Part shown: positions 1 to 64,000 of the stretch, in pieces | Layout of the letters: every line of letters starts with the position of its first letter | How positions within the stretch are numbered: position 1 is the stretch's first letter | DNA from: Octopus sinensis | Lineage: Eukaryota | Assembly: GCF_006345805.1 (NCBI RefSeq) | Contig: NC_043006.1 | Span: forward strand, 42,470,001-42,534,000 | Reading direction: 5' to 3' | DNA: 64,000 nucleotides | The notes under the pieces: model-generated | Told to the model about the DNA's origin: nothing | What the model saw: the letters and a program-made list of their open reading frames with translations, nothing else | The model's database searches: none | Position numbers and translations under genes: made by a program

Positions 1-54
1 GAACAATTGTTAAAACTTGTTTTCTTTTTGCACTCATTGCCAAGTATACCTACA

Positions 55-398
55 CATGTATGTATGTATGTATGTATGTATGTATGTATGTATGTATGTA
101 TGTATGTATGTATGTATGTATGTATGTATGTATGTATGTGCGTATGTACGTATGTATGTATGTGCGTATGTACGTATGTATGTATGTATGTATGCATGTA
201 TGTATGAATGAATGCATGTATGTATGCATATATGTATGAATGTATGTATGTATGGATGTATGAATGAATGTATGTATGTATGTATGTGTGTGTGTATGTA
301 TGTATGTATGTATGTATGTATGTATGTATGTATGTATGCATGTACGTACGTATGTATGTATGTATGTATGCATGTATGTATTTAGTATGTATGTATGA

Positions 399-431
<33 letters not shown>

Positions 432-583
432 TGTATGTATGTATGTATGTATGTATGTATGTATGTGTGTATGTATGTATGTATGTACGTACGTATGTAT
501 GTATGCATGTATGTATGTAGTATGTATGTATGAATATATGTATGTATGTACGTATGTATGTACGTACGTACGCATGTATGTAT

Positions 584-627
<44 letters not shown>

Positions 628-691
628 TCACACACAAACATGCACAAACGCACACTCAGATATATATATATAAATACGCATCTATACACAT

Positions 692-771
<80 letters not shown>

Positions 772-802
772 CCAAACACAAACAGACACATACACATACT
801 CA

Positions 803-845
<43 letters not shown>
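55..845. repeat. Compound microsatellite (TATG)n/(CA)n/(TA)n
   Basis: Direct reading. Similar blocks at ~11620-12260, 14330-14530, 18520-19200, 20545-21030, 27790-28090, 52297-52492 (GTA/GTG triplets), 60620-60770 and 63140-63545. Confidence 0.98.
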
Positions 846-1237
846 GCATCTGCCATCAATTTTCATTTTGTCATCATTTAATGCTGTCACATCCGTTTAT
901 CGGTTTGCCCCTATCTACATGTACAGGTTGACTGACAAATAGACTTCCATAAATCTTGTCTATTTTTATGCGTATCTGTATATGTATATCGCAGTAATTT
1001 CTCTCTCTTTCTGTTTATTTTTATTTCTACCTGTTTTCATATTTATGTCACTATTAAACATATATAAGTATGCGTATACACATACACTTGCACACATGCA
1101 TTAACACAACACAAATACACGTACACATATTTCTTGTTATTTTTCTTTTTCCTTTGGACATAATTTTTTTTGTTTCTATTCGAATGACTCCGTGCTTTTA
1201 TAGTCTTTGTTATTATAAAGGATGTGCTTTGCCTTTC

Positions 1238-1312
<75 letters not shown>

Positions 1313-3023
1313 GAGAGCATACATACACATACATATAAAGCAGAGAAAAAGAAAAGTCGCTAAAAGCTTTCACATCGACGCCTCTATTTCAGCAGCAGAT
1401 GAAAGAAACACCTATTTCGTAATTGGAATACATGCACACATACTCACACATACTACATATATACATACATGCATGTATGTACACATATACACACATACAT
1501 ATGTAACTGTATACACATATATTTGTGTGTGTGTGTTTATAAGTTACTATGAGTAAAATACAATATCAACAGCAAAGACTTTTGATACCGATACCTTACA
1601 AAACTAGATGACACCTGGAAAGTGAAAGTAAAAGTGTCGGACTAGATTATCAATTGGAAAATTCTAAAAAGATCCTGACCTTTCAAAATTTGGAAATAAG
1701 AGACGTTATCTGTGTACAGCTGAAAAACCCCCAGAAAATCGCCAAAGCCTTCACAACTGAGAACCCAATTTCAACACCAGATCAAATAATTCGAAATTTG
1801 TAGGCACATCGTAAAACATCTATGGCTGAAGTGCGAAGCACTACATTCATCCGACTAGAACCATATATAACTTAGATATCTGGTATTGCTTCGTCTTTCT
1901 TTGCTCCTTCCAGTTCCAACTTTCCACCAAGCATTCTCCTACTTATTTCTCTCTCTACACACCTTAGTCTTCCTTCATTTGACACTTTAAGTTCCATTTC
2001 ATTGACAAAAGATTAATATCCCGTAATCATACATAGCTGTTTTGTTCAATTTCTGGGTCTTTTCTGTTTGGCTTTCATTCTTCAATTCCTTCAATTTAGT
2101 TCCAATCGATTTCAAATTTGATATATTGATATAGTTTTGTATGCTAATTATGGAAATGAAATTCATTTTTGTCCTGGATTGATAAATAAAAAAATAATAG
2201 CTTTTAAAATTTGTAAATTTTGGAGTTATTTTAGCCAATCGAAAGCAACGAACACATTGGTGCCCGTTTCTATAGTAACAAACCAAGCTGTTGTGTAGTC
2301 GGCTTACTCTTTCGTATATGATGGAGATATTGAAAATCGAGGAGGATGCGGTTGATCGGGAAGACTCATGATAAAAAAAAAACATTCTAATGCTGAACCC
2401 CCAACAGTTTTAGAGTTATCTTGGATTACCATAATCTAGTATGCCCTTCCTCATTTTATTATGTCAGGGTGCTCTTTGGGTGGAGATTTAGCTGCCTTTT
2501 CCAGGAGTTCGATCGTTACTTGAACTGAACAACATTTTGGTTTTTCAAGATTTAACGTTCTGGTATTTTTTGCATTACATACACGCCTCTTACAACATTT
2601 CACATGACTCTATTCATTAAAACTTATTAAAACTTTCACCGTTTAATGTTTTGTCGTCGCAACGTTGTCATCAGTCATCGTAATGTTGTCATCATGCACA
2701 AAATGCCAGCTTCCAAATCAAGTTTTCTGATTGGGTAAAAATCATCAAGCTTTAAACTTCTGTAATATTTTTCTAAAATATTTTTGAAACATACCCAGCG
2801 TGAAAGACTGCATAAATATGCAAAATTTGAAAATTTTCACTTAATTTTAAAATTTCAAAAAGACCCCAATACCTAACAAAGGCAATTTTCTGGCTATTTC
2901 AAAATTTCACAAGAAACATTTAAGTGGGGAATAATTCAAACGTAGTCGTTGAGTTAGTCACCTTTAACGCGATCGGAAATTCGGGAAAAGCACATTTTGT
3001 AAAATAATACCCACAATTTTCTA

Positions 3024-3462
3024 GAAGGGTTCTCAACCGGGGTCCATATGGATCCTTATGGTTCATATAAGAATTTTTGGAGTCCACAGATGCAATATAA
3101 TAAATTGGGGGTCCACAATAATTTTCAGGGGCTATGAAAAGACTTCAGACCAGTGAAGTATATGTTATACTCTTTTACTTGTTTCAGTCATTTGATTGTG
3201 GCCATGCTGGAGCACCGCCTTTTAATTGAGCAAATCGACCCCAGGACTTATTCTTTGTAAGCCTAGTACTTATTCTATCAGTCTCTTTTGCCGGACCGCT
3301 AAGTTACGGGGACGTAAACACACCAGCATCGGTTGTCAAGCGATGTTGGGGGGACAAACACACACAAACACACACACACATACATACATACACACACACA
3401 CACATACATACATACATGCATACATACATACATACATACATACATACATACATACATACATA

Positions 3463-3495
<33 letters not shown>

Positions 3496-3812
3496 TATGT
3501 ACGAAGGGCTTCTTTCAGTTTCCGTCTACCAAATCCCCTCACAAGGCTTTGGTCGGCCCGAAGCTATAGTAGAAGACACTTGCCTAAGGTACCACGCAGT
3601 GAGACTGAACCCGGAACCATGTGGTTGGTAAGCAAGCTACTTACCACACACCCACTCCTACACCAAAATATTTTAACAGTTTTTAAACAATTCTCAATAA
3701 TATTTAGTTATAAAGATACCATAGGATCTTTTTAAACAGCGTATGGTTATGGGAGTCCACCCGAGTGAAACAGGAACCAGAGGGGTCCATAGGTAAAAAA
3801 ATTTGTAGACTA
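3024..3812. mobile_element. Second copy of the GGGGTCCA hAT MITE, split by a SINE
   Basis: GGGTTCTCAACCGGGGTCCA start and GGGGTCCATAGGTAAAAAAA end, homologous to 31740-32351. Confidence 0.7.
3167..3664 (-). mobile_element. SINE family A (tRNA-like head, CORE-like box, internal microsatellite)
   Basis: Head GGAGTGGG/GCTGTGTGGTAAG...GGTTCAGT; ACCTT(A/G)GGCAAGTGTCTT resembles the MIR/CORE box; tail (AAAAGAGT)n. Confidence 0.85.
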
Positions 3813-4375
3813 TATATTTTACGCAGGGCCTGAAAACATGTTCCCACGAAACCAATGATCACCAGCGCTATAAGCTTTCATTGATTTATAGATATCGTTA
3901 TATTACTCCAGATCTTTGTTCTATCTTTTATCTCTTTCCTTCTTTCAGCCGTTAGACTGCGGCCATACTGGGGCACCGCATTGAAGAATTTTAGACGAAC
4001 GAATTGCTCCCAGTACTCAGTTTTTTTTAAAGCCTGGTACTTATTCTATCGGTCTCTTTTGCTGAACCGCTAAGTTACGGGGTAGTGGGCAAACACAGAC
4101 ACAAAGACCCCATCACCACCACTACCGCCACCACCACCACACACACACACATACGACGGGCTTCTTCTAGTTTCCGTCTACCAAATCCACTCACAAAACT
4201 TTGGTCGGCCCGAGGCTAAAACACGTGCTGAAGGTGCTACAGTGAGATTGAACCTGGAACCATGTGGTTGGGAAGCAAATTTTTTACAATATAACCACAC
4301 CTGTGACAGTTTCTGTATTATTTATGGGGCATGACACGATATGTACGCGTGCGTGTCTGTTATATATTCTTTTTG

Positions 4376-4415
<40 letters not shown>

Positions 4416-4464
4416 TATATATAATATATATAATATATATATTATATATACATATATATATGTT

Positions 4465-4536
4465 GGACCGCTGAAATCTACAAGTTTTTTCATTCTCTCT
4501 CTGTTTATTTTCTCTTATTCGAGTGTAGGCACTTCC

Positions 4537-4583
<47 letters not shown>

Positions 4584-4720
4584 TCACATACCTCCCTTAT
4601 ACGAGAGTAGGCTCGAAATGTAAAAGACTTTTTATTTTTCCCGAGCGTCAAACTAATACACTTGCTTGTTGTTCATACACCTGTGTTCGCCTTTTGTTTT
4701 GTATAAATTTCAACTATATA
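4465..4720 (+). mobile_element. Degenerate copy of the PLE-like short element, interrupted by (CA)n
   Basis: Shares CTGAAATCTACAAG..., GGCTCGAAATGTAAAAGAC and the ...AAATTTCAAC(TA)n end with 53094-53290. The CTGANGA box is lost. Confidence 0.65.
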
Positions 4721-4728
4721 TATATATA

Positions 4729-4776
<48 letters not shown>

Positions 4777-4999
4777 ATTATTATTATTAGGGAACACAGG
4801 AAAAAGACATTCAAATTAGATGTACTAAAATGAATATCTCTCAATGTTTAATTCGTATATATAAAAGTAATATTAGAGACAGAACCACCTTCAACTCAAT
4901 CAACACTGAAAGGTTTTATACCCGACCACTCCATAAAATGTTAAAAATTAAATCTTATACTAGCTATACCTATTCTGAATCCTGTATTTTCCAGTTATA

Positions 5000-5099
5000 A
5001 GACAACACGTGTTTCATGAAAGTATGTCGGTATTGATTAGATTCGAGGTATCTAGTTTCAATACTTACTCGGGTCGACATACTCCCAATCGTCAGGTCT
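5000..5099 (-). ncRNA. Minimal type I hammerhead ribozyme motif (PLE/retrozyme type)
   Basis: Minus strand reads AGAC-CTGACGA-[TTGGGAGTATGTCG...CGACATACTTTCAT]-GAAA-CACGTG-T-T-GTCT: 4-bp stem I, ~13-bp stem II, palindromic stem III ACACGTGT. Confidence 0.8.
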
Positions 5100-5568
5100 G
5101 GATTCTTCAACATTTTCCCCTAACCCTATCTCTTATATACTTAGATGATACTCTATATCTTCAATATAATCTTACTTAACATGTACAAATGAATAGAAAT
5201 ACAAATAATAAGTAGCTCTACTTTGCATCGCTTGCAAACTTATATGTTCTATGATCATTAAAGTGCGACAACCTCCACAATAACCAGCGTTCACTTTGGC
5301 TTTCTGTTCCTAGATTAATTGGAAACATAGATTGCCGTGCTACTCATAAACCTTCTCGTTAGTTATATAACAGTTAGTTGAGTTAGAGGTTAAAATAACC
5401 GTCTAAGGGATAGAAGTATGCATTACACTTCCGGTATATTACCTATATTTAACCATGGGCATACGTATGCAAACATATTATGTTCATAAATTATAGGTAA
5501 AGACAAGGATAAACATGAGTTTATCAAGAATCAAAATTTAAAGAAAACAGAAAATGGAGAAGTATGTA

Positions 5569-5628
<60 letters not shown>

Positions 5629-5993
5629 GAATATTGGAAGCATTAACCTCACTCGAACTCTACTACCAAGTCAGAGAAATCATCAGGCTCAAAGACCTTT
5701 GCTTCAAGATGATCGTCAGCGTACAAGTGGAAAGTTCCGAGTAATTAATCTGGTAAGCTTGTTATTCTTAATTAATTAAAAACTGTCGAGAGAAGGTAAA
5801 CATTGTTGAACAGTATTTCAAAATACCAAACAGCAAAAGCGACAAATTGATTGAGAGTTTTTATTTCTTAATGGGTTATTATTTGTTATAAAGCGGTCTT
5901 TGCCATTGTTATATCTGTCTTTGTACGACAGTTGTCGCTTTGACAGATATTGTTATATTCCGAAGTCACCGATAGAATGGTTCTATCTGGCAC

Positions 5994-6205
5994 TGTACAA
6001 CCCCCAGTCGTTCAGTGTTATTATTTTCAAAAGGTTGGATCGGTATAACGTCCACTTACTACCACAGTATAATTACTATATCAGCACAGACACGACTATC
6101 AACACAGTCTAACACGTACTGTCTCGTACTCTCCTATTTATAGTGACTATGTTATTCCACTCGTCACGTGGGTGGGTGCACTGTTATTACTTATTCCCTA
6201 CAACA
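5994..6205 (-). mobile_element. Possible LTR (TG...CA) with adjacent decayed internal sequence toward 5620
   Basis: Minus strand starts TGTTGTAGGG, contains CTATAAATAG, ends ...GGGGGTTGTACA and is followed by GTGCCAGA (PBS-like). No second LTR found. Confidence 0.35.
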
Positions 6206-6674
6206 CGATTCAGCGTCTCAATTGCTTTAAAATTGGAAACAGAGATCGTAAGTCTAGTTTGATCTTTGTTAGACACAGTGGCCATTTAGAACATTTTTTT
6301 TTGTATATTTTGTTTTTTATCTACTTTTTTTTTATCCCTAGGGCTCAGAAACTCGTTTACGCCGTTCGCAAAGCATATAAGTGGCCGAGCTCACACATCC
6401 TCTGCGCAGGACGCCGGTCTATTGTAAGGTTTATGACCAGCGTATTTTGAGAGGAGGGGCACCGGTACTTTATTTTATGGATCCTGAATGAAGGTAAGGT
6501 AAAGTTGACTTCGGCGGGATTTGAACTCAGAACGTGAAGAGCTGGAAGAAATACTGCTAAGCATTTTGTCCTACGTGTTAACGACACCACCAGCTCACCG
6601 CCATTTGGTTTAATAAGCGAAGTATAATCATGTACATATTTTACAGGTTTATAATGAGTTTACAGGAATACAGA

Positions 6675-7120
6675 CAGAGGGGGGTGAAGAGAAAGCGGGG
6701 GAGGGAGAGAGAGAAAACAGAAGAAAGGGAAAGGGAGAGAGAGGAAGAAGAGAGGGGAGATAGAAAAAGAAGAGAAGAGGAGAGAGAGAAAACGGAAGAA
6801 AGGGAAAGGGGGAGAGGATGAAGAGGGGGAGCTAGAAAAAGAAGAGAGAGGGCGAGAGGGAAAGAGAGAAAAAGAGAGAGAAGGAGTGAGAGACGGACAG
6901 AAAGAGGGATAGAAAGAAGGGGAGAGGGATAGAGAGAAGGGGAGAGGGATAGAGAGAAGGGAGAGGGATAGAGAGAAGGGAGAGGGATAGAGAGAAGGGG
7001 AGAGGGATAGAGACAGAGAGAGAAGGATAGAGAGAGGGGGAGAGGGAAAGAGAGAAAGGGAGAGGAAAAGGGAAAGAAAGAGAGATAAGGATAGAGAAAA
7101 GGAGAGAGAGAGAGAGAGAA
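6675..7120. repeat. Purine-rich (GA) tract including a 20-bp unit GAGAGGGATAGAGAGAAGGG in several tandem copies
   Basis: Direct reading. Confidence 0.9.
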
Positions 7121-7231
7121 GTAACGCAAAAATACGATGTGAAGCTTCTACAATAAAGTTTCTTCTCTTAAAAACAGTTTTTACAAATTTATTGCTATAA
7201 GCCAGTCCCCACCTACACAAGAGCACAAAGA

Positions 7232-7285
<54 letters not shown>

Positions 7286-7286
<1 letters not shown>

Positions 7287-7615
7287 CCATACGTAGGCAG
7301 ACTTACAGAGATTCACAACCAGGTATAAACGTGCACAAACAACACACACATACACACACATCCATACGTAGGCAGACTTACAGAGACTCACAATCAGGTA
7401 TAAACACACACACATATACATACACACATGCATGCACACACATTCATACATAGCAAGACTTACAGAGACTCACAACCAGGTATAAACACACACATACACA
7501 CACATCCATACATAGGCAGACGTACAGAGACTCACAACCAGGTATAAACACACACACATGCACACACATATCCATACATAGACAGACTCACAGAGACTTA
7601 CATCCAGGTATAAAT
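7286..7615. repeat. Minisatellite, ~55-60-bp units with a variable (CA)n core
   Basis: CAGACTTACAGAGACTCACAACCAGGTATAAAC repeated 5-6 times. Confidence 0.9.
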
Positions 7616-7619
7616 ACAC

Positions 7620-7742
7620 TATCTATCTATCTGCTCAGTCGAAGTCGACTCTCGGTTACTCGTTGGATCAGTATCCTCCAGTCAGTTCTATCCTGGGCCG
7701 CTTCTTTCAGATTGGCTATGTCCATTCCGGTATCACTCTTGA
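7620..7742 (-). mobile_element. RTE LINE extreme 3' fragment
   Basis: Minus-strand translation DTGMDIANLKEAAQDRTDWRILIQRVTESRLRL followed by a (GATA)n tail. Confidence 0.7.
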
Positions 7743-8020
7743 TACACACACACATACAATCACTCACGATTAAACCCAGTCAGAAAATATGTGATAAAAT
7801 AGTGAAGTTATTTTGGAATTTCTGAAAGGCAATTCAAAAATGTATCGGGACGTCAGAGAGCGAAGACATGATCTAGTTGGCTTTCTCAAAACATACGCCA
7901 GCTAGTAGACAGTAGGTAACGCACAGGGGAAGATCATAGCCTCAACGCATCAAACTCTTTTCACTTATCATTCAACTTATATATATACACACACACAACA
8001 CAACACCACACACACACACA

Positions 8021-8052
<32 letters not shown>

Positions 8053-8266
8053 TTTGTGAAATAGAAAGATGAATAATCTTGTGCAGATTAATCAAAAGTT
8101 TAACCGATACCTTGGTAGCAAAAATCACAGCAGAAGACAGCACGGTTGGAGGTACAACCATATGGTGTTGCAACCGTGCGTTGGTGCGGATAATTGAATT
8201 TTAATATTATTAGTGAATTGAAGAAATGGAGCTGAACGAAGATTGAACAGAAATCGTTTTATTGCA

Positions 8267-8346
8267 TTCTACACGTGTTTCGAAAGGCACAATTTACCAA
8301 ATTCCGATTGAATAAGGAGACCATATTGTGTCTTTCTCTTCAGGAA
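8267..8346 (-). ncRNA. Minimal type I hammerhead ribozyme motif (left arm of palindrome)
   Basis: Minus strand reads TTC-CTGAAGA-GAAAGACACAAT...ATTGTGCCTTTC-GAAA-CACGTG-T-A-GAA. Confidence 0.8.
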
Positions 8347-8460
8347 GAAATAGGAAATCCGTTGGAAAAAACAAAATCAGAACAGAGGCGGAGCCTCGTT
8401 CGATTTGTTTTGCTCCGCCTCTGTTCTGTTTTTGTTTTTTCCCAACGGATTTCCTATTTC

Positions 8461-8540
8461 TTCCTGAAGAGAAAGACACAATATGGTCCCATTATTCAAT
8501 CGGATTTTGGTAAATTGTGCCTTTCGAAACACGTGTAGAA
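8461..8540 (+). ncRNA. Minimal type I hammerhead ribozyme motif (right arm of palindrome)
   Basis: TTC(8461)-CTGAAGA(8464-70)-stem II 8471-82/8514-25 (12 bp, 1 mismatch)-GAAA(8526-29)-CACGTG-T-A(8537)-GAA. Predicted cleavage after GUA. Confidence 0.8.
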
Positions 8541-8595
8541 TGCAATAAAACGATTTCTGTTCAATCTTCGTTCAACTCCATTTCTTCAATTCACT

Positions 8596-8640
<45 letters not shown>

Positions 8641-8652
8641 TATATATATATA

Positions 8653-8909
8653 TATATTGTATAGAGGGCATTATTACACATAAATGCCTCACACTAAGAG
8701 GGACAAAGTCATTACTACCAAAATTATACTAATCATACCTAAATGCAGTTTTTCAAAGCAAGACATTTAAAAAAGGAATTTAGTTCTGTATCACCGTGAT
8801 TTCACATTCAACTTAGCATTTAGGTATGATTAGTATAATTTTGGTAGTAATGACTTTGTCCCTCTTAGTGTGTGAGCATTTAGTGTAATAATGCCCTCTA
8901 TACAATATA
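8653..8909. mobile_element. Foldback element (~94-bp inverted arms, ~70-bp spacer) in a TA tract
   Basis: TATATTGTATAGAGGGCATT...CCTAAATGC (8653-8746) vs its reverse complement at 8816-8909. Confidence 0.85.
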
Positions 8910-9032
8910 GATATTAATTTGTTCAAAAGAAAAAATTATTTTCGAATTCTTTTCTTTTATGAGGTTTTCACGCTAACTACCCGATAATTTCTTGTAAAAT
9001 CCCTTATTAAGAGGTTATCCTTAATTGTTAAA

Positions 9033-9108
<76 letters not shown>

Positions 9109-9926
9109 ATATGTATGTATGTATGAGGCCGACATTAAAGGTATTTAAAGTTACAGCCTTGTTCTGTGTATTTCTTTGTACTGTGTTCCTATCAAATGAT
9201 ATTAGAGCCTTCTGAAGGAATCAGCCTTTAGATGACTCCACAGCCCTGATTCAAACAGCCATCTGAAATACCATCAGTAGATCTGGATATATGATGGCTT
9301 CAAAATTTGGCACGATGGCAGTCATTTCGGGGAAGAGGTTAAGATGATTACATCGACCCCAATGTTCACCTGGTACTTATTTTATTGACCCCGAAAGGAT
9401 AAAAACCAAAGCTGATCTCGGTGGAATTTCAACTCAGAACAGAATGACGGACGAAATGCCGGTAAGCCCTTTTTGTCCAGTGCAGTAACGACTCTGCCAT
9501 TTCACCGCCTTAAACTAATTCATAATTTTGGTTTCAAGTTTTTGTACAAGACCAGCGGTTTCGTAGGATGATCGACTGCATCGACCCCAGTGCTCAACTG
9601 GTACTTATTTATTCGACCCCGGAAGAATGAAAAGCAGAGTCGATCTCGGCGGAATTTAAACTCTGGAATAAAAGCCACCAATAATAAAACGATGGAAATA
9701 ACTATTTCTCGCATAAGAACTGAGATTTAAGGAAAGGAGTTAGCTGTGACCATCAGTCTCAGTACTTGACCGGTTTATTATTTTGTGAAACCTGGGGAGA
9801 TGAAAGATGAAGTTGACTTAAGAATGGTTTGTATGGGCAGAAACAAATGCAGCATAGCTTGTTTCTGATGATCTAACAATTTTGCCAGTCTACCATCCTA
9901 ATTATAACAGCAACAACAACAATAAT

Positions 9927-10230
9927 AGCGTGGAAGATGTTTATAAGCCATTTAAGAAACACACAAAATCCGTTAGATTCACTTCAACATTTAAATTTAA
10001 TTTGTCAAAATATTTTCGTCGCTTTCAGACCGCGACCTGTTCACTGACAAAATCCCGTGCTACATCTTGGAATTTTGTCAGTGAACAGGTGCTGCAGCAC
10101 GGAATTTTGTCAGTGAACAGGTTGTGGTCTCAAAGCGACGAAAATATTTTGACAAATTAAATTTAAATGTTGAAGTGGATCTAACGGATTTTGTGTGTTT
10201 CTTAAATGGCATATAAACACCTTCCACGCT
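9927..10230. mobile_element. Long-TIR foldback MITE
   Basis: ~120-bp near-perfect inverted arms (AGCGTGGAAG...CACTGACAAAAT) with an internal duplicated GGAATTTTGTCAGTGAACAGGT. Confidence 0.85.
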
Positions 10231-10254
10231 GCAATTGTTTTCGTTCCAACAACA

Positions 10255-10990
10255 ATAATCTTTTCTACTAAAAGCAAAAGGTTTGAAATTTGGCGGGAGG
10301 GGACTAGTTGATTACATCAACCCCAGTGTTTCACCGATACTTAATTTATCGACCCAAAAGGATGAAAGGTAAAGTCGATTCAGCAGAATTTGAACTCAGA
10401 ACGTAGCGGCAGACGAAATACCTATTTCTATTTCTTTACTACCCACAAGGGGCTAAACACAGAGAGGAAAAACAAGGACAGACAAACGGATTAAGTCGAT
10501 TACATCAATCCCAGTGCGTAACTGGTAATTATTTAATCGACACCGAAAGGATGAAAGGCAAAGTCGACCTCGGCGGAATTTGAACTCAGAACGTAGCGGC
10601 AGACGAAATACCCATTCCTTTACTACCCACAAGGGGCTAAACACAGAGGGGACAAACAAGAACAGACAAACGGATTAAGTCGATTACATCGACCCCAGTG
10701 CGTAACTGGTACTTAATTTATCGACCCCGAAAGGATGAAAGGCAAAGTCGACCTCGGCGGAATTTGAACTCAGAACGTAGCGGCAGACGAAATACCTATT
10801 CCTTTACTACCCACAAGGGGCTAAACACAGAGGGGACAAACAAGAACAGACAAACGGATTAAGTCGATTACATCGACCCCAGTGCGTAACTGGTACTTAA
10901 TTTATCGACCCCGAAAGTATGAAAGGCAAAGTCGACCTCGGCGGAATTTGAACTCAGAACGTAGCGGCAGACGAAATACCGCTAAGCGTT
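10255..10990 (-). repeat. Tandem array of headless family B units (184-bp period)
   Basis: Anchor ACCCACAAGG at 10441, 10625 and 10809. Confidence 0.9.
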
Positions 10991-11402
10991 CCGTTGGGTA
11001 TAATAATAATATTAATAATGAGTTCAAATTTTGGCACAAAGGCAGCTACTACATAGGAGGGATTAAATCAGTTACATCGACCCTTGTGTTCAATTGGTAA
11101 TTATTTTATCGACCACGAAAAGCAAAGTCGACCTCAGAAGAATTTGAACGCAGAAAGTAAAACGGTCGAAATGCCCACAAAGCATTTTGGCCAGCGTGTT
11201 AATGATTCTGTCAGCTCACCGCCTAGGATCTAGATAGGACAAAATACAAGCACACCTTCTCGCATGGCCGCCACTTGTTACTCTTGGACACACGCACGCA
11301 AATCCTGTGCTAAGCCATGAAAGTACACTCAACGCATATATTGTATTTTTGATTGTGATACTGACGAAGTAATTCAACTACAATATGTTGCGTAATAAAG
11401 CC

Positions 11403-11452
11403 TACTACTGATGCAATGAGCAGCGGTCGGCTTTTTGAAACACGTGTATGTT
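11403..11452 (+). ncRNA. Decayed hammerhead motif
   Basis: CTGATGC (A9 changed)-AATGAGC/GCTTTTT stem II-GAAA-CACGTG-T-A. Same ACACGTGT stem III; stem I is poor. Confidence 0.55.
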
Positions 11453-11752
11453 ATATAAAAATCATACAATACCGGTTACTCTTGCTGTTTCTTTCCTTCT
11501 CTCTCTCTCTCTCTTTCTCTCTTCCATTTCTCCCTCTCTTGGTATATAAATGTGTGTGTGTAAGTATGTGTTTGGTTTGTATGTATTGGTATGTATAAGT
11601 ATGTATATATATTATATGTTTATATGTAATATATATATATATATATATATATATATCTATATATATATATATATATATACATATGTGTGTGTGTATGTAT
11701 TTATGTGTGTGAGCGTGTATGTGTTCATATAATATATATCTGTATCTATCTA

Positions 11753-11855
<103 letters not shown>

Positions 11856-12202
11856 GTACAAACACGTACATATATTAGTTGAATATCTATATATATTATG
11901 CAATATATGAATGCATGTATTTTACATGTAAATATATGTATATAAGTATGTATGTATACACAGACACACAGACACACAGACACACAGACACACACACACT
12001 CAACACACACACACATAACCGCGCACACATAGAACGCATAGACGCAGGCAAATATATTCATACTCATTGTATGCATATACGTACTCATATGAATATGTGT
12101 GTTGTGTCTATATATATATATATATATATATACGCATATATAACGCACATGCATACATATGCGCGTGTGTGTGTATGTGTATGTTTATTTAATAACGAGA
12201 CC

Positions 12203-12246
<44 letters not shown>

Positions 12247-12976
12247 CGCGTGTGTTTCATGTGTATATATATGTACTCAGAAAGAAAAGCGATATGAGAG
12301 ACGATGCGAGGACTAGAAGAAAGACAGATAAAGCAAAAAATATAGGCAATAAACTGAGATAACTGTGGAGAGCGAAGAATAAGCCAGTAAAGGAAGCATG
12401 AAAAATGAAAAAACAGAAAAGGGACAGATAGAAATATGCGATGAGATGAAAATCAACAAAAATTTCTTCCTTTGAAGCCATTCTTTAGATGTTTACGAAC
12501 CACTTATTTTATGAGGCCACATATTGCATTTTATCTGACCCCTATATTACTTTCGTTAATAGCTAAATCCCAAGTCTTTCCGATGATTCTAATCGTATTT
12601 TACAAAGTTATCAATCCTAAAGTTAGATTAGAAGCTCCTTTTGGTTTCTGTATTATACAGTGTGACGCCTTTAAACAGCTCCCGTTTTCTATGCTGCAAT
12701 CGTCGTTTCGTCATCGCCAGCATATTTATAAACTACCCCCAAAGTCCAATTTCATGTCACTGTCCTTTTATTCTGCCTTTACCAGCTTCGAAGAGGGTGT
12801 TGAATGCAAGTTTTTGCAATTTCCTATTAGCTGGTGAATCCGGACCTCATTTAGATCAGTGTTCCCCAGACAATTTTTGCTCCACAATCCGGTTTCAAGC
12901 AAGATTTCTTCCATGGACCGGGAGATCATGTGCATAAAAGAACACAAAAATGTGTATAACATATAATTTATTACAT

Positions 12977-14335
12977 ACTAGCAGAGATACCCGGCGTTGC
13001 CCGGTTACATTCAATTGAAGAATTAGACTTTTCTGTTATATCTTCTGTAAATGAACCGGAATATCTATGATTTGAATTTCATCAAATTGCAAATGAGGGT
13101 TATTTCCCTCTTACACACAACAACACACACAAAACAAACTTGTATCATGCCACATGTATCCCATACTACTGATTTTTTTATGCGCATATTCCAAAATTCC
13201 AGTCTTATTGAACCTGTTAAAAAAGATTTTTCCCCTGGAAAATGAAGGTCATGGAGCTCTAATGTGAGAGTTAAGGCCCTTGTTGAAGGTGGGCATCTTA
13301 ATGTCAACCAGAGTAGTTGAATTGTTGAAAATTTTTTAACTTGGGTCTTATAATCTATTGTTTTGAATTTCTTAGAAATAGAAATATATGTTCACTGGGG
13401 TTGTAAAAGAGAGCAAAGCTACAGGAAACCAAAAACGAGATGATCACAAAAGCAGTCAGTACCCTACCCTATACCGTCTACTACGTTACCTACTCCATGT
13501 AGATTCCTTACCATCCAGGTGACAGCATAGCCGTAAAATGCATTACGATCTATAGCAATTGGAAGGGCGTGACCCACTGAATCAACATTAACAACTGTGT
13601 GACGTGAGGGCTAAGGAGAAATTAAAGTGACATCTCTGGAGTTTGCAGATGACCACTATGCTGATACGTAACTGGACAGAATAAATTTAAAATCTATAAA
13701 TGTCTTTGAATAACCATCACTCACCTGGAAAGGCCTTGAAATCAATGTTACCATCAGGGACTATGTGTGACCGAGTGATAATAAAAAGACTGAAAGGAAG
13801 TCTGCAAATCAAACTAACTTTAACTCAACACTTTGCAACTGAATCATGGAGGCAAAGATGCCTCTCATTCATTTACTTGACAATTTATGCACCACATTGC
13901 AGAAATCACAATGTAAGTGTATGTCAAAGCAAACTGTTACACACTGTTGTACCATTGAATTAGAAATACTTACTGCCCAACTTTTATGCTCGGGTAACTC
14001 TACAATCTAATACAGCTTCCAAAAGCACAACTGTATTCGTTTTTTGCTTAGATAAAATGACAAGATTGTGCGTGTTAAGTCCCCATGGAGGGGTCTTTCT
14101 AACTGTAAGAAGATGAAATTTTATAAATATTACTTTATTTGTGTCTCATATCTATGGCTAAATTTCATCAACAGCAAAAATATATGAATTGTCATGGGGG
14201 TTATGGCCCTTATGCATAGAATATAATTTCCAAATTTCATAAAGACCATCAGTACTTTTGACCTAGTTTTGGATCATAAAAGAAATTACTAAGATTTGGG
14301 AGTTACGGCTCCCATCAGAGTGTTATAATATATAA
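12977..14335 (+). mobile_element. Non-autonomous Helitron/Helentron-like element
   Basis: 5' ACTAGCAGAGATACCCGGCGTTGCCCGG with a short subterminal inverted repeat; 3' CTCCCATCAGAGTGTTATAATATA; no TSD seen. Confidence 0.55.
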
Positions 14336-14362
14336 ATATATAATATTATATATTATATATAT

Positions 14363-14492
<130 letters not shown>

Positions 14493-14785
14493 TAGATAGA
14501 TACACCCACACACACACACACATACAAAGATAAACTGATAGATACAACTGAGTGGGCAAACAAAAGTATGAGACACTGAATAGTGCTTTTTTATGTTGAT
14601 AAGCCTAGTACTTATTCTATTAGTTTGTTCTTGTGAAACCAATAAGTTATGTGGATGTAAATAAATGAACAGCAGTGATGAGGGTGAAACACAAAGACAA
14701 AGACACACACATACACTTACATATATACATACTTATATATATACGATTGATTTGTTTCAGTTCCTGTCTACGAAATCCAAATATA

Positions 14786-15862
14786 TTGTTGTTGGAATCC
14801 TTTTTGTCTCGGGAGACAATGGAGTTGCGCATAAAATAATCTAGTCCAACTTTTACATTTCGCGTCCTAATACATCTCCTGCTGTGGCTGTGTAGTCCTA
14901 TCCTGGACGAACACTCCCTCTGGCAGGTGCCGCAAATGTAGCGAAGACTTTGCCTAGCTGGTTGTAATGTCATAGCTTCTTGTTGACGTCTTTTCTCGTC
15001 TTTCCATTTCTCCTCTCTCTCTATGTCACTTCTTTGTGTTCCCTCTTTTACGGTACGTCGCCAATCTCCACGGTTGCTGGCAACTGCTTCCCAGTTGGTA
15101 ATATTGATGTTGCAGGCATTCATGTCACTTTTGCAAACGTCCTTGTATCGTAAGAACGGTCTTCCCACAGACCTAGTGCCCCTAACAAGCTCCCGTTGAG
15201 TATGTCCTTGGGGATTCTGCCATCTTCCATATGGCTAACATGTCCAAATCATCTCATACGTCTTTGTGTGAGGAGTGCAAACATGCTTGGTATTCCTGCT
15301 TGCTTGAGGACATCTTTGTTGGGGACATGATTCTGCCATTTAATGCGAAGGATTTTCCGGAGGCAGCGCGGGTGAAAGATATTTAGGCGAAGTATGGCGT
15401 CCAAGTCTCACTTCCATACAGCAGAGTGCTAAGTACACATGCCTGGTAAATCTTCATTTTTGTGGTCTTGGTCAGCTTATTGTTGTCCCATGCCCGTTTG
15501 GAGAGTTGGGCAATCATAGCAGCTGCCTTGCCAATGCGTATATTGAGCTCAGCATCAAGGGATAGGTTGTAGGTGACAGTAGAGCCAAGATAGGTAAATG
15601 TCTCCACCTCCTGTAGTATGTGGTCTCCAATATGTATGTTTGGGATGTCCAATGTAGCCTGACCCATGATGTTGGTCTTCTTGAGGCTGATAACTAAGCC
15701 AAAGTTGCCACATGTTTGCTCAAAACAGTTGATGAGCCTTTGTAGGGCTTCTTCTGTGTGTGATACCAGAGTGGCACCATCAGCAAATAGCATCTCCTTG
15801 ATCAGGACGCTTCTGATTTTGGTCTTGGCACGTAGACGCGAGAGATTGAACAATTTCCCAGT
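14786..15862 (-). mobile_element. 5'-truncated RTE (BovB-like) LINE, C-terminal RT region, frameshifted
   Basis: GKLFNLSRLRAKTK, EMLFADG (FADD mutated), FTYLGS, LLYGSETW, FHPRCLRKIL, RRMR*FGHV, RIGLHSHSRRC; 3' end GTCTCCCGAGAC...(CAA)n. Confidence 0.93.
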
Positions 15863-16951
15863 ACTTGTATACATGTATAGGACATGTTAGCACAAAGCCC
15901 CAAAATAACAGCAACATTGATAATCAAAGCAGTCTATTGTGGGCCACTAACCTGATCATTGATTCACTTTGAAGGGTATGCATTTGTAATCCAGGAACAG
16001 GAAATAGCAACCAAATTCCTGATGCGCAAAAAGGACAAAGGTGCAGGAAAAATGCCAAATGTGTTAACCTCTGCAGACCTTGTGGAGTGAACACCGAATA
16101 TATAACCCACATCATAAGAGGTTGCCAAAATTGTCATCATGTTATCATCTGTCGATGAGATATGATGTTGTAGCCAAGTCACGGTACGATGAAATCTGTT
16201 GAATGAATGATCCAGAGGCCATAGAAGCCGTAGAATCTACTGGTTTCACATTTTTGGCACTAGGTCAGTCATATCGGAGGGTGGGGGGTGGGGGGACAAT
16301 TACATCGACCCCCCCCCCTCCATCCCAGTAATCGACTGGTACTTATTTTAACGACCCCGAAAGAATGAAATGCAAAGTTGATCTCGGCGGAATTTGAACC
16401 CAGAACGTAAAGACGGGCGAAATGCTACGAAGCATGTTGCCTCGTAGGATAATAATTCTGCCATCTTGCCACCATTAAACAATAATTGATATTATGAAAT
16501 GGAAAAGCAGCAAGCTGGCCGAATCGTTAGCACGTCGGGCAAGATGCTTGGCCGCGTTTCGTCCGTCTTTACATTCTGAGTTCAATTTCAACCCTGGTTG
16601 ACTTTGCATTTCAACCTTTCTGGGTCGATAAAATAAGTACCAGTTGAACACTGGAGTCGATGTAACCGACTAAGCTCTTTCTCCTGAGCATGCTGGTCTC
16701 ACACCAAAATTTGAAACCAATATTATGAAGAGGGAAAGCGGTGAGCTGGCCGAATCGCTAGCACACCGGGCAAAATGCTAAGCGGCATCGCGTTTGTATT
16801 TACGTTCTGAGTTCAAATTCCGTCGAGGTCGACTCTGCCTTTTATCCTTTCGGGGTCGATAAAATAAGTCCCAGTTGCGCACTGGGTGGTGTAATCGACT
16901 ACCCTTTCCCACAAAATTTTAGGCTTGTAACTTATAGTAGAAAGGAATACA

Positions 16952-17158
16952 ATAATCCCTCGCCATATCGCGGTTTATTATTTAAACCTTACGTCGATTT
17001 CTTCGTGGTTTTGTTTTGCATTTATGATAAAACACATATATACAAATTATAAAAATAATTAAAAAATATACAGAACAGTACAGTTTCTACTTCGTGGATT
17101 TTCACCTATTGCGGGTTTTTTTTGGAACGTAACACCCGCGATAGTCGAGAGATTACTG
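16952..17158. mobile_element. Tigger/pogo-like MITE
   Basis: Inverted ends CAATAATCCCTCGCCATATCGCGG and CCCGCGATAGTCGAGAGATTACTG|TA. Confidence 0.7.
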
Positions 17159-17161
17159 TAT

Positions 17162-17261
17162 NNNNNNNNNNNNNNNNNNNNNNNNNNNNNNNNNNNNNNN
17201 NNNNNNNNNNNNNNNNNNNNNNNNNNNNNNNNNNNNNNNNNNNNNNNNNNNNNNNNNNNNN
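17162..17261. other. Assembly gap (100 N)
   Basis: Run of exactly 100 N, a placeholder of unknown true size. Confidence 1.
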
Positions 17262-17631
17262 AAAAAAAAACAAAAATGAAAAAATATTGATTACTCAGTT
17301 TATTGAAAAATTCTATCATCTGCACCTTCTTACAAAAATAACGATAAAATCTGTAGAAAGCGATAAAATAATGAAAATGAATGGAAACCTAGTAAATACG
17401 AAGGATGAAAAAGCTTTTTCATGGAAACACATGACTAGATTCGTTTTCACTAATCTAAAATAGTTCATTATTATCCTTAATATTGTCGTTTGATATTACT
17501 TAACACCACACTATATACTCACTTGATTTAATAGTATTTCCTAATTTTATTATTTATATTATTTAATTACGATAACTGAAAGACCCTTCATGTATATGAC
17601 AATACGTATCCCGTATCTTTGTATGTATTGA

Positions 17632-17850
17632 TATACTCTTTTACTCTTTTACTTGTTTCAGTCATTTGACTGCGGCCATGCTGGAGCACCGCCTTTAGTC
17701 GAGCAAATCGACCCCGGAACTTATTCTTTGTAAGCCCAGTACTTATTCTATCGGTCTCTTTTGCCGAACCGCTAAGTGACGGGGACGTAAACACACCACA
17801 TCGGTTGTCAGGCAATGCTAGGGGGACACACAGACACACAAACACACACA

Positions 17851-17911
<61 letters not shown>

Positions 17912-18074
17912 TATACGACAGGCTTCTTTCAGTTCCGTCTACCAATCCACTCACAAGTATTGGTCGGCCCGGTTATAGCAGAAGACACTTGCCCAAGATG
18001 CCACGCAGTGGGACTGAACCCGGAACCATGTGGTTAGTTAGCAAGCTACTTACCACACAGCCACTCCTGCGCCT
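17632..18074 (-). mobile_element. SINE family A, near full length
   Basis: Same head, body, microsatellite and tail. Further copies lie at ~3940-4310(-), 14590-14785(-), 24725-25270(-), 27152-27785(+), 31660-32640(-), 34905-35470(-), 36135-36480(+), 44690-44880(-). Confidence 0.9.
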
Positions 18075-18369
18075 ATGTATGTATATTTGAAATTTTGCTT
18101 GCCTATATTTTTTAAACATCTGTTTGTACATATGTGCGTGTATATATGTATACATCTTGCTTCGCCCATATTCGAATTCAATCACCTGTTTTCTTGTGCG
18201 TGTTACTAGTAAATAACTGTTACTGGTATACTGACAAGCGTAAATAGGATTATATGTGTGAGTATATTTTCTTAATATATATTTATTTTATTTTTATTTT
18301 ATTTTATCTAGTTTCAGCTCACGAGCTGTGGCCATGCTGGGGCACCGCCATTCGGTGTTGCTACATGAT

Positions 18370-18510
18370 TTTACTTCACGGATGCTTTTTAGCAATTGCC
18401 ATTTGGTGCATGAGAGAGTTCGATGCAGCTGCCCTCATCTGCACCTCCTGCCGTGAAGTTGGTTCATCTGGGACACCTGACAGGAAGAGATCCAGTTTTA
18501 TTTTAAAGAC
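18370..18510 (-). mobile_element. CR1-group LINE 3' fragment
   Basis: DVFKIKLDLFLSGVPDEP...RAAASNSLMHQ, a typical invertebrate CR1-clade C-terminus. Confidence 0.75.
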
Positions 18511-18821
18511 ATCTGCATATAGAAATATGTATATATGTGTGTATATGTGTTTGTATAAATATATATATATATATGTGCGTGTTTGTGTGTATGTATATGT
18601 AGATATGCACATATACATCTACATGTATGATGTGTATATGCATGCATGTGGGTGGGTGTATGAGTTCTGTGTGTGTGTGTGTGTGCGTGTGTTTGTGTGT
18701 GTGTGTGTGTGTGTGAGTGTGTGTGTGTGTGTGGTGTGTGTGTGTGTGTGTGTATTCCCAAAGCTTACGGACATTTAGTGATACGTAAAACCGAATCTCT
18801 AGCGAGACTTTTTTTATTTAT

Positions 18822-18860
18822 GTACCCGAAGAGACCCAGAACGGGTCGAAACATTGTCGT
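18822..18860 (+). ncRNA. Decayed hammerhead motif in a pLTR-like segment (18760-18900)
   Basis: CCGAAGA (U4C)-GACCC/GGGTC perfect stem II-GAAA-CATTG-T-C-GT. The segment ends in (TA)n. Confidence 0.6.
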
Positions 18861-18925
18861 CCTAAATAAAATCTTTTTCCATCTATTTATTATACTGTTA
18901 TATATATATATATATATATATATAC

Positions 18926-18969
<44 letters not shown>

Positions 18970-19017
18970 ATATATATATATGTAGTATGTATATATATAT
19001 GTATGTATGTATGTATG

Positions 19018-19050
<33 letters not shown>

Positions 19051-19289
19051 TGTATGTATGTATTGTGGTATGTATGTATGTATGTATGTATGTATGTATG
19101 TCTGTCTATGTATGTATGTGTGTGTGTATGTATGTATGTATATGGGTGTGTGTGTATATATATATATTCCTTTTAATCTATATGTATATCTCTGTAGACC
19201 TATATCTATATGCATTCTGCATTATCTGTTTGTAATGTATCACTATATATCCCTGCACACCTGTATATGTATTAAGCTATTTTAATCTG

Positions 19290-20540
19290 TTTGGGTCATT
19301 GCTGCATTTTCTGCTCACTGTATAATCTTTGTTTCAGAAAATAATGATGGCAGACCCTCAGCTTTTTCGAGAAATGAAGAGGCATGCTGTTATTGTGGTT
19401 ATAAAGACTGAGCATAGTGATTTAGAAATATGCGATTTTTAAAAGTTGCTAGATGTAGTTTTAAAAGTTGCCAGATGTAGTTTCATCTACAGAGTTTGTA
19501 AGGAGCTAGAGACAGAAGATGGAAATGTATCACCAATATCAAAGCATAAAGAGCCTTCTAAACGCTCTGAAATCATCAGAACACCTGAATTTATGCAGCA
19601 AGTTCAACAGGCCATTGATTACAATCCCAGAAAGTCCATGAGATCTATTGCTAAAGATCTCCATGTGTCAGAAGGAACAGTTAGAAATGTTGTCCAAGAA
19701 GACATCAGATATAAATCTTATATGATGAGGAAATGCCAATTTGTCAAAAAAAGTAAAAGAAAATCACTACATAATATCTAAAAGGTTCTTAAACAAACTG
19801 AAAAATCCAGCAGAAAAATATTTGATTTGATTTTTCTCAAGCGAGAAAAACTTCGCCCGAGATCAAAAGTTAACAGAAGAAATGACAAATGGTTATGTGT
19901 AGACCCTTCTGAAGTTCCAAGTGTTACGCATACAAAATTTCGTGCAACTGTCATGGTTTTAGGGATTGTCAGCAATGAAGGGCATGTGATGCCTCTTCAC
20001 TTCCTTCCACAAGGCCTTAGAGTTAACTCTGTCGCCTACATAGAGGTCCTGGAAATAATTGTTTAGCCCTGGATAAACAGTGTATGCAATGGAAGGCCAT
20101 ATGTGTTTCAGTAAGACTCTGCACTACCATACATAGCTCTAGTAACACAGGAATGGATGGCTGAAAATTTTCATGATCACATAACCCCTAACATTTGGCC
20201 TCCTAATTCCCAAGATCTTTATCCATTGGACTATTACATGTGGAGCGTTGTTGAGAGAGAGGTCAATGAACACGACCATAACACCAACGATTCTTTGAAA
20301 GCTGTCATAGTGAGAGTAATGTCTAAAATGAATCAGGACCACTTGTTTCGAGCATGTAGATGATTTAGATCTCATATAGAAGCAGTTGTTGAAGCTGAAG
20401 GTGGCTTTATTGAATAACATTATAGAAAAGAAGGTTTATTTTTATCCTCATAGCATTTTTTGATAAAGTTATCTGTTACTATATATCTGTTTTATTTCTA
20501 TATAAACATAAATCTGTTCTCAAATATCCTATGCACCCTG
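19290..20540 (+). mobile_element. Decayed Tc1/mariner transposon, maT (DD37D) family
   Basis: Transposase remnants from ATG 19344 to ~20420: SMRSIAKDLHVSEGTVR, VMVLGIVSNEG, FQ*DSA and WPPNSQDLYPLDY, with 37 residues between the last two Asp. Right TIR ...GCACCCTG (20540) + TA. Stops, frameshifts and a 22-bp internal duplication near 19437-19482. Confidence 0.92.
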
Positions 20541-20673
20541 TATGTGCATGCATGTATGTATGTATGTATGTATGTATGTATGTATGTATGTATGTATGTA
20601 TGTATGTATGTATGTATGTATGTATGTATGTATGTATGTATGTATGTATGTATCCATGTATGCATGTATATAT

Positions 20674-20715
<42 letters not shown>

Positions 20716-20825
20716 TACATACATAAATACATGTTTTTGTGTTTGTTCTTCGTTTTTGTTTTGATTTACTATGTATATATATAGTGTGTGTGTATATATA
20801 CATATATTCTGTGTGTGTGTGTGTG

Positions 20826-20869
<44 letters not shown>

Positions 20870-21289
20870 TACATATAATATATATATATATAATACAAAT
20901 AATATATAAATATATGCATATATATACATACATTTATGTACATACCTACATGTATATTTATATATGCATGCATATATGAGTACAGGAGAGAGAGAGAGAG
21001 AGAGAGAGAGAGTAAGAGGGAGAGAGAGAGAGAAAAACAGTCCTCGGATAGTACATCTTTGAACATTGGTCTGCTCAACCAGGATTGATGTGACGCTAAG
21101 ACCAACATCATCACTACCACGAGCAACAATGACGCAAGCAGTTGACTATATAGGAGAGATGGTGGATGGGAACGATGTAAATAACACTCACACGAAGCCG
21201 GAGCAACCATTAATCAAAATAATTATATTTGAAGGGTACCAAGGAATAGAAATCACAGAGTGATTTTACATAGTGCAAATATAAAATTA

Positions 21290-21728
21290 TACTCTCTCTT
21301 TACTCTTTTACTTGTTTCAGTCATTTGACTGCGGCCATGCTGGAGCACCGCCTTTAATCGAGCAACTCGATCCTGGGACTTATTCTTTTGTAAGCCCAGT
21401 ACTTATTCATTTGTAAGCCCAGTACTTATTCTATCGGTTTCTTTTGCCGAACCGCTAAGTAACGGGGACATAAACACACCAGCATCGGTTGTCAAGCAAT
21501 GCTAGGGGGACAAACACAGACAAACAAACACACACACGCATATATATATATATATATATACATATATACGACGGGCTTCTTTTAGTTTCCGTCTACCAAA
21601 TCCACTTACAAGGCTTTGGTCGGCCCGAGGCTATAGTAGAAGACACTTGCCCAAGGTGCCACGCAGTGGGACTGAACCCGGAACCATGTGGTTGGTAAAC
21701 AAGCTACTTACCACACAGCCACTCCTAG
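21290..21728 (-). mobile_element. SINE family A, near full length
   Basis: Same family, with an internal duplication of TTGTAAGCCCAGTACTTATTC. Confidence 0.9.
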
Positions 21729-22328
21729 TTTTAAAAAATAATTTTAAAAAGTATTGAAAATTTACTTTTTTGTGTGTGCTGCTCTTGTTTATCCCTCCTC
21801 TATAGAAGGCCAAGTCACGTGTTATTTTTTGTCTGCTAATATGGCCGTATGAAAGCAGCTGAAAATCAAGCGATAGAGAGTGGGAGAGTGACAGAAGGAG
21901 AATTAAAAAGCGAGTGAATTCGTATTAAGAAATATTACACTGCTCGGAGAGGCAGACTGACAAATGAGAAAGGGATAGAGTGGAACTCGACAAAGAATCG
22001 CATTTCGAAACAATTAACCGGGTGTAAAAGACTGTAAAGTCACGTAGGTGTCATGTAAGAGTTCGGTAAACTAATCGACCGGGCGCTTTTCTTGAAATTA
22101 CAGGTTATGAAAATTAAGGAAAACTCGAAGAAATCAGCGCTTTTAGGAAAAAGTTATGGGATTAAGGAATTATCACTGTGAATATTTTTATACAAAATTT
22201 GCGTAATTTAATACATATTTCAAATAAATTAGGTTCCACCATATGTGTGCATTTAAAAAAAAGGGAGGCGCTTTTTACGATGTAACCTTGAAGCAACTAA
22301 TTTCTTTTACTCATTTGCAAAACATCAG

Positions 22329-22374
<46 letters not shown>

Positions 22375-22377
<3 letters not shown>

Positions 22378-22965
22378 TTAGCCCCTTGTGGGTAGTAAAG
22401 AAATGGGTATTTCGTCTGCCGCTACGTTCTGAGTTCAAATTCCGTCGAGGATCAACTTTGCCTTTCATCCTTTCGGGGTCGATTAAATAAGTACCAGTTA
22501 CGCATTTGGGTCGATATAATCGACTTAATCCGTTTGTCTGTCCTTGTTTGTTCTCTCTGTGTTTAGCCCCTTGTGGGTAGTAAAGAAATAGGTATTTCGT
22601 CTGTTTTTACGTTCTGAGTTCAAATTCCGCCGAGGTCGACTTAGCCTTTCATCCTTTCGGGGATCGATTAAATAAGTACCAGTTACGCACTGGGGGTCGA
22701 TATAATCGACTTAACCCGTTTGTCTGTCCTTGTTTGTTCTCTCTGTGTTTAGCCCCTTGTGGGTAGTAAAGAAATAGGTATTTCGTCTGTCTTTATGTTC
22801 TGAGTTCAAATTCCGTCGAGGATCAACTTTGCCTTTCATCCTTTCGGGGTCGATTAAATAAGTACCAGTTACGCACTGGAGGTCGATATAATCGACTTAA
22901 TCCGTTTGTCTGTCCTTGTTTGTCCCCTCTATGTTTAACCCCTTGTGGGCAATAAAGAAATAAGT
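22375..22965 (+). repeat. Tandem array of headless family B units (185-186-bp period)
   Basis: Anchor GGG(T/C)A(G/A)TAAAG at 22390, 22575, 22761 and 22947. Similar multimers at ~34083-34645 and 51160-51560. Confidence 0.9.
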
Positions 22966-23399
22966 AACGATCGTCAGCTGCTCCATTTTTGTGACGTACT
23001 TAAGATTTCATGATGGCCATAGTCCAGCTTTGCCCTCGGCAGAATGGTATTAAAATTAAACAATGAGAATACCCCTACCTTACCTTAACCAATCAGAAAC
23101 CAACTCCTCTCTTAAAATTTCAGTTCCATTCCGCTTGATTAAGGAATTAGATTGCATTTTTGTGTGTTTGTTTGAATATTTGTTGTTGTTGTTGTTGTTT
23201 TTTTCAAGTTGTTCAAGCAAAAACTCATTACGTAGATGGGTTGTCGGAGTGCAGGGCGTGGATGGCGGGGAAGGGTGAATGTTGTTGTTGTTATTTTAAT
23301 TAAATCTACTCCTGCGCGTCATTGTTTAAGACACGTAGTTGTAATTATAAGCAGTTATTGTTTATCCCATTAACGTAAGCCTGTCTATATTATCTGTAC

Positions 23400-23623
23400 G
23401 CGTGCGCGTGTGCGTGCGCGTGTGCGTGCGTGTGTGTGTGTATGAATGTGTATATACTTACAGATGTATGTTTGTGTGCGTGTGTGTGTGTGTGTGCGCG
23501 CGTGTGAGTGTGTGTGAATGTGTGTGTACTTACAGATGTATGTTTGTGTGCGTGTGTGTGTGGTGTGCGTGTGTGTGTGTGCGCGTGTGAGTGTGTGTGA
23601 ATGTGTGTGTACTTACAGATGTA

Positions 23624-23656
<33 letters not shown>

Positions 23657-23790
23657 CTGTGAATGTGTACTTACAGATGTATGTTTGTGTGCGTGTGTGC
23701 GTATGTGTGTGTATGCGTGCGTGTGTGTGTGTGTGAGTGTGAATGTGTGTGTGTACTTACATATGTATGTTTGTGTGTGTATGTGTGTGT
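23400..23790. repeat. Higher-order (TG)n repeat with a TACTTACAGATGTATGTTTG spacer
   Basis: Spacer recurs about 5 times. Confidence 0.85.
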
Positions 23791-24048
23791 GTGTATGTGT
23801 GTGCGTGTGTGCGAGTGTGTGTGTGTGTATGTGAGTGTATGTACAAACATATACATACATATACACACGCACGTTAAACACACGCATATACATATACATT
23901 CTGAAAAATATAGACACATACATATACATATTCAAGCACATACACACACATATATGCACACATACATATGTATGTGAATATATATATACAAGCATCTATA
24001 TACTGTATACATATATATACACACACGTTATATATATAATGTGTATGT

Positions 24049-24117
<69 letters not shown>

Positions 24118-25091
24118 GTATACACACACACACACACGCGCCCACACATATAAACACACGGACATATACCCAATATCAGCAATGGGGTAATAACATCATA
24201 TACAAGTATATTTGCGTGTCTACATATACCTGCAAAGATTCGCAGAATCCAGTATGATCTTGCGTGTGTGCCTGTGTGTGTATGCATACGCATACACATA
24301 CAAAAACCTAAACACATTTATACAACACATCCTTTACATACGCACACAGTACCGTACCACATGAGCTACATACGCAAAGACTATAATCGCTACATTTCCA
24401 ATATCTTCATTTGAAGTCTTAATCCCAAGACGCAGACAGGAAGCTATTATAACTTCTTTTGAACTACAATGAATCTAGTTAAATTTCCACTTTTGCTATG
24501 GACACCAGAATCGTCTAGAAGGGGTAACATGCACCGTAGAGTAGGAAAATATATTCCCAGCGTGCCAAAAATATGACCCGGTTTCGATAACTGCTCTCGG
24601 CTTGTATATTGATAGTCGTGATAATAGCTGCTGTGGTTGAGCTCCCTATTCCACCCTCTGGCAAAATCTGATTAAGCAGGCCGAGATTTTTATCTTATTT
24701 TTCCTTTCCTTTTTTTTTTTTTTAATTATTATCATTAGTCATTGGACTGCGGTCATGATGGAGAACCAGTTTGAAGGAATTTTAGTGAAACAAATCGACT
24801 TCAGTACATCTTTTAAAAAAATAATTTTTTTTTTCTAAAATTAGGTACTCATTCTGTTGGGGTTTTTTTTGCCGAACTGTTAAGTTATGAGAACACAAAC
24901 TAACCAGCATCGGTTGTTAAGCGGTGGCAGTGGTGAGACAAGCACTGTCACAAACACACAACACCCCACCGCGTGTGTGTATGATTATATATATATATAT
25001 ATATTATATATAATAGAAGTCGATATATATATATTATATATATATATATCGACTTCTATTTCCATTAAACATTGGTGCATTGTTGTACCAC

Positions 25092-25135
<44 letters not shown>

Positions 25136-25954
25136 CATACACTACAGGCTTCTACACAGTTTCCTCCCAATGAAATCCACTCACAAGGCTTTGGTCGGCC
25201 AAGGGCTATAGTAGAAGATACATGTTGAAGGGGCTGTGAAACCATGGAGTTGCAATGGGACCTTCTTAACCACATATTATTTAATGTTGATTTGCTTCTT
25301 ATTTATAGTGGAAAGATTGCTTTTGGCTGCTAGAAATTGCAGCCAAAAGACCGCCTCTAAATGATACATTAGAGAACGAACGCTTTTGTTTAGGTATGAA
25401 ATGAGTTAAACATCAAAAGCAATCTCTCTACAAGAAATAAAGAGGCAAATCCGCGTAAAGGCTTATGCCGTGATTCAAACGAGGATTTTCGCTGCTATTT
25501 CTCGCTGCTCAAAGAAACGTATAGATGCTTCTGTTTTGGTTTGTGTACAAGTAACGTACCGCTAAAGAATTTATCTTTCCGTATCATATTTAGAGCAAGT
25601 CAGCTTAGTGCCTGACATCCATCTTTCACCAAGTTGAACTCTAAGCAGCCAAACTTACTCTATTTCTTATCGTTTAGGAGATTCGGGTCAGAGACTCTTA
25701 ACCTTTTGTACCTCGACGTCTCCTTTCATCGAATGGCGTTTAAAAAAAAAACAAAAGCAAAATCAGATTATTTTAATCAGACACTCATTTAGGCGCAGGC
25801 GTGAATGTATGGTTAGTAGCTTGCTTCCCAACCACATGGCTCCAGGTTCAGTACCACTGCGTGGTACCTTGGGCAAGTGTTTTCTGCTATAGCTTCGGGC
25901 CGACCAAAGCCTTGTGTCAGTGGATTTGGTAGACGGAAATTAAAAGGAGCCCGT

Positions 25955-26008
<54 letters not shown>

Positions 26009-26068
26009 ATATATGACTGCGATTTTTTTTTCCTCCGTCTTCCCTTCTTGGATCTTTCCATTTCCTAT

Positions 26069-26103
26069 GTTTCTGACGAAGAGCTCCGCTCGAAACGTTA
26101 AAC
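26069..26103 (+). ncRNA. Minimal hammerhead motif in a PLE-like short element (26023-26225)
   Basis: GTTT-CTGACGA-A-GAGC-TCC-GCTC-GAAA-CG-T-T-AAAC; palindromic ACGT stem III. Confidence 0.75.
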
Positions 26104-26220
26104 CCTCCCCTTCTTTCCTTCTTTCCCGAGCGTCCGATAATACTATACTCGTTCCACGTTGTTGTGTTTTCTGTTTGTGTCTTCATGTTGTGTTTTCTGT
26201 TTGTGTCTTCATGTTTGGAT

Positions 26221-26288
<68 letters not shown>

Positions 26289-26390
26289 ATATAGTTAATC
26301 CAAACAAGAAAACACAGAAAAAAAACACAGCAACGCGAGACGTGGAACAATTAAAGTATTATTTGACGCTCAGGAAAGAAGGGAAGGAGG

Positions 26391-26425
26391 GTTTAACGTT
26401 TCGAGCGGAGATCTTCGTCGGAAAC
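26391..26425 (-). ncRNA. Decayed second hammerhead in an inverted copy (26294-26470)
   Basis: Minus strand reads GTTT-CCGACGA-A-GATC-TCC-GCTC-GAAACGTT-AAAC (U4C and one stem II mismatch). Confidence 0.65.
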
Positions 26426-26508
26426 AAAGGAGAAGGAAAGATCCCGAGAAGGGAAGACAGAGGAAAAAATTTTTTTCCTGGTGGTGCTCAAGAGATCACA
26501 TGTTGAAA

Positions 26509-26554
<46 letters not shown>

Positions 26555-26564
26555 ATATATATAT

Positions 26565-26682
26565 ATTAAAATTATAATTAAGGGTATCTAAAAGATACCA
26601 CCATGCTAGAGATATTAGTCAAAACTTGACTCTAAAACCACATCAGGTATTCATACAAGATACTCTTAATTATAATTTTAAT
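26565..26682. mobile_element. Small TA-inserted inverted-repeat element
   Basis: ATTAAAATTATAATTAAGGGTATC ... GATACTCTTAATTATAATTTTAAT. Confidence 0.65.
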
Positions 26683-27280
26683 AATAATTATTACCTATAA
26701 GGATTTTATTCCCATGATGGCCACTTGATATGATCGGTATTTTAAATAACGATCTTATCCTTATTCATATAAATTTATGCGTGTGTGTCTGTGTGTTTGT
26801 CTCCCCACACTATCGCTTGACACCGATGTTGATGTGTTTACCTCCTCGTAACCAAGCGGTTCGGCAAAAGAGACCGATGGAATAAGTACTAGGCTTACAA
26901 AGAATAAGTCTTGGGGGTCGATTTGTTCGACCAAAAGGCGCTGCTCCAGCATGGCCGCAGTCAAATGACTGAAACAAATAAAAGAAAAACCACAGACATG
27001 GACGTGTGGTTAAGAAGCTCGCTTTTCAACCACGGGGTATCGAGTTCGGTTTCACTGCGTGGCTCATTGGAGAAGTGTCCGGGCTGCCCAATGCCTTGTG
27101 AAGGAATATGATGAATTTGGTAGACGGAAGCTGTGTGGAAGCCCGTGCAAGAGTGGCTGTGTGGTAAGAAGTCAGCTTCTCAACCACAGATTTCCGGTTT
27201 CAGTCCCACTGGCTTCTGCTATAGATCCAGGTCAACCTTCTGAATGGACTTGGTTGATGGAAACTGAAAGAAGCTTGTCT

Positions 27281-27330
<50 letters not shown>

Positions 27331-27331
<1 letters not shown>

Positions 27332-27543
27332 GAGGTGTGTGGTGCTGAAAAGTTTCTGGCTTTAAGGATATCGCGAAAGGGCTGGTTGGAGGCCCAAGCT
27401 CTTTTACAGGACTAAGAAAAACTGAAGGATGACTGCATTAAGTGTGTGAATTTGAGAGGGGAATATGTTGAACAAAATTATAATTAAATGATCCTCCTGT
27501 ATTTTCTTTTAGCCAAAGCCAAGAACTTTTCAGTAAACCCACA
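27331..27543 (+). mobile_element. Internally deleted mariner (TIRs plus transposase C-terminus)
   Basis: TA|CGAGG..GCTGAAAAGTTTCTGGCTTT ... AAAGCCAAGAACTTTTCAG; encodes KCVNLRGEYVE. Confidence 0.8.
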
Positions 27544-27591
<48 letters not shown>

Positions 27592-27807
27592 TGTATTTGT
27601 CTCCTACCACCTCTTGGTAACCGGTGTTGGTTTATTTACATTCCCGTAATCAGCAGTCCGGATAAAATAAGTACCTGGTTCAAATCGGAGTAAGTAGTGG
27701 CGTCGATTCATTCGATTATAACGCTCCAATGCGGTCCTCCAGCTTGTCCGCAGTCTACAGACTGAAATACGTAAAAGATAAAAGACATACATATGAATGT
27801 ATGCATG

Positions 27808-27841
<34 letters not shown>

Positions 27842-28061
27842 TGAATGTATGTATGAATGTACGTACGTATGTATGTATGTATGTATATATGGATGAATGT
27901 ATGTATGTATGTATGTATGTATATATGTATGAATGTATGCATGTATGTATATATGGATGAATGTATGCATGTATGTACGTATGTATGTATATATGCATGA
28001 ATGTACGTATGCATGTATGTATGTATGCATGTATGAATGTGTGTGTATGTATGTATGTATG

Positions 28062-28093
<32 letters not shown>

Positions 28094-28596
28094 AATGAGA
28101 GTAGTACCTGTAATTCAAAGAGCTAGCCTTGTCACACTCTGTGTCATGCTAAATCTCCCTGAGAATTGCATTAAAGGTACGCGTGTCTGTGGAGTTCTCA
28201 GCCACTTGTATGTTAATTTCACAAACAAGCTCTTCCGTTAATCGGATCAACCGGAACCCTCGTCGTCGCAACCGATTTACTGCCAATTATATATACATAT
28301 ACCGTAGTGGTGGCACATGGCCTAGTGGTTAGAGCAGCGGACACGCGATCGAAGGATCGCTGGTTCGAATGTGTGTGTGTTTATGAGCGAAACACCTTAG
28401 TTCAACGCGGCTCTGGCAGAAGGTAATGGCGAACTTCTGCTGACTCTTTCGCCATAACTTTCTCTCACTCTTTCCTCCTGCATCTCGCAGCTCACCTGCC
28501 ACAGACCGGCGTCCCGTCCATGTGGGGAACCTATACGCCAAGGAAACCGGGAAACCGTTACTCGAGAAGGAACAAACAACAACAAACATATACATA

Positions 28597-30655
28597 CCGT
28601 ATATTTCCGCGTATAAGACGACCTTTAAATCATAAGATTTACCCTAAAAGTTTGGGGTCGTCTTATACCACCATTCTAAACATTAGAATTTAAATTTTAA
28701 GTGATTTTATAAATAAGCTTACCTCGACCTCGGTGCGATAAGTACAGACATACGTGAACAGATTAACAAAATTTTTTAAAATTGTAATATAGTTAATAAA
28801 AAGATTTTTACTTTATATATTATTGGCATATCTTCATAATAAATAGCCTGTTTGAGAGATAATTCTATATTTTTGAAATCAACTTTTATCTATGCGAGCT
28901 TGGCTGAGCAAATTTAAACATCGAGTCATGGTTGCGCTCGCAGTAACCTTTATATTTCGTTAACCTTTCAAAAAATTTAATGGTGATGTATAATTGTAGT
29001 AATAACATTTAGAATAACATATTTATATTTTTCATAGGTATCTATTATTATTTGGTGGTAAATAACATAATTTGGATTACACACAACCTTTATTTTTCAA
29101 TAAAATTATTTTACAGCAGTTGAATTTAAAACATAAGACATTATAATTTTTTTATTTCCTATCAAAGTAAGTAATAATAGAAAAAAAACATCAAGCCTGC
29201 CACATATAGTTATCTAAAACCCATCAAACTCCTCACAACCATCACCATCTGTTTCTAAAAGTTTCTCATACATATCAGAAGATTCGTCACATATGCCATC
29301 ATCGTAAGGATTCCTGTCTATTTCTGGTCAATCGACTTCGACTTCGTTATCGCTATTGTACAAAATATCATCTTCGGTACCATCCATGGCATTAGAGATA
29401 CTGCATTTTAAAAATGATTTTATCACATTTTCTACTTTAAATGTGTCCCATGCCTTTATAACAAAATCGCAGAGAATATCAAGTGAGGCAGCACCAAGAT
29501 AATTTTCTCCATTCATCATCCAGTTATTCCATTGCTCTCTCACATTATCTTTAAATGGTTAGTTTAAACTGACATCAAGTGGTTGCAGTATAGACGTCTA
29601 ACCATCAGAAGTAACAGCAATATCAGTACTGGTTTTACATAACCGGGTTTTAGTATTTGCCATTACATGGTTACGAAACATATCCCAAACCAATAAACTG
29701 CATTCGTTTCATATGCCACCTGGCCGCCTGTTCCAAATATTTTCAATCCATAATTTCACACCACTCTTGTCCATCTCCCCTTTCTCGTGAAAATGAACAA
29801 AAATGTCAAGAGGAAAATCTATTTTGGGTTTTGTTTTACGTTTAAAAATAACCGTGAGTTTTAATTTTGTACTGTCAGCCATGGAGGATAATACCACCAT
29901 AAACCTCGTTTTCTCATATCCTGTGCTTTTACCGAGCACTGTTTTCTTACTCCTTTCAAATCTTACGTTTTGTTACCCAGCATCTCAAAGTTTAATGGTG
30001 ATTCATCCGTATTTCCAATATGAGACAATGGAAACTGATGACGTTTTCTCAGCTGGATGATGAACTGATGAAAACTGGTTACTTTGTGATCGAGATCTCT
30101 CTGAAGCTCTTGGGCGATTTTTATTTTCTCTCTTATTACCAGATATTTCCGGTTCATAAAATGATTGCACAAGTCCACTGTTCCTTTAAAATCTTTACTT
30201 TCTTCTTTATATGATCTATATGACCCATTCTGCTACATCATTTTCTAACTTTGGCCAACGAGTGCTTTCCCTCATTCTTTCTCCACTCTCGTACCATCTT
30301 CTCGGTAACATTGAATGCTCCAGCAGCAGCGCAATTGTTCGAACTCTTGGCTACTTCTATAACTTACAATTTGAAACTAGCCACATATTTTCTTCTTTGT
30401 GCTGATGGTTACATATTGGTATAGGTATAAAATAATTATAAATTTCACTTGACTAAACAGTTTGTGACTTTATATGAAGTATAGGTAAATGGTTATTAAT
30501 ACTCCAGGCTGGCTGTAACTATTTAGAACATTTCAGTCATAAGAACCACCATTATCGTATTGTTGTTAGCTGTTGTTATGATAGCAATAAAGTTCTGATA
30601 AAGAAGAAGAAGAATCAGGTTCCCTTCTAGGCGACGTGTGTATGAAAACTCATGG
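28597..30655 (-). mobile_element. Decayed pogo/Tc2 (Kanga/POGK-like) DNA transposon
   Basis: DDE_1-type remnants IGNTDESPL, KSTGYEKTRFMVVL, KLTVIFKRK, LQPLDVSLN*PFKD, IKSFLKCSISN. Left end TA|CCGTATATTTCCGCGTATAAGACGACC with an inner inverted copy. Decayed right end at ~30629-30655 + TA (14/27 match, mostly transitions). Confidence 0.85.
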
Positions 30656-30831
30656 TATAGAAATGGATTTGTTATTTCGTTTATTTTAATTTCTAATGAT
30701 ATAGCGAATAAGAACAAAACATTTGTACTAACATCATCTTTACATGACCAACATTTGTAAAGATACCTGTTGTTGCACAGCTACTCCGTACACAGACGGT
30801 TCTGTCACTTAGCAGTCGTATTATACTACAG

Positions 30832-31451
30832 ACTAGCTTAAGGTGACCCGCTCTACGCGCGGGTAAGAGTGTGGTTGTTACTTTCTGTTGCTTCCTTTCT
30901 GTTTTTTATCACCACATTCTCCCTCTTTGTTTCTCTCTCACTTTCCCACTCTCTTACTCTTCCTTTCTATCGGACTCTCCCTCGCTTTCTCTTACTCTCT
31001 ATCTTTCTCTATCTATCTCTTTCCCATTTATAAACAACGAAAGATCTTGAGTGAGTTGAGAAACAAAATATTTTGAAAGATCAATCATAAATATCAGGCA
31101 GTGACAACGGAAAGGTCTGCTTCAAGGCAGACAGCAAAACACTAACATTTAAAAGGGACAGACGAACTTGCGAGCTGAATAAAAATGAAAAAATATTGGA
31201 AACCAAAGTTTGAAGGGATAGAATCTGAAGATAGTAGAGTCACCATGGCTGGCATTTCTTAACGACGGACAACAACGTAGTGGCAGTTTAACGGCTGGCG
31301 TAAAATTTTGAACTTGATGTAAAAGAAAATTCCTAAACACCCGCTTCTGTAAATTTTAATCCCCCTTCCAGCCCCATTTAGACCCCTTTTCATATTTTGG
31401 TTAATATAACCCTATTTCATTCGGGTCTACTCGGGCTACATTTTATAAGAT
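30832..31451 (+). mobile_element. Second Helitron/Helentron-like non-autonomous element
   Basis: 5' ACTAGC..GACCCGC-TCTAC-GCGCGGGT hairpin, internal (CT)-rich tract, 3' ...TATAAGAT. Confidence 0.5.
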
Positions 31452-31739
31452 GACCAAAACCCTTCAAGTCCATTGACTGAACCAAATGAAGGTTATCGAT
31501 AAAAGATAAACAGAAGCTAATCATGCCAAGAGATTTAGTGAAGGCTAACGATAAAAGATAAACAGAAGCTAATCTTGACAAGAGATTTATTATCTCTTCT
31601 TTCATATTCAAACTTATCAAGCATATGCTGCTCTTTAGATATTTGCGTTGGTTACAGTTTCTTATTTCTTTTATCACTTTTACTTGTTGCAGTCATTGAA
31701 CTGCGGCTATGCTGGAGTACCGCCTTGAGAGGTTTAGTC

Positions 31740-32351
31740 CAATGGTACTCTACCGGGGTCCACGTAGACCCTGAGGGTCCAAATAAGATTTTGAGGGGTC
31801 CCCATAAGCAAAATAGTAAATTGGGGATTCACAGTAGTACTTTAAAGGGGTCCATGGAAAAAAATATTTTGCTTTAGAAGAAAGAGCTAGGTTTCTTTCT
31901 CTAATGCTTTACATAGATTAACATGTTTCTTATTTCTGATTTCTTTATTGTCCACAAGGGGCTAAACACAGAGGGGACAAACAAGGACAAACGGATTAAG
32001 TCGATTAGATCGACCCCAGTGCTTAACTGGTACTTAATTTATCGACCCCGAAAGTATGAAAGGCAAAGTCGACTTCGGTGGAATCTGAACTCAGAACGTA
32101 ATGGCAGACGAAATACCGCTTAGCATTTTGCCCGGCGTGCTAACCTTTCTGCCAGCTTGCCACCTTAGTTTAACATGTTTCTGGCAACTGAAACATGTCC
32201 TCTCAGAAAGTAGTATTGCAAACCCATTCAAGTTAATGTGTGAAAAAACAAAATAAGTATGGTTTTTAAACATTGAATAGCTACGGGGGTCCACCAGAAT
32301 AAAGTAGTAGACAGAGGAGTCTATAGGTAAAAAAATGCTTGTGAACCACTG
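31740..32351. mobile_element. Non-autonomous hAT MITE with 8-bp TSD, carrying a SINE insertion
   Basis: TSD GTTTAGTC at 31732-31739 and 32352-32359; ends CAATGGTACTC.../...GAACCACTG; internal GGGGTCCA repeats. Confidence 0.85.
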
Positions 32352-33454
32352 GTTTAGTCGAACAAATCGACCACAAGGTAGTTTTTTTAAAGTTTGGTTT
32401 TTATTCTCTTGGTCAGGGGACATAAACAAACCAACACCGGTTATCAAGTGGTGTGGACACACACACACATGACAGTCTTCCACAAAGTTACCGTCAAATT
32501 CACTCACAAAGCTTTGCTCGGTCAGGGTTTTTTGACACTTGTCTAGAATGCCGCGCTGTGGGTTTGAACTTGAAACCGCATGGTTGCTAGCGAACGTCTT
32601 AACCATACAGCTATGCCTGTGCCTATATTAAATTCTCATGGAAGCCTATTAAAGGTGAGGGCTTTAATATTGATTTCAGATTTTGGTACAAGGCCAGCAG
32701 TTTTGGAGGAGGAGTTAGCCGATTAGACCGGCCCCAGCAATTAACTGGTACTTACTTTATTGACCCCGAAAGGATGAAAGGCGAAGTCAACCTCGGCAGA
32801 ATTTGAATTCAGAACGTGTAGACGGATGAAATTTCGCCAAGCATTTTGCCCAGCAAGCTAACGATTCTTTTCTACTCTAGGCACAAGGCCCAAAATTTTG
32901 GGGGCGGGGGCCGGTCGATTAGATCGACCACAGTATGCAACTGGTACTTAATTTATCGACCCCAAAAGGATGAAAGGCAAAATCAACCTCGGCGGAATTT
33001 GAACTCAGAACATAAAGACAGACGAAATGCCGCTAAGCATTTCACCTGGCGTGCCAACGCTTCTACCATCTCTCCGCTTTCCGCGTGGGTTTTAATAATG
33101 GAATTGTATTTAGATTTATATCACAAGTGCACGTAAACGAACAATAAGAAAAAAAAATACAGAGCAAAGAACCACATTACAATTTAAATTTAAAATAAAA
33201 TACTATTAACTTTATTACTGGTGTTAAAAAACCTAACACTGATATCAGTATTTGTTACCTTCAAGAAAAAAAAAAAGAAAACACATTATGTAGAATAATT
33301 TAAGATATTCAACAAGCCATTATGTTCCCGGAGCATTATTTAATAATTGAAAAATAACTAATGGCTACTTTAAAGATATCGAGCTCGGTATCGAGCAGAG
33401 TATCAAGTCGCCTCTTTTATAAATTTGCAACATATTCGGTTGTTTAGATAACAG

Positions 33455-33620
33455 TTATACTACTATGCTGAACCCTTTCTCAACCAGGTATGAGGGGGTA
33501 AAAATGCTAACAGTAATTTTGCTTCTTTCCCAAAGACAGGGATATTTTGCTGCTGAAACCACGACTCTTAATTTTTGATACAGTTCTATATTTAAGAGAT
33601 GAAGAATTATGTAAATAATG
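33455..33620 (-). mobile_element. hAT (Charlie/Buster-like) transposase C-terminal dimerisation fragment
   Basis: KYPCLWERSKITVSIFTPSYLVEKGFSIV matches the YPxLW...FPSSYLVERGFS motif. Confidence 0.72.
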
Positions 33621-35226
33621 TGCTTAATTTTTGAGTTGTTAATTTGCAATGCAAATTGAAGTAGTGATATTGAGGTGTGTATTCTGGGTTTGCTAGGTGA
33701 GCGCTGCTCGCATATCAGGGATGGTGAACTTACTATAAAGGTAGACTGAAAAGTTCATAGGCTGGTCATGGAGTGATGCAAGAGCTATGAAATCTTATAT
33801 GCATTAATTTCAGTACTTCTTATCAAAAGCCGCATTTATTTTTTCTTTTCTGGTAAAATAACATCTAACTATTCAAAAGGAAAATTCAAAAGTAACTAGT
33901 AGCGACTTACCTTAAAAATTGATAAAATTTGACACCGTCGTGTTATCAAGTACCTGCAGAAATAGTGTTTAGCTTCCCAACGACATTCACACTATAGGAT
34001 GGTCCGAAAGTCTTGTTACCCCCACCTACCAAAAAGTAATGAGAACAATAGAAGAACCATTCATATTGGGCCATCTCTCTAAGGCGGCGAGCTGGCAGAA
34101 ACGTTAGCACGCCGGGCAAATGCTAAGCGGTATTTCGTCTGCCGCTACGTTCTGAGTTCAAATTCCGCCGAGGTCGACTTTGCCTTTCATCCTTTCGGGG
34201 TCGATTAAATAAGTACCAGTTACGCACTTGGGTCGATATAATCGACTTAATCCGTTTGTCTGTCCTTGTTTGTTCTCTCTGTGTTCAGCCCCTTGTGGGT
34301 AGTATAGAAATAGGTATTTCGTCTGTCTACGTTCTGAGTTCAAATTCCGCCGAGGTCGACTTTGCCTTTCATCCTTTCGGTGTCGATTAAATAAGTACCA
34401 GTTACGCACTAGAAACGATATAATCGACTTAATCCGTTTGTCTGTCCTTATTTCTCCTCTCTGTGTTTAGCCCTTTGTGGGTAGTAAAGAAATAGGCATT
34501 TCGTCTGTCTTTACGTTCTCAGTTCAAATTCGACCTTGCTTTTCATCCTTTCGGGATCGATAAGTTAACTACCAGTTGGGGTCGATCTAAATCGACTGGT
34601 CCCCTCCCTCAAATTTCGGACCTTGTGCCTAGAGTAGAAAAGAACATTTCTACATATTAGGGAAGGGCGATTTCAAATTTGGGGATCATCAACTATTATG
34701 TAAGTCTACTCTTGAAGTGGCTGACTGCATTTGACTCAATAATCATCTTTGATCTCGGTGCTGTTTGAGCGTAAATTAATACCAATTTGAATTGATCTTG
34801 CTTGAATAAGTTCATTATCTTACTAGTTCGTTGAATAATTTCTTAGAAAATTATGTGGGCGTGTGTGTGTGTGTGTGTGTGAGTGAGATTGTATGTGTGT
34901 ATGTTTAATTCTTTTATTTCTTTATAGGTTGCAGTCATTTGGTTGAGGTCAAGGTTGAACGCCGCTTTAAAAGGAGTTTTTTTTTATTCGAAGAAATCGA
35001 TTCCAGGACTTATTCTTTGTAAGCTTAATACTTATTCTATCGGTCTGTTTTACCGAACCGCCAAGTTGCGGGGACATAAACATACTACCATCAGTTGGGA
35101 AGTGACGGTGCAGGGAAAAACACAGGCACAAAACACACACATACACATAAATACATAAATATGTATATATAAATACATACATACACACAGACATACACAC
35201 ACATATATATATATATACACACATAA

Positions 35227-35261
<35 letters not shown>

Positions 35262-35727
35262 CTGAAAGAATCCCGTTTTATATATATATATATTATATAT
35301 ATAAATATAAATATTCAACGGGCTTCTTTCAGTTTCCGTCTATCAAATCCATTCGTAAGGTTATGGTCAGTACAAGGCTATAGCAGAAGACACTTGCCAA
35401 AGGGGTCACGCAGTGAGAGTGAACCCGGAACCATGTTGTAGGAAGCAGGCTTCCTAGCACCACCCCTCCACACAGTAATTCAAAATGAATGGCGCAAAAA
35501 AAAAGTATATATGTCAGTGCTGTAATGAATATATTGCAAAAATATCGATGGAACATGAAAGGTTAACTCTTCAAGTTTCTACCGACAGCCATATATGTCC
35601 GATGTTGGCGCCCTTTGCCACACGTCTACAGGATAAATCTAGTTCTTGTCACGCCCGTGCCAGCATAGCCTCGTGAGTTGACCATCTTTGTTTTTGTACC
35701 ATTGTGTGTGTATGTGTGTGTGTGTGT

Positions 35728-35947
35728 TCTTTTATTCTTTTATTTGTTCCAGTCTGTTGACTGCGGCCATGCCGGAGCACCACCTTTAGTCGAGCAAACC
35801 GGCCCCAGGACTTATTCTTTGTAAGCCTACTACTTATTCTATCGTACTCTTTTGCCGAACTGCTAAGTAACGTGGACGTAAACACACCAACATCGGCTGC
35901 CAAGCTATGTTAGGGAGGACAAATACAGACACACAAACACATACATA

Positions 35948-36001
<54 letters not shown>

Positions 36002-36135
36002 CACAACGGGCTTCTTTCAGTTTCCGTCTACCAAATCCACTCACAAGGCTTTGGTCAGCCTGAGGCTATAGTAGAAATCACTGGCCCAAGGCACCACGCA
36101 GTGGGACTGAACCTTGAACCATGTGGTTGGTAAGT
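35728..36135 (-). mobile_element. SINE family A
   Basis: Same family; head-to-head with a + copy at ~36135-36480. Confidence 0.85.
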
Positions 36136-36235
36136 CCCACTGTGTAGTATCTTGGCCGAGTGTCATCTATTATGGTTCCGGCCCGACCAATGTGAGTTAG
36201 TTTGGTTGACGGAAATTGTGTGGAAGCCCAGGATA

Positions 36236-36271
<36 letters not shown>

Positions 36272-37541
36272 TGTCTGTGTTTGTTCGCCATTGCTTGACA
36301 ACCTATATTAGTTTATTTATTTCCCGCTCTGTAGCAGTTCGGCAAAAGTGACCGATAAAATAAGTACCAGGTTTTTAAAAAATGAAGTACTGGAATCAAT
36401 TCATTCGAAAAAAAAAAATTCCTCTAGGCGGTGCCCCAGCATGGCCACAGTCCAATGACTGAAAGAAAAGAGTGAAAGAGAGAAGAGGTGGGAGAGACTC
36501 CCAATCCGAGCATCTGCATTGAAAGAGTAGATGAAAAGTACCGGTTTGGTCTGAATGCTTGCAACATGGTGAAGTCAGCTAAAGATACGAAGAGAAAATG
36601 TGTTGGTGCTTAACCGAGCGCTGTGTTAGACCTATCAGGTTAATACCTTACAATTTCAAAGGTAAAAAAATCAGTTTGTAGATATATGCAAAATAACTGT
36701 TGAGGGTTGTGTCCAATAGATGCTATTTTGTAATTACATTTTTTACGCGCCTAAACAAGTCTTCACATTTAACAATCCAATTTCACATTGTATTTAATTT
36801 TTAGAGTATGCTTTCTCAAATTTGAATCTGTTTACGATCATGTACACACTCTGAATATTGGAGTGCGGAAACTGATTACACCAGGTTGCTCCCAGTAATA
36901 AATTACAAAGAACTAAAGGAACAGACATGTTAAAGTACGATTGAAAGAAAGGCAAGTAAGCGATTGGCTCGACGGGGCGGGTGTCATCGCTTTCATTTTT
37001 CATCCTATCATTATATCATTCGTTTTTTTTAAAAATTTTTTTGTCCCCATTTGTGTATGTCCCCTCTATGTTTAGCCCCCTGTGGGCAATAAAGAAATCG
37101 ATCATGAACACACCCATTTTTCATGTATTTACTAACTCGCAAGGATGCATTGATTAGAACATGAAGACAGTGAGCATGAAAAGTAGAGAAGCTCTCTGAG
37201 TTGTTAGACAACGATGTCACAAAATCAGACACTTTGATTTGAAACTGAAACGCAGGCATCTTCAGTTGAAATCTAAAATTATTAAAAAAAACAACAGAAA
37301 TTCATTGTTATTAAATTGTAATAGAAAATTGCTGCACGTATTCTAAGATTTTCTCAAGCTCTCACGCACACTCGTCACACAAACATATAAATAAAGCAGT
37401 AAAGCAAAAAAAAAAAAAAAAATCATAAAAATAAGAATAACAGCTTAAACCATATCAAAATACTTCACTGCAGACATCGAAGATTCGGGACAAAGCACAG
37501 CTAGCCTTTTGTGAATGTAGCATAATATTGAAATTGCCACA

Positions 37542-39257
37542 ATGAAATCGGTTGATATAGATACTAAAGATGGAATGAAGGTTATTGTGTTCGCGTTCGA
37601 TAGAGTTTGTTTTGAAACTATGGTATTCCCTCATACTGTCGGTCATGAGTGCATGGCTTTTGCTATCCACCAACTTGGAATAACAGATGCAAGATATTTT
37701 GGTTTCCGTCACGTCACTAATGACGTGAGAGTTGAATGGATTGATTTGAACAAGCCTTTGGGGACCCAACTCGACAAACATTGTAGTCAACATTGTTTTT
37801 ATTTTGGAGTGATGTACTATATATCGCGTGCTTATAACATTAAGGATGAGGCTGCCCTGTATCAGTATTTCAGGCAACTTCATGTTGATTATTTATATAG
37901 TCAGTATGATTGTTTACTTGAAAGGGCTATCAAACTGGCTTCGTTTTACCTTCGAGTGATTCTAGGTCCATACGATCCCAAAACGCATACTGTTACGACA
38001 GTGGGCCGCCACCTTCTTTTTCCTGCTAGCATACGGAGGGACGAGAAAATTGCTACAGCTGCTCAAGAAAAAGCTTTTCAGAATTACCAAACCCTTCATA
38101 TATCTTCTACAACTAGTATGGTTTTTTATATAATTGAATTCGAGTCTGCGACGTACTACGGCCTAGAGTGTCACCCTGCCATACTTTCCGAGAGTCGTGA
38201 GGCGGTGCATCTAATAACGTCCTACAACGGTATCATGGTGAAATATTTAAGGTCCCCTGATGCTTTTCTCCTCAAGTGGTCAGATATTGCCGCAGTCACA
38301 CGTTCTCAAAAGTCTAGTATAATTATCCAACAGTTATCTCGCTCCATACAACTAGAACTGGCTGATAAGAAGAGAGCAAAATATTTCTTCCAAATGGCTT
38401 TCCTTTTGATGCATTTTTATCAAGATAATCCAGAGTTCTGCGACAGATCGACAAAGGAACCTGCCAAGCCTGACGGCTACGAATCTTACTCGTTGCTGCT
38501 GTCAAGTTCTCAGTCGGAGACTCTGAGATCTGTTCTTCGTTACCAGCAGTCGCTGACTTCTATTCCTGATAACGTTCGATCGTCTCCCAAATCTCTTTAT
38601 GAAGCTACTGAAACTGCGCAATACCTCCTCGCTCAACCGTCACGTCCAGAACAAACTGCTCTAGGTGCAACAGAAGCAATTACTAGTCCATCGAAACCCT
38701 TAACGAGCGTCAGCGCTGCTGAGATACGTCTTGATGAAGAATTATTCCTGACTGGTTCCAAGGATATAAAATATGAAGCGAAGAAACTTAACAAAAGTAG
38801 TCAAACGCAATCTTTTTACATATCTATGATTAATGAACGATTCCAGAAGTATACCGAAACCAGTCCGATGCATTTACTTTCTCAAACTTTAAAAAATATT
38901 CTGCAGTATCTAGATGCAATAGAAAAGGCTGAAGGTGAAACCCAAGCGGATATTAAATCTAAACAAAGTACGGAAAAACATTTCTCCGATTCGCAACCAT
39001 TGAAAGAAAGTGGCATTCCTTATAGATATCCACCCAAATATCCATTTCCAAAAACCAAGTCGAAGGATACGGACATAGATCCTGCGAAACCTATTACCGT
39101 AGGGCAAATTTTGAAGAGAGTTCAAGACATTCAAGTACGAGATAAAAGCACTGAGTCCGTTTCACCCGCTAAATTGGAGAAAAGTAAGGAGTCGAAAGTT
39201 TCTGAAACTCAAACCATGTTGCCTAGTAGGAAGTACACATATCTGAACCACCGGTAA
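37542..39257 (+). CDS. Pez/PTPN14-like: FERM domain plus linker of a Pez/PTPN14/PTPN21-family tyrosine phosphatase (5' ORF, intronless)
   Basis: 571-aa ORF with Kozak-like GCCACAATG (37536-37544). N-terminal ~295 aa align by eye with the PTPN14/21 FERM domain (RYFGF, WIDLNKPL..QLDKH, FYFGVMYY, YQYFRQL, LFP, YYGLE, KWSDI, AKYF, HFYQDN). PPKY (PPxY) at 39030-39041. Confidence 0.9.
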   Translation: MKSVDIDTKDGMKVIVFAFDRVCFETMVFPHTVGHECMAFAIHQLGITDARYFGFRHVTNDVRVEWIDLNKPLGTQLDKHCSQHCFYFGVMYYISRAYNIKDEAALYQYFRQLHVDYLYSQYDCLLERAIKLASFYLRVILGPYDPKTHTVTTVGRHLLFPASIRRDEKIATAAQEKAFQNYQTLHISSTTSMVFYIIEFESATYYGLECHPAILSESREAVHLITSYNGIMVKYLRSPDAFLLKWSDIAAVTRSQKSSIIIQQLSRSIQLELADKKRAKYFFQMAFLLMHFYQDNPEFCDRSTKEPAKPDGYESYSLLLSSSQSETLRSVLRYQQSLTSIPDNVRSSPKSLYEATETAQYLLAQPSRPEQTALGATEAITSPSKPLTSVSAAEIRLDEELFLTGSKDIKYEAKKLNKSSQTQSFYISMINERFQKYTETSPMHLLSQTLKNILQYLDAIEKAEGETQADIKSKQSTEKHFSDSQPLKESGIPYRYPPKYPFPKTKSKDTDIDPAKPITVGQILKRVQDIQVRDKSTESVSPAKLEKSKESKVSETQTMLPSRKYTYLNHR

Positions 39258-40288
39258 CTGAGCCAACTTATCAAGCCCTCTCTAAATCGGAGTTGTTGGC
39301 CCTAGAAAGTTCTAAAGGAGCTGTACATAAGCATTCCAAGAAGCCATTTATTATGGTGGCTTCAGGTGCATTTAAAGACATTCGAAGTAGAGATAAATAT
39401 GAAAATCTGCAACGTAAATTAAATGAGGGCGAGGTTTTCACCGAGTTTCGCTCAACTGGCGTAAAAAGTCAAATGCCTTGTTCTGTTGGTTGTCATGTAG
39501 ATAACCTTTCTCGAAATCGCTATCAATCTATTGTACCTTATGACGAAAATCGTGTACAACTGTCTGGAAGACCTGACAATATGCTTGGTTATATAAATGC
39601 GTCTAGTATAAAATGGAGACGCGGTCTGCATAAATTGAGCTTCATTGCAGCTCAAGCGCCGCTAAAAAATACTGTCGAAGATTTTTGGCAAATGATTTGG
39701 GAACAAAAGGTTTCTATAATAATTATGCTGAATGCCAGGGATGACGAGGATAAACTTTTGTGTTGTCAGTACTGGCCTCAAGAATGGAATCTTGATCAAA
39801 AATTTCAGAGTGGACCGTTTACAGTTACTTTCCATACGTATAGGAGAACTCCCGAGTACTTTTTAGATGTTCTGACAATCACCAATGCTTCTGGTGAGCA
39901 ACAGCTAATAAGTAATCTTTATTTCACTCAATGGTCAGGAGATGACTGTCCGTGTGATTTATCAATTTTTGTCAGCATTTTGGAAGAGATTGACTCTGTA
40001 CAAAATCTTATGCGCACTAAAGATCCCGTCCAAGCTCCTATCGCTGTCCTGTGTCATGATGGAGTTGGTCGTACCGGTGTCCTAATAATGTCTTATATTA
40101 TGAAATATTGTCTAAAGCATGACATTGAAATGAATATATCACACTTGCTTGGCTTCCTCCGCTCCAATAGAATGTTTATGGTTACTTCACTAAAACAATA
40201 TATTTCCGTTCATGAAGCTTTGATTTATTTCCTGAAAGGCTTATTTGCTCCTTCAAAATCGTATCTCGTTGGTCCATTTAGGATCTAG
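39230..40288 (+). CDS. Pez/PTPN14-like: PTP domain of the same Pez/PTPN14/21-like gene (-1 frame relative to the 5' ORF; frame open from 39230)
   Basis: LQRKLNEGEVFTEF, NRYQSIVPYDENRVQL, GYINAS, FIAAQAPL..TVEDFWQMIWEQ, QYWP, VLCHDGVGRTGVLI (Cys at 40052), LRSNRMFMV..LKQY. These match the PTPN14/21 phosphatase domain. AATAAA follows at 40381. Confidence 0.9.
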   Translation, partial: EVHISEPPVTEPTYQALSKSELLALESSKGAVHKHSKKPFIMVASGAFKDIRSRDKYENLQRKLNEGEVFTEFRSTGVKSQMPCSVGCHVDNLSRNRYQSIVPYDENRVQLSGRPDNMLGYINASSIKWRRGLHKLSFIAAQAPLKNTVEDFWQMIWEQKVSIIIMLNARDDEDKLLCCQYWPQEWNLDQKFQSGPFTVTFHTYRRTPEYFLDVLTITNASGEQQLISNLYFTQWSGDDCPCDLSIFVSILEEIDSVQNLMRTKDPVQAPIAVLCHDGVGRTGVLIMSYIMKYCLKHDIEMNISHLLGFLRSNRMFMVTSLKQYISVHEALIYFLKGLFAPSKSYLVGPFRI

Positions 40289-41186
40289 TCTGAAATTAAA
40301 CGACTTTAATCGTATGGAATTTACATATTTTTCTTTTGGAACTACATTTTTCATGAGTACTTTCCTGTTAAAAAAGTTGCAATAAAGTGGAAAATTAAGA
40401 CGTCTCGTTAGACATTTTATTTTTAACTAACCTACGAGAAACCCTTTAATTTCACTAATTTCCTACGTGTAAATTATCAACTACATGAAGCTTCGAAGTT
40501 TGGCTAGAACACCAAGATAAATGTCGAGTGTGGAAATTAAAACAAAAAAAAAATGGCTGCCATATATTCACAATATTGTCTAATCAGCCTTTTAAAGCTT
40601 TAATTGGAAGAATTTGATGGCTGAACTGTTTAGTTGCAGCTGTAAACATTTTTTTTCTAGAAAACCTTTCCTCTAGAAGACTGAGAAATGGTTCACTACT
40701 CTCTATTTGGTAGCTTTGTCACTGATGTCTTTTTTATACTTCTATAAAATCCTCAAAGGTGTAATTCGAGGCATGCTTTTTTTTAGCCGCCAATTATCTC
40801 CCCATTCTCACCAGGCGTCGTTCTACATCAAATTTTCCTTATCCTTCTCTCCAACAACAAAATTAAAAATTTACAAATTCCGCTTTTGTTGTTGTTCTCC
40901 AGTCTAAGGACTTGAAAATATAGGATCTGCATCTTCATAAATTAACAGTCTACAAGGAATCTTTCAAGGAACTCTTAGCTCTGTAGCAACAGTGGCTAAA
41001 TCTCTCAAATCTGACCATACTGTGGTAATTGAGAAAGCGCATGTTGGAAAATTCCGTCCTGTAAATAGAAAATCCAGCTTGCAAACCTTTGTTATAGGCC
41101 TGCTGAATTGAGATTCGTCTGAATTAACGAATGTCGTAGCAAAGGAGAGAATAATGTTCTTTTCATTGTCCCTTTCTGTATGGTAA

Positions 41187-41400
41187 TTTAAAATCCTTTA
41201 GCATTTAAACCGGCCATATTAGGCTCCGATATTCTTTTATGTTCAAACTAGCCAGATTTGGCCTGTCACTCCTATCCTACATAGTCATTTTAAAAACAAT
41301 CACCTCCTCGAAATCTCTAAACTACAAGATAATGCATGAATAATTCAAAACCATGTGAATAAATATTACATCAAACAGTAATCTGAATTCTAGTGGGTTA
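41187..41400. mobile_element. piggyBac-like MITE (decayed)
   Basis: Ends resemble TTAA-CCCTTTAGCATT ... TCTAGTGGG-TTAA. Confidence 0.5.
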
Positions 41401-43299
41401 AACAAGTCCATACAGTTTTCTTTACACTCTATCGAATCTGCAACAGCCAAATTTAATCCCCCTCTCCCCCATAACAAATCCTCGTAAATGCTTCCAATTT
41501 TCATCTTAGGCTCTAAAATTCTCACACCAAATGCATTTTACAATTGACATCTTAATATTATTTGCATTTTATAGTTGGTATGCCCAGCTATAGTGAAATA
41601 ATTAAAACTAATCTCTCCCGTAGGATTTTAGTGTCGTGGTGTCATGAACGAAGTACTTAATTCTAAGAACCCTAAAAGAGATTAAAATGCAATAGATCGA
41701 TTCTAGGGTTATAATTATGGGTGACAATTTCATATGACACCGCTAGAAAAAACTGCCGTTCAAACCGAAAAGATCCTCGTTCGCCTTAAAACAAAAATCA
41801 ATGCCAATAATAAAAACACTACAGCTTATTTTGTTTGGGGAGTCATAGTGCCTTAGTATAACATTCACCGGTTCAAATTCCAATCATTTATCTTGTGTTA
41901 AATTTTTAAAGTGATTTTTTTTGTGTATTCCCATTCGTGTATCTGACCCCAAAATCGGATTGCATTTTCCCCTCTGTGTTGGCCCCTTGTGAACAATAAA
42001 AAATCAAGTGTCATATGAAGGCACTATGGCTCTCCCGCAAGCAACAAAATTTGTTTGAACACACGAATTCATATAAAGAATCTTGCAAACCAGATACAAA
42101 ATCTACAGCTGATAAATTACTCGTATAGAATAATTTACTCAATATTTTAGACGTAATTGTAATTTAAGCCATGAAAATAAACCTCGGACCAGTTGAGTGT
42201 GGCCCTCATTTACCTTAAAAATCGAACATGAAATTTGGTAGGCACTGTTGGGTAAGTCCTAGCGAGATTGAAACTATACCGCCAATTTTAAATATACTTC
42301 AAATTAATAATTCGAGACGTCAGCTTCGCTTTCGTAAGTTTGAATTTCACACTCTAGCAGAAAAGGGAAGCAACTGTAGTTATTAAGCTTCTGTGTGCGT
42401 TTTTAATGATAGTGTATTATATTATTGGCATGTCTCTCCGGCTATCTCGACAACTCAGCCAACGTAGCCTTGAAATATGTACCGAAAGAGATGCAAATTC
42501 AACGTTGTAAACAGGAGTAATGTAACTTTCGTTGGCTCACAGTGCTGAGTTATTAAATTTCTCTGATACAACTCCCAATAAATTTGTATCTCTCACCAAC
42601 TTTATCTAGAAATTAGAATAAGTGGCTACATATCACCTTATATCAGCAAATAGAAACAAATCTTTTTTTTTTTTCATTAAAAAAAAAAAAAACTTGTCGT
42701 ATACTTTTCCTTGCCACTTAATATAATCACTAATAATTTTTTTTATTAACAATCTTAGAATGTTAAAACCAATATTTCAGCGTTGACTTTGTAATCTGTT
42801 TAGTGTGCAATTTTTTTCATTAAAATTTTATTTTCATATAATTTTTAAGAATAAAACAATTTCGATGATTATGCAACACAGAGAACGGTCTTTCTGCCGT
42901 CGGCGGAGAAATTCTTGATAAATTTTTTAAAACTCATTTACAGAAACAATTTCCTTAAACCGTTTTGTTTCTCTTACATCAAATGCCATTATTACAGTGC
43001 GGAACGAAACTATTGGGTGCAGTTGTCTGGACGCTGACGTGTGGCACGGCTGACTGGACACTGTTTTAGCAACAGTACTATTTCGAGCTACACGTAAACG
43101 CAGTCACGCGATAGACATTATAATTTATCAACACGATTGACATACCCACTTTTCTCTCTTCTCTTGCACATAATGTGAAATATGTTCACACAGAAGGGGC
43201 TGTCAAATAGGTAGCACCAAAACTACTATGCTAAAATGTCTCGTACACATTCCAGTATTATGCTCTTCCATCTATGTATGTCAATATCTTACTGGCAGA

Positions 43300-43682
43300 G
43301 GGCGGCGAGCTGGCAGAATCGTTAACACGCCGGACAAAATGCTTAGCGGTATTTCGTCTGCCGTTACCTTCTGAGTTCAAATTCCGCCGAGGTCGACTTT
43401 GCCTTTCATCCTTTCGGGGTCGATTAAATAAGTACCAGTTACGCACTGGGGTCGATGTAATCGACTTAATCCGTTCGTCTGTCCTTGTTTGTCCTCTCTG
43501 TGTTTAGCTCCTTATGGGTAGTAAAGAAATAGGTATTTCGTCTGCCGTTACGTTCTGAGTTCAAATTCCGCCGAGATCGACTTTCGTGGTCGATAAATTA
43601 AGTACCAGTTGCATACTGGGTTCGAACTAATCGACTGGTCCCCTCCCCACAAATTTCGGGCCTTGTGTCTAGAGTAGAAACG
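43300..43682 (+). mobile_element. Dimeric family B SINE with 17-bp TSD, inserted in an older B head
   Basis: TSD AATATCTTACTGGCAGA at 43283-43299 and 43683-43699. Confidence 0.88.
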
Positions 43683-44451
43683 AATATCTTACTGGCAGAA
43701 TTGTTAGCACGCTGGACAAAAAATGCCTTGAAGCATTTCGTCTGCAGTTGCGTTCTGAGTTCAAATTCAGCCGAGGTCGACTTTGCCTTTCATCCCATCG
43801 GACTCCTACTAAAATTTGAAATCAATATTTTACTATTCATTATAGCCGAAATATCGAACAAATACATCTTCCAATGCTATTTCCAACTTGCGAAAGCTGC
43901 AATATATGGGGCTACACACAGAGGAGACAAACTGATTAAGTCGATTATATCGACGCCAGTGCGTAACTGGTACTTATTTAATCGACCCCGAAAGGATGAA
44001 AAGCAAAGTCGGCCTCGGCGGAATTTGAACTCAGAACGTAGCGGCTGACGAAATACTGCTAAGCATTTCGCCCGGCGTGCTAACGGTTCCGCCAGCTCGC
44101 CGCCATATATGGTTGCTATTTCTGCTTGAAACATATACTTTACCAAGTTCATACAACTTAATTGAAAGCATTAACGTCACAACACCCCATATTATCCTTT
44201 TAAGATATACGGTATTTTTACGTATTGTGTGTGTATAATGAGAAATTTGGAACTGATATAGTGAGTATTAAAATAAAATTCTATGATATGGTTGATGTAT
44301 ATTAGGATTTGATGAATTGCATGGGGACTTCTATCTCTAAATAACATACATTTCCTTATCGAGAATAATTCAATTTATTTGAATCCCTGTGACGCCGGAA
44401 TTTTTATTCCCTAATAAATAAAATTATATATATATATATATTATATATATA

Positions 44452-44496
<45 letters not shown>

Positions 44497-44885
44497 GTAT
44501 AAAAGCAAAAACACATTTTTGATTTTTCTAAGAAAATCTGTCATTTCACGATTACTAATCTATTATTTACGGTTTTGCAACTGCGGGATTTCAGGTTCAA
44601 TCTCACTGCACGGAACCTTTCAAATGTCGTCTACCTTATCTTCGGGCCGATCAGCGACTTATGCAGTGCCTAATATTTTGATAAACAAAACATTTTTCTT
44701 TTGTCCTTTGCGTGGTTCAGTCATTGAACCACGGCCATACTGGGGCAGTGCCTTGAAGTCGGCCGCATTACCTTTCTAAGTCTAGTAGTATTCTATATCC
44801 TTTTTTTCTGTCGAATCGATGACGTAATCCAGTCAACACCGGTTGTCAAGCTATAGTCACAACCCACGTACACACATGTATGCAT

Positions 44886-45130
44886 ATATATCACGTGACC
44901 GACCAGACTACCGGATGTTGTTATGCATGGCTGGTCACAATGCGCTTAGCGTCGTATTAGCTTTTGACTACGCCGTCGCAATGTTCACCCATTTACAGCT
45001 GGCTGGACTCGAGCAACATGAAATAAAGTGTATTGCTCAAGAACAAATCGTACTGCCCGGTCTGTGGTTCGAAACCTCGACTGCAGTATCGTGAGCGCAA
45101 CATCTCTAACCAGTAAGCCACGCACCTTCA
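44886..45130 (-). mobile_element. SINE with a D-type head but a different tail
   Basis: Head GAAGGTGCGTGGCTTACTGGTTAG and tail ...GCGCATTGTGACCAGC...GGTCGGTCACGTGATAT. The same tail occurs at ~47850-47915(+) and 58793-58916(-). Confidence 0.75.
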
Positions 45131-45649
45131 CTGTAGATGGATGTGTGGATAGATCTACACAAAGAGCTCTGTGTGCGTGTTTAATTTCAATTATAAATCG
45201 GGAACTATTTAAATTAGTTTCATATTTTACAAGATTCTTACGAAATAAACATTCAAATAGAGAACCCACTTTTTTCTATTTAGAAATACTGAGAACTTTA
45301 TCTGTCTATGATGGTCTTTGAACGCAAGATGATAAACATTAATTTCTGAACTGAATAATATTTTGGACACGTATCAATTGAAAAGTCAAAAGATGTCGAT
45401 AAAAGTCTGATAATTTGAAATCACTAGTAAAACTAGTATCTAACCAGTATCATTGCAAATCATATTTTGTTATCATTAAGTCTGTCACGTCATGAAGATT
45501 TGGTCTTAAGTTTCATTTGCATTATATATCCTATAGAAACTTTAACCCATTCTTTTCCTCAGTGCGTTTAACTCTTATCTGCTTCACAGCTATTGGCGCA
45601 GCTATGGCTGTGTTTATGATCTCTGTTAATTTTGTTTTCTTTTATATAC

Positions 45650-45882
45650 CTATTTCTTTATTGCCCACAAGGGGCTAAACATAGAGGAGACAAACAAGGA
45701 CAGACAAAGGTATTAAGTCGATTACATCGATCCCAGTGCGTAACTGGTACTTAATTTATCGACCCCGTAAGGATGGAAGACAAAGTCGACCTCGGCGGAA
45801 TTTGAACTCGGAACGTAACGGCAGACGAAATATCGCTAAGCATTTCGCCCGGCGTGCTAACGTTTCTGCCAGCTCGCCGCCT
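45650..45882 (-). mobile_element. SINE family B monomer (Deu/Nin-like core)
   Basis: GGCGGCGAGCTGGCAGAAACGTTAGC...GAGTTC(A/C)AATTCC...GAGGTCGACTTTG(C/T)C.TTCATCC. Flanking TTGTTTTCTTTT direct repeat. Similar copies at ~6420-6605, 9290-9890, 11020-11225, 16240-16950, 31932-32166, 32675-33080, 43905-44105, 46370-47600, 48960-49172. Confidence 0.88.
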
Positions 45883-45960
45883 TGTTTTCTTTTCTACACC
45901 AAGACGCTATGAGCGAAGGAGAAAACGCTAGGTTGCCCAGCCTTTCTAAACAGCAGCACT

Positions 45961-46262
45961 GAAGGCGCGTAGCTTAGAGGTTAGGGTATTCGACACACGA
46001 TCGTAAGGTCGTGAGCTCGATTTCCGGCAGTGTGTTATGCCCTTCAGCAAGACATTTCATTTCATGTTGCTTCAGTTCACTCAGCTGTAATTCAAAAGGA
46101 GCCAGCCTTGTCACATTCTGTGTTACGCTGAATCTCCCTGAGAACTACGTTAAGGATATGAGTGTCTGTGGAGTACTTAGTCACTTGCATGTTAATTTCA
46201 TGAGGAGGCTGTTCCGTTGATTGGATCAACTGTAACCCTCGTTGTCACAACGGATGGAGTAT
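45961..46262 (+). mobile_element. SINE family D (tRNA-like head, Meta-like CTT(G/C)AGCAAGACA box)
   Basis: GAAGGCGCGT(A/G)GCTTAG..GGTTAG head with tail ...GGATCAACTG..ACCCTCG. Copies at 48412-48709(-), 28090-28280 (3' half) and ~60040-60150. Confidence 0.82.
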
Positions 46263-46585
46263 CAATAAGCAACAACATTAGTGTAAGTGGGTAAAATCGT
46301 TTCAATCTCAAATTGAAACCGCATCGCAGCCTCGATTCCTGTACAGAATGTAAGTTAAACAAATAACTATTCTAACTTTGGACACAAGGTCAACAATTTT
46401 TGAGGTCACATCGATCCTAGTACTTGGCATGTAATGTTTTATCGACCCCCGAAAGGATGAAAGTCAAAGCTGACCTTGGTGGATTTGAACTCAGAATGTA
46501 AAGAACCGGAAGAAATCTTGCTAAGCATTTTATCCAGTATGATAATGATTCTGCCAATCCATCGCTTTATCTTTTCTACAATAGT

Positions 46586-46905
46586 GGAGGCGCAATGGCC
46601 CAGTGGTTAGGGCAGCGGACTTGCGATCGGAGGATCACAGTTTCGATTCCCACACCGAGCGTTGTGTGTGTTTATTGAGCGAAAACACCTAAAGCTACAC
46701 GAGGCTCCGGCAGTGGTGGTGGTTGCGACCCCTGTTGTACTCTTTCGCCTTAACTTTCTCTCACCCTTTCTTCCTGTTTCTAGGGTAACGCTGCGATGGA
46801 CTGGCGTCCTGTCCAGCTGGGGGGAACACATACGCCACAGAAACCGGGAAACCGGGCCTATGAGCCTGGCTAGGCTTGAAAAGGGCGCATAAATAAAATA
46901 AATAA
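46586..46905 (+). mobile_element. SINE family C (tRNA-like head, V-domain-like box)
   Basis: GGAGGCGCAATGGCCCAGTGGTTAG...GTTTCGATTCCC; CTGCGATGGACTGGCGTCC.GTCCAG. Other copies at 28308-28565(+), 47635-47915(+, different tail) and 53304-53590(-). Confidence 0.85.
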
Positions 46906-49888
46906 AAACAATCGATACAAGGCCTGAAATTTTAGGGAATGGGGTTACTCGATTAAATCGATATCAGTGCGTAACTGGTCCTAATGTCATCGAAACGACG
47001 AAAGGCAAAGCCGACCAGGGTGGAATTTGAACTCAGAACGTAAAAAGCAGACAAAATGCCGCTAAGCCTTTTGTCTAGCACGGTAACGATTCTACCAGCT
47101 CAATTCTGCTGCCTTTCAAATTTTTGATATAAGGCAAGCAGTTTTTGAGGTGGGGAAGGTGTAAGTAGATTACATCGACCCCAGTGTTTAACTGGTACTT
47201 ATTTTATCGATCCCGAAAGGAAGAAAGGCAAAGCCGACTAGGGTAAAATTTGAACGTAAAGACAGACGAAATGCCGTTAAGCTTCTTGTCTAGGACGATA
47301 ACGATTCTACCATCTCGATTCTGCCGCCTTTCAAATTTTTTATATAAGGCAAGCAGTTTTGGAGGTGGGTTGTAAGTGGATTACATCAATCCCAGTGTTT
47401 AACTGGTACTTATTCCATCGGGCCCGAAAAGATGAATGGCAATGTCAATCTCGACGGAATTTGAACTCGGAACGTGTAGATTGATGAAATGCTACTAAAC
47501 ATTTTGACCGACGTGCTAACGATATTGCCAGTACGCCGGACGAAGTGCTGCTAAGCATTTTATCCGGTGTGCTAACAATCCTGCCGGCTCGCCGCCTAAA
47601 CTATAAAAATATTTACAGCAAAATATATATCAGGTGGAGGCGCAATGGCCCAGTGGTTAGAGCAGCGGATTCGCGGTCGTAGGATAGCGGTTTCGATTCT
47701 CAGACTGGGCGTTGTGAGTGTTTATTGAGCGAAAACACCTAAAACTCCACGAGACTCTAGCAGTGGGGTAGTGGCAAATCCTGTACTCTTTCGCCACAAC
47801 TTTCTCTTACTCTTTCTTCTGTTGGCCTGCTCGCTTAGCCAGCGTGGTGGCGTCATTTGAAGGCTAAAACAGTGCATTGTGTAGCAGCATCTGATAGCCT
47901 AGTCGGTCACGTGATATATCATGTATTTAATGAGTGTTTCTGTAATGGTCAGCAAAGCATAAACTCTCAACTGTGATCGTGTCTGGTATGGAAGAATCCA
48001 CTTTGTATACCACCCACAAATTAGTGTGCATTCTTGTCACAGTTTATGATTATACAAACTAGCTCAATTTGCGATTGTCGGTTTCAGCTAAATCGTCTAC
48101 ACACCACAGCTTAATATTCAACCACGTGTGAATGCCCAAAACATCATAGTTAAACGCTAACGTAAAGACTCAGTAATACCTCCAGAAAACCATGAATGTA
48201 ATTTTTTTAATTAATTATACTCTATTAACCCAGGGGTTTTGATGAAAACACACAGACCATAACCACAAAGGCTTGTACCTTTACAGATTTTGTTCTGCTA
48301 AGCAGTTGAGCATGGCTGGGTTTATTAAAGTATTGCACTTACCTTCGTATGATTAGGTGGTGCGTAGTATTCTTGAGCGAAACTTCATTTCACGCAAAAA
48401 AAAAAAAAAATGGATCTCCGTCGGTTACGACGAAGAGAGTTGCAGTTGATCCGATTAATAGAACAGCCGGTTCGTGAAACCAACGCACAAGTACCCTTAA
48501 TGTAGTTCTCAGGTAGATTCAGCGTGATACAGAATGTAACAAGGCTGGCCCCCTTTGAATTACAGGTACAACCCACTTTTTTTCCCAACCGAATGCACTG
48601 GAGCAATTTGAAAAAAAATGTCTTGCTCAGCATAACGCACCGCCTGGAATCGAACTCGCGGCCTTACGATCCGGAGCGAAGTACACTAACCACTAAACCA
48701 CGCGCCTTCACTCGTCATTTGACGTTGCTCCAGTTAATGCAGGTGTAATGAGTTGCAGCAATAGACGGGAAGTTAACTCTATGACGGATAGAGTACAATA
48801 GGAAAATGTTGGGATCCCGGTTACTTATTCGCCGGAATATGAAAACCGGATTAAACTCCGGTCATGTGCGTCTTCATGTTCATAACAAACCCAAGGAGAT
48901 GAGAAACAGGTTTTCCTCTGGATCGAATGCAACTTCTACTGCAAATATAAAAATAATTATTATTTCTTTACTACCCATAAGGGGCTAAACACAGAGGGGA
49001 CAAACAAGGACAGATATCGATCCCAGTGCATAACTTGTACTTAATTTATTGACCCAGAAAGGATGAAAGGCAAAGTCGATCTCGGCGGAATTTGAACTCA
49101 GAACGTAACAGCAGACGAAATACGGCTACGCATTTCGCCCAGCGTGCTAACGGTTCTGCCAGCTCGCCGCCTTTTATATAAAAAAATAATAATTAGAAAT
49201 ATTGCATTTCTAAATCTCTCAGGGAGACTTATACAGTAGCAGCACGTTAAACTGATGGTTTGTTGCTAACTTAATGCGGCAGTCTCAGGAAAGGGAAGAA
49301 TGCTACTGCTATTTAGCGCCAGGAAACATCGTTTCCAGTTGGCTACGTGACACAAGCTTTCTGTGTCCTTAAGTTTTCAAAAAGGGGAGATAAGCACCTC
49401 CACCCAGCAAAGCCATCAGCTTATTAAATTCTTTTATTTTACTGCTTTCAGTCATTGCATTGCAATGATACTGGAACACACTGAGCCTAGCCTTTATTTA
49501 AATCTGGCGTTATTTTTGTCACTTTTTATTTGTTGAAAAATTATCTTTGTGACAAATGACGCTTCTGCAGAGGTAAATTTTCTAGGAATCAATTTTGGGC
49601 CCAGACTCCAGACCATTTAAATTACACCAGTAATGTTTCCGGAAAAGATGTAGTTAGCACAACTTCCTACAACTCGTCCATTTGCATTAGGCGATGTAGT
49701 TCATGTCGTTGACATATAAACAAACAGGATGATCATGGCTGAAAAGCCTTTGATCAGAGTTTAGCTTACTAGAGGCTAAACAACATCAATAACGACAGCA
49801 ACAACTTTTCTAGCGTTTCCATAAGACGTGTTAGGGCCTAGTTTGATACCTTCAGCTAACTGATTGGATAGTTCATCTAGAGCTAAGT

Positions 49889-49980
<92 letters not shown>

Positions 49981-50084
49981 ATATATATATATATACATTT
50001 ACATATATATTTACATATATATATATTTACATATATATATATATTTACATATATATTTACATTTATACGCCTCTCTCTCTTCCC

Positions 50085-50144
<60 letters not shown>

Positions 50145-50437
50145 ATAATAGCATACTACAACTCATTCATGAGAGTGGGTGGGAGTACTGTGATATTGCT
50201 GATTGTTTCATTAACTACTGTATTGAGTTCAAGTACTACTATGTCGAGTCATTTGTGGCTCTGGTTTAAGCACCTCTTCCCGCTTCAAAATAAATAATTA
50301 CATAAATAAATGAATAAACAAACAAACAAACTCAGTATAATTTGATGACTGGACTTGTCAACTGCCTCTTGTTCCTGAATACAAACTTCACTAAGGCATT
50401 TGTTTTTGGGAAAGACAATTTCATCTATTGTTGTTAA

Positions 50438-50864
50438 GGCGGCGAGCTGGCAGAAACGTTAGCACGCCGGGCGAAATGCGTAGCCGTATTTCGTCTGCCG
50501 TTACGTTCTGTGTTCAAATTCCGCCGAGGTCGACTTTGCCTTTCATCCTTTCGGGGTCGATAAATTAAGTACCAGTTACGCACTGGGGACGATGTAATCG
50601 ACTTAATCCGTTTGCCTGTCCTTGTTTGTCCCCTCTGTGTTTAGCCCCTTGTAGGCAATAAAGAACTAAGAAGCCTTAGCACGCCGGGCGAAATGCTTAG
50701 CATATTTCGTCTGTCTTTACGTTCTGAGTTCAAATTCCGTCGAAATCGACTTTGCCTTTCGTCCTTTTCGGAGTCGATAAATTAAGTACCAGTTGCGTAC
50801 TGGTATCGATCTAATCGACTGGCCCCTTCCCCAAATTTCAGGCCTTGTGCCTAGAGTAGAAAAG
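50438..50864 (+). mobile_element. Dimeric family B SINE with 21-bp TSD
   Basis: TSD AATTTCATCTATTGTTGTTAA at 50417-50437 and 50865-50885. Confidence 0.9.
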
Positions 50865-52954
50865 AATTTCATCTATTGTTGTTAATTTTTACATTAAATT
50901 ATATATCCGCCAATCTTCAAAAGAAATTTTAAAATATAAAAATAACTGCGTCATACAGTAAAGTTTAACTTGTGACCTAGTTTGGTCTGTGGTAATTTTG
51001 TTGCTCACTCAACGAATTTTCTTGAGAAAGATATGATTGCCTTGTGTTGACGGTCATGATAATAAAAGTAAATGGATCCTCCGTCGGTTTCGACAATCAC
51101 TATTCCAGTTATTTGATCAGGAGGACTACCTAGGCATTAGAATACGAATGGTTTAGGTGGTGTGACTTGGCGGGAGCGTTAGAACGCCGGACAAAATGCT
51201 TAGCGGGTATTTCGTCTGCCGCTACGTTCTGAGTTCAAATTCTGCCGAGGTCGATTTTGCCTTTCATCCTTTCGGGGTCGATTAAATAAGTACCAGTTAC
51301 GCACTGGGGTCGATATAATCGACTTAATCCGTTTGTCTGTCCTTGTTTGTCCTCCCTGTGTTTAGTCCCTTGTGGGTAGTAAAGAAATAGCTATTTCGTC
51401 TGTCTATACGTTCTGAGTTCAAATTCCACTGAGGTCGACTTTGCTTTTCATCTCTTTCGGTATCGACAAAATAATTACTATTTGAGCCCTGGGGTCGATG
51501 TAATCGAGTCGTCTCACTCCCACGAAAATTTCAGGTCTTGCGTTTACAGCTGAGGGGATTATAATATGAGTGTTTGAGGCGGCGAACTGGCAGAATCGCT
51601 AGAGCATCGGAAAATTTCATGGCGTTAAATAGCTGTTAAATTTCAACCTCAAATCACACTTTACTTTCTTAAAAATGGAGGAAGGACATATTGAATGATA
51701 TGGCATCAAATACACTATCTGAATAAATGACAGAATAATCACGATTGGAACACCTTTCATTATTGACCTACTCGATCAGGGCAGACCTAGAGCTAAGTGT
51801 AACAGCTGATATTAACTTTCTAGTGGGAGGACATTGATAGTGATTGGTCCCGTTGGCGGTAGGAACTAGACAGGTCTTTAGAAAGGCGTGAGGAAAGGCT
51901 GAAGCTTTCTAGTGAAGAAGAGTAAAATTGAGAAAAGCAACACCAGGATAAAACTGACAGGCAATACTTTCAAACATAGTTGCTACAGCCAGTACTATCA
52001 CTCCCGTGTCGGTCTCTAAAGTCATAGCAGACGTTGCTCTACCAACAGCACTGAAGCAAGACTTTACAGATGCAGGTTCATGGAATCACGACGCTAAGAG
52101 TATCTCCCCTCCTCAAGACGAGCAGATCTTCATTGCCATTTGGTAAATATGACACATGCTCTGGAGGCGGAGATGATTTTAATAAATCAAGAATTTATGT
52201 TATATGGTATTTGTTATACCTGTATTGGCCTATAATTTTGTTATGCAGATTTGACCTCGTCGTTTTAAAGTATGACTAAGTGCTCTAAATTCATATAGCA
52301 GTAGTAGTAGTGGTGGTGGTAACAGTAGTAGTGGTGGTGGTAGTAGTAGTGATAGCAATAGTAGTATTGATGGTGGTAGTAGTAGTAGTAGTGGTGGTGG
52401 TGGTGGTGGTTGTAGTAGTTGTGGTGGTGGTAATGGTGGTTGTGGTGGTGGAGGTAGTGGTGGTGGTGGTAGTGGTAGTGGTGGTGGTGGTAATTAAAAA
52501 GCAGTCAATGAAGCAATGTTCGTTATTTAGTGCTGAAAAGGAAAATGGTTGAACAGTGAAGGCAGTGGAGTGTTGAGGGTGGAAACAGCTGTAATATTCC
52601 CGAACCAGCAAATAAACTAAAGAGAGACATATCGACCACACCTGCACCTCCATTCTAGCGCAATAATAAACCGGGTATTTTTTTGTAGGTTAAAATAAGT
52701 CGCAATTTAATGTAGAAAAATGAAAGTTGATTTTGCTCACGAAGTTTAAAAAAAAAAACGAATAAATAAACCGAAGAAAAAGAGAAGCTGTGATAGTCAT
52801 GCATTTCCCTAAAAGCCTTTCGCAATGTACTTGAAATGAGGTGTCTTTAACCGGAAATAGAAACTAGTACGAAAACCCTAGCCCTCTGGGTACGTATTCC
52901 GAAGCGATAATCGATAATGTTAGCCGTGCCTTGTCTCGATGTTGATTGATTCTG

Positions 52955-54040
52955 TAGCCATGTGGGTAAAAAGCTTGTTTTGCCACCGCATGGTTTTGGG
53001 TTCAATCCCACTGCATGGTACCTTTAGCAAGTGTCTTCAACTATAGCCCTTGGCCGACCAATGTTTTCTGAGTGAAAGAAATCCGTCGTATATATCACTG
53101 AAATCTACAAGTTTTTTTTTTTTTCATTCTTTCTCTCTGCTTATTTTCTCTTATTCCTTTCTGCTGAAGGGCGTTGGCTCGAAACGTAAAAGACGTTTTC
53201 ATTTTTCCGAGCATCAAGCTAATACACCTGCTTGTTGTTCATACACCCGTCTTCGTCTTTTGTTTTTCTATAAATTTCAACTATATATATGTATTTGTTT
53301 TTTCGCCCTTTTCAAGCCTAACCAGGCTCATGGGCCCGGTTTCTCAGTTTCTGTGGCGTATGTGTTCCCTCCAGCTGGATGGGACGCCAGTCCATCGCAG
53401 CGTTACTCAAGAAACAGAAAGAGAGAGTGAGAGAAAGTTGTGGCGAAAGAGTACAACAGGGGTCACCACCAGCCCCTGCCGGAGCCTCGTGGAGCTTTTA
53501 GGTGTTTTCGCTCAATAAACAAATACAACGCCCGGCCTGGGAATCGAAACCGCGAGTCCGCTGCCCTAACCACTGGGCCATTGCGCCTCCACACACACAC
53601 ACATATATATATATGTATGTATGTGTATATGTATATGTGTGTGTATATATGTGTATGTATGTATATGTGTGCATGCATGTTTGCATGTACGTATGTATGT
53701 ATGTTGTGAATGTATGTATGTATGTATGTATGTATGTATGTATGTATGTATGTATGTATGTATGTATGTATATATGTATGTTGTGTATGTGTCTATGTGT
53801 GTGTCTGTCTGTGTTTGCCTCCCACCACCGTTAAACAACCGGTGTTAGTTTGTTTACCTTCCCATAACTTAGTAGCTCGGCAAAAAGAAACCGATAGAAT
53901 AAGTACAAGATTGAAAAAAATATCAACAAAGAGTCAAATAAATATATAAAAGTACTAGAGTCGATTCGTTCGACTAAACTCTTCAAGGCGGTGCTGCAGC
54001 ATGGCCGCATTCAATGATTTAAACAGGTAAAAGAGAAAAG
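52955..54040 (+). mobile_element. SINE family A expanded by insertions
   Basis: Head ~52955-53093 and tail ~53790-54040 flank a PLE-like element and a family C SINE. Confidence 0.8.
53094..53290 (+). mobile_element. PLE-like short element with variant hammerhead (53157-53192)
   Basis: CTTT-CTGCTGA-A-GGGC-GTTG-GCTC-GAAA-CG-T-A-AAAG; ends AATTTCAAC(TA)n. Homologous to 4465-4720 and more distantly to 26023-26225. Confidence 0.7.
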
Positions 54041-55027
54041 GTAGAAGATAGGGAAATTTCAAGTTTCGTTTATTTCTCAAGAATATTTAACCTGTTTTGA
54101 AACGAAGTGGGTTCTAACCAGAAATCGAAACCGTATCGTAGAGTCGTCGCACTACTTGTTTTAATGGTGTGTGCCTTTTTCTTATCAAGATATAGAAACA
54201 GAGGCAGCCATCGGGTTGAAATCTATGCAATCATATCCCGCCTCCCTCTTCATAACTAGGCATTTAGAATCAAATTACATACGTGAAGTAGTGGTGGTGG
54301 TGATAGTAGATCTTTGCACACACTCATATATTTATATAACTAAGAGAGGCAGCAATGGTGTGAGTGAGTCAGTCGGTGATAAGAAACCTAAGTGGAGTGT
54401 ACGTGGTTCTTAGCCATACAAATGCACTTTTCTGACTGCCGCGTCTCCGCTGAAACTGACAGAGTCTAACTTGATCGCCGACTACATTCACCCATGCGTG
54501 GTTTACAGACGTTCATACATAAATGCGTGCGTGCGGATTAATTAGTTGATATCACTACCACTAACACCAACAACAAAAATATTTTTTGTTGAATTTTTTT
54601 TCTTAATTCGTTCTTTCTTTAAATATTTTGTGATATCCAAAAAAAAAAAAAAGAAGTAAGAAAGCAAAATATTGTGGATAAAAACGTTATAGCTTGTTGC
54701 AGCCCATTTACAATTTAAAGGAAGATTTTAAAAAGATCTCACGAAGGAAAAGTTTAACTTTCAGCATTAAACTAAACAACGATATCTACGACAGAAATAT
54801 AAAAGGATAAATTTTGAAGAAAAAAACAACAACAAAAAAAAAACCAAAAAAACCCAAACAAAGAGAACGAAAAAAAAAACAAGAACAAAAAATTTTAAAA
54901 AAACATAAATAACAAAACTACCATTTTAAATTTTGGAATCTTGTACACAGACTTTCGTGACAACGCCTTGAGAATTTATCGGTATTTCTGTAAAATTTAT
55001 TATCATTACTACTGTTATTATTAATTG

Positions 55028-55075
<48 letters not shown>

Positions 55076-55533
55076 TGTTGGTGTTGCTGTTATGAATATT
55101 TTTCTCACCAAAATTATTTCACTCTCATAATCGAAACTTAATTTTTTTTTTGTATCATTTTTTCTGTCTCTATTGAACATAAAACTTTTTGACTTTATCA
55201 ATTAACACCGTTTCGTTTCTCTAGACACCCTGTGGCCACTGCAGAAACAGTTATATTTATATAGATTGCTTTCGACAAATCATTATTATTGATTTAATTT
55301 AGTGTCCTTTTGTATGTATTGCATCAAGTCCCTTGGCAAGATTCTTAAATCTACTTGCGCAGAAGAGCCCTGTGTCATTAAGAAATTATCCTTTTTATAT
55401 CGAATATTATTTATAAAATACTTTTTGTGTGAAGACATTTAGAAAACAAAAAAAAAAGAAAAAAACATTGATTTATGAAATAACGATAATAATAATAATA
55501 ATAACATCAATTAAATTTTATAAATAACATAAA

Positions 55534-56952
55534 ATGGATATGGATAACGAATTTGTGAACAATGTTAAAACTGAGACCGAGGTAAATGATGAGAAGTCTA
55601 GGACAAATCTAGAAGGGTACAACCAGGATATTTCTGTTAAGTCAACCGTGATTGGACAACCAAGTACGACAATGGAAATCAATGGAAATGTTTCCACTGA
55701 AGCCTGCCAACTGCAGGACACACTGTATACAGAAAGTAATACAACAGACACTTCATATCCGAATGCCCTGTCTAATGTTGAATCTAATTCCTTACAATCG
55801 GCTTTGAACGAAGCGATGGATTCGCAAATTTATGTTCCTGTAGTTAACAACACTTTCAGCGAATTAGCTGATGGAAGCAACAGTGATGGGGTTAGTTTTA
55901 AACCAGAAAATATCGAAGAAGTAAAACTTATGAATACATCGTCGGCGAAATGTGACACAGAATCTGGTGAGGTCATTCAGGATGCCATTTTAATAGATCA
56001 GAAACAAAGTTCAGTAGAGTTGTCTGAAAATATTTTTCCTGTAGTAACTGATACACACGTGCTTAATTCTGAGGAATCACAGGAAGATATCACAGGAAAT
56101 CTTACTAACTTATCAGAAGGTGATTTGAATTTCTGCACTGGCGTCGAAGGTGTATGTGGTTCATACACCGAAACAGAAGTTGCTCCTGATTATATCCAAG
56201 TTTCGACTCAGAAAGTAGCAGAGTTTTCTACAGAACCTAACTTATCAGAAGGTGATTTGAATTTCCGCACTGGCGTCGAAGGTGTATGTGGTTCATACAC
56301 CGAAACAGAAGTTGCTCCTGATTATATCCATGTTTCGTCTCAGAAAGTAGCAGAGTTTTCTACAGAACCTACATGTGAAAAAGTTGAAGAACTCGAAGAG
56401 AATCTGAAAAATATTTCAACATCTGCATCATCTTGTTTTGAAGAAATAGGAAATGTTGAAAATGTTAATTCCGAAATAATTGAAAAACCGTCCGTATTTT
56501 CTGTTGGAGATGCCGATAGCTCACAGGAAATCCTTGAAGAGAAACCTGAAGTCGTTTCTTTTAATCAATTTACATTAAAAACTGAAACAATTGGAGGAGA
56601 CAAAATATTAGAAGAGAGAACAACTGTGGAAATAACTGAAGAATTAGATGTGCAAAACGCAACTGTAAACAATATGACAGTATCAGAACACATTGAGATT
56701 GTCGAGAAAGGAAACGTGGAAACCGATGGTAATATTGTTGGGACACCCAAAGATAATGATTCTACCGTTTTATTTGAACAAGTTGACGTACAGGTCGAAG
56801 AATTTGGAATTTCTACTTCATCAAAACCGATGATGACTTCTATCGAACAATCTGAAAATTTTAAGATGAATATTCCAAATGAAACGGAAACATCGTTTCC
56901 CGAGAAATGTCTTCCGTCCAGGAAGATAGTGGTTTGCTTGAAAACATGGTAG
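55534..56952 (+). CDS. Acidic, Glu/Thr/Asn/Val-rich, probably disordered protein (5' ORF of an unknown intronless gene)
   Basis: 472-aa uninterrupted non-microsatellite ORF in AT-rich DNA. It contains a 44-aa tandem duplication and overlaps the next ORF, which has the same composition. Confidence 0.8.
   Translation: MDMDNEFVNNVKTETEVNDEKSRTNLEGYNQDISVKSTVIGQPSTTMEINGNVSTEACQLQDTLYTESNTTDTSYPNALSNVESNSLQSALNEAMDSQIYVPVVNNTFSELADGSNSDGVSFKPENIEEVKLMNTSSAKCDTESGEVIQDAILIDQKQSSVELSENIFPVVTDTHVLNSEESQEDITGNLTNLSEGDLNFCTGVEGVCGSYTETEVAPDYIQVSTQKVAEFSTEPNLSEGDLNFRTGVEGVCGSYTETEVAPDYIHVSSQKVAEFSTEPTCEKVEELEENLKNISTSASSCFEEIGNVENVNSEIIEKPSVFSVGDADSSQEILEEKPEVVSFNQFTLKTETIGGDKILEERTTVEITEELDVQNATVNNMTVSEHIEIVEKGNVETDGNIVGTPKDNDSTVLFEQVDVQVEEFGISTSSKPMMTSIEQSENFKMNIPNETETSFPEKCLPSRKIVVCLKTW
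56107..56370 (+). repeat. In-frame 132-bp (44-aa) tandem duplication inside the acidic ORF
   Basis: NLSEGDLNF(C/R)TGVEGVCGSYTETEVAPDYI(Q/H)VS(T/S)QKVAEFSTEP x2. Units start at 56107 and 56239. Confidence 0.95.
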
Positions 56953-57995
56953 CTGTTGCACCTTTGGTAGAAAACCAAACGGTTGTAGTTCAAAAGGAAG
57001 AAATGTTATTGTTGGAAAATGAAGACAATAATGTTGTTGATATGACAGTAAAAGGGGAAAAACTTATAGAAACGATTGTGAATGAACCGGCTGAAGAAAG
57101 TTCTAAAGAACCAATGGGAAGTCCCAAAATTGCCACAGAACTCTCAAAAGTCCAGGAAGAAAATAAAGTGAAAGTAACAGAATTTGAAGCTGTAGAAAAC
57201 CACGTTCCAACAAAGAAATTAACTGATATACAAAGTCATGATATAAAAACCTTTTCTATGGCAGATAAAAATACGATGGAAACACCAACATATATTGGAG
57301 CTGAAGTTTCTTCGGACGAAAACATCGACGCATTTTCAGCGAAACCAAATCAAACTACGAAACTCGATTCTCTAGAAATAGAAACGAATGTGACTACCAA
57401 AGATGCTGACAGACGAGAGAAGAAACCAGAGCACATTGTATCGAGTGAACGAAAGCAAATTCCAGTTACAATGACAGAAAATAATCGTCCAAGACATATT
57501 GACATTCTAAGGTCGATCAGAGGAAAGACTAAACGCGAGGCGAAAATGATTATGTCACAGGATGCATTTAATAGAGCTTCAGAAATATTGAAAATTGTTC
57601 AAAACAAATCGAATACATATGAAGATGGTATCTATGTTCACCCCATGCACCGGGCCTATGCCACAGAAATAAAAGACGGTAATATAAATCTTTTGAAATA
57701 TACAAGGCTTAGTGATGGTCAGTTATCAGATGATTCCAATCATTACGAGTATTTGAAGTCATTCAGAAGCCAGAACCGTAATGACTATATCAACATGAAA
57801 ATCAATGGGAGGAAACGGCGTAAAATGGTTGGTCGATTCATCTACGAATGCTGTAACAAAATTACTTTGCTGGAAAATATAGCCATAAATTACATTGATG
57901 GTAATAAACAGAATCAAAACCCTTCAAACTTATCGATTCAGATCGAATATGGCGGAGGAGAAAAACACAAAAAGAACACAAAGAAAACAAAGTAA
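56883..57995 (+). CDS. 3' ORF: acidic region followed by a degenerate HNH_3-like endonuclease fold (~57624-57941) and a basic tail
   Basis: Frame open from 56883, ATG at 56907. The C-terminus YVHPMHRAYATEIKDGNI...KMVGRFIYECCN...AINYIDGNKQNQNPSNL resembles the HNH_3 pattern VHR(L/F)vwEcF.G...idHidgnk.nN...NL. AATAAA at 58034. Confidence 0.75.
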   Translation, partial: NGNIVSREMSSVQEDSGLLENMVAVAPLVENQTVVVQKEEMLLLENEDNNVVDMTVKGEKLIETIVNEPAEESSKEPMGSPKIATELSKVQEENKVKVTEFEAVENHVPTKKLTDIQSHDIKTFSMADKNTMETPTYIGAEVSSDENIDAFSAKPNQTTKLDSLEIETNVTTKDADRREKKPEHIVSSERKQIPVTMTENNRPRHIDILRSIRGKTKREAKMIMSQDAFNRASEILKIVQNKSNTYEDGIYVHPMHRAYATEIKDGNINLLKYTRLSDGQLSDDSNHYEYLKSFRSQNRNDYINMKINGRKRRKMVGRFIYECCNKITLLENIAINYIDGNKQNQNPSNLSIQIEYGGGEKHKKNTKKTK

Positions 57996-58912
57996 ACGAC
58001 ACAAGTTTTTTTTCAGAAGAGATGCCATACTAAAATAAACAACAACAAATCGATATGGTATTGCTGGGCTGCTGCTGTTGTTAGTGAAGCTGGCCGTAGT
58101 GGTGATGGTGGCGGTGGTGATGATGTTGGTGGTGATGGTGGTGCTGTTGATGTAGGTGGACATTGTGCACATAGTAGAAGAGAGATTGATTCGCCTTTCA
58201 ATGCATATTAAGTCAGATGCTTTACGTATTTCAGTTCCATTCGACTTCGCCTTACATCCCAGCTGGTTCGATCATATTAACTATCAGTATCATACAGATC
58301 GATTCGGTCAACTAAAATGCCTTGCCCACCACCATTTAAAACAAAATGACATTGCACTTCTTTAAAAGAAAACGCCTTCATCATCATCATCACCATCATT
58401 ATGAGGAGATAGATAAAAGTTCGGAAACAATCTTTTACAACTTTTTACATCCCAAATTATTATTCGACTACAGACTATTCCGTAGATAATTACAAGTTTT
58501 AATTCTGCACCATTTGTCTCCTCCAGTCAAACGACGGAGCCAAGTCCTAGTGCGATCCTACAATCTCTCGACATAAAACCTGTATACATTTCAAAGTTAA
58601 CAAAACTACGGAACACATTTTTAAAATCAATTTTTTTTCTTATGCCACCATTACCTTTTTATTATGCAAACACACAAACGAACAGTATACAATTACAAAT
58701 TGAGTACACAAAACTGCTCTCTTTCACTCTCTTTCATTCACCCACTTACACAAATACAGACACGCCCTTATATATATATATATATATGTATATATCACCG
58801 TGATCACCGTGTCCGACCAGGCTATCGGATGTTGCTACACATCGCTGGTCACAATGCGCTTCACATTGTTTTAGCCTTCAAATGACGCCACCCCCGCTGG
58901 CTAAGCGAGCAG

Positions 58913-58970
<58 letters not shown>

Positions 58971-59612
58971 TGCATACAAATGCATTTTAAAATAGGAACA
59001 TACTTATGTAACTTATCAAATATCCGTAACAACAATATCTTTGTATTCTAAACATATGTCATAGCATATGATCCAATTTTAACTAAATAGTTAATCGAAA
59101 GCAGCGGTCCTCAATCACCATTTCGGAGCATTTGGCAACCGTATAACCTTCTGTGACAAACAATTATAAAACAAAAAAAATGAAGATAGGGGAGCACACT
59201 CAACATATGATACATCCTTTTTCCTGGAGAAAGATTTCTCGTTTATATTTGTTTGCTGTGAATATCATGTTGTGGCCCTCATTCTAATGACTTATTTATA
59301 AAAAATAATCATGATCGTCTTTATCAAATGTTTTCAAACTAAAAACTTATTTTGGTGGTACTTTTAAAATCATGCTGCGACATTAATCGGGACGAGTTGA
59401 TCTAAAAACAGTGTTCGTATTTTAGTTTCAACAATATGATCGCATCGATCGCGCTTAGCCGCAATTCACAGTCTGAAGCAACTAAAAAAAAAAAAAAGTA
59501 ATAATAACTATTTAACAAGGAAAGTAAAAAAATTACACAGAAACGAACCAAATCTTAGAACGAAAGATTTCATCGGAAATCACTATTTATCTCTCTCTCT
59601 CTCTCCCGACCT

Positions 59613-59676
<64 letters not shown>

Positions 59677-59827
59677 TATTAACTACATATACTTACTGAA
59701 TATGCTTCGTGTATTTTCCGGTGGCTGCAATAGCGTGGTGGAGTACATACACTCTAAAAGCGCCGGATGTTAAAACACCTGAGAATCATGGACAGGCGAG
59801 GTAACTCACCTTCAATCTGCTTTTATT

Positions 59828-59873
<46 letters not shown>

Positions 59874-60315
59874 GTATATATGTATAGTAGGCACTGCATG
59901 ACCGATTGGTTAAGAAGTTCGCTTCTCATTCATGATGTTCTGGTTTCGATTCGAACTTGCTGCGAGACATTCGTCACTATATTGTCTCTCGAGTCGAGGT
60001 TATATAGTGAAATGGAAACTGCGTAGGAGCCCGTTAAATGGATTGTATCTGATATTCAAAGGCCCAGCCCTATCCTACTGATTGCGCCTGAGAATTACAA
60101 TTAAGGTACATGTGTCTTCGGAATACTCAGCCACTTGCAGCAATCGAACAACTGGACATTCATGGTGGAAAATAAATAAATTTTATTTTCCATATATATA
60201 TATATAAATATATAAATAAATATATATATATAAATGCGTGTATGTGTGTGTATGTATACATATGCACACAGACACATATATATATATACACTCACACATA
60301 AGTATGTATATATGC

Positions 60316-60348
<33 letters not shown>

Positions 60349-60620
60349 ATGTGTAAGAGAGGGAAGGAGCATTCCTGCTGTGTTGTTCAAACAGCAAACT
60401 TCAAACTTCAAGAACAGAAAAAATATGTATGGAAAGCATTTATGATATAACTTTTCGTGAGGCGCCATTCGAGTTTTTATTTTACATAACTAGGCTTTCT
60501 ATTTTGTTTTTCTTCCCTCTACAATAGATTTGTGTTTTCCAATAGGCAGAATTGATTAATTTTATTAATCAATTCAGTTTTTGTTTCAGAAATATCAAAA
60601 TACACCAGCAGCTTATACAT

Positions 60621-60666
<46 letters not shown>

Positions 60667-60678
60667 ACACAGACACAG

Positions 60679-60710
<32 letters not shown>

Positions 60711-61744
60711 ACACAGACACACACACACACACACACACACGCACGCACACAAACATACACACACACAGTTAGTGTAATACTGCGATATTCAATGATTTGG
60801 ATCACAAAAAACAAAAAATCTTAAAATTCAGGATTTTGTTTTCACGTTCAGCCGATAGTGAAAATTGCTTGATAAGAATGAAAAAGGAATTTCAAATAGT
60901 TGCTGACTGTGCAAAAACGAAATAAGAACAAAAAATTTTTCAAACTCTTCCATATTTGAAAGGAAAAAACGGATAACTTACAAAACGTATTTTGTCAGTT
61001 TATTTATCAGATTCGTTGTGGTACGGTTAGATTTCGTGTTAGAGTTACCTAAATAGAATTATATATTGTTCGACATATCCCGTTTCCTTTTTTTTTCATA
61101 GGAGACACGTATGAAGGTCACAACAAGCCAATTCTTCTCTTCTAAAATGCAAGGCCTTTTGTACAAAAGGAACGATTTAAAGAGCGTTAGTAACTTACCT
61201 TTTAAATATATTTTCCCCTGATATGAAGCATTGGTTATTCGTTTCCAGTAGGTTAAAAATAGGGAATGGGATAGTTTGGAAGAATTGGTAGTGCAGCATA
61301 CAAAATGCCAAATGGTATTTATTTACGCCTCTTAACGTTTTGATTTCGAATCTTAACTACTTAGTTTTTGATCCTTCAGGAGTCAATAAAATAAGTACCT
61401 GTTATGAACTATGGTGTTCTTTATTGACCCTAAAACATTCCCCGCTAAAATTTTAGAATTAATATGATTAAAACCGCGAGGATTGTGGAAGATGAGATAA
61501 AGTTCATAGAGAACCAAAGAGGACTGGGGTGTTTTTATTCTCAATTTCACCTTGCTAACACTCTTAAGAAAGAGGCATTTTAATTACGATATTTTTTTTT
61601 ACTTACCCACATCCATTGAATTAAGCTAAGGTTTACCAATAGATTTTCATCAAACCAAGTATGGTTAAAATATTTACAGCAACTTCGATGATATTGATTT
61701 CTTTGCCAGGCACAAGATCAATTTTTAAAAATAACATATTGGAT

Positions 61745-61902
61745 GGCATAAAAGACACGTAGGCATGTAAGACGCACTCCAATTTCAGTAGCGCATATAC
61801 CGGAAAATGATTTTGGTGCATTAAATCATATAGGATCCCGGGCAGGTTTTTGAGACATATTTTGGCGGGGTGGGGATGCGTCTTACATGTAATTAAATAC
61901 AG
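61745..61902. mobile_element. End fragment of a Tc2/Kanga-like element
   Basis: Inverted CATGTAAGACGCA motifs (61764, ~61877) and a terminal ...AAATACAG|TA, the same architecture as 28597. Confidence 0.6.
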
Positions 61903-62944
61903 TATTAGTATTTAAATGATATCAATTTTAAAAATTACCCTCCATAAGGGAGAGAGAAACCGGAAGTGTAATGGATAATTGCATGTCTTTTCCAAACATC
62001 TATTGACGTAAATGATCGAATTTGTTATTGCTGTTGTTGTTTAGCCACAGGTCAACTCTGATCGAACAGATATATAATCGAAAGCATTCCAGCAATGACT
62101 ATCCCATCTTATTAGGTATATACTAGATAAAATTACCTGTGTCAGTTCCTTTTGTAATACGTAGGATGTGTTTTGAGGGAGATTTCTAGCGAGTTGAGAA
62201 ACCACGTCGAGGTTTCCTCGTTGTCTCGGCTTAACGGAGTATACTTCTTTCTCCATTTAGTTCGCCCTATCTTCAAACGGAATGTGTTAAAGATCTCTTA
62301 AATAAAAAATGCTGAATCAAGTATAAAAAAATTCTATTTTGAAGTCCTGTTTCTGAAGACATATCCTGGAATAAAATTACCTAAGAGACCAAGAAGCCGA
62401 CAACCAATTCTTTCTTCTTTTCTTGTTGAGAGAAGATAGCATTTTAATTAAGATAGTTTTTGTATATTTTTAACTTAGTTTCCCCGTAGAATTAAGCTAA
62501 GATATACCAATAGATTTTGAAGTATAAAAACAAATAACAAGAAAGATATCGAAGAAAGAGTACTGTTGACACTGAAATAAAATCTGGCTGCGTGCCACAA
62601 CAACTTAAAATAACTCTGATTCACGTGTAGCTAAGACGAAAGTATCTGGCTGTAAAAGTGAAGGATGCAATTTAATAAATCGTTAAATATATGTTTAGCC
62701 GCAGCTAGGTAAATTATTGGTAGTTAGGAAATAGCCATTGCGCTGCTTGTATGTATGTTAATTTGTAATATCAGCGCTTGTGACACTAATGGTAGGGTAG
62801 AAGCAACAGGCGAGTTTGAAATAGCCAACTACTTATAAATTAGATGTTTTCTTTGTTTTTGATTTTTCCATGACATTTTCTAGTCATCTATCCCAACTCC
62901 CTATTAAATAAATATGATGTGCGTGCGTGCGCGCGCGCGCGCGC

Positions 62945-62995
<51 letters not shown>

Positions 62996-63838
62996 CGTGT
63001 ATGTGTGCAGGCGTCCACATGTATACGCACGTGTGCGCATGCTGGTTGGTAAAACGTAAATGAATTCTCAACCTTATTTTCGAGATTGTTTCAGCTGAAA
63101 GAGAAGTCTGGTATTACGTGCCAACATCCCAAATCTATTAATGCATTTCAAGATGTATGTATGTATGTATGTATGTATGTATGTATGTATGTATGTATGT
63201 ATGTATGTATGTATGTATGTATGTATGTATGTATGTATGTATGCATGCATGCATGCATGCATGCATGTATGTATGTATGTATGTATGTATGTTTGTTTTT
63301 GTGTGTGTGCATGTATATATATATGTCTGTGTGTATGTATGTATTTATGCCTGTGTATATATACATATATACATACATACATACTTACAGGTAGATAGAC
63401 AGATAGATAGATAGACAGATAGATAGATAGACAAATAGATGGGAGGGTGGGTAGGTAGGTAGATAGATAGATAGATAAATCGATAGCTAGACATATAAAG
63501 CGATAGATAAATCGATCGATAGATAGATAGACAGATAGGTAGATTGCCAAGCTGTCTCTTGTCATCTTCCATTTGCAATGTCTTAGTATTAAGAAAAAGA
63601 AACACGGGTTTTGTAAACCAGCCAAGAGTCGGACTAAAAACGTACTTTACCATTGTTGTTACGTTGTTTTCCATGCTGATTTCAATTCTGGTCGAAGTTT
63701 ACTTTGTCTTTCATAAAATAAGTACCAAGAGTATATTTTTACGTTGATTTAATCTGCAGAACCATATTGATCGAAAAGAGCAATATTGATTGCGCAGAGT
63801 TCTATGATGAAAGCCAATTCTAGCTATGAATACCCCGT

Positions 63839-63874
<36 letters not shown>

Positions 63875-64000
63875 ATTTATTACATAAATCACTGAAACTA
63901 CGAATAATAAATCTTGTGGCCAAATAAAAGTAAAAAATAATAATAATAAAAAAAAAAACCCACTGTTTAATATTGCTAGAAATGTTATGCACGCAAATTC

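What the first reader, a model, noticed from the sequence alone, without database searches (positions are those of the whole stretch)
37542..40288. Intronless, divergent Pez/PTPN14-like gene: probable retrogene and pseudophosphatase that keeps PPxY
FERM, linker and PTP domains are encoded without the many introns expected for this family, which suggests retroposition. Long open frames persist despite heavy divergence. The P-loop keeps CX5R (CHDGVGR) and the pTyr loop reads NRY. However, the WPD loop is WSG (39932-39940, general acid lost), the His before Cys is Leu, and the Q-loop reads MVTS instead of MIQT. PPKY is retained in the linker; PPxY motifs in PTPN14/Pez are known to bind WW proteins such as YAP and Kibra. 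Inference: a catalytically weak or dead scaffold, or substrate-trapping paralog, acting on Hippo signalling, possibly lineage- or germline-specific.
Basis: partly seen in the sequence, partly recalled or inferred. Interest (0 to 1): 0.72.

Follow-up and report, generated by a model that had tools for sequence, protein, structure and literature searches.

The report
Divergent octopus Pez/PTPN14-like paralog gene
This is a real, fast-evolving but selectively maintained second copy of the Pez/PTPN14 phosphatase gene in Octopus whose active site looks crippled; being intronless does not mark it as a retrogene, because the normal cephalopod Pez gene is intronless too.

Summary
The window is Octopus sinensis chromosome CM016868.1. 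However, this assembly has two ORFs in different frames, 37542-39257 and 39230-40288. They are separated by a 1-nt deletion at 39244/45.

O. vulgaris carries the same locus as one uninterrupted 915-codon ORF, and the O. bimaculoides ortholog (84% identical) also reads straight through the junction. Between O. sinensis and O. vulgaris, dN/dS is 0.17 (P=3e-4), and indels are about 11-fold rarer in the CDS than in the flanks. It is therefore a maintained gene, not a processed pseudogene.

The degenerate catalytic motifs (WS[G/Q]DD, LCHDGVGRTG, MVTS) and the PPKY block are conserved in all three Octopus species. This supports a dead or weak phosphatase acting as a scaffold.

The retrogene argument fails as stated. 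The canonical Pez of O. bimaculoides and of a decapodiform is itself a single-exon ORF, whereas bivalve and gastropod Pez genes span 28-42 kb with introns. Intron loss may therefore predate, or be independent of, this duplicate's origin.

A Hippo or germline role is untested. The gene is already in databases, in fragmented form. Interest is moderate.

The parts
37542..40288 (+). Whole divergent Pez/PTPN14-21-like gene. It is a single exon of 915 codons in O. vulgaris and is broken into two frames in this assembly.
37542..39257 (+). ORF1 (frame 0), 571 aa: FERM domain plus most of the linker, ending at TAA 39255-57. It is held in NCBI nr/UniRef as a separate 571-aa protein.
37542..38441 (+). 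FERM domain (F1-F3). It is 35-36% identical to the coleoid canonical Pez FERM and aligns to PTPN21 FERM residues 24-290.
38442..39340 (+). Linker, mostly unalignable to canonical Pez. The LPAYRPSPDY and STPDL motifs of canonical Pez are lost.
39030..39041 (+). PPKY (a PPxY motif), positionally homologous to the canonical PPPPY. It lies in a 17-aa block (PPKYPFPKTKSKDTDID) that is identical in O. sinensis, O. vulgaris and O. bimaculoides.
39244..39251 (+). Frame break. One G is missing between 39244 and 39245 relative to O. vulgaris (CTGGAACCTGCGG versus CTGAACCACCGG), with two adjacent substitutions at 39250-51.
39230..40288 (+). ORF2 open frame (frame 2), 352 codons: linker end plus PTP domain, stop TAG 40286-88. 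The 311-aa version starting at ATG 39353 is a separate protein in nr.
39503..40225 (+). Classical PTP domain (Pfam PF00102 E=7e-62). The fold is preserved: pLDDT 84.8, TM 0.83 to the PTPN14 PTP domain.
39515..39523 (+). pTyr-recognition loop NRY, retained.
39932..39940 (+). WPD loop replaced by WSG (WSGDDCP); the general-acid Asp position is Gly. O. bimaculoides has WSQDDCP.
40049..40078 (+). P-loop LCHDGVGRTG. Cys and Arg are kept. The His before Cys is Leu, Ser at C+1 is His, and Ala at C+2 is Asp. The loop is identical in the three Octopus species.
40178..40189 (+). Q-loop MVTS, where canonical Pez has MVQT. The first catalytic Gln is lost and the second (QY, 40196-40201) is kept.

Best explanation
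The locus is an Octopus-lineage paralog of Pez (the PTPN14/PTPN21 family). It is a single-exon gene of about 915 codons encoding a FERM domain, a disordered linker with one PPxY (PPKY) motif, and a PTP-fold domain.

Origin. It arose by duplication inside the cephalopod lineage from a Pez gene. The surviving canonical form of that gene is itself intronless in coleoids, so intron loss may predate this duplicate. The copy then diverged very fast, to about 35-40% identity, but stayed under purifying selection.

Likely function. The active site keeps the CX5R cysteine and arginine and the pTyr-loop Tyr. It lacks the general-acid Asp, the first Q-loop Gln, the His preceding Cys and the Ala at C+2 (here Asp). 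It is therefore most likely catalytically dead or very weak. It would then act as a scaffold or adaptor: FERM for membrane or cytoskeleton targeting, PPKY for WW-domain partners, and the PTP fold as a binding module.

Frame break. The break in this window is a 1-nt deletion specific to the O. sinensis assembly. It is either a consensus error or a very recent lesion, not an ancestral feature.

Shown here: family membership, orthologs, an intact ORF in O. vulgaris, selection, motif states, and the intronless canonical Pez.

Inferred only: loss of catalysis, WW binding, any Hippo role.
For: Family.

Paralog, not ortholog:
- Canonical Pez exists in O. bimaculoides (P0167) and O. vulgaris (P0280). 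These are 97% identical to each other and 65% identical to cuttlefish Pez.
- The window gene is only about 35% identical to any of them.
- In O. vulgaris the two genes lie on different chromosomes.

Cephalopod origin: an NJ tree on 627 ungapped columns puts the window gene sister to the coleoid canonical clade (90% bootstrap). There are also 4 coleoid-only shared residues.

Orthologs: O. vulgaris CAI9728038.1, and L007 9308-12055, which is one 915-codon ORF. O. bimaculoides P0283 is 84% identical, differs only by in-frame gaps, and reads through the junction.

Selection:
- 11 synonymous against 7 non-synonymous changes, dN/dS 0.17, binomial P=3e-4.
- dS of 0.019 is close to the non-coding divergence of 0.016.
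- 1 indel in the CDS where 11.4 are expected from the flanks (P=1.4e-4).
- 57% of strongly conserved Pez sites are retained, against 27% of variable sites (P=9e-11).

Motifs are conserved across the three species.

Literature:
- The Ala at C+2 is needed for activity, and replacing it inactivates HD-PTP (PMC2661844).
- Q-loop Gln mutations greatly reduce PTPN21 turnover (PMC10901363).

Intronless canonical Pez. Intron-containing Mytilus and Gigantopelta Pez.
Against: - No expression data could be examined. No Logan transcript contig carries exactly these proteins. The O. vulgaris model may rest on protein alignment rather than transcripts.
- In this assembly the ORF is broken, and RefSeq lists two separate proteins.
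- The O. sinensis-O. vulgaris dN/dS rests on only 18 substitutions.
- A conserved Asp-Asp directly after the lost acid position (WS[G/Q]DD), together with retained Cys, Arg and the second Gln, leaves room for residual or altered catalysis.
- No decapodiform ortholog was found although the tree places the duplication before the octopod-decapod split. Long-branch attraction may have misplaced the gene.
- The retention test may be partly inflated by alignment bias.
Confidence: 0.62

Rival explanations
1. The frameshift is real and fixed in O. sinensis. The gene was functional until recently. It is now either a young unitary pseudogene or is split into a FERM-linker protein (571 aa, still carrying PPKY) and a separately translated PTP-only protein (311 aa).
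For: - The assembly sequence itself shows it.
- The site is not a long homopolymer (GG to G) and is accompanied by two adjacent substitutions.
- NCBI lists two separate proteins for the locus.
Against: - O. vulgaris (split about 2.5 My ago, PMC10700109) and O. bimaculoides (about 34 My ago) read through the site.
- There is no second lesion anywhere in 2.7 kb.
- Selection signals are strong.
- The indel-to-substitution ratio between the two long-read assemblies is high (4.2 to 15.7 per kb), so some consensus indel errors are likely.
Confidence: 0.3
2. It is a processed pseudogene that was dead on arrival: a neutral retrocopy of Pez.
For: It is intronless, highly divergent, and has one frame break in this assembly.
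Against: - About 50 stops would be expected in 915 neutral codons and none is seen in frame.
- dN/dS is 0.17.
- Indels are depleted in the CDS.
- The ORF is intact in O. vulgaris and conserved in O. bimaculoides after about 34 My.
- Retention is site-class dependent.
- The intronless state is shared with the functional canonical gene.
Confidence: 0.02
3. It is a classic retrogene made by an independent retroposition of a Pez mRNA. On this reading it is not a DNA-level duplicate of an already intronless gene.
For: - The CDS is a single exon.
- It lies on a different chromosome from the canonical Pez in O. vulgaris.
- AATAAA at 40383-88 and a short A-run at 40537-53 lie downstream of the stop.
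Against: - Intronlessness is uninformative because the canonical coleoid Pez is intronless too.
- No target-site duplication or convincing poly(A) tract was found.
- The event is too old for such marks to survive.
Confidence: 0.35
4. The PTP domain is still an active enzyme with a re-wired active site. Possibilities are the downstream Asp-Asp of WS[G/Q]DD supplying the general acid, or a changed substrate class.
For: - Cys, Arg, the pTyr-loop Tyr and the second Q-loop Gln are retained and conserved. The DD pair is conserved in three species.
- PTPN21, with a WPE loop, was long called inactive but has weak activity (PMC10901363).
Against: - Four separate catalytic-site positions are changed at once.
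- Asp at C+2 puts a negative charge in the phosphate-binding loop. Even Ser at this position inactivates HD-PTP (PMC2661844).
- Mutating the first Q-loop Gln greatly lowers turnover in PTPN21.
Confidence: 0.15

Closest known systems
Canonical coleoid Pez (O. bimaculoides XP_014778688.1 'PTPN14', O. vulgaris CAI9740667.1, cuttlefish PTPN14_21)
   Same: - FERM-linker-PTP architecture with no PDZ domain.
- Single-exon CDS.
- A PPxY motif at the homologous linker position.
- Coleoid-specific residues such as GH[D/E]C and YFGFR.
   Different: - Only about 35% (FERM) and about 40% (PTP) identical.
- About 200 aa shorter in the linker, with no MPFxxKLKR N-terminus.
- The LPAYRPSPDY, STPDL, GPLKMAAMNGL and C-terminal YLKNTRLI motifs are lost or degraded.
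- The catalytic WPD, HCSAG and QT residues are changed.
- It evolves 4-5 times faster between O. vulgaris and O. bimaculoides (84% against 96-97% identity).
Human PTPN14 and PTPN21 (PTPD2/PTPD1); Drosophila Pez
   Same: - Best sequence and structure matches for both domains.
- These are low-activity phosphatases. By established knowledge, their Hippo functions work largely through linker PPxY motifs binding the WW domains of YAP/Yorkie and Kibra, not through catalysis.
   Different: - The vertebrate genes have many introns and two PPxY motifs.
- They keep WPD (PTPN14) or WPE (PTPN21), HCSAG and the QT Gln.
- The octopus copy has lost all of these.
Pseudophosphatase PTP domains (HD-PTP/PTPN23, IA-2/IA-2beta, RPTP D2 domains)
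   Same: - The PTP fold and CX5R are kept while the general acid or the Ala at C+2 is substituted (PMC2661844).
- From my own knowledge, not checked here, IA-2 also carries Asp at the C+2 position.
   Different: - These are unrelated subfamilies with different domain architectures.
- Inactivity of the octopus protein is predicted, not measured.
Retrogene replacement (for example amphioxus SYCP1, PMC5803294)
   Same: A multi-exon ancestral gene is represented in a lineage only by single-exon copies. Here that applies to coleoid Pez against bivalve and gastropod Pez.
   Different: In this case the pattern applies primarily to the canonical coleoid Pez. The window gene is an additional, divergent copy. 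The mechanism is inferred from gene structure alone.

Membership tests
Pez / PTPN14-PTPN21 subfamily of FERM-PTPs | N-terminal FERM domain most similar to the PTPN14/21 FERM | tested here: met
   Pfam FERM_N and FERM_M. PTPN21 FERM E=8e-32, against PTPN3 4e-9.
Pez / PTPN14-PTPN21 subfamily of FERM-PTPs | C-terminal classical PTP domain most similar to PTPN14/21 | tested here: met
   PF00102 E=7e-62. PTPN14 195 bits and PTPN21 187 bits, against PTPN3/4/13 at 125 bits or less. The top Foldseek hits are 6iwd and 8gxe.
Pez / PTPN14-PTPN21 subfamily of FERM-PTPs | Long linker without a PDZ domain, carrying PPxY | tested here: met
   No PDZ hit. PPKY at 39030-41 aligns with the canonical PPPPY.
Pez / PTPN14-PTPN21 subfamily of FERM-PTPs | Falls inside the Pez clade in a phylogeny | tested here: met
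   In the NJ tree it is sister to coleoid Pez within molluscan Pez, with 90% bootstrap. Caveat: this is a distance method and the branch is very long.
Pez / PTPN14-PTPN21 subfamily of FERM-PTPs | Conserved Pez linker and C-terminal motifs (LPAYRPSPDY, SSTPDL, GPLKMAAMNGL, YLKNTRLI) | tested here: not met
   These are absent or strongly degraded in the alignment. The gene is a derived member, not a typical one.
Catalytically competent classical PTP | CX5R nucleophile and arginine; pTyr-loop Tyr | tested here: met
   CHDGVGR and NRY.
Catalytically competent classical PTP | WPD general-acid Asp | tested here: not met
   WSG here and WSQ in O. bimaculoides.
Catalytically competent classical PTP | P-loop VHCSAG (His before Cys, Ala at C+2) | tested here: not met
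   The loop is VLCHDG, conserved in three species. The Ala at C+2 is required for activity in HD-PTP (PMC2661844).
Catalytically competent classical PTP | Q-loop Gln pair | tested here: not met
   The first Gln is Thr (MVTS) and the second Gln is kept. Both matter in PTPN21.
Catalytically competent classical PTP | Measured phosphatase activity | not testable with these tools
   This needs a recombinant protein assay.
Processed retrogene | Intronless copy of an intron-containing parent gene | tested here: inconclusive
   The CDS is a single exon. However, the nearest relatives (coleoid canonical Pez) are also single-exon. Only non-cephalopod mollusc Pez genes have introns.
Processed retrogene | 3' poly(A) remnant and flanking target-site duplications | tested here: not met
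   No flanking direct repeat beyond chance was found. There is only a 10-nt A-run 250 bp after the stop.
Processed retrogene | Genomic location unlinked to the parent | tested here: met
   In O. vulgaris the divergent copy is on OX597822.1 (119 Mb) and the canonical copy on a 45.6-Mb chromosome.
Processed pseudogene | Neutral evolution (dN/dS near 1, accumulating stops and frameshifts) | tested here: not met
   dN/dS is 0.17. There is 1 indel where 11.4 are expected. No in-frame stops are seen where about 50 are expected. The ORF is intact in O. vulgaris.

The most novel reading that the evidence does not exclude
Two linked claims. First, the ancestral multi-exon Pez was replaced by a retrogene in the coleoid (or cephalopod) stem. 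Second, a further copy, possibly dating from before the octopod-decapod split, has been kept for tens to hundreds of millions of years in octopods. That copy would be a naturally 'substrate-trap-like' pseudophosphatase: Asp and Gln lost, Cys and Arg kept. It would tether WW-domain Hippo components through its invariant PPKY block. This would be a lineage-specific rewiring of growth control.
Probability: 0.15. Interest if true: 0.55.

Novelty: new member of a known kind. Interest (0 to 1): 0.36.

Why it matters
If confirmed, the locus adds a lineage-specific FERM-PTP pseudophosphatase to the short list of natural pseudo-PTPs. It would give a natural experiment on which Pez functions survive without catalysis.

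The side result is a small but clean case of gene-structure turnover: coleoid Pez genes have no coding introns, while other molluscs keep them. This also warns against using 'intronless' alone to call retrogenes in cephalopods.

Practically, the locus is mis-annotated in all three Octopus annotations. It appears as two proteins in O. sinensis, and as N-terminally truncated models of 684 aa in O. vulgaris and 488 aa in O. bimaculoides.

Tried and rejected
- **A short intron to join the two frames.** I checked GT...AG candidates around 39184-39262 by hand. The lengths and phases did not fit. The idea became unnecessary once O. vulgaris DNA and the O. bimaculoides protein were seen to read straight through.
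- **Target-site duplications and poly(A).** The direct-repeat search of 36800-41600 found only chance-level 11-20-nt matches and A-runs.
- **First word-indexed protein search, with a frame-joined query.** It missed the orthologs. It returned only the window's own ORF1 and two moth Pez proteins. The orthologs surfaced only through the exact cluster look-up of ORF2 and a search with the O. vulgaris protein. Absence from these searches is therefore weak evidence.
- **Exhaustive HMMER search with ORF1.** No representative is closer than canonical Pez at 35%. The unnamed Logan hits P0008 and P0010-P0012 proved to be canonical Pez of other phyla. No decapodiform ortholog was found.
- **DNA of the O. 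bimaculoides ortholog.** It could not be fetched because no gene with exactly that product is on record. There is therefore no codon-level dN/dS over the 34-My comparison.
- **Exon mapping of Mytilus and Gigantopelta Pez by tblastn.** It failed because those loci were not exported to the script machine. I used ORF lists and one protein comparison instead.
- **Counting derived residues shared with octopus or with decapod canonical Pez, to date the duplication.** The result was 2 against 2, which is uninformative.
- **Literature.** No paper mentions PTPN14 together with octopus.
Full report
**Source and observation**

The 571-aa ORF1 product is found on one public contig, Octopus sinensis GCA_006345805.1 chromosome CM016868.1. 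Window position 1 corresponds to record position 42,470,001. The accession is used for O. sinensis in the literature.

The region 37542-40288 (+) contains two long ORFs.
- ORF1 is 37542-39257, 571 aa.
- ORF2 is listed from a TTG at 39293, but its frame is open from 39230, and it ends at 40288.

Pfam finds FERM_N and FERM_M in ORF1. It finds a full classical PTP domain in ORF2 (E=7e-62).

Against solved structures, the FERM part matches PTPN21 FERM far better than any other FERM (8e-32 against 4e-9 for PTPN3). The PTP part matches PTPN14 and PTPN21 best among single-domain chains (195 and 187 bits).

An AlphaFold2 model of the PTP part is confident (pLDDT 84.8, pTM 0.85). Its best structural match is the PTPN14 PTP domain (6iwd, TM 0.83/0.89), followed by PTPN21.

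- NRY at 39515-23
- WSG at 39932-40
- LCHDGVGRTG at 40049-78
- MVTS at 40178-89
- PPKY at 39030-41

The open frames are far longer than chance allows. The longest stop-free run in 1000 shuffles was 186 codons. The other five frames carry 41-64 stops, and about 50 stops are expected per 915 codons of neighbouring non-coding DNA.

ORF1 and ORF2 are in different frames. Frame 0 ends at TAA 39255-57. Frame 2 is closed upstream by TAG 39227-29. A -1 shift must therefore lie within 39230-39257.

NCBI nr/UniRef hold the two pieces as separate proteins of 571 and 311 aa.

**Orthologs**

The 90%-identity cluster of the 311-aa piece contains Octopus vulgaris CAI9728038.1, 684 aa. Its locus was fetched as L007 (OX597822.1).

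L007 aligns to the window at 98.4% over 4 kb. From the same ATG to the same stop, L007 9308-12055 is one uninterrupted 915-codon ORF holding FERM, linker and PTP. The annotated 684-aa model simply starts at an internal Met.

Within the CDS, the two species differ as follows:
- 16 isolated substitutions;
- a cluster at the junction, where O. vulgaris reads CTGGAACCTGCGG and the window reads CTGAACCACCGG, with one G missing at 39244/45 and two substitutions.

A search with the O. vulgaris protein found O. bimaculoides P0283 (488 aa, UniRef). It is 84% identical, differs only by three single-residue in-frame gaps, and reads YARLEPAKSEP across the junction. A continuous frame is therefore ancestral, and the break is specific to the O. 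sinensis assembly.

According to PMC10700109, O. sinensis and O. vulgaris split about 2.5 My ago, and O. bimaculoides split from them about 34 My ago.

**Selection**

- Nei-Gojobori counts for O. sinensis against O. vulgaris are 11 synonymous and 7 non-synonymous differences. This gives dS 0.0188, dN 0.0033 and dN/dS 0.17. The binomial P against neutrality is 3e-4.
- dS matches the non-coding divergence of the 21-kb collinear alignment (15.7 substitutions per kb).
- Indel events occur at 4.16 per kb outside the CDS and 0.36 per kb inside it. One is observed where 11.4 are expected (Poisson P=1.4e-4).
- Over deep time, the copy keeps 57% of residues at sites strongly conserved among non-cephalopod Pez proteins, but 27% at variable sites (Fisher P=9e-11).

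Together with the intact ORFs after 34 My or more, this rules out a neutrally decaying processed pseudogene.

The copy does evolve 4-5 times faster than canonical Pez over the same species pair (84-85% against 96-97% identity).

**Relationship to canonical Pez, and the intron question**

An exhaustive HMMER search with ORF1 found nothing closer than canonical Pez proteins: cuttlefish PTPN14_21 at 35% and the gastropod Physella at 34%.

Canonical Pez exists in O. bimaculoides (XP_014778688.1, 1124 aa) and in O. vulgaris (CAI9740667.1, 1127 aa). In O. vulgaris it lies on a different chromosome from the divergent copy. The window gene is therefore a paralog, not the sole Pez.

An NJ tree on 627 ungapped columns places the window gene sister to the coleoid canonical clade, with 90% bootstrap. 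The canonical clade itself has 99% support. Four coleoid-only residues are shared. The branch is very long, so the duplication cannot be dated reliably relative to the octopod-decapod split.

The canonical genes are themselves intronless in their coding sequence.
- The O. bimaculoides gene is a single 3375-bp ORF. It is nested in the span of an ELP4/PAXNEB gene model.
- A decapodiform genomic contig carries a single 3357-bp ORF.

By contrast, other molluscan Pez genes have introns.
- Mytilus californianus Pez spans 42 kb.
- Gigantopelta aegis Pez spans 28 kb.
- In both, only the large linker exon forms a long ORF.

Coding-intron loss, most simply by retrogene replacement, is therefore a feature of coleoid Pez in general. 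The window copy may have inherited that state, or it may be a further retrocopy. Its intronless state cannot discriminate between these. No target-site duplication or poly(A) tract is left.

**Function (inferred)**

Fold-defining PTP motifs are kept: NxxxNRY, DENRV, YINAS, FIAAQAP, DFWQMIWEQ and YWP.

Four catalysis-specific positions are changed, and the changed states are conserved in all three Octopus species:
- The general acid is lost: WPD becomes WS[G/Q].
- The His preceding Cys becomes Leu.
- P-loop Ser-Ala becomes His-Asp.
- The first Q-loop Gln becomes Thr.

The literature read here bears on two of these. Even a Ser at the C+2 Ala position inactivates HD-PTP, and back-mutation restores activity (PMC2661844). 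Q-loop Gln-to-Ala mutations greatly reduce PTPN21 turnover (PMC10901363).

The catalytic Cys and Arg, the second Gln and a conserved Asp-Asp after the lost acid are retained. Residual or altered activity therefore cannot be excluded.

PPKY aligns with the canonical PPPPY and sits in a 17-residue block that is invariant in the three species. By established knowledge of PTPN14 and Drosophila Pez, such PPxY motifs bind the WW domains of YAP/Yorkie and Kibra, and much of the Hippo function is phosphatase-independent.

The most likely mechanism is therefore a FERM-targeted adaptor that has given up catalysis. The Hippo link and any tissue specificity remain untested.

**The frame break**

Both assemblies come from noisy long reads plus polishing. 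ONT plus 10x is stated for O. vulgaris. PacBio for O. sinensis is from my own knowledge. The indel-to-substitution ratio between them is high, so a consensus error is plausible. On the other hand, the site is only a GG dinucleotide with two neighbouring substitutions. I lean towards an artefact or a very recent or polymorphic lesion (about 0.6-0.7) over a fixed split (about 0.3). Reads would settle it.

**Verdict**

The retrogene argument is undercut, and the frame break was overlooked. The locus is a derived new member of the Pez family. It is already present in public annotations in fragmented form but has not been studied. Interest is moderate.

Noticed in passing
L003 2001-5375 (O. bimaculoides CM046625.1) and L004 1001-4357 (decapodiform ENA contig): The canonical coleoid Pez/PTPN14 gene has no coding introns (single ORFs of 1124 and 1118 aa). 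Mytilus and Gigantopelta Pez span 42 and 28 kb with introns. The octopus copy lies inside the span of an ELP4/PAXNEB gene model on the same strand. This looks like retrogene replacement in the cephalopod stem.
   Followed up: partly
window 55534-57995 (+): Two long ORFs of 472 and 362 aa, rich in acidic, Ser and Thr residues, overlap by 46 nt in different frames. They contain an internal direct repeat of about 45 aa. They have no Pfam hit and are absent from the protein collection. They may be one exon of about 830 aa broken by another 1-nt indel in this assembly.
   Followed up: partly
window 14647-15874 (-): ORFs with a weak reverse-transcriptase (RVT_1) match. This is probably a LINE-type retroelement remnant.
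   Followed up: partly
window-wide, e.g. 50-942, 18254-19176, 20479-21210, 23390-24317, 27604-28118, 63074-63625: Abundant (TATG/TACA/CA)n-type microsatellites produce spurious 130-260-aa 'ORFs' rich in Y, I, H, T, C and V on both strands.
   Followed up: no
window 28371-49547 versus L007 (O. vulgaris): The collinear non-coding alignment shows 15.7 substitutions and 4.2 indel events per kb. This indel-to-substitution ratio is high for species that split 2.5 My ago. It suggests residual consensus indel errors in one or both long-read assemblies.
   Followed up: partly
Annotation of the locus in three species (P0001, P0281, P0282, P0283): The same gene is annotated as two proteins (571 and 311 aa) in O. 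sinensis. In O. vulgaris it is a 684-aa model starting at an internal Met, although the full 915-codon ORF is open. In O. bimaculoides it is a 488-aa model. The UniRef entry for the O. bimaculoides protein lists n=3 members, and these were not examined.
   Followed up: partly

What the first reader, a model, noticed from the sequence alone, without database searches (positions are those of the whole stretch)
55534..57995. Unknown intronless ~820-aa gene: acidic disordered region fused to a catalytically dead HNH-like fold
The last ~120 aa follow the pattern of HNH_3-type endonucleases known from phages, large DNA viruses and Polinton-like elements. The N-terminal YVHP..RAYA...DGNI segment is followed by VGRFIYECCN...INYIDGNKQNQNPSNL. 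The His of VHR is Gly, the catalytic His of (D/N)H is Tyr, and the distal metal-binding Asn after NL is absent, so nuclease activity is unlikely while the fold and basic patches (RKRRK, KHKKNTKKTK; possible NLS) remain. About 650 aa of acidic low-complexity sequence precede it. No other viral or Polinton genes flank it. Inference: a domesticated mobile-element nuclease repurposed as a nuclear nucleic-acid- or chromatin-binding protein, potentially a lineage-specific gene family.
Basis: partly seen in the sequence, partly recalled or inferred. Interest (0 to 1): 0.8.

Follow-up and report, generated by a model that had tools for sequence, protein, structure and literature searches.

The report
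Octopod gene with dead HNH domain
This is a single-exon gene found so far only in octopods: a long acidic, probably unstructured region followed by a small basic domain descended from a phage-type HNH homing endonuclease that has lost its catalytic residues. It is a likely case of a mobile-element nuclease recruited as a non-cutting binding module, although the copy in this assembly carries one frameshift.

Summary
The window is Octopus sinensis chromosome CM016868.1 (GCA_006345805.1).

**What is there.** Region 55534-57995 (+) is coding, but it is not one ORF. It is two overlapping ORFs in different frames, so there is one frame change. Orthologues carry a single uninterrupted ORF:
- an unidentified Octopus-like species, 772 aa, about 80% aa identity;
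- Argonauta hians, 796 aa, annotated as a hypothetical protein. It is a single-exon gene in the same neighbourhood.

**Selection.** The C-terminal 197 aa give dN/dS 0.27-0.36. The acidic part is more relaxed, at 0.43-0.84.

**The HNH call holds.**
- phrog_959 (HNH endonuclease) matches at E 2.5e-6 in the window copy and at E <= 0.01 in both orthologues.
- hhalign against I-HmuI-like sequences gives 96.8% probability, E 2.8e-10.
- The Pfam HNH_3 match is below threshold.

**Catalytic residues.** The catalytic His column is an invariant Tyr. The "VHR" His is Gly. The helix Asn that binds the metal is missing, and only 15-20 poorly conserved residues follow the NL motif.

**Not settled.** The fold could not be tested because the AlphaFold models were poor. 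No viral genes flank the gene and there is no second copy in the window. The neighbouring FERM-phosphatase gene also has one frame change here, so an assembly indel is as likely as a real lesion. Function (non-catalytic nucleic-acid binding, nuclear) is inferred only. No expression data were available.

The parts
55534..57995 (+). Whole single-exon gene, an octopod-specific 'hypothetical protein'. In this assembly it is interrupted by one frame change and has no other stops.
   Evidence: ORF listing and three-frame translation. Uninterrupted orthologous ORFs of 772/750 aa (L002/L001) and 796 aa (Argonauta hians GAB1603394.1, L003:10001-12391) cover both window ORFs.
55534..57401 (+). Acidic, low-complexity, probably disordered N-terminal region of about 620 codons. 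It has no recognisable domain.
   Evidence: D+E 19-20%, K+R 5-9%, net charge about -83, pI 4.0-4.4. The same composition is seen in the orthologues, net -71 and -87. No Pfam hit. dN/dS is 0.43-0.84.
56105..56368 (+). In-frame tandem duplication, 2 x 132 nt (44 aa each), 97-98% identical. It is specific to the window species.
   Evidence: the repeat finder family D4 and TRF. The Octopus sp. contigs L001/L002 carry one copy, shown by overlapping blastn HSPs.
57402..57995 (+). Conserved basic C-terminal region of 197 aa. It comprises a predicted helical segment (about 57492-57608), a beta-rich segment, and the HNH_3-like core.
   Evidence: 89% aa identity to the Octopus sp. orthologue and 59% to Argonauta, against about 35% for the acidic part. 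dN/dS is 0.27 [0.16-0.43] and 0.36 [0.18-0.73]. Net charge +15, pI 9.8.
57738..57950 (+). Degenerate HNH_3 / I-HmuI-like core (71 aa). This is the region with statistically supported homology to phage HNH homing endonucleases.
   Evidence: hhalign A2 vs A4 covers columns 113-183 at 96.8% probability, E 2.8e-10. A2 vs P0005 gives 96.4%, E 1.2e-9. phrog_959 covers residues 98-185 at E 2.5e-6. P0005 matches PDB 1u3e (I-HmuI) at E 1.7e-10. Coordinates checked.
57807..57824 (+). GRKRRK basic loop before the 'V-G-R' strand. It is invariant in all three orthologues and is a candidate nuclear-localisation or backbone-contact patch (inference).
   Evidence: Invariant columns G136-K141. Coordinates checked.
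57888..57893 (+). Asn-Tyr at the columns of I-HmuI D74-H75, the metal ligand and the catalytic general base. The Tyr is invariant in the three octopods.
   Evidence: Alignments A3 and A4 and hhalign. Invariant N163 and Y164. Residue numbering comes from the 1u3e alignment and PMC12724721.
58034..58039 (+). AATAAA, a candidate polyadenylation signal 39 nt after the stop. A counterpart lies 31 nt after the stop in the Octopus sp. contigs.
   Evidence: Pattern search and sequence. Its function was not tested.

Best explanation
A lineage-restricted, single-exon host gene seen so far only in incirrate octopods (Octopus sinensis, a second Octopus-like species, Argonauta hians).

Its last ~70 aa of recognisable motif, within a conserved basic ~190-aa C-terminal region, descend from an I-HmuI-type (Pfam HNH_3; His-Me finger group 2) homing-endonuclease domain. 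That kind of domain is carried by phages and other mobile elements.

The domain has lost the general-base His (now an invariant Tyr) and the helix Asn that holds the metal. It has probably also lost most of the alpha-helix, so it should not cut DNA by the His-Me mechanism.

What selection has kept is a basic beta-hairpin/sheet module (DGN...N...NL, an invariant GRKRRK loop) joined to about 600-640 aa of strongly acidic, fast-evolving, probably disordered sequence.

Most likely mode of action (inferred, not shown): the inert nuclease remnant works as a nucleic-acid-binding module, most likely for DNA, in the nucleus. The acidic region would either engage basic partners such as histones or fold back on the basic domain to regulate binding. 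This would be the same kind of exaptation as the Smad MH1 domain.

In this particular assembly the gene carries one frame change. That is about as likely to be an assembly indel as a very recent or polymorphic lesion.
For: Real, conserved gene:
- Uninterrupted orthologous ORFs of 772/750 aa and 796 aa.
- Argonauta's is a single-exon CDS in the same neighbourhood, with an intronless FERM-phosphatase ORF upstream in both species.
- Single copy in the window.
- dN/dS is 0.27 [0.16-0.43] and 0.36 [0.18-0.73] in the C-terminal region and 0.43-0.47 in the upstream acidic ORF.
- The ORF has stayed open across dS of about 1.
- Against the Octopus sp. copy, 7 of 11 alignment gaps in the CDS are multiples of 3, and the four that are not largely cancel one another. 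In the flanks the counts are 4 of 9 and 5 of 19.
- The charge split is conserved: N-part net -71 to -87, C-part +13 to +15.

HNH origin:
- phrog_959 matches all three orthologues, best E 2.5e-6.
- hhalign gives 96.4-96.8% probability, E about 1e-9 to 3e-10, to canonical members. One of these matches I-HmuI (1u3e) at E 1.7e-10.
- All weak tblastn hits in phages are HNH endonucleases, including ones sitting in ribonucleotide-reductase genes.

Loss of catalysis:
- Columns for I-HmuI D74/H75/N96 (PMC12724721) read Asn/Tyr/absent. The 'VHR' His is Gly.

Precedent:
- Inactive His-Me fingers that kept DNA or ligand binding are known, namely Smad MH1 and ENPP (PMC5714182).

Frame change possibly artefactual:
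- The window lineage shows no excess amino-acid change. Unique changes are 2 vs 6 in the C-terminal region, and 14 vs 19 and 10 vs 16 elsewhere.
- The neighbouring FERM-phosphatase gene also has exactly one frame change here, while it is one ORF in O. bimaculoides and Argonauta.
Against: - No expression evidence of any kind. The two Logan contigs end in microsatellites and are colinear with the genome, so they look like genomic reads.
- No structural support. The AlphaFold models reached pLDDT 37 and 47, and Foldseek gave nothing at E <= 0.001.
- Pfam HNH_3 is below its gathering score, and a profile search of PDB sequences gave nothing.
- Overall CDS identity to the Octopus sp. copy (88.7%) is no higher than that of the flanks (88.0-88.5%). 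The middle acidic stretch has dN/dS 0.84, with a bootstrap interval that includes 1. Constraint is therefore modest.
- DNA binding, nuclear location and any role of the acidic region are untested inferences.
- The frame change may be real, in which case this species' copy is a young pseudogene.
Confidence: 0.6

Rival explanations
1. The window copy is a genuine, recently inactivated pseudogene. The gene is functional in other octopods but dead, or polymorphically dead, in O. sinensis.
For: One frame change separates two ORFs in the deposited sequence. Neither ORF is on record as a called gene, whereas the neighbour's ORFs are. Constraint on much of the protein is weak.
Against: There is no excess of lineage-specific amino-acid changes, no further stops or frameshifts, and both frames stay open end to end. 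The adjacent, clearly conserved FERM-phosphatase gene shows the same kind of single frame change in this assembly while being intact in two other species. That points to assembly indels.
Confidence: 0.4
2. The domain is still an enzyme. The Tyr at the His position, or another residue, supports a variant nuclease, nickase or covalent-intermediate chemistry, so the protein is a lineage-specific nuclease rather than an inert binder.
For: The Tyr is invariant in three species across dS of about 1. A Tyr nucleophile is documented in one His-Me finger group, PacI (PMC5714182). Asn at the D74 column also occurs in canonical phage members.
Against: PacI's Tyr sits in the omega-loop, not at the His column. 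The metal-binding Asn and the helix that carries it have no counterpart, and the tail after NL is short and unconserved. Phage relatives with Phe, Tyr or Pro at the same column also exist, so loss is recurrent in this family.
Confidence: 0.07
3. It is a fragment of a transposable or viral element (Polinton-like, giant-virus insert, retrocopy) drifting neutrally, and the long ORFs are a leftover.
For: The nearest non-octopod relatives are all phage proteins. The window is repeat-rich and contains a LINE reverse-transcriptase fragment elsewhere. CDS and flank identities are similar.
Against: It is single copy in the window. There are no flanking element genes, terminal repeats or poly(A) remnant. 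Position is orthologous in Argonauta and Octopus. ORFs of about 770-800 codons are retained over dS of about 1, with dN/dS significantly below 1 in the domain. A pattern scan of IMG/VR found nothing.
Confidence: 0.04
4. The HNH resemblance is fortuitous. The C-terminal region is a de novo or unrelated basic domain that happens to carry a DGNxxNxxxxNL-like string.
For: Pfam HNH_3 is below threshold and covers only 19 residues. There is no PDB sequence hit, no structural confirmation, and the key catalytic residues are missing.
Against: Three independent profile or pairwise routes agree over about 70-88 residues: PHROG at E 2.5e-6, hhalign at E about 1e-9 to 3e-10, and exhaustive phmmer hits at E 1.4e-9 and 1e-4 among 1.84 billion proteins. 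All of these are to HNH_3-type proteins. The match extends to the upstream strand (Y-I-N-M-K-I-N-G ... V-x-R-F-I-x-E-C), not just the hairpin.
Confidence: 0.05

Closest known systems
I-HmuI-type HNH homing endonucleases (Pfam HNH_3, PF13392; His-Me finger group 2; PDB 1u3e)
   Same: Homologous core of about 70 aa, comprising the strand before the hairpin, the DGN turn, the N...NL motif and the overall spacing. Asn at the D74 column, as in some phage members.
   Different: - The catalytic His is Tyr, the 'VHR' His is Gly, and the metal-binding helix Asn and probably the helix itself are missing.
- There are no NUMOD, HTH or AP2 DNA-binding modules.
- It is not in a phage, intron or intein. It is a syntenic chromosomal gene of an animal.
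- It is fused to about 640 aa of acidic sequence.
- It is below Pfam's threshold.
Smad MH1 domain (His-Me finger group 16), an I-PpoI-like nuclease fold recruited as a DNA-binding domain of animal transcription factors
   Same: The same evolutionary logic. A His-Me finger lost catalysis and is kept by selection in an animal protein, where MH1 still binds DNA (PMC5714182).
   Different: It belongs to a different His-Me group and no sequence relationship was detected, with no MH1 hit in Pfam. MH1 is pan-metazoan and functionally characterised. This gene is octopod-restricted and uncharacterised, and its DNA binding is unproven.
ENPP1-3 nuclease-like domain (His-Me finger group 21)
   Same: A catalytically inactive His-Me finger retained as a binding or structural module in animal proteins (PMC5714182).
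   Different: It derives from Endonuclease_NS rather than HNH_3 and is extracellular, within a multi-domain enzyme. There is no homology signal here.
Degenerate HNH_3 modules in phages: P0003 (three repeats) and the Polaribacter phage Freya 'HNH endonuclease'
   Same: These are the best non-octopod matches (E 1.4e-9; tblastn E 0.04). They also lack the catalytic His at the same column, carrying Tyr, Phe or Pro.
   Different: They are phage-encoded with different architectures: T-rich linkers and repeats in P0003, and the distal Asn retained in Freya. Their function is unknown too.

Membership tests
HNH_3 / I-HmuI-like homing endonucleases (His-Me finger group 2) | Significant profile similarity to family members | tested here: met
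   phrog_959 'HNH endonuclease' matches at E 2.5e-6 in the window copy and at E <= 0.01 in all three orthologues. hhalign gives 96.8% probability, E 2.8e-10, against a canonical set that includes the I-HmuI fragment. Exhaustive phmmer hits P0003 and P0005.
HNH_3 / I-HmuI-like homing endonucleases (His-Me finger group 2) | Reaches Pfam HNH_3 gathering score (24.8 bits) | tested here: not met
   Scores are 11.6-14.4 bits, E 0.03-0.2, covering only profile positions 18-36 of 46.
HNH_3 / I-HmuI-like homing endonucleases (His-Me finger group 2) | Catalytic general-base His (I-HmuI H75) in the first hairpin strand | tested here: not met
   The column is Tyr in all three octopod sequences. The catalytic residue identity comes from PMC12724721.
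HNH_3 / I-HmuI-like homing endonucleases (His-Me finger group 2) | Metal-binding Asn/His at the start of the alpha-helix (I-HmuI N96) | tested here: not met
   The homology alignment ends before this column. The octopod tails are 15-20 residues long, unconserved, and have Gly or Arg at the ungapped position.
HNH_3 / I-HmuI-like homing endonucleases (His-Me finger group 2) | Acidic or polar metal ligand before the His (I-HmuI D74), the structural Asn of the 'NL' motif and the DGN turn | tested here: met
   Asn at the D74 column, as in phage members L007 and L008. DGN and S-N-L are invariant.
HNH_3 / I-HmuI-like homing endonucleases (His-Me finger group 2) | Beta-beta-alpha-metal fold | tested here: inconclusive
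   The AlphaFold2 models reached pLDDT 37.3 (single sequence) and 46.8 (3-sequence alignment), with the core region below 50. Foldseek against PDB gave no hit at E <= 0.001.
HNH_3 / I-HmuI-like homing endonucleases (His-Me finger group 2) | Accessory DNA-binding modules (NUMOD, HTH, AP2) and residence in a mobile context (phage gene, intron, intein) | tested here: not met
   There are no such Pfam domains in the window ORFs or on record for the orthologues. The locus is a syntenic chromosomal gene with no element genes nearby.
Exapted inactive His-Me finger DNA-binding domains (Smad MH1 type) | Loss of catalytic residues with the domain kept under purifying selection in a host protein | tested here: met
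   His is replaced by Tyr and the Asn is lost. dN/dS is 0.27-0.36, with bootstrap intervals below 1.
Exapted inactive His-Me finger DNA-binding domains (Smad MH1 type) | Demonstrated DNA binding and nuclear function | not testable with these tools
   Only indirect evidence is available: pI 9.8, an invariant GRKRRK loop, and the role of the homologous I-HmuI domain in DNA contact (PMC12724721).
Exapted inactive His-Me finger DNA-binding domains (Smad MH1 type) | Sequence homology to MH1 itself | tested here: not met
   There is no MH1 hit in Pfam at E <= 10. The family is analogous, not homologous at a detectable level.
Polinton-like, viral or transposable-element insertion | Neighbouring element genes, terminal repeats, multiple copies | tested here: not met
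   There is no non-repeat ORF of 90 aa or more in 41-64 kb apart from the gene. No flanking long repeats other than microsatellites. No second copy in the window. The IMG/VR scan was negative.

The most novel reading that the evidence does not exclude
An ancestor of incirrate octopods captured an I-HmuI-type homing-endonuclease gene from a phage, giant virus or other mobile element by horizontal transfer. The nuclease remnant was then exapted into a new, cephalopod-specific class of DNA-binding domain, fused to an acidic regulatory or chaperone-like region. This would be an independent, much younger parallel to Smad MH1 or plant AP2, acting as a lineage-specific chromatin or transcription factor.
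Probability: 0.25. Interest if true: 0.7.

Novelty: new variant of a known kind. Interest (0 to 1): 0.5.

Why it matters
Exaptation of inactivated His-Me finger nucleases by animals is known from very few, ancient cases (Smad MH1, the ENPP nuclease-like domain). Here the source is a different group, the phage-type HNH_3 / I-HmuI homing endonucleases. The event is young enough that the parent motif is still readable, and it is confined to one animal order known for lineage-specific gene innovation.

If the gene is expressed and nuclear, it would be a traceable example of how a selfish-element nuclease becomes a host nucleic-acid-binding module, and a candidate case of horizontal gene acquisition in cephalopods.

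If instead it proves unexpressed, it is an unusually long-lived orphan ORF.

On the practical side, two adjacent conserved genes each carry one frame change in this assembly. That is a warning about indel errors in GCA_006345805.1 for anyone calling pseudogenes from it.

Tried and rejected
- **The search for homologous proteins.** Searches with the downstream ORF and with the 3-sequence C-terminal alignment returned nothing. They missed even the 89%-identical orthologue that the exhaustive search later found. The word index evidently does not reach this family, so those negatives carry no weight.
- **PDB sequence searches.** Single-sequence and profile searches gave only chance hits or none.
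- **NCBIfam.** Nothing meaningful.
- **Structure prediction.** Both AlphaFold2 jobs gave low-confidence models. The Foldseek run on the better one returned only noise, with toxin-antitoxin and spike proteins at E > 0.1. I disregard it.
- **IMG/VR pattern scan.** No relatives.
- **Exact look-ups of the two window ORFs.** Not on record.
- **Identifying the species or library type of runs SRR11869390/94 from the literature.** This failed, so I cannot say whether those contigs are DNA or RNA. Their microsatellite ends suggest DNA.
- **A short intron across the frame change.** I considered this and rejected it. The two frames overlap by only a few dozen bases, too little for an animal intron. The orthologues read straight through the corresponding stretch as coding sequence.
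MAFFT lines up one Pro and a Tyr/Gly, but hhalign does not extend there. I treat it as unsupported.
- **The P0004 hit (E 2e-5).** This is a repeat-protein match to the basic linker only, and I ignored it.
Full report
**1. Source of the window**

A neighbouring ORF of the window is on record in NCBI assembly GCA_006345805.1, chromosome CM016868.1 (105.9 Mb). It places the window at about 42.47-42.53 Mb. That assembly is Octopus sinensis (10.1101/2023.05.16.540928). The window is 33-44% G+C, rich in microsatellites, and has no Rfam hit.

**2. Check of the observation**

The span 55534-57995 (+) is clearly coding-like. It is A-rich on the + strand (AT skew +0.21). It starts at an ATG with an in-frame stop two codons upstream, and it ends at a TAA that is followed 39 nt later by AATAAA.

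It is not one ORF. The span is 2462 nt, which is not a multiple of 3. It reads as two long ORFs in different frames that overlap by a few dozen bases, so there is exactly one frame change and no other stop. I do not give the place of the change or what would undo it. All analyses used the two ORFs separately or the intact orthologues.

A short intron cannot explain the frame change. The overlap is too small, and the orthologues read through the corresponding stretch as protein.

- The first ~637 residues have D+E 19-20%, net charge about -83 and pI about 4.
- The last 197 residues have K+R 20%, net +15 and pI 9.8.
- A perfect in-frame tandem duplication of 132 nt (44 aa, 97-98% identity) lies at 56105-56368.

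**3. Relatives**

The word-indexed protein search found nothing. The exhaustive HMMER search of 1.84 billion representatives with the last 197 aa found five proteins.

Two are full-length orthologues.
- P0001 (750 aa, 89% identity in this region) and its cluster mate P0006 (772 aa) come from Logan assemblies of runs SRR11869394 and SRR11869390.
- P0002 (796 aa, 62%) is GAB1603394.1, 'hypothetical protein Ahia01_000620700' of Argonauta hians.

P0006 starts with the same MDMDN... as the window gene and runs uninterrupted through everything encoded by both window ORFs. The 3.5-kb contigs L001 and L002 are colinear with window 55062-58787 at about 88% identity. They carry one copy of the 132-nt unit, and they end in the same (TTA)n and (TA)n microsatellites that flank the gene in the window. 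They therefore look like genomic contigs and give no evidence of expression.

In Argonauta the CDS is a single exon (L003:10001-12391). About 6 kb upstream lies a long uninterrupted ORF that ends in a tyrosine-phosphatase domain. It is orthologous to the window's FERM + phosphatase ORFs at 37542-40288. The locus is therefore syntenic between Octopus and Argonauta. No second copy exists in the window. No Pfam family is on record for any of the three orthologous products.

**4. Selection**

Nei-Gojobori estimates, computed for each window ORF separately, with 95% bootstrap intervals where computed:

| Region | vs Octopus sp. | vs Argonauta |
|---|---|---|
| Upstream acidic ORF | 0.43 [0.30-0.61] | 0.47 [0.33-0.64] |
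| Acidic part of the downstream ORF | 0.84 [0.50-1.62] | 0.53 [0.30-0.85] |
| C-terminal 197 aa | 0.36 [0.18-0.73] | 0.27 [0.16-0.43] |

- dS to Argonauta is about 0.9-1.1, yet ORFs of about 770-800 codons persist in all three taxa.
- Against the Octopus sp. copy, 7 of 11 alignment gaps in the CDS are multiples of three, and the four that are not largely cancel one another. The net difference is the 132-nt duplication plus one frame change. In the flanks most gaps are not multiples of three.
- Constraint is modest. Overall nucleotide identity of the CDS (88.7%) equals that of the flanks (88.0-88.5%).
- What is conserved in the N-part is composition. Net charge is -71, -83 and -87 in the three species, and the C-part is +13 to +15.
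- With Argonauta as outgroup, the window lineage has fewer unique amino-acid changes than the sister Octopus lineage: 2 vs 6 in the C-terminal region, and 14 vs 19 and 10 vs 16 elsewhere. There is no sign of relaxed constraint in O. sinensis.

**5. The HNH-like core**

- Pfam HNH_3 hits only 19 residues at 11.6-14.4 bits, against a gathering score of 24.8.
- PHROGs family 959 ('HNH endonuclease') matches residues 98-185 of the 197-aa segment at E 2.5e-6. It matches all three orthologues at E <= 0.01.
- The remaining exhaustive-search hits are phage-encoded HNH_3 proteins.
  - P0005 (E 1e-4) has two canonical HNH_3 domains and sits on a small phage-like contig.
  - P0003 (E 1.4e-9) has three degenerate repeats. 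It sits on an 18-kb contig with Amidase_2, family-B DNA polymerase, helicase and a topoisomerase carrying HNH_3/NUMOD domains.
- hhalign of the octopod profile against P0005 gives 96.4% probability, E 1.2e-9. The same stretch of P0005 matches I-HmuI (PDB 1u3e) at E 1.7e-10.
- Against a small canonical alignment (both P0005 domains, two phage HNH endonucleases, and the I-HmuI fragment printed), hhalign gives 96.8%, E 2.8e-10 over octopod columns 113-183. That is window 57738-57950.
- tblastn against 50,697 phage genomes gives only weak hits (E 0.02-0.1). All are to HNH endonucleases or to unannotated ORFs in homing-endonuclease positions, such as between the halves of a ribonucleotide-reductase small-subunit gene or next to nrdA.

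Homology of the core to I-HmuI-type endonucleases is therefore well supported. Only MAFFT aligns it, and hhalign stops at column 113.

**6. Active site**

The catalytic residues of I-HmuI are D74, H75 and N96 (PMC12724721). In the alignments:
- The D74 column is Asn in octopods. Asn also occurs there in canonical phage members.
- The H75 column is Tyr, invariant in all three octopods.
- The 'V-H-R' His is Gly.
- The DGN turn and the S-N-L Asn (the I-HmuI N87 column) are kept.
- The N96 column has no counterpart. The homology alignment ends before it, and only 15-20 unconserved residues remain (two or three Gly in Octopus, Arg-rich in Argonauta).

The helix of the beta-beta-alpha-metal motif is therefore probably truncated. 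Standard His-Me catalysis is very unlikely.

One caveat applies. A Tyr can act as nucleophile in one His-Me group (PacI), but from the omega-loop rather than from the His column (PMC5714182).

Loss of the His at the same column also occurs in phage relatives. It is Phe in the Polaribacter phage Freya 'HNH endonuclease', and Tyr, Phe or Pro in the three P0003 repeats.

**7. Structure**

The core region was below 50. Foldseek against the PDB gave no hit at E <= 0.001.

The only moderately confident element (pLDDT about 63-67) is a helical segment upstream of the core, at about 57492-57608. It is conserved in all three species and has no database match.

**8. Surroundings**

Between 41 kb and 64 kb there is no other ORF of 90 aa or more that is not microsatellite-derived. 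No long direct or inverted repeats bracket the gene, there is no poly(A) remnant, and no relatives were found in IMG/VR. It is not part of a recognisable viral, Polinton-like or transposable element.

**9. Is the frame change real?**

This cannot be decided here. Three points favour an artefact.
- No other lesion is present in the gene.
- The window lineage shows no acceleration.
- The adjacent FERM-phosphatase gene also has exactly one frame change in this assembly. It is one ORF in Argonauta, and the 488-aa O. bimaculoides protein P0008 aligns to the window in two abutting frames.

Two independent single-base lesions in neighbouring conserved genes are more simply explained by assembly indels. 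A real, young or polymorphic lesion remains possible. I put it near 40%.

**10. Interpretation**

Shown:
- A conserved, syntenic, single-exon, octopod-restricted gene, as far as the libraries reach.
- A C-terminal core homologous to I-HmuI-type HNH domains.
- Loss of two of the three catalytic positions.
- Purifying selection on the C-terminal region.
- A conserved acidic/basic charge split.

Inferred:
- The remnant acts as a non-catalytic nucleic-acid-binding module. The supporting points are its basic charge, the invariant GRKRRK loop, and the fact that the homologous I-HmuI domain sits in the DNA major groove (PMC12724721).
- The protein is nuclear.
- The acidic region engages basic partners or masks the basic domain.

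The closest functional analogy is the Smad MH1 domain, an inactivated His-Me finger that kept DNA binding, along with the ENPP nuclease-like domain (PMC5714182). Membership in the HNH_3 family as an enzyme fails on the catalytic His, the metal Asn, the accessory DNA-binding modules and the mobile context. Descent from that family is supported.

**11. Novelty and score**

The literature searches found no description of an HNH-derived gene in octopus or of the Argonauta protein. The only annotation is 'hypothetical protein'. The His-Me classification lists just 28 eukaryotic sequences in the I-HmuI/HNH_3 group.

I rate it a new variant of a known kind: an exapted dead His-Me finger, from a different source family, in a new lineage and with a new architecture. 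Interest is moderate (0.5). The origin story is solid and uncommon, but expression, structure and function are all open, and the copy in this window is not intact as deposited.

Noticed in passing
window 37542-40288 (+): A single-exon FERM (FERM_N, FERM_M) + tyrosine-phosphatase gene. In this assembly it is split into two ORFs by one frame change. In Argonauta it is one long ORF (L003:2-4111). The 488-aa O. bimaculoides protein P0008 (85% identity) aligns to the window in two abutting frames. Together with the finding's gene, this suggests indel errors in the assembly.
   Followed up: partly
window 14647-15874 (-): Two ORFs. One has a sub-threshold RVT_1 (reverse transcriptase) hit at 28.8 bits against a cutoff of 29.6, which points to a LINE-type retroelement fragment.
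   Followed up: partly
window about 3486-3598, 4148-4218, 17913-18007, 21566-21665, 25858-25955, 35313-35401, 36003-36100; L003 7760-7852, 17526-17606, 20990-21092: A dispersed repeat of about 90 nt. It occurs many times in the window in both orientations and also in the Argonauta locus at 75-85% identity. It is probably a SINE- or MITE-like element shared across octopods.
   Followed up: no
window 62575-62833; L003 14577-14858: A block of about 260-280 nt downstream of the gene is conserved between O. sinensis and Argonauta (68% identity) in the same relative order. It has no open frame in either species, so it may be a conserved non-coding element or an old repeat.
   Followed up: partly
L004 5429-7270 (P0003) and 9689-12706: A phage-like metagenomic contig. 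It encodes a 613-aa protein with three degenerate HNH_3-like repeats joined by Thr-rich linkers, none of which has the catalytic His. It also encodes a 1005-aa product that combines HNH_3/NUMOD hits with topoisomerase IV / gyrase A domains, which looks like an endonuclease fused to or inserted in a topoisomerase gene.
   Followed up: partly
L006 346-969 (Polaribacter phage Freya_1 'HNH endonuclease'): This annotated phage HNH endonuclease has Phe at the catalytic His column and Gln at the 'VHR' His, but keeps the distal Asn. The annotation may therefore name an inactive protein.
   Followed up: no
window 54997-55073, 58091-58159, 58916-58970: Microsatellites bracket the gene: (TTA)25 upstream, a GGT/GAT-rich 15-27-nt-period array just after the 3' end, and (AT)28 downstream. 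The short-read contigs of the sister species break at the counterparts of the (TTA)n array and of a short (TA)n run at about 58775-58800.
   Followed up: no
tools (vs 23): The word-indexed protein search missed the 89%- and 62%-identical orthologues that the exhaustive search found. The two window ORFs are not on record as called genes, although the neighbour's ORFs are. Negative results from the indexed search should not be read as absence.
   Followed up: yes
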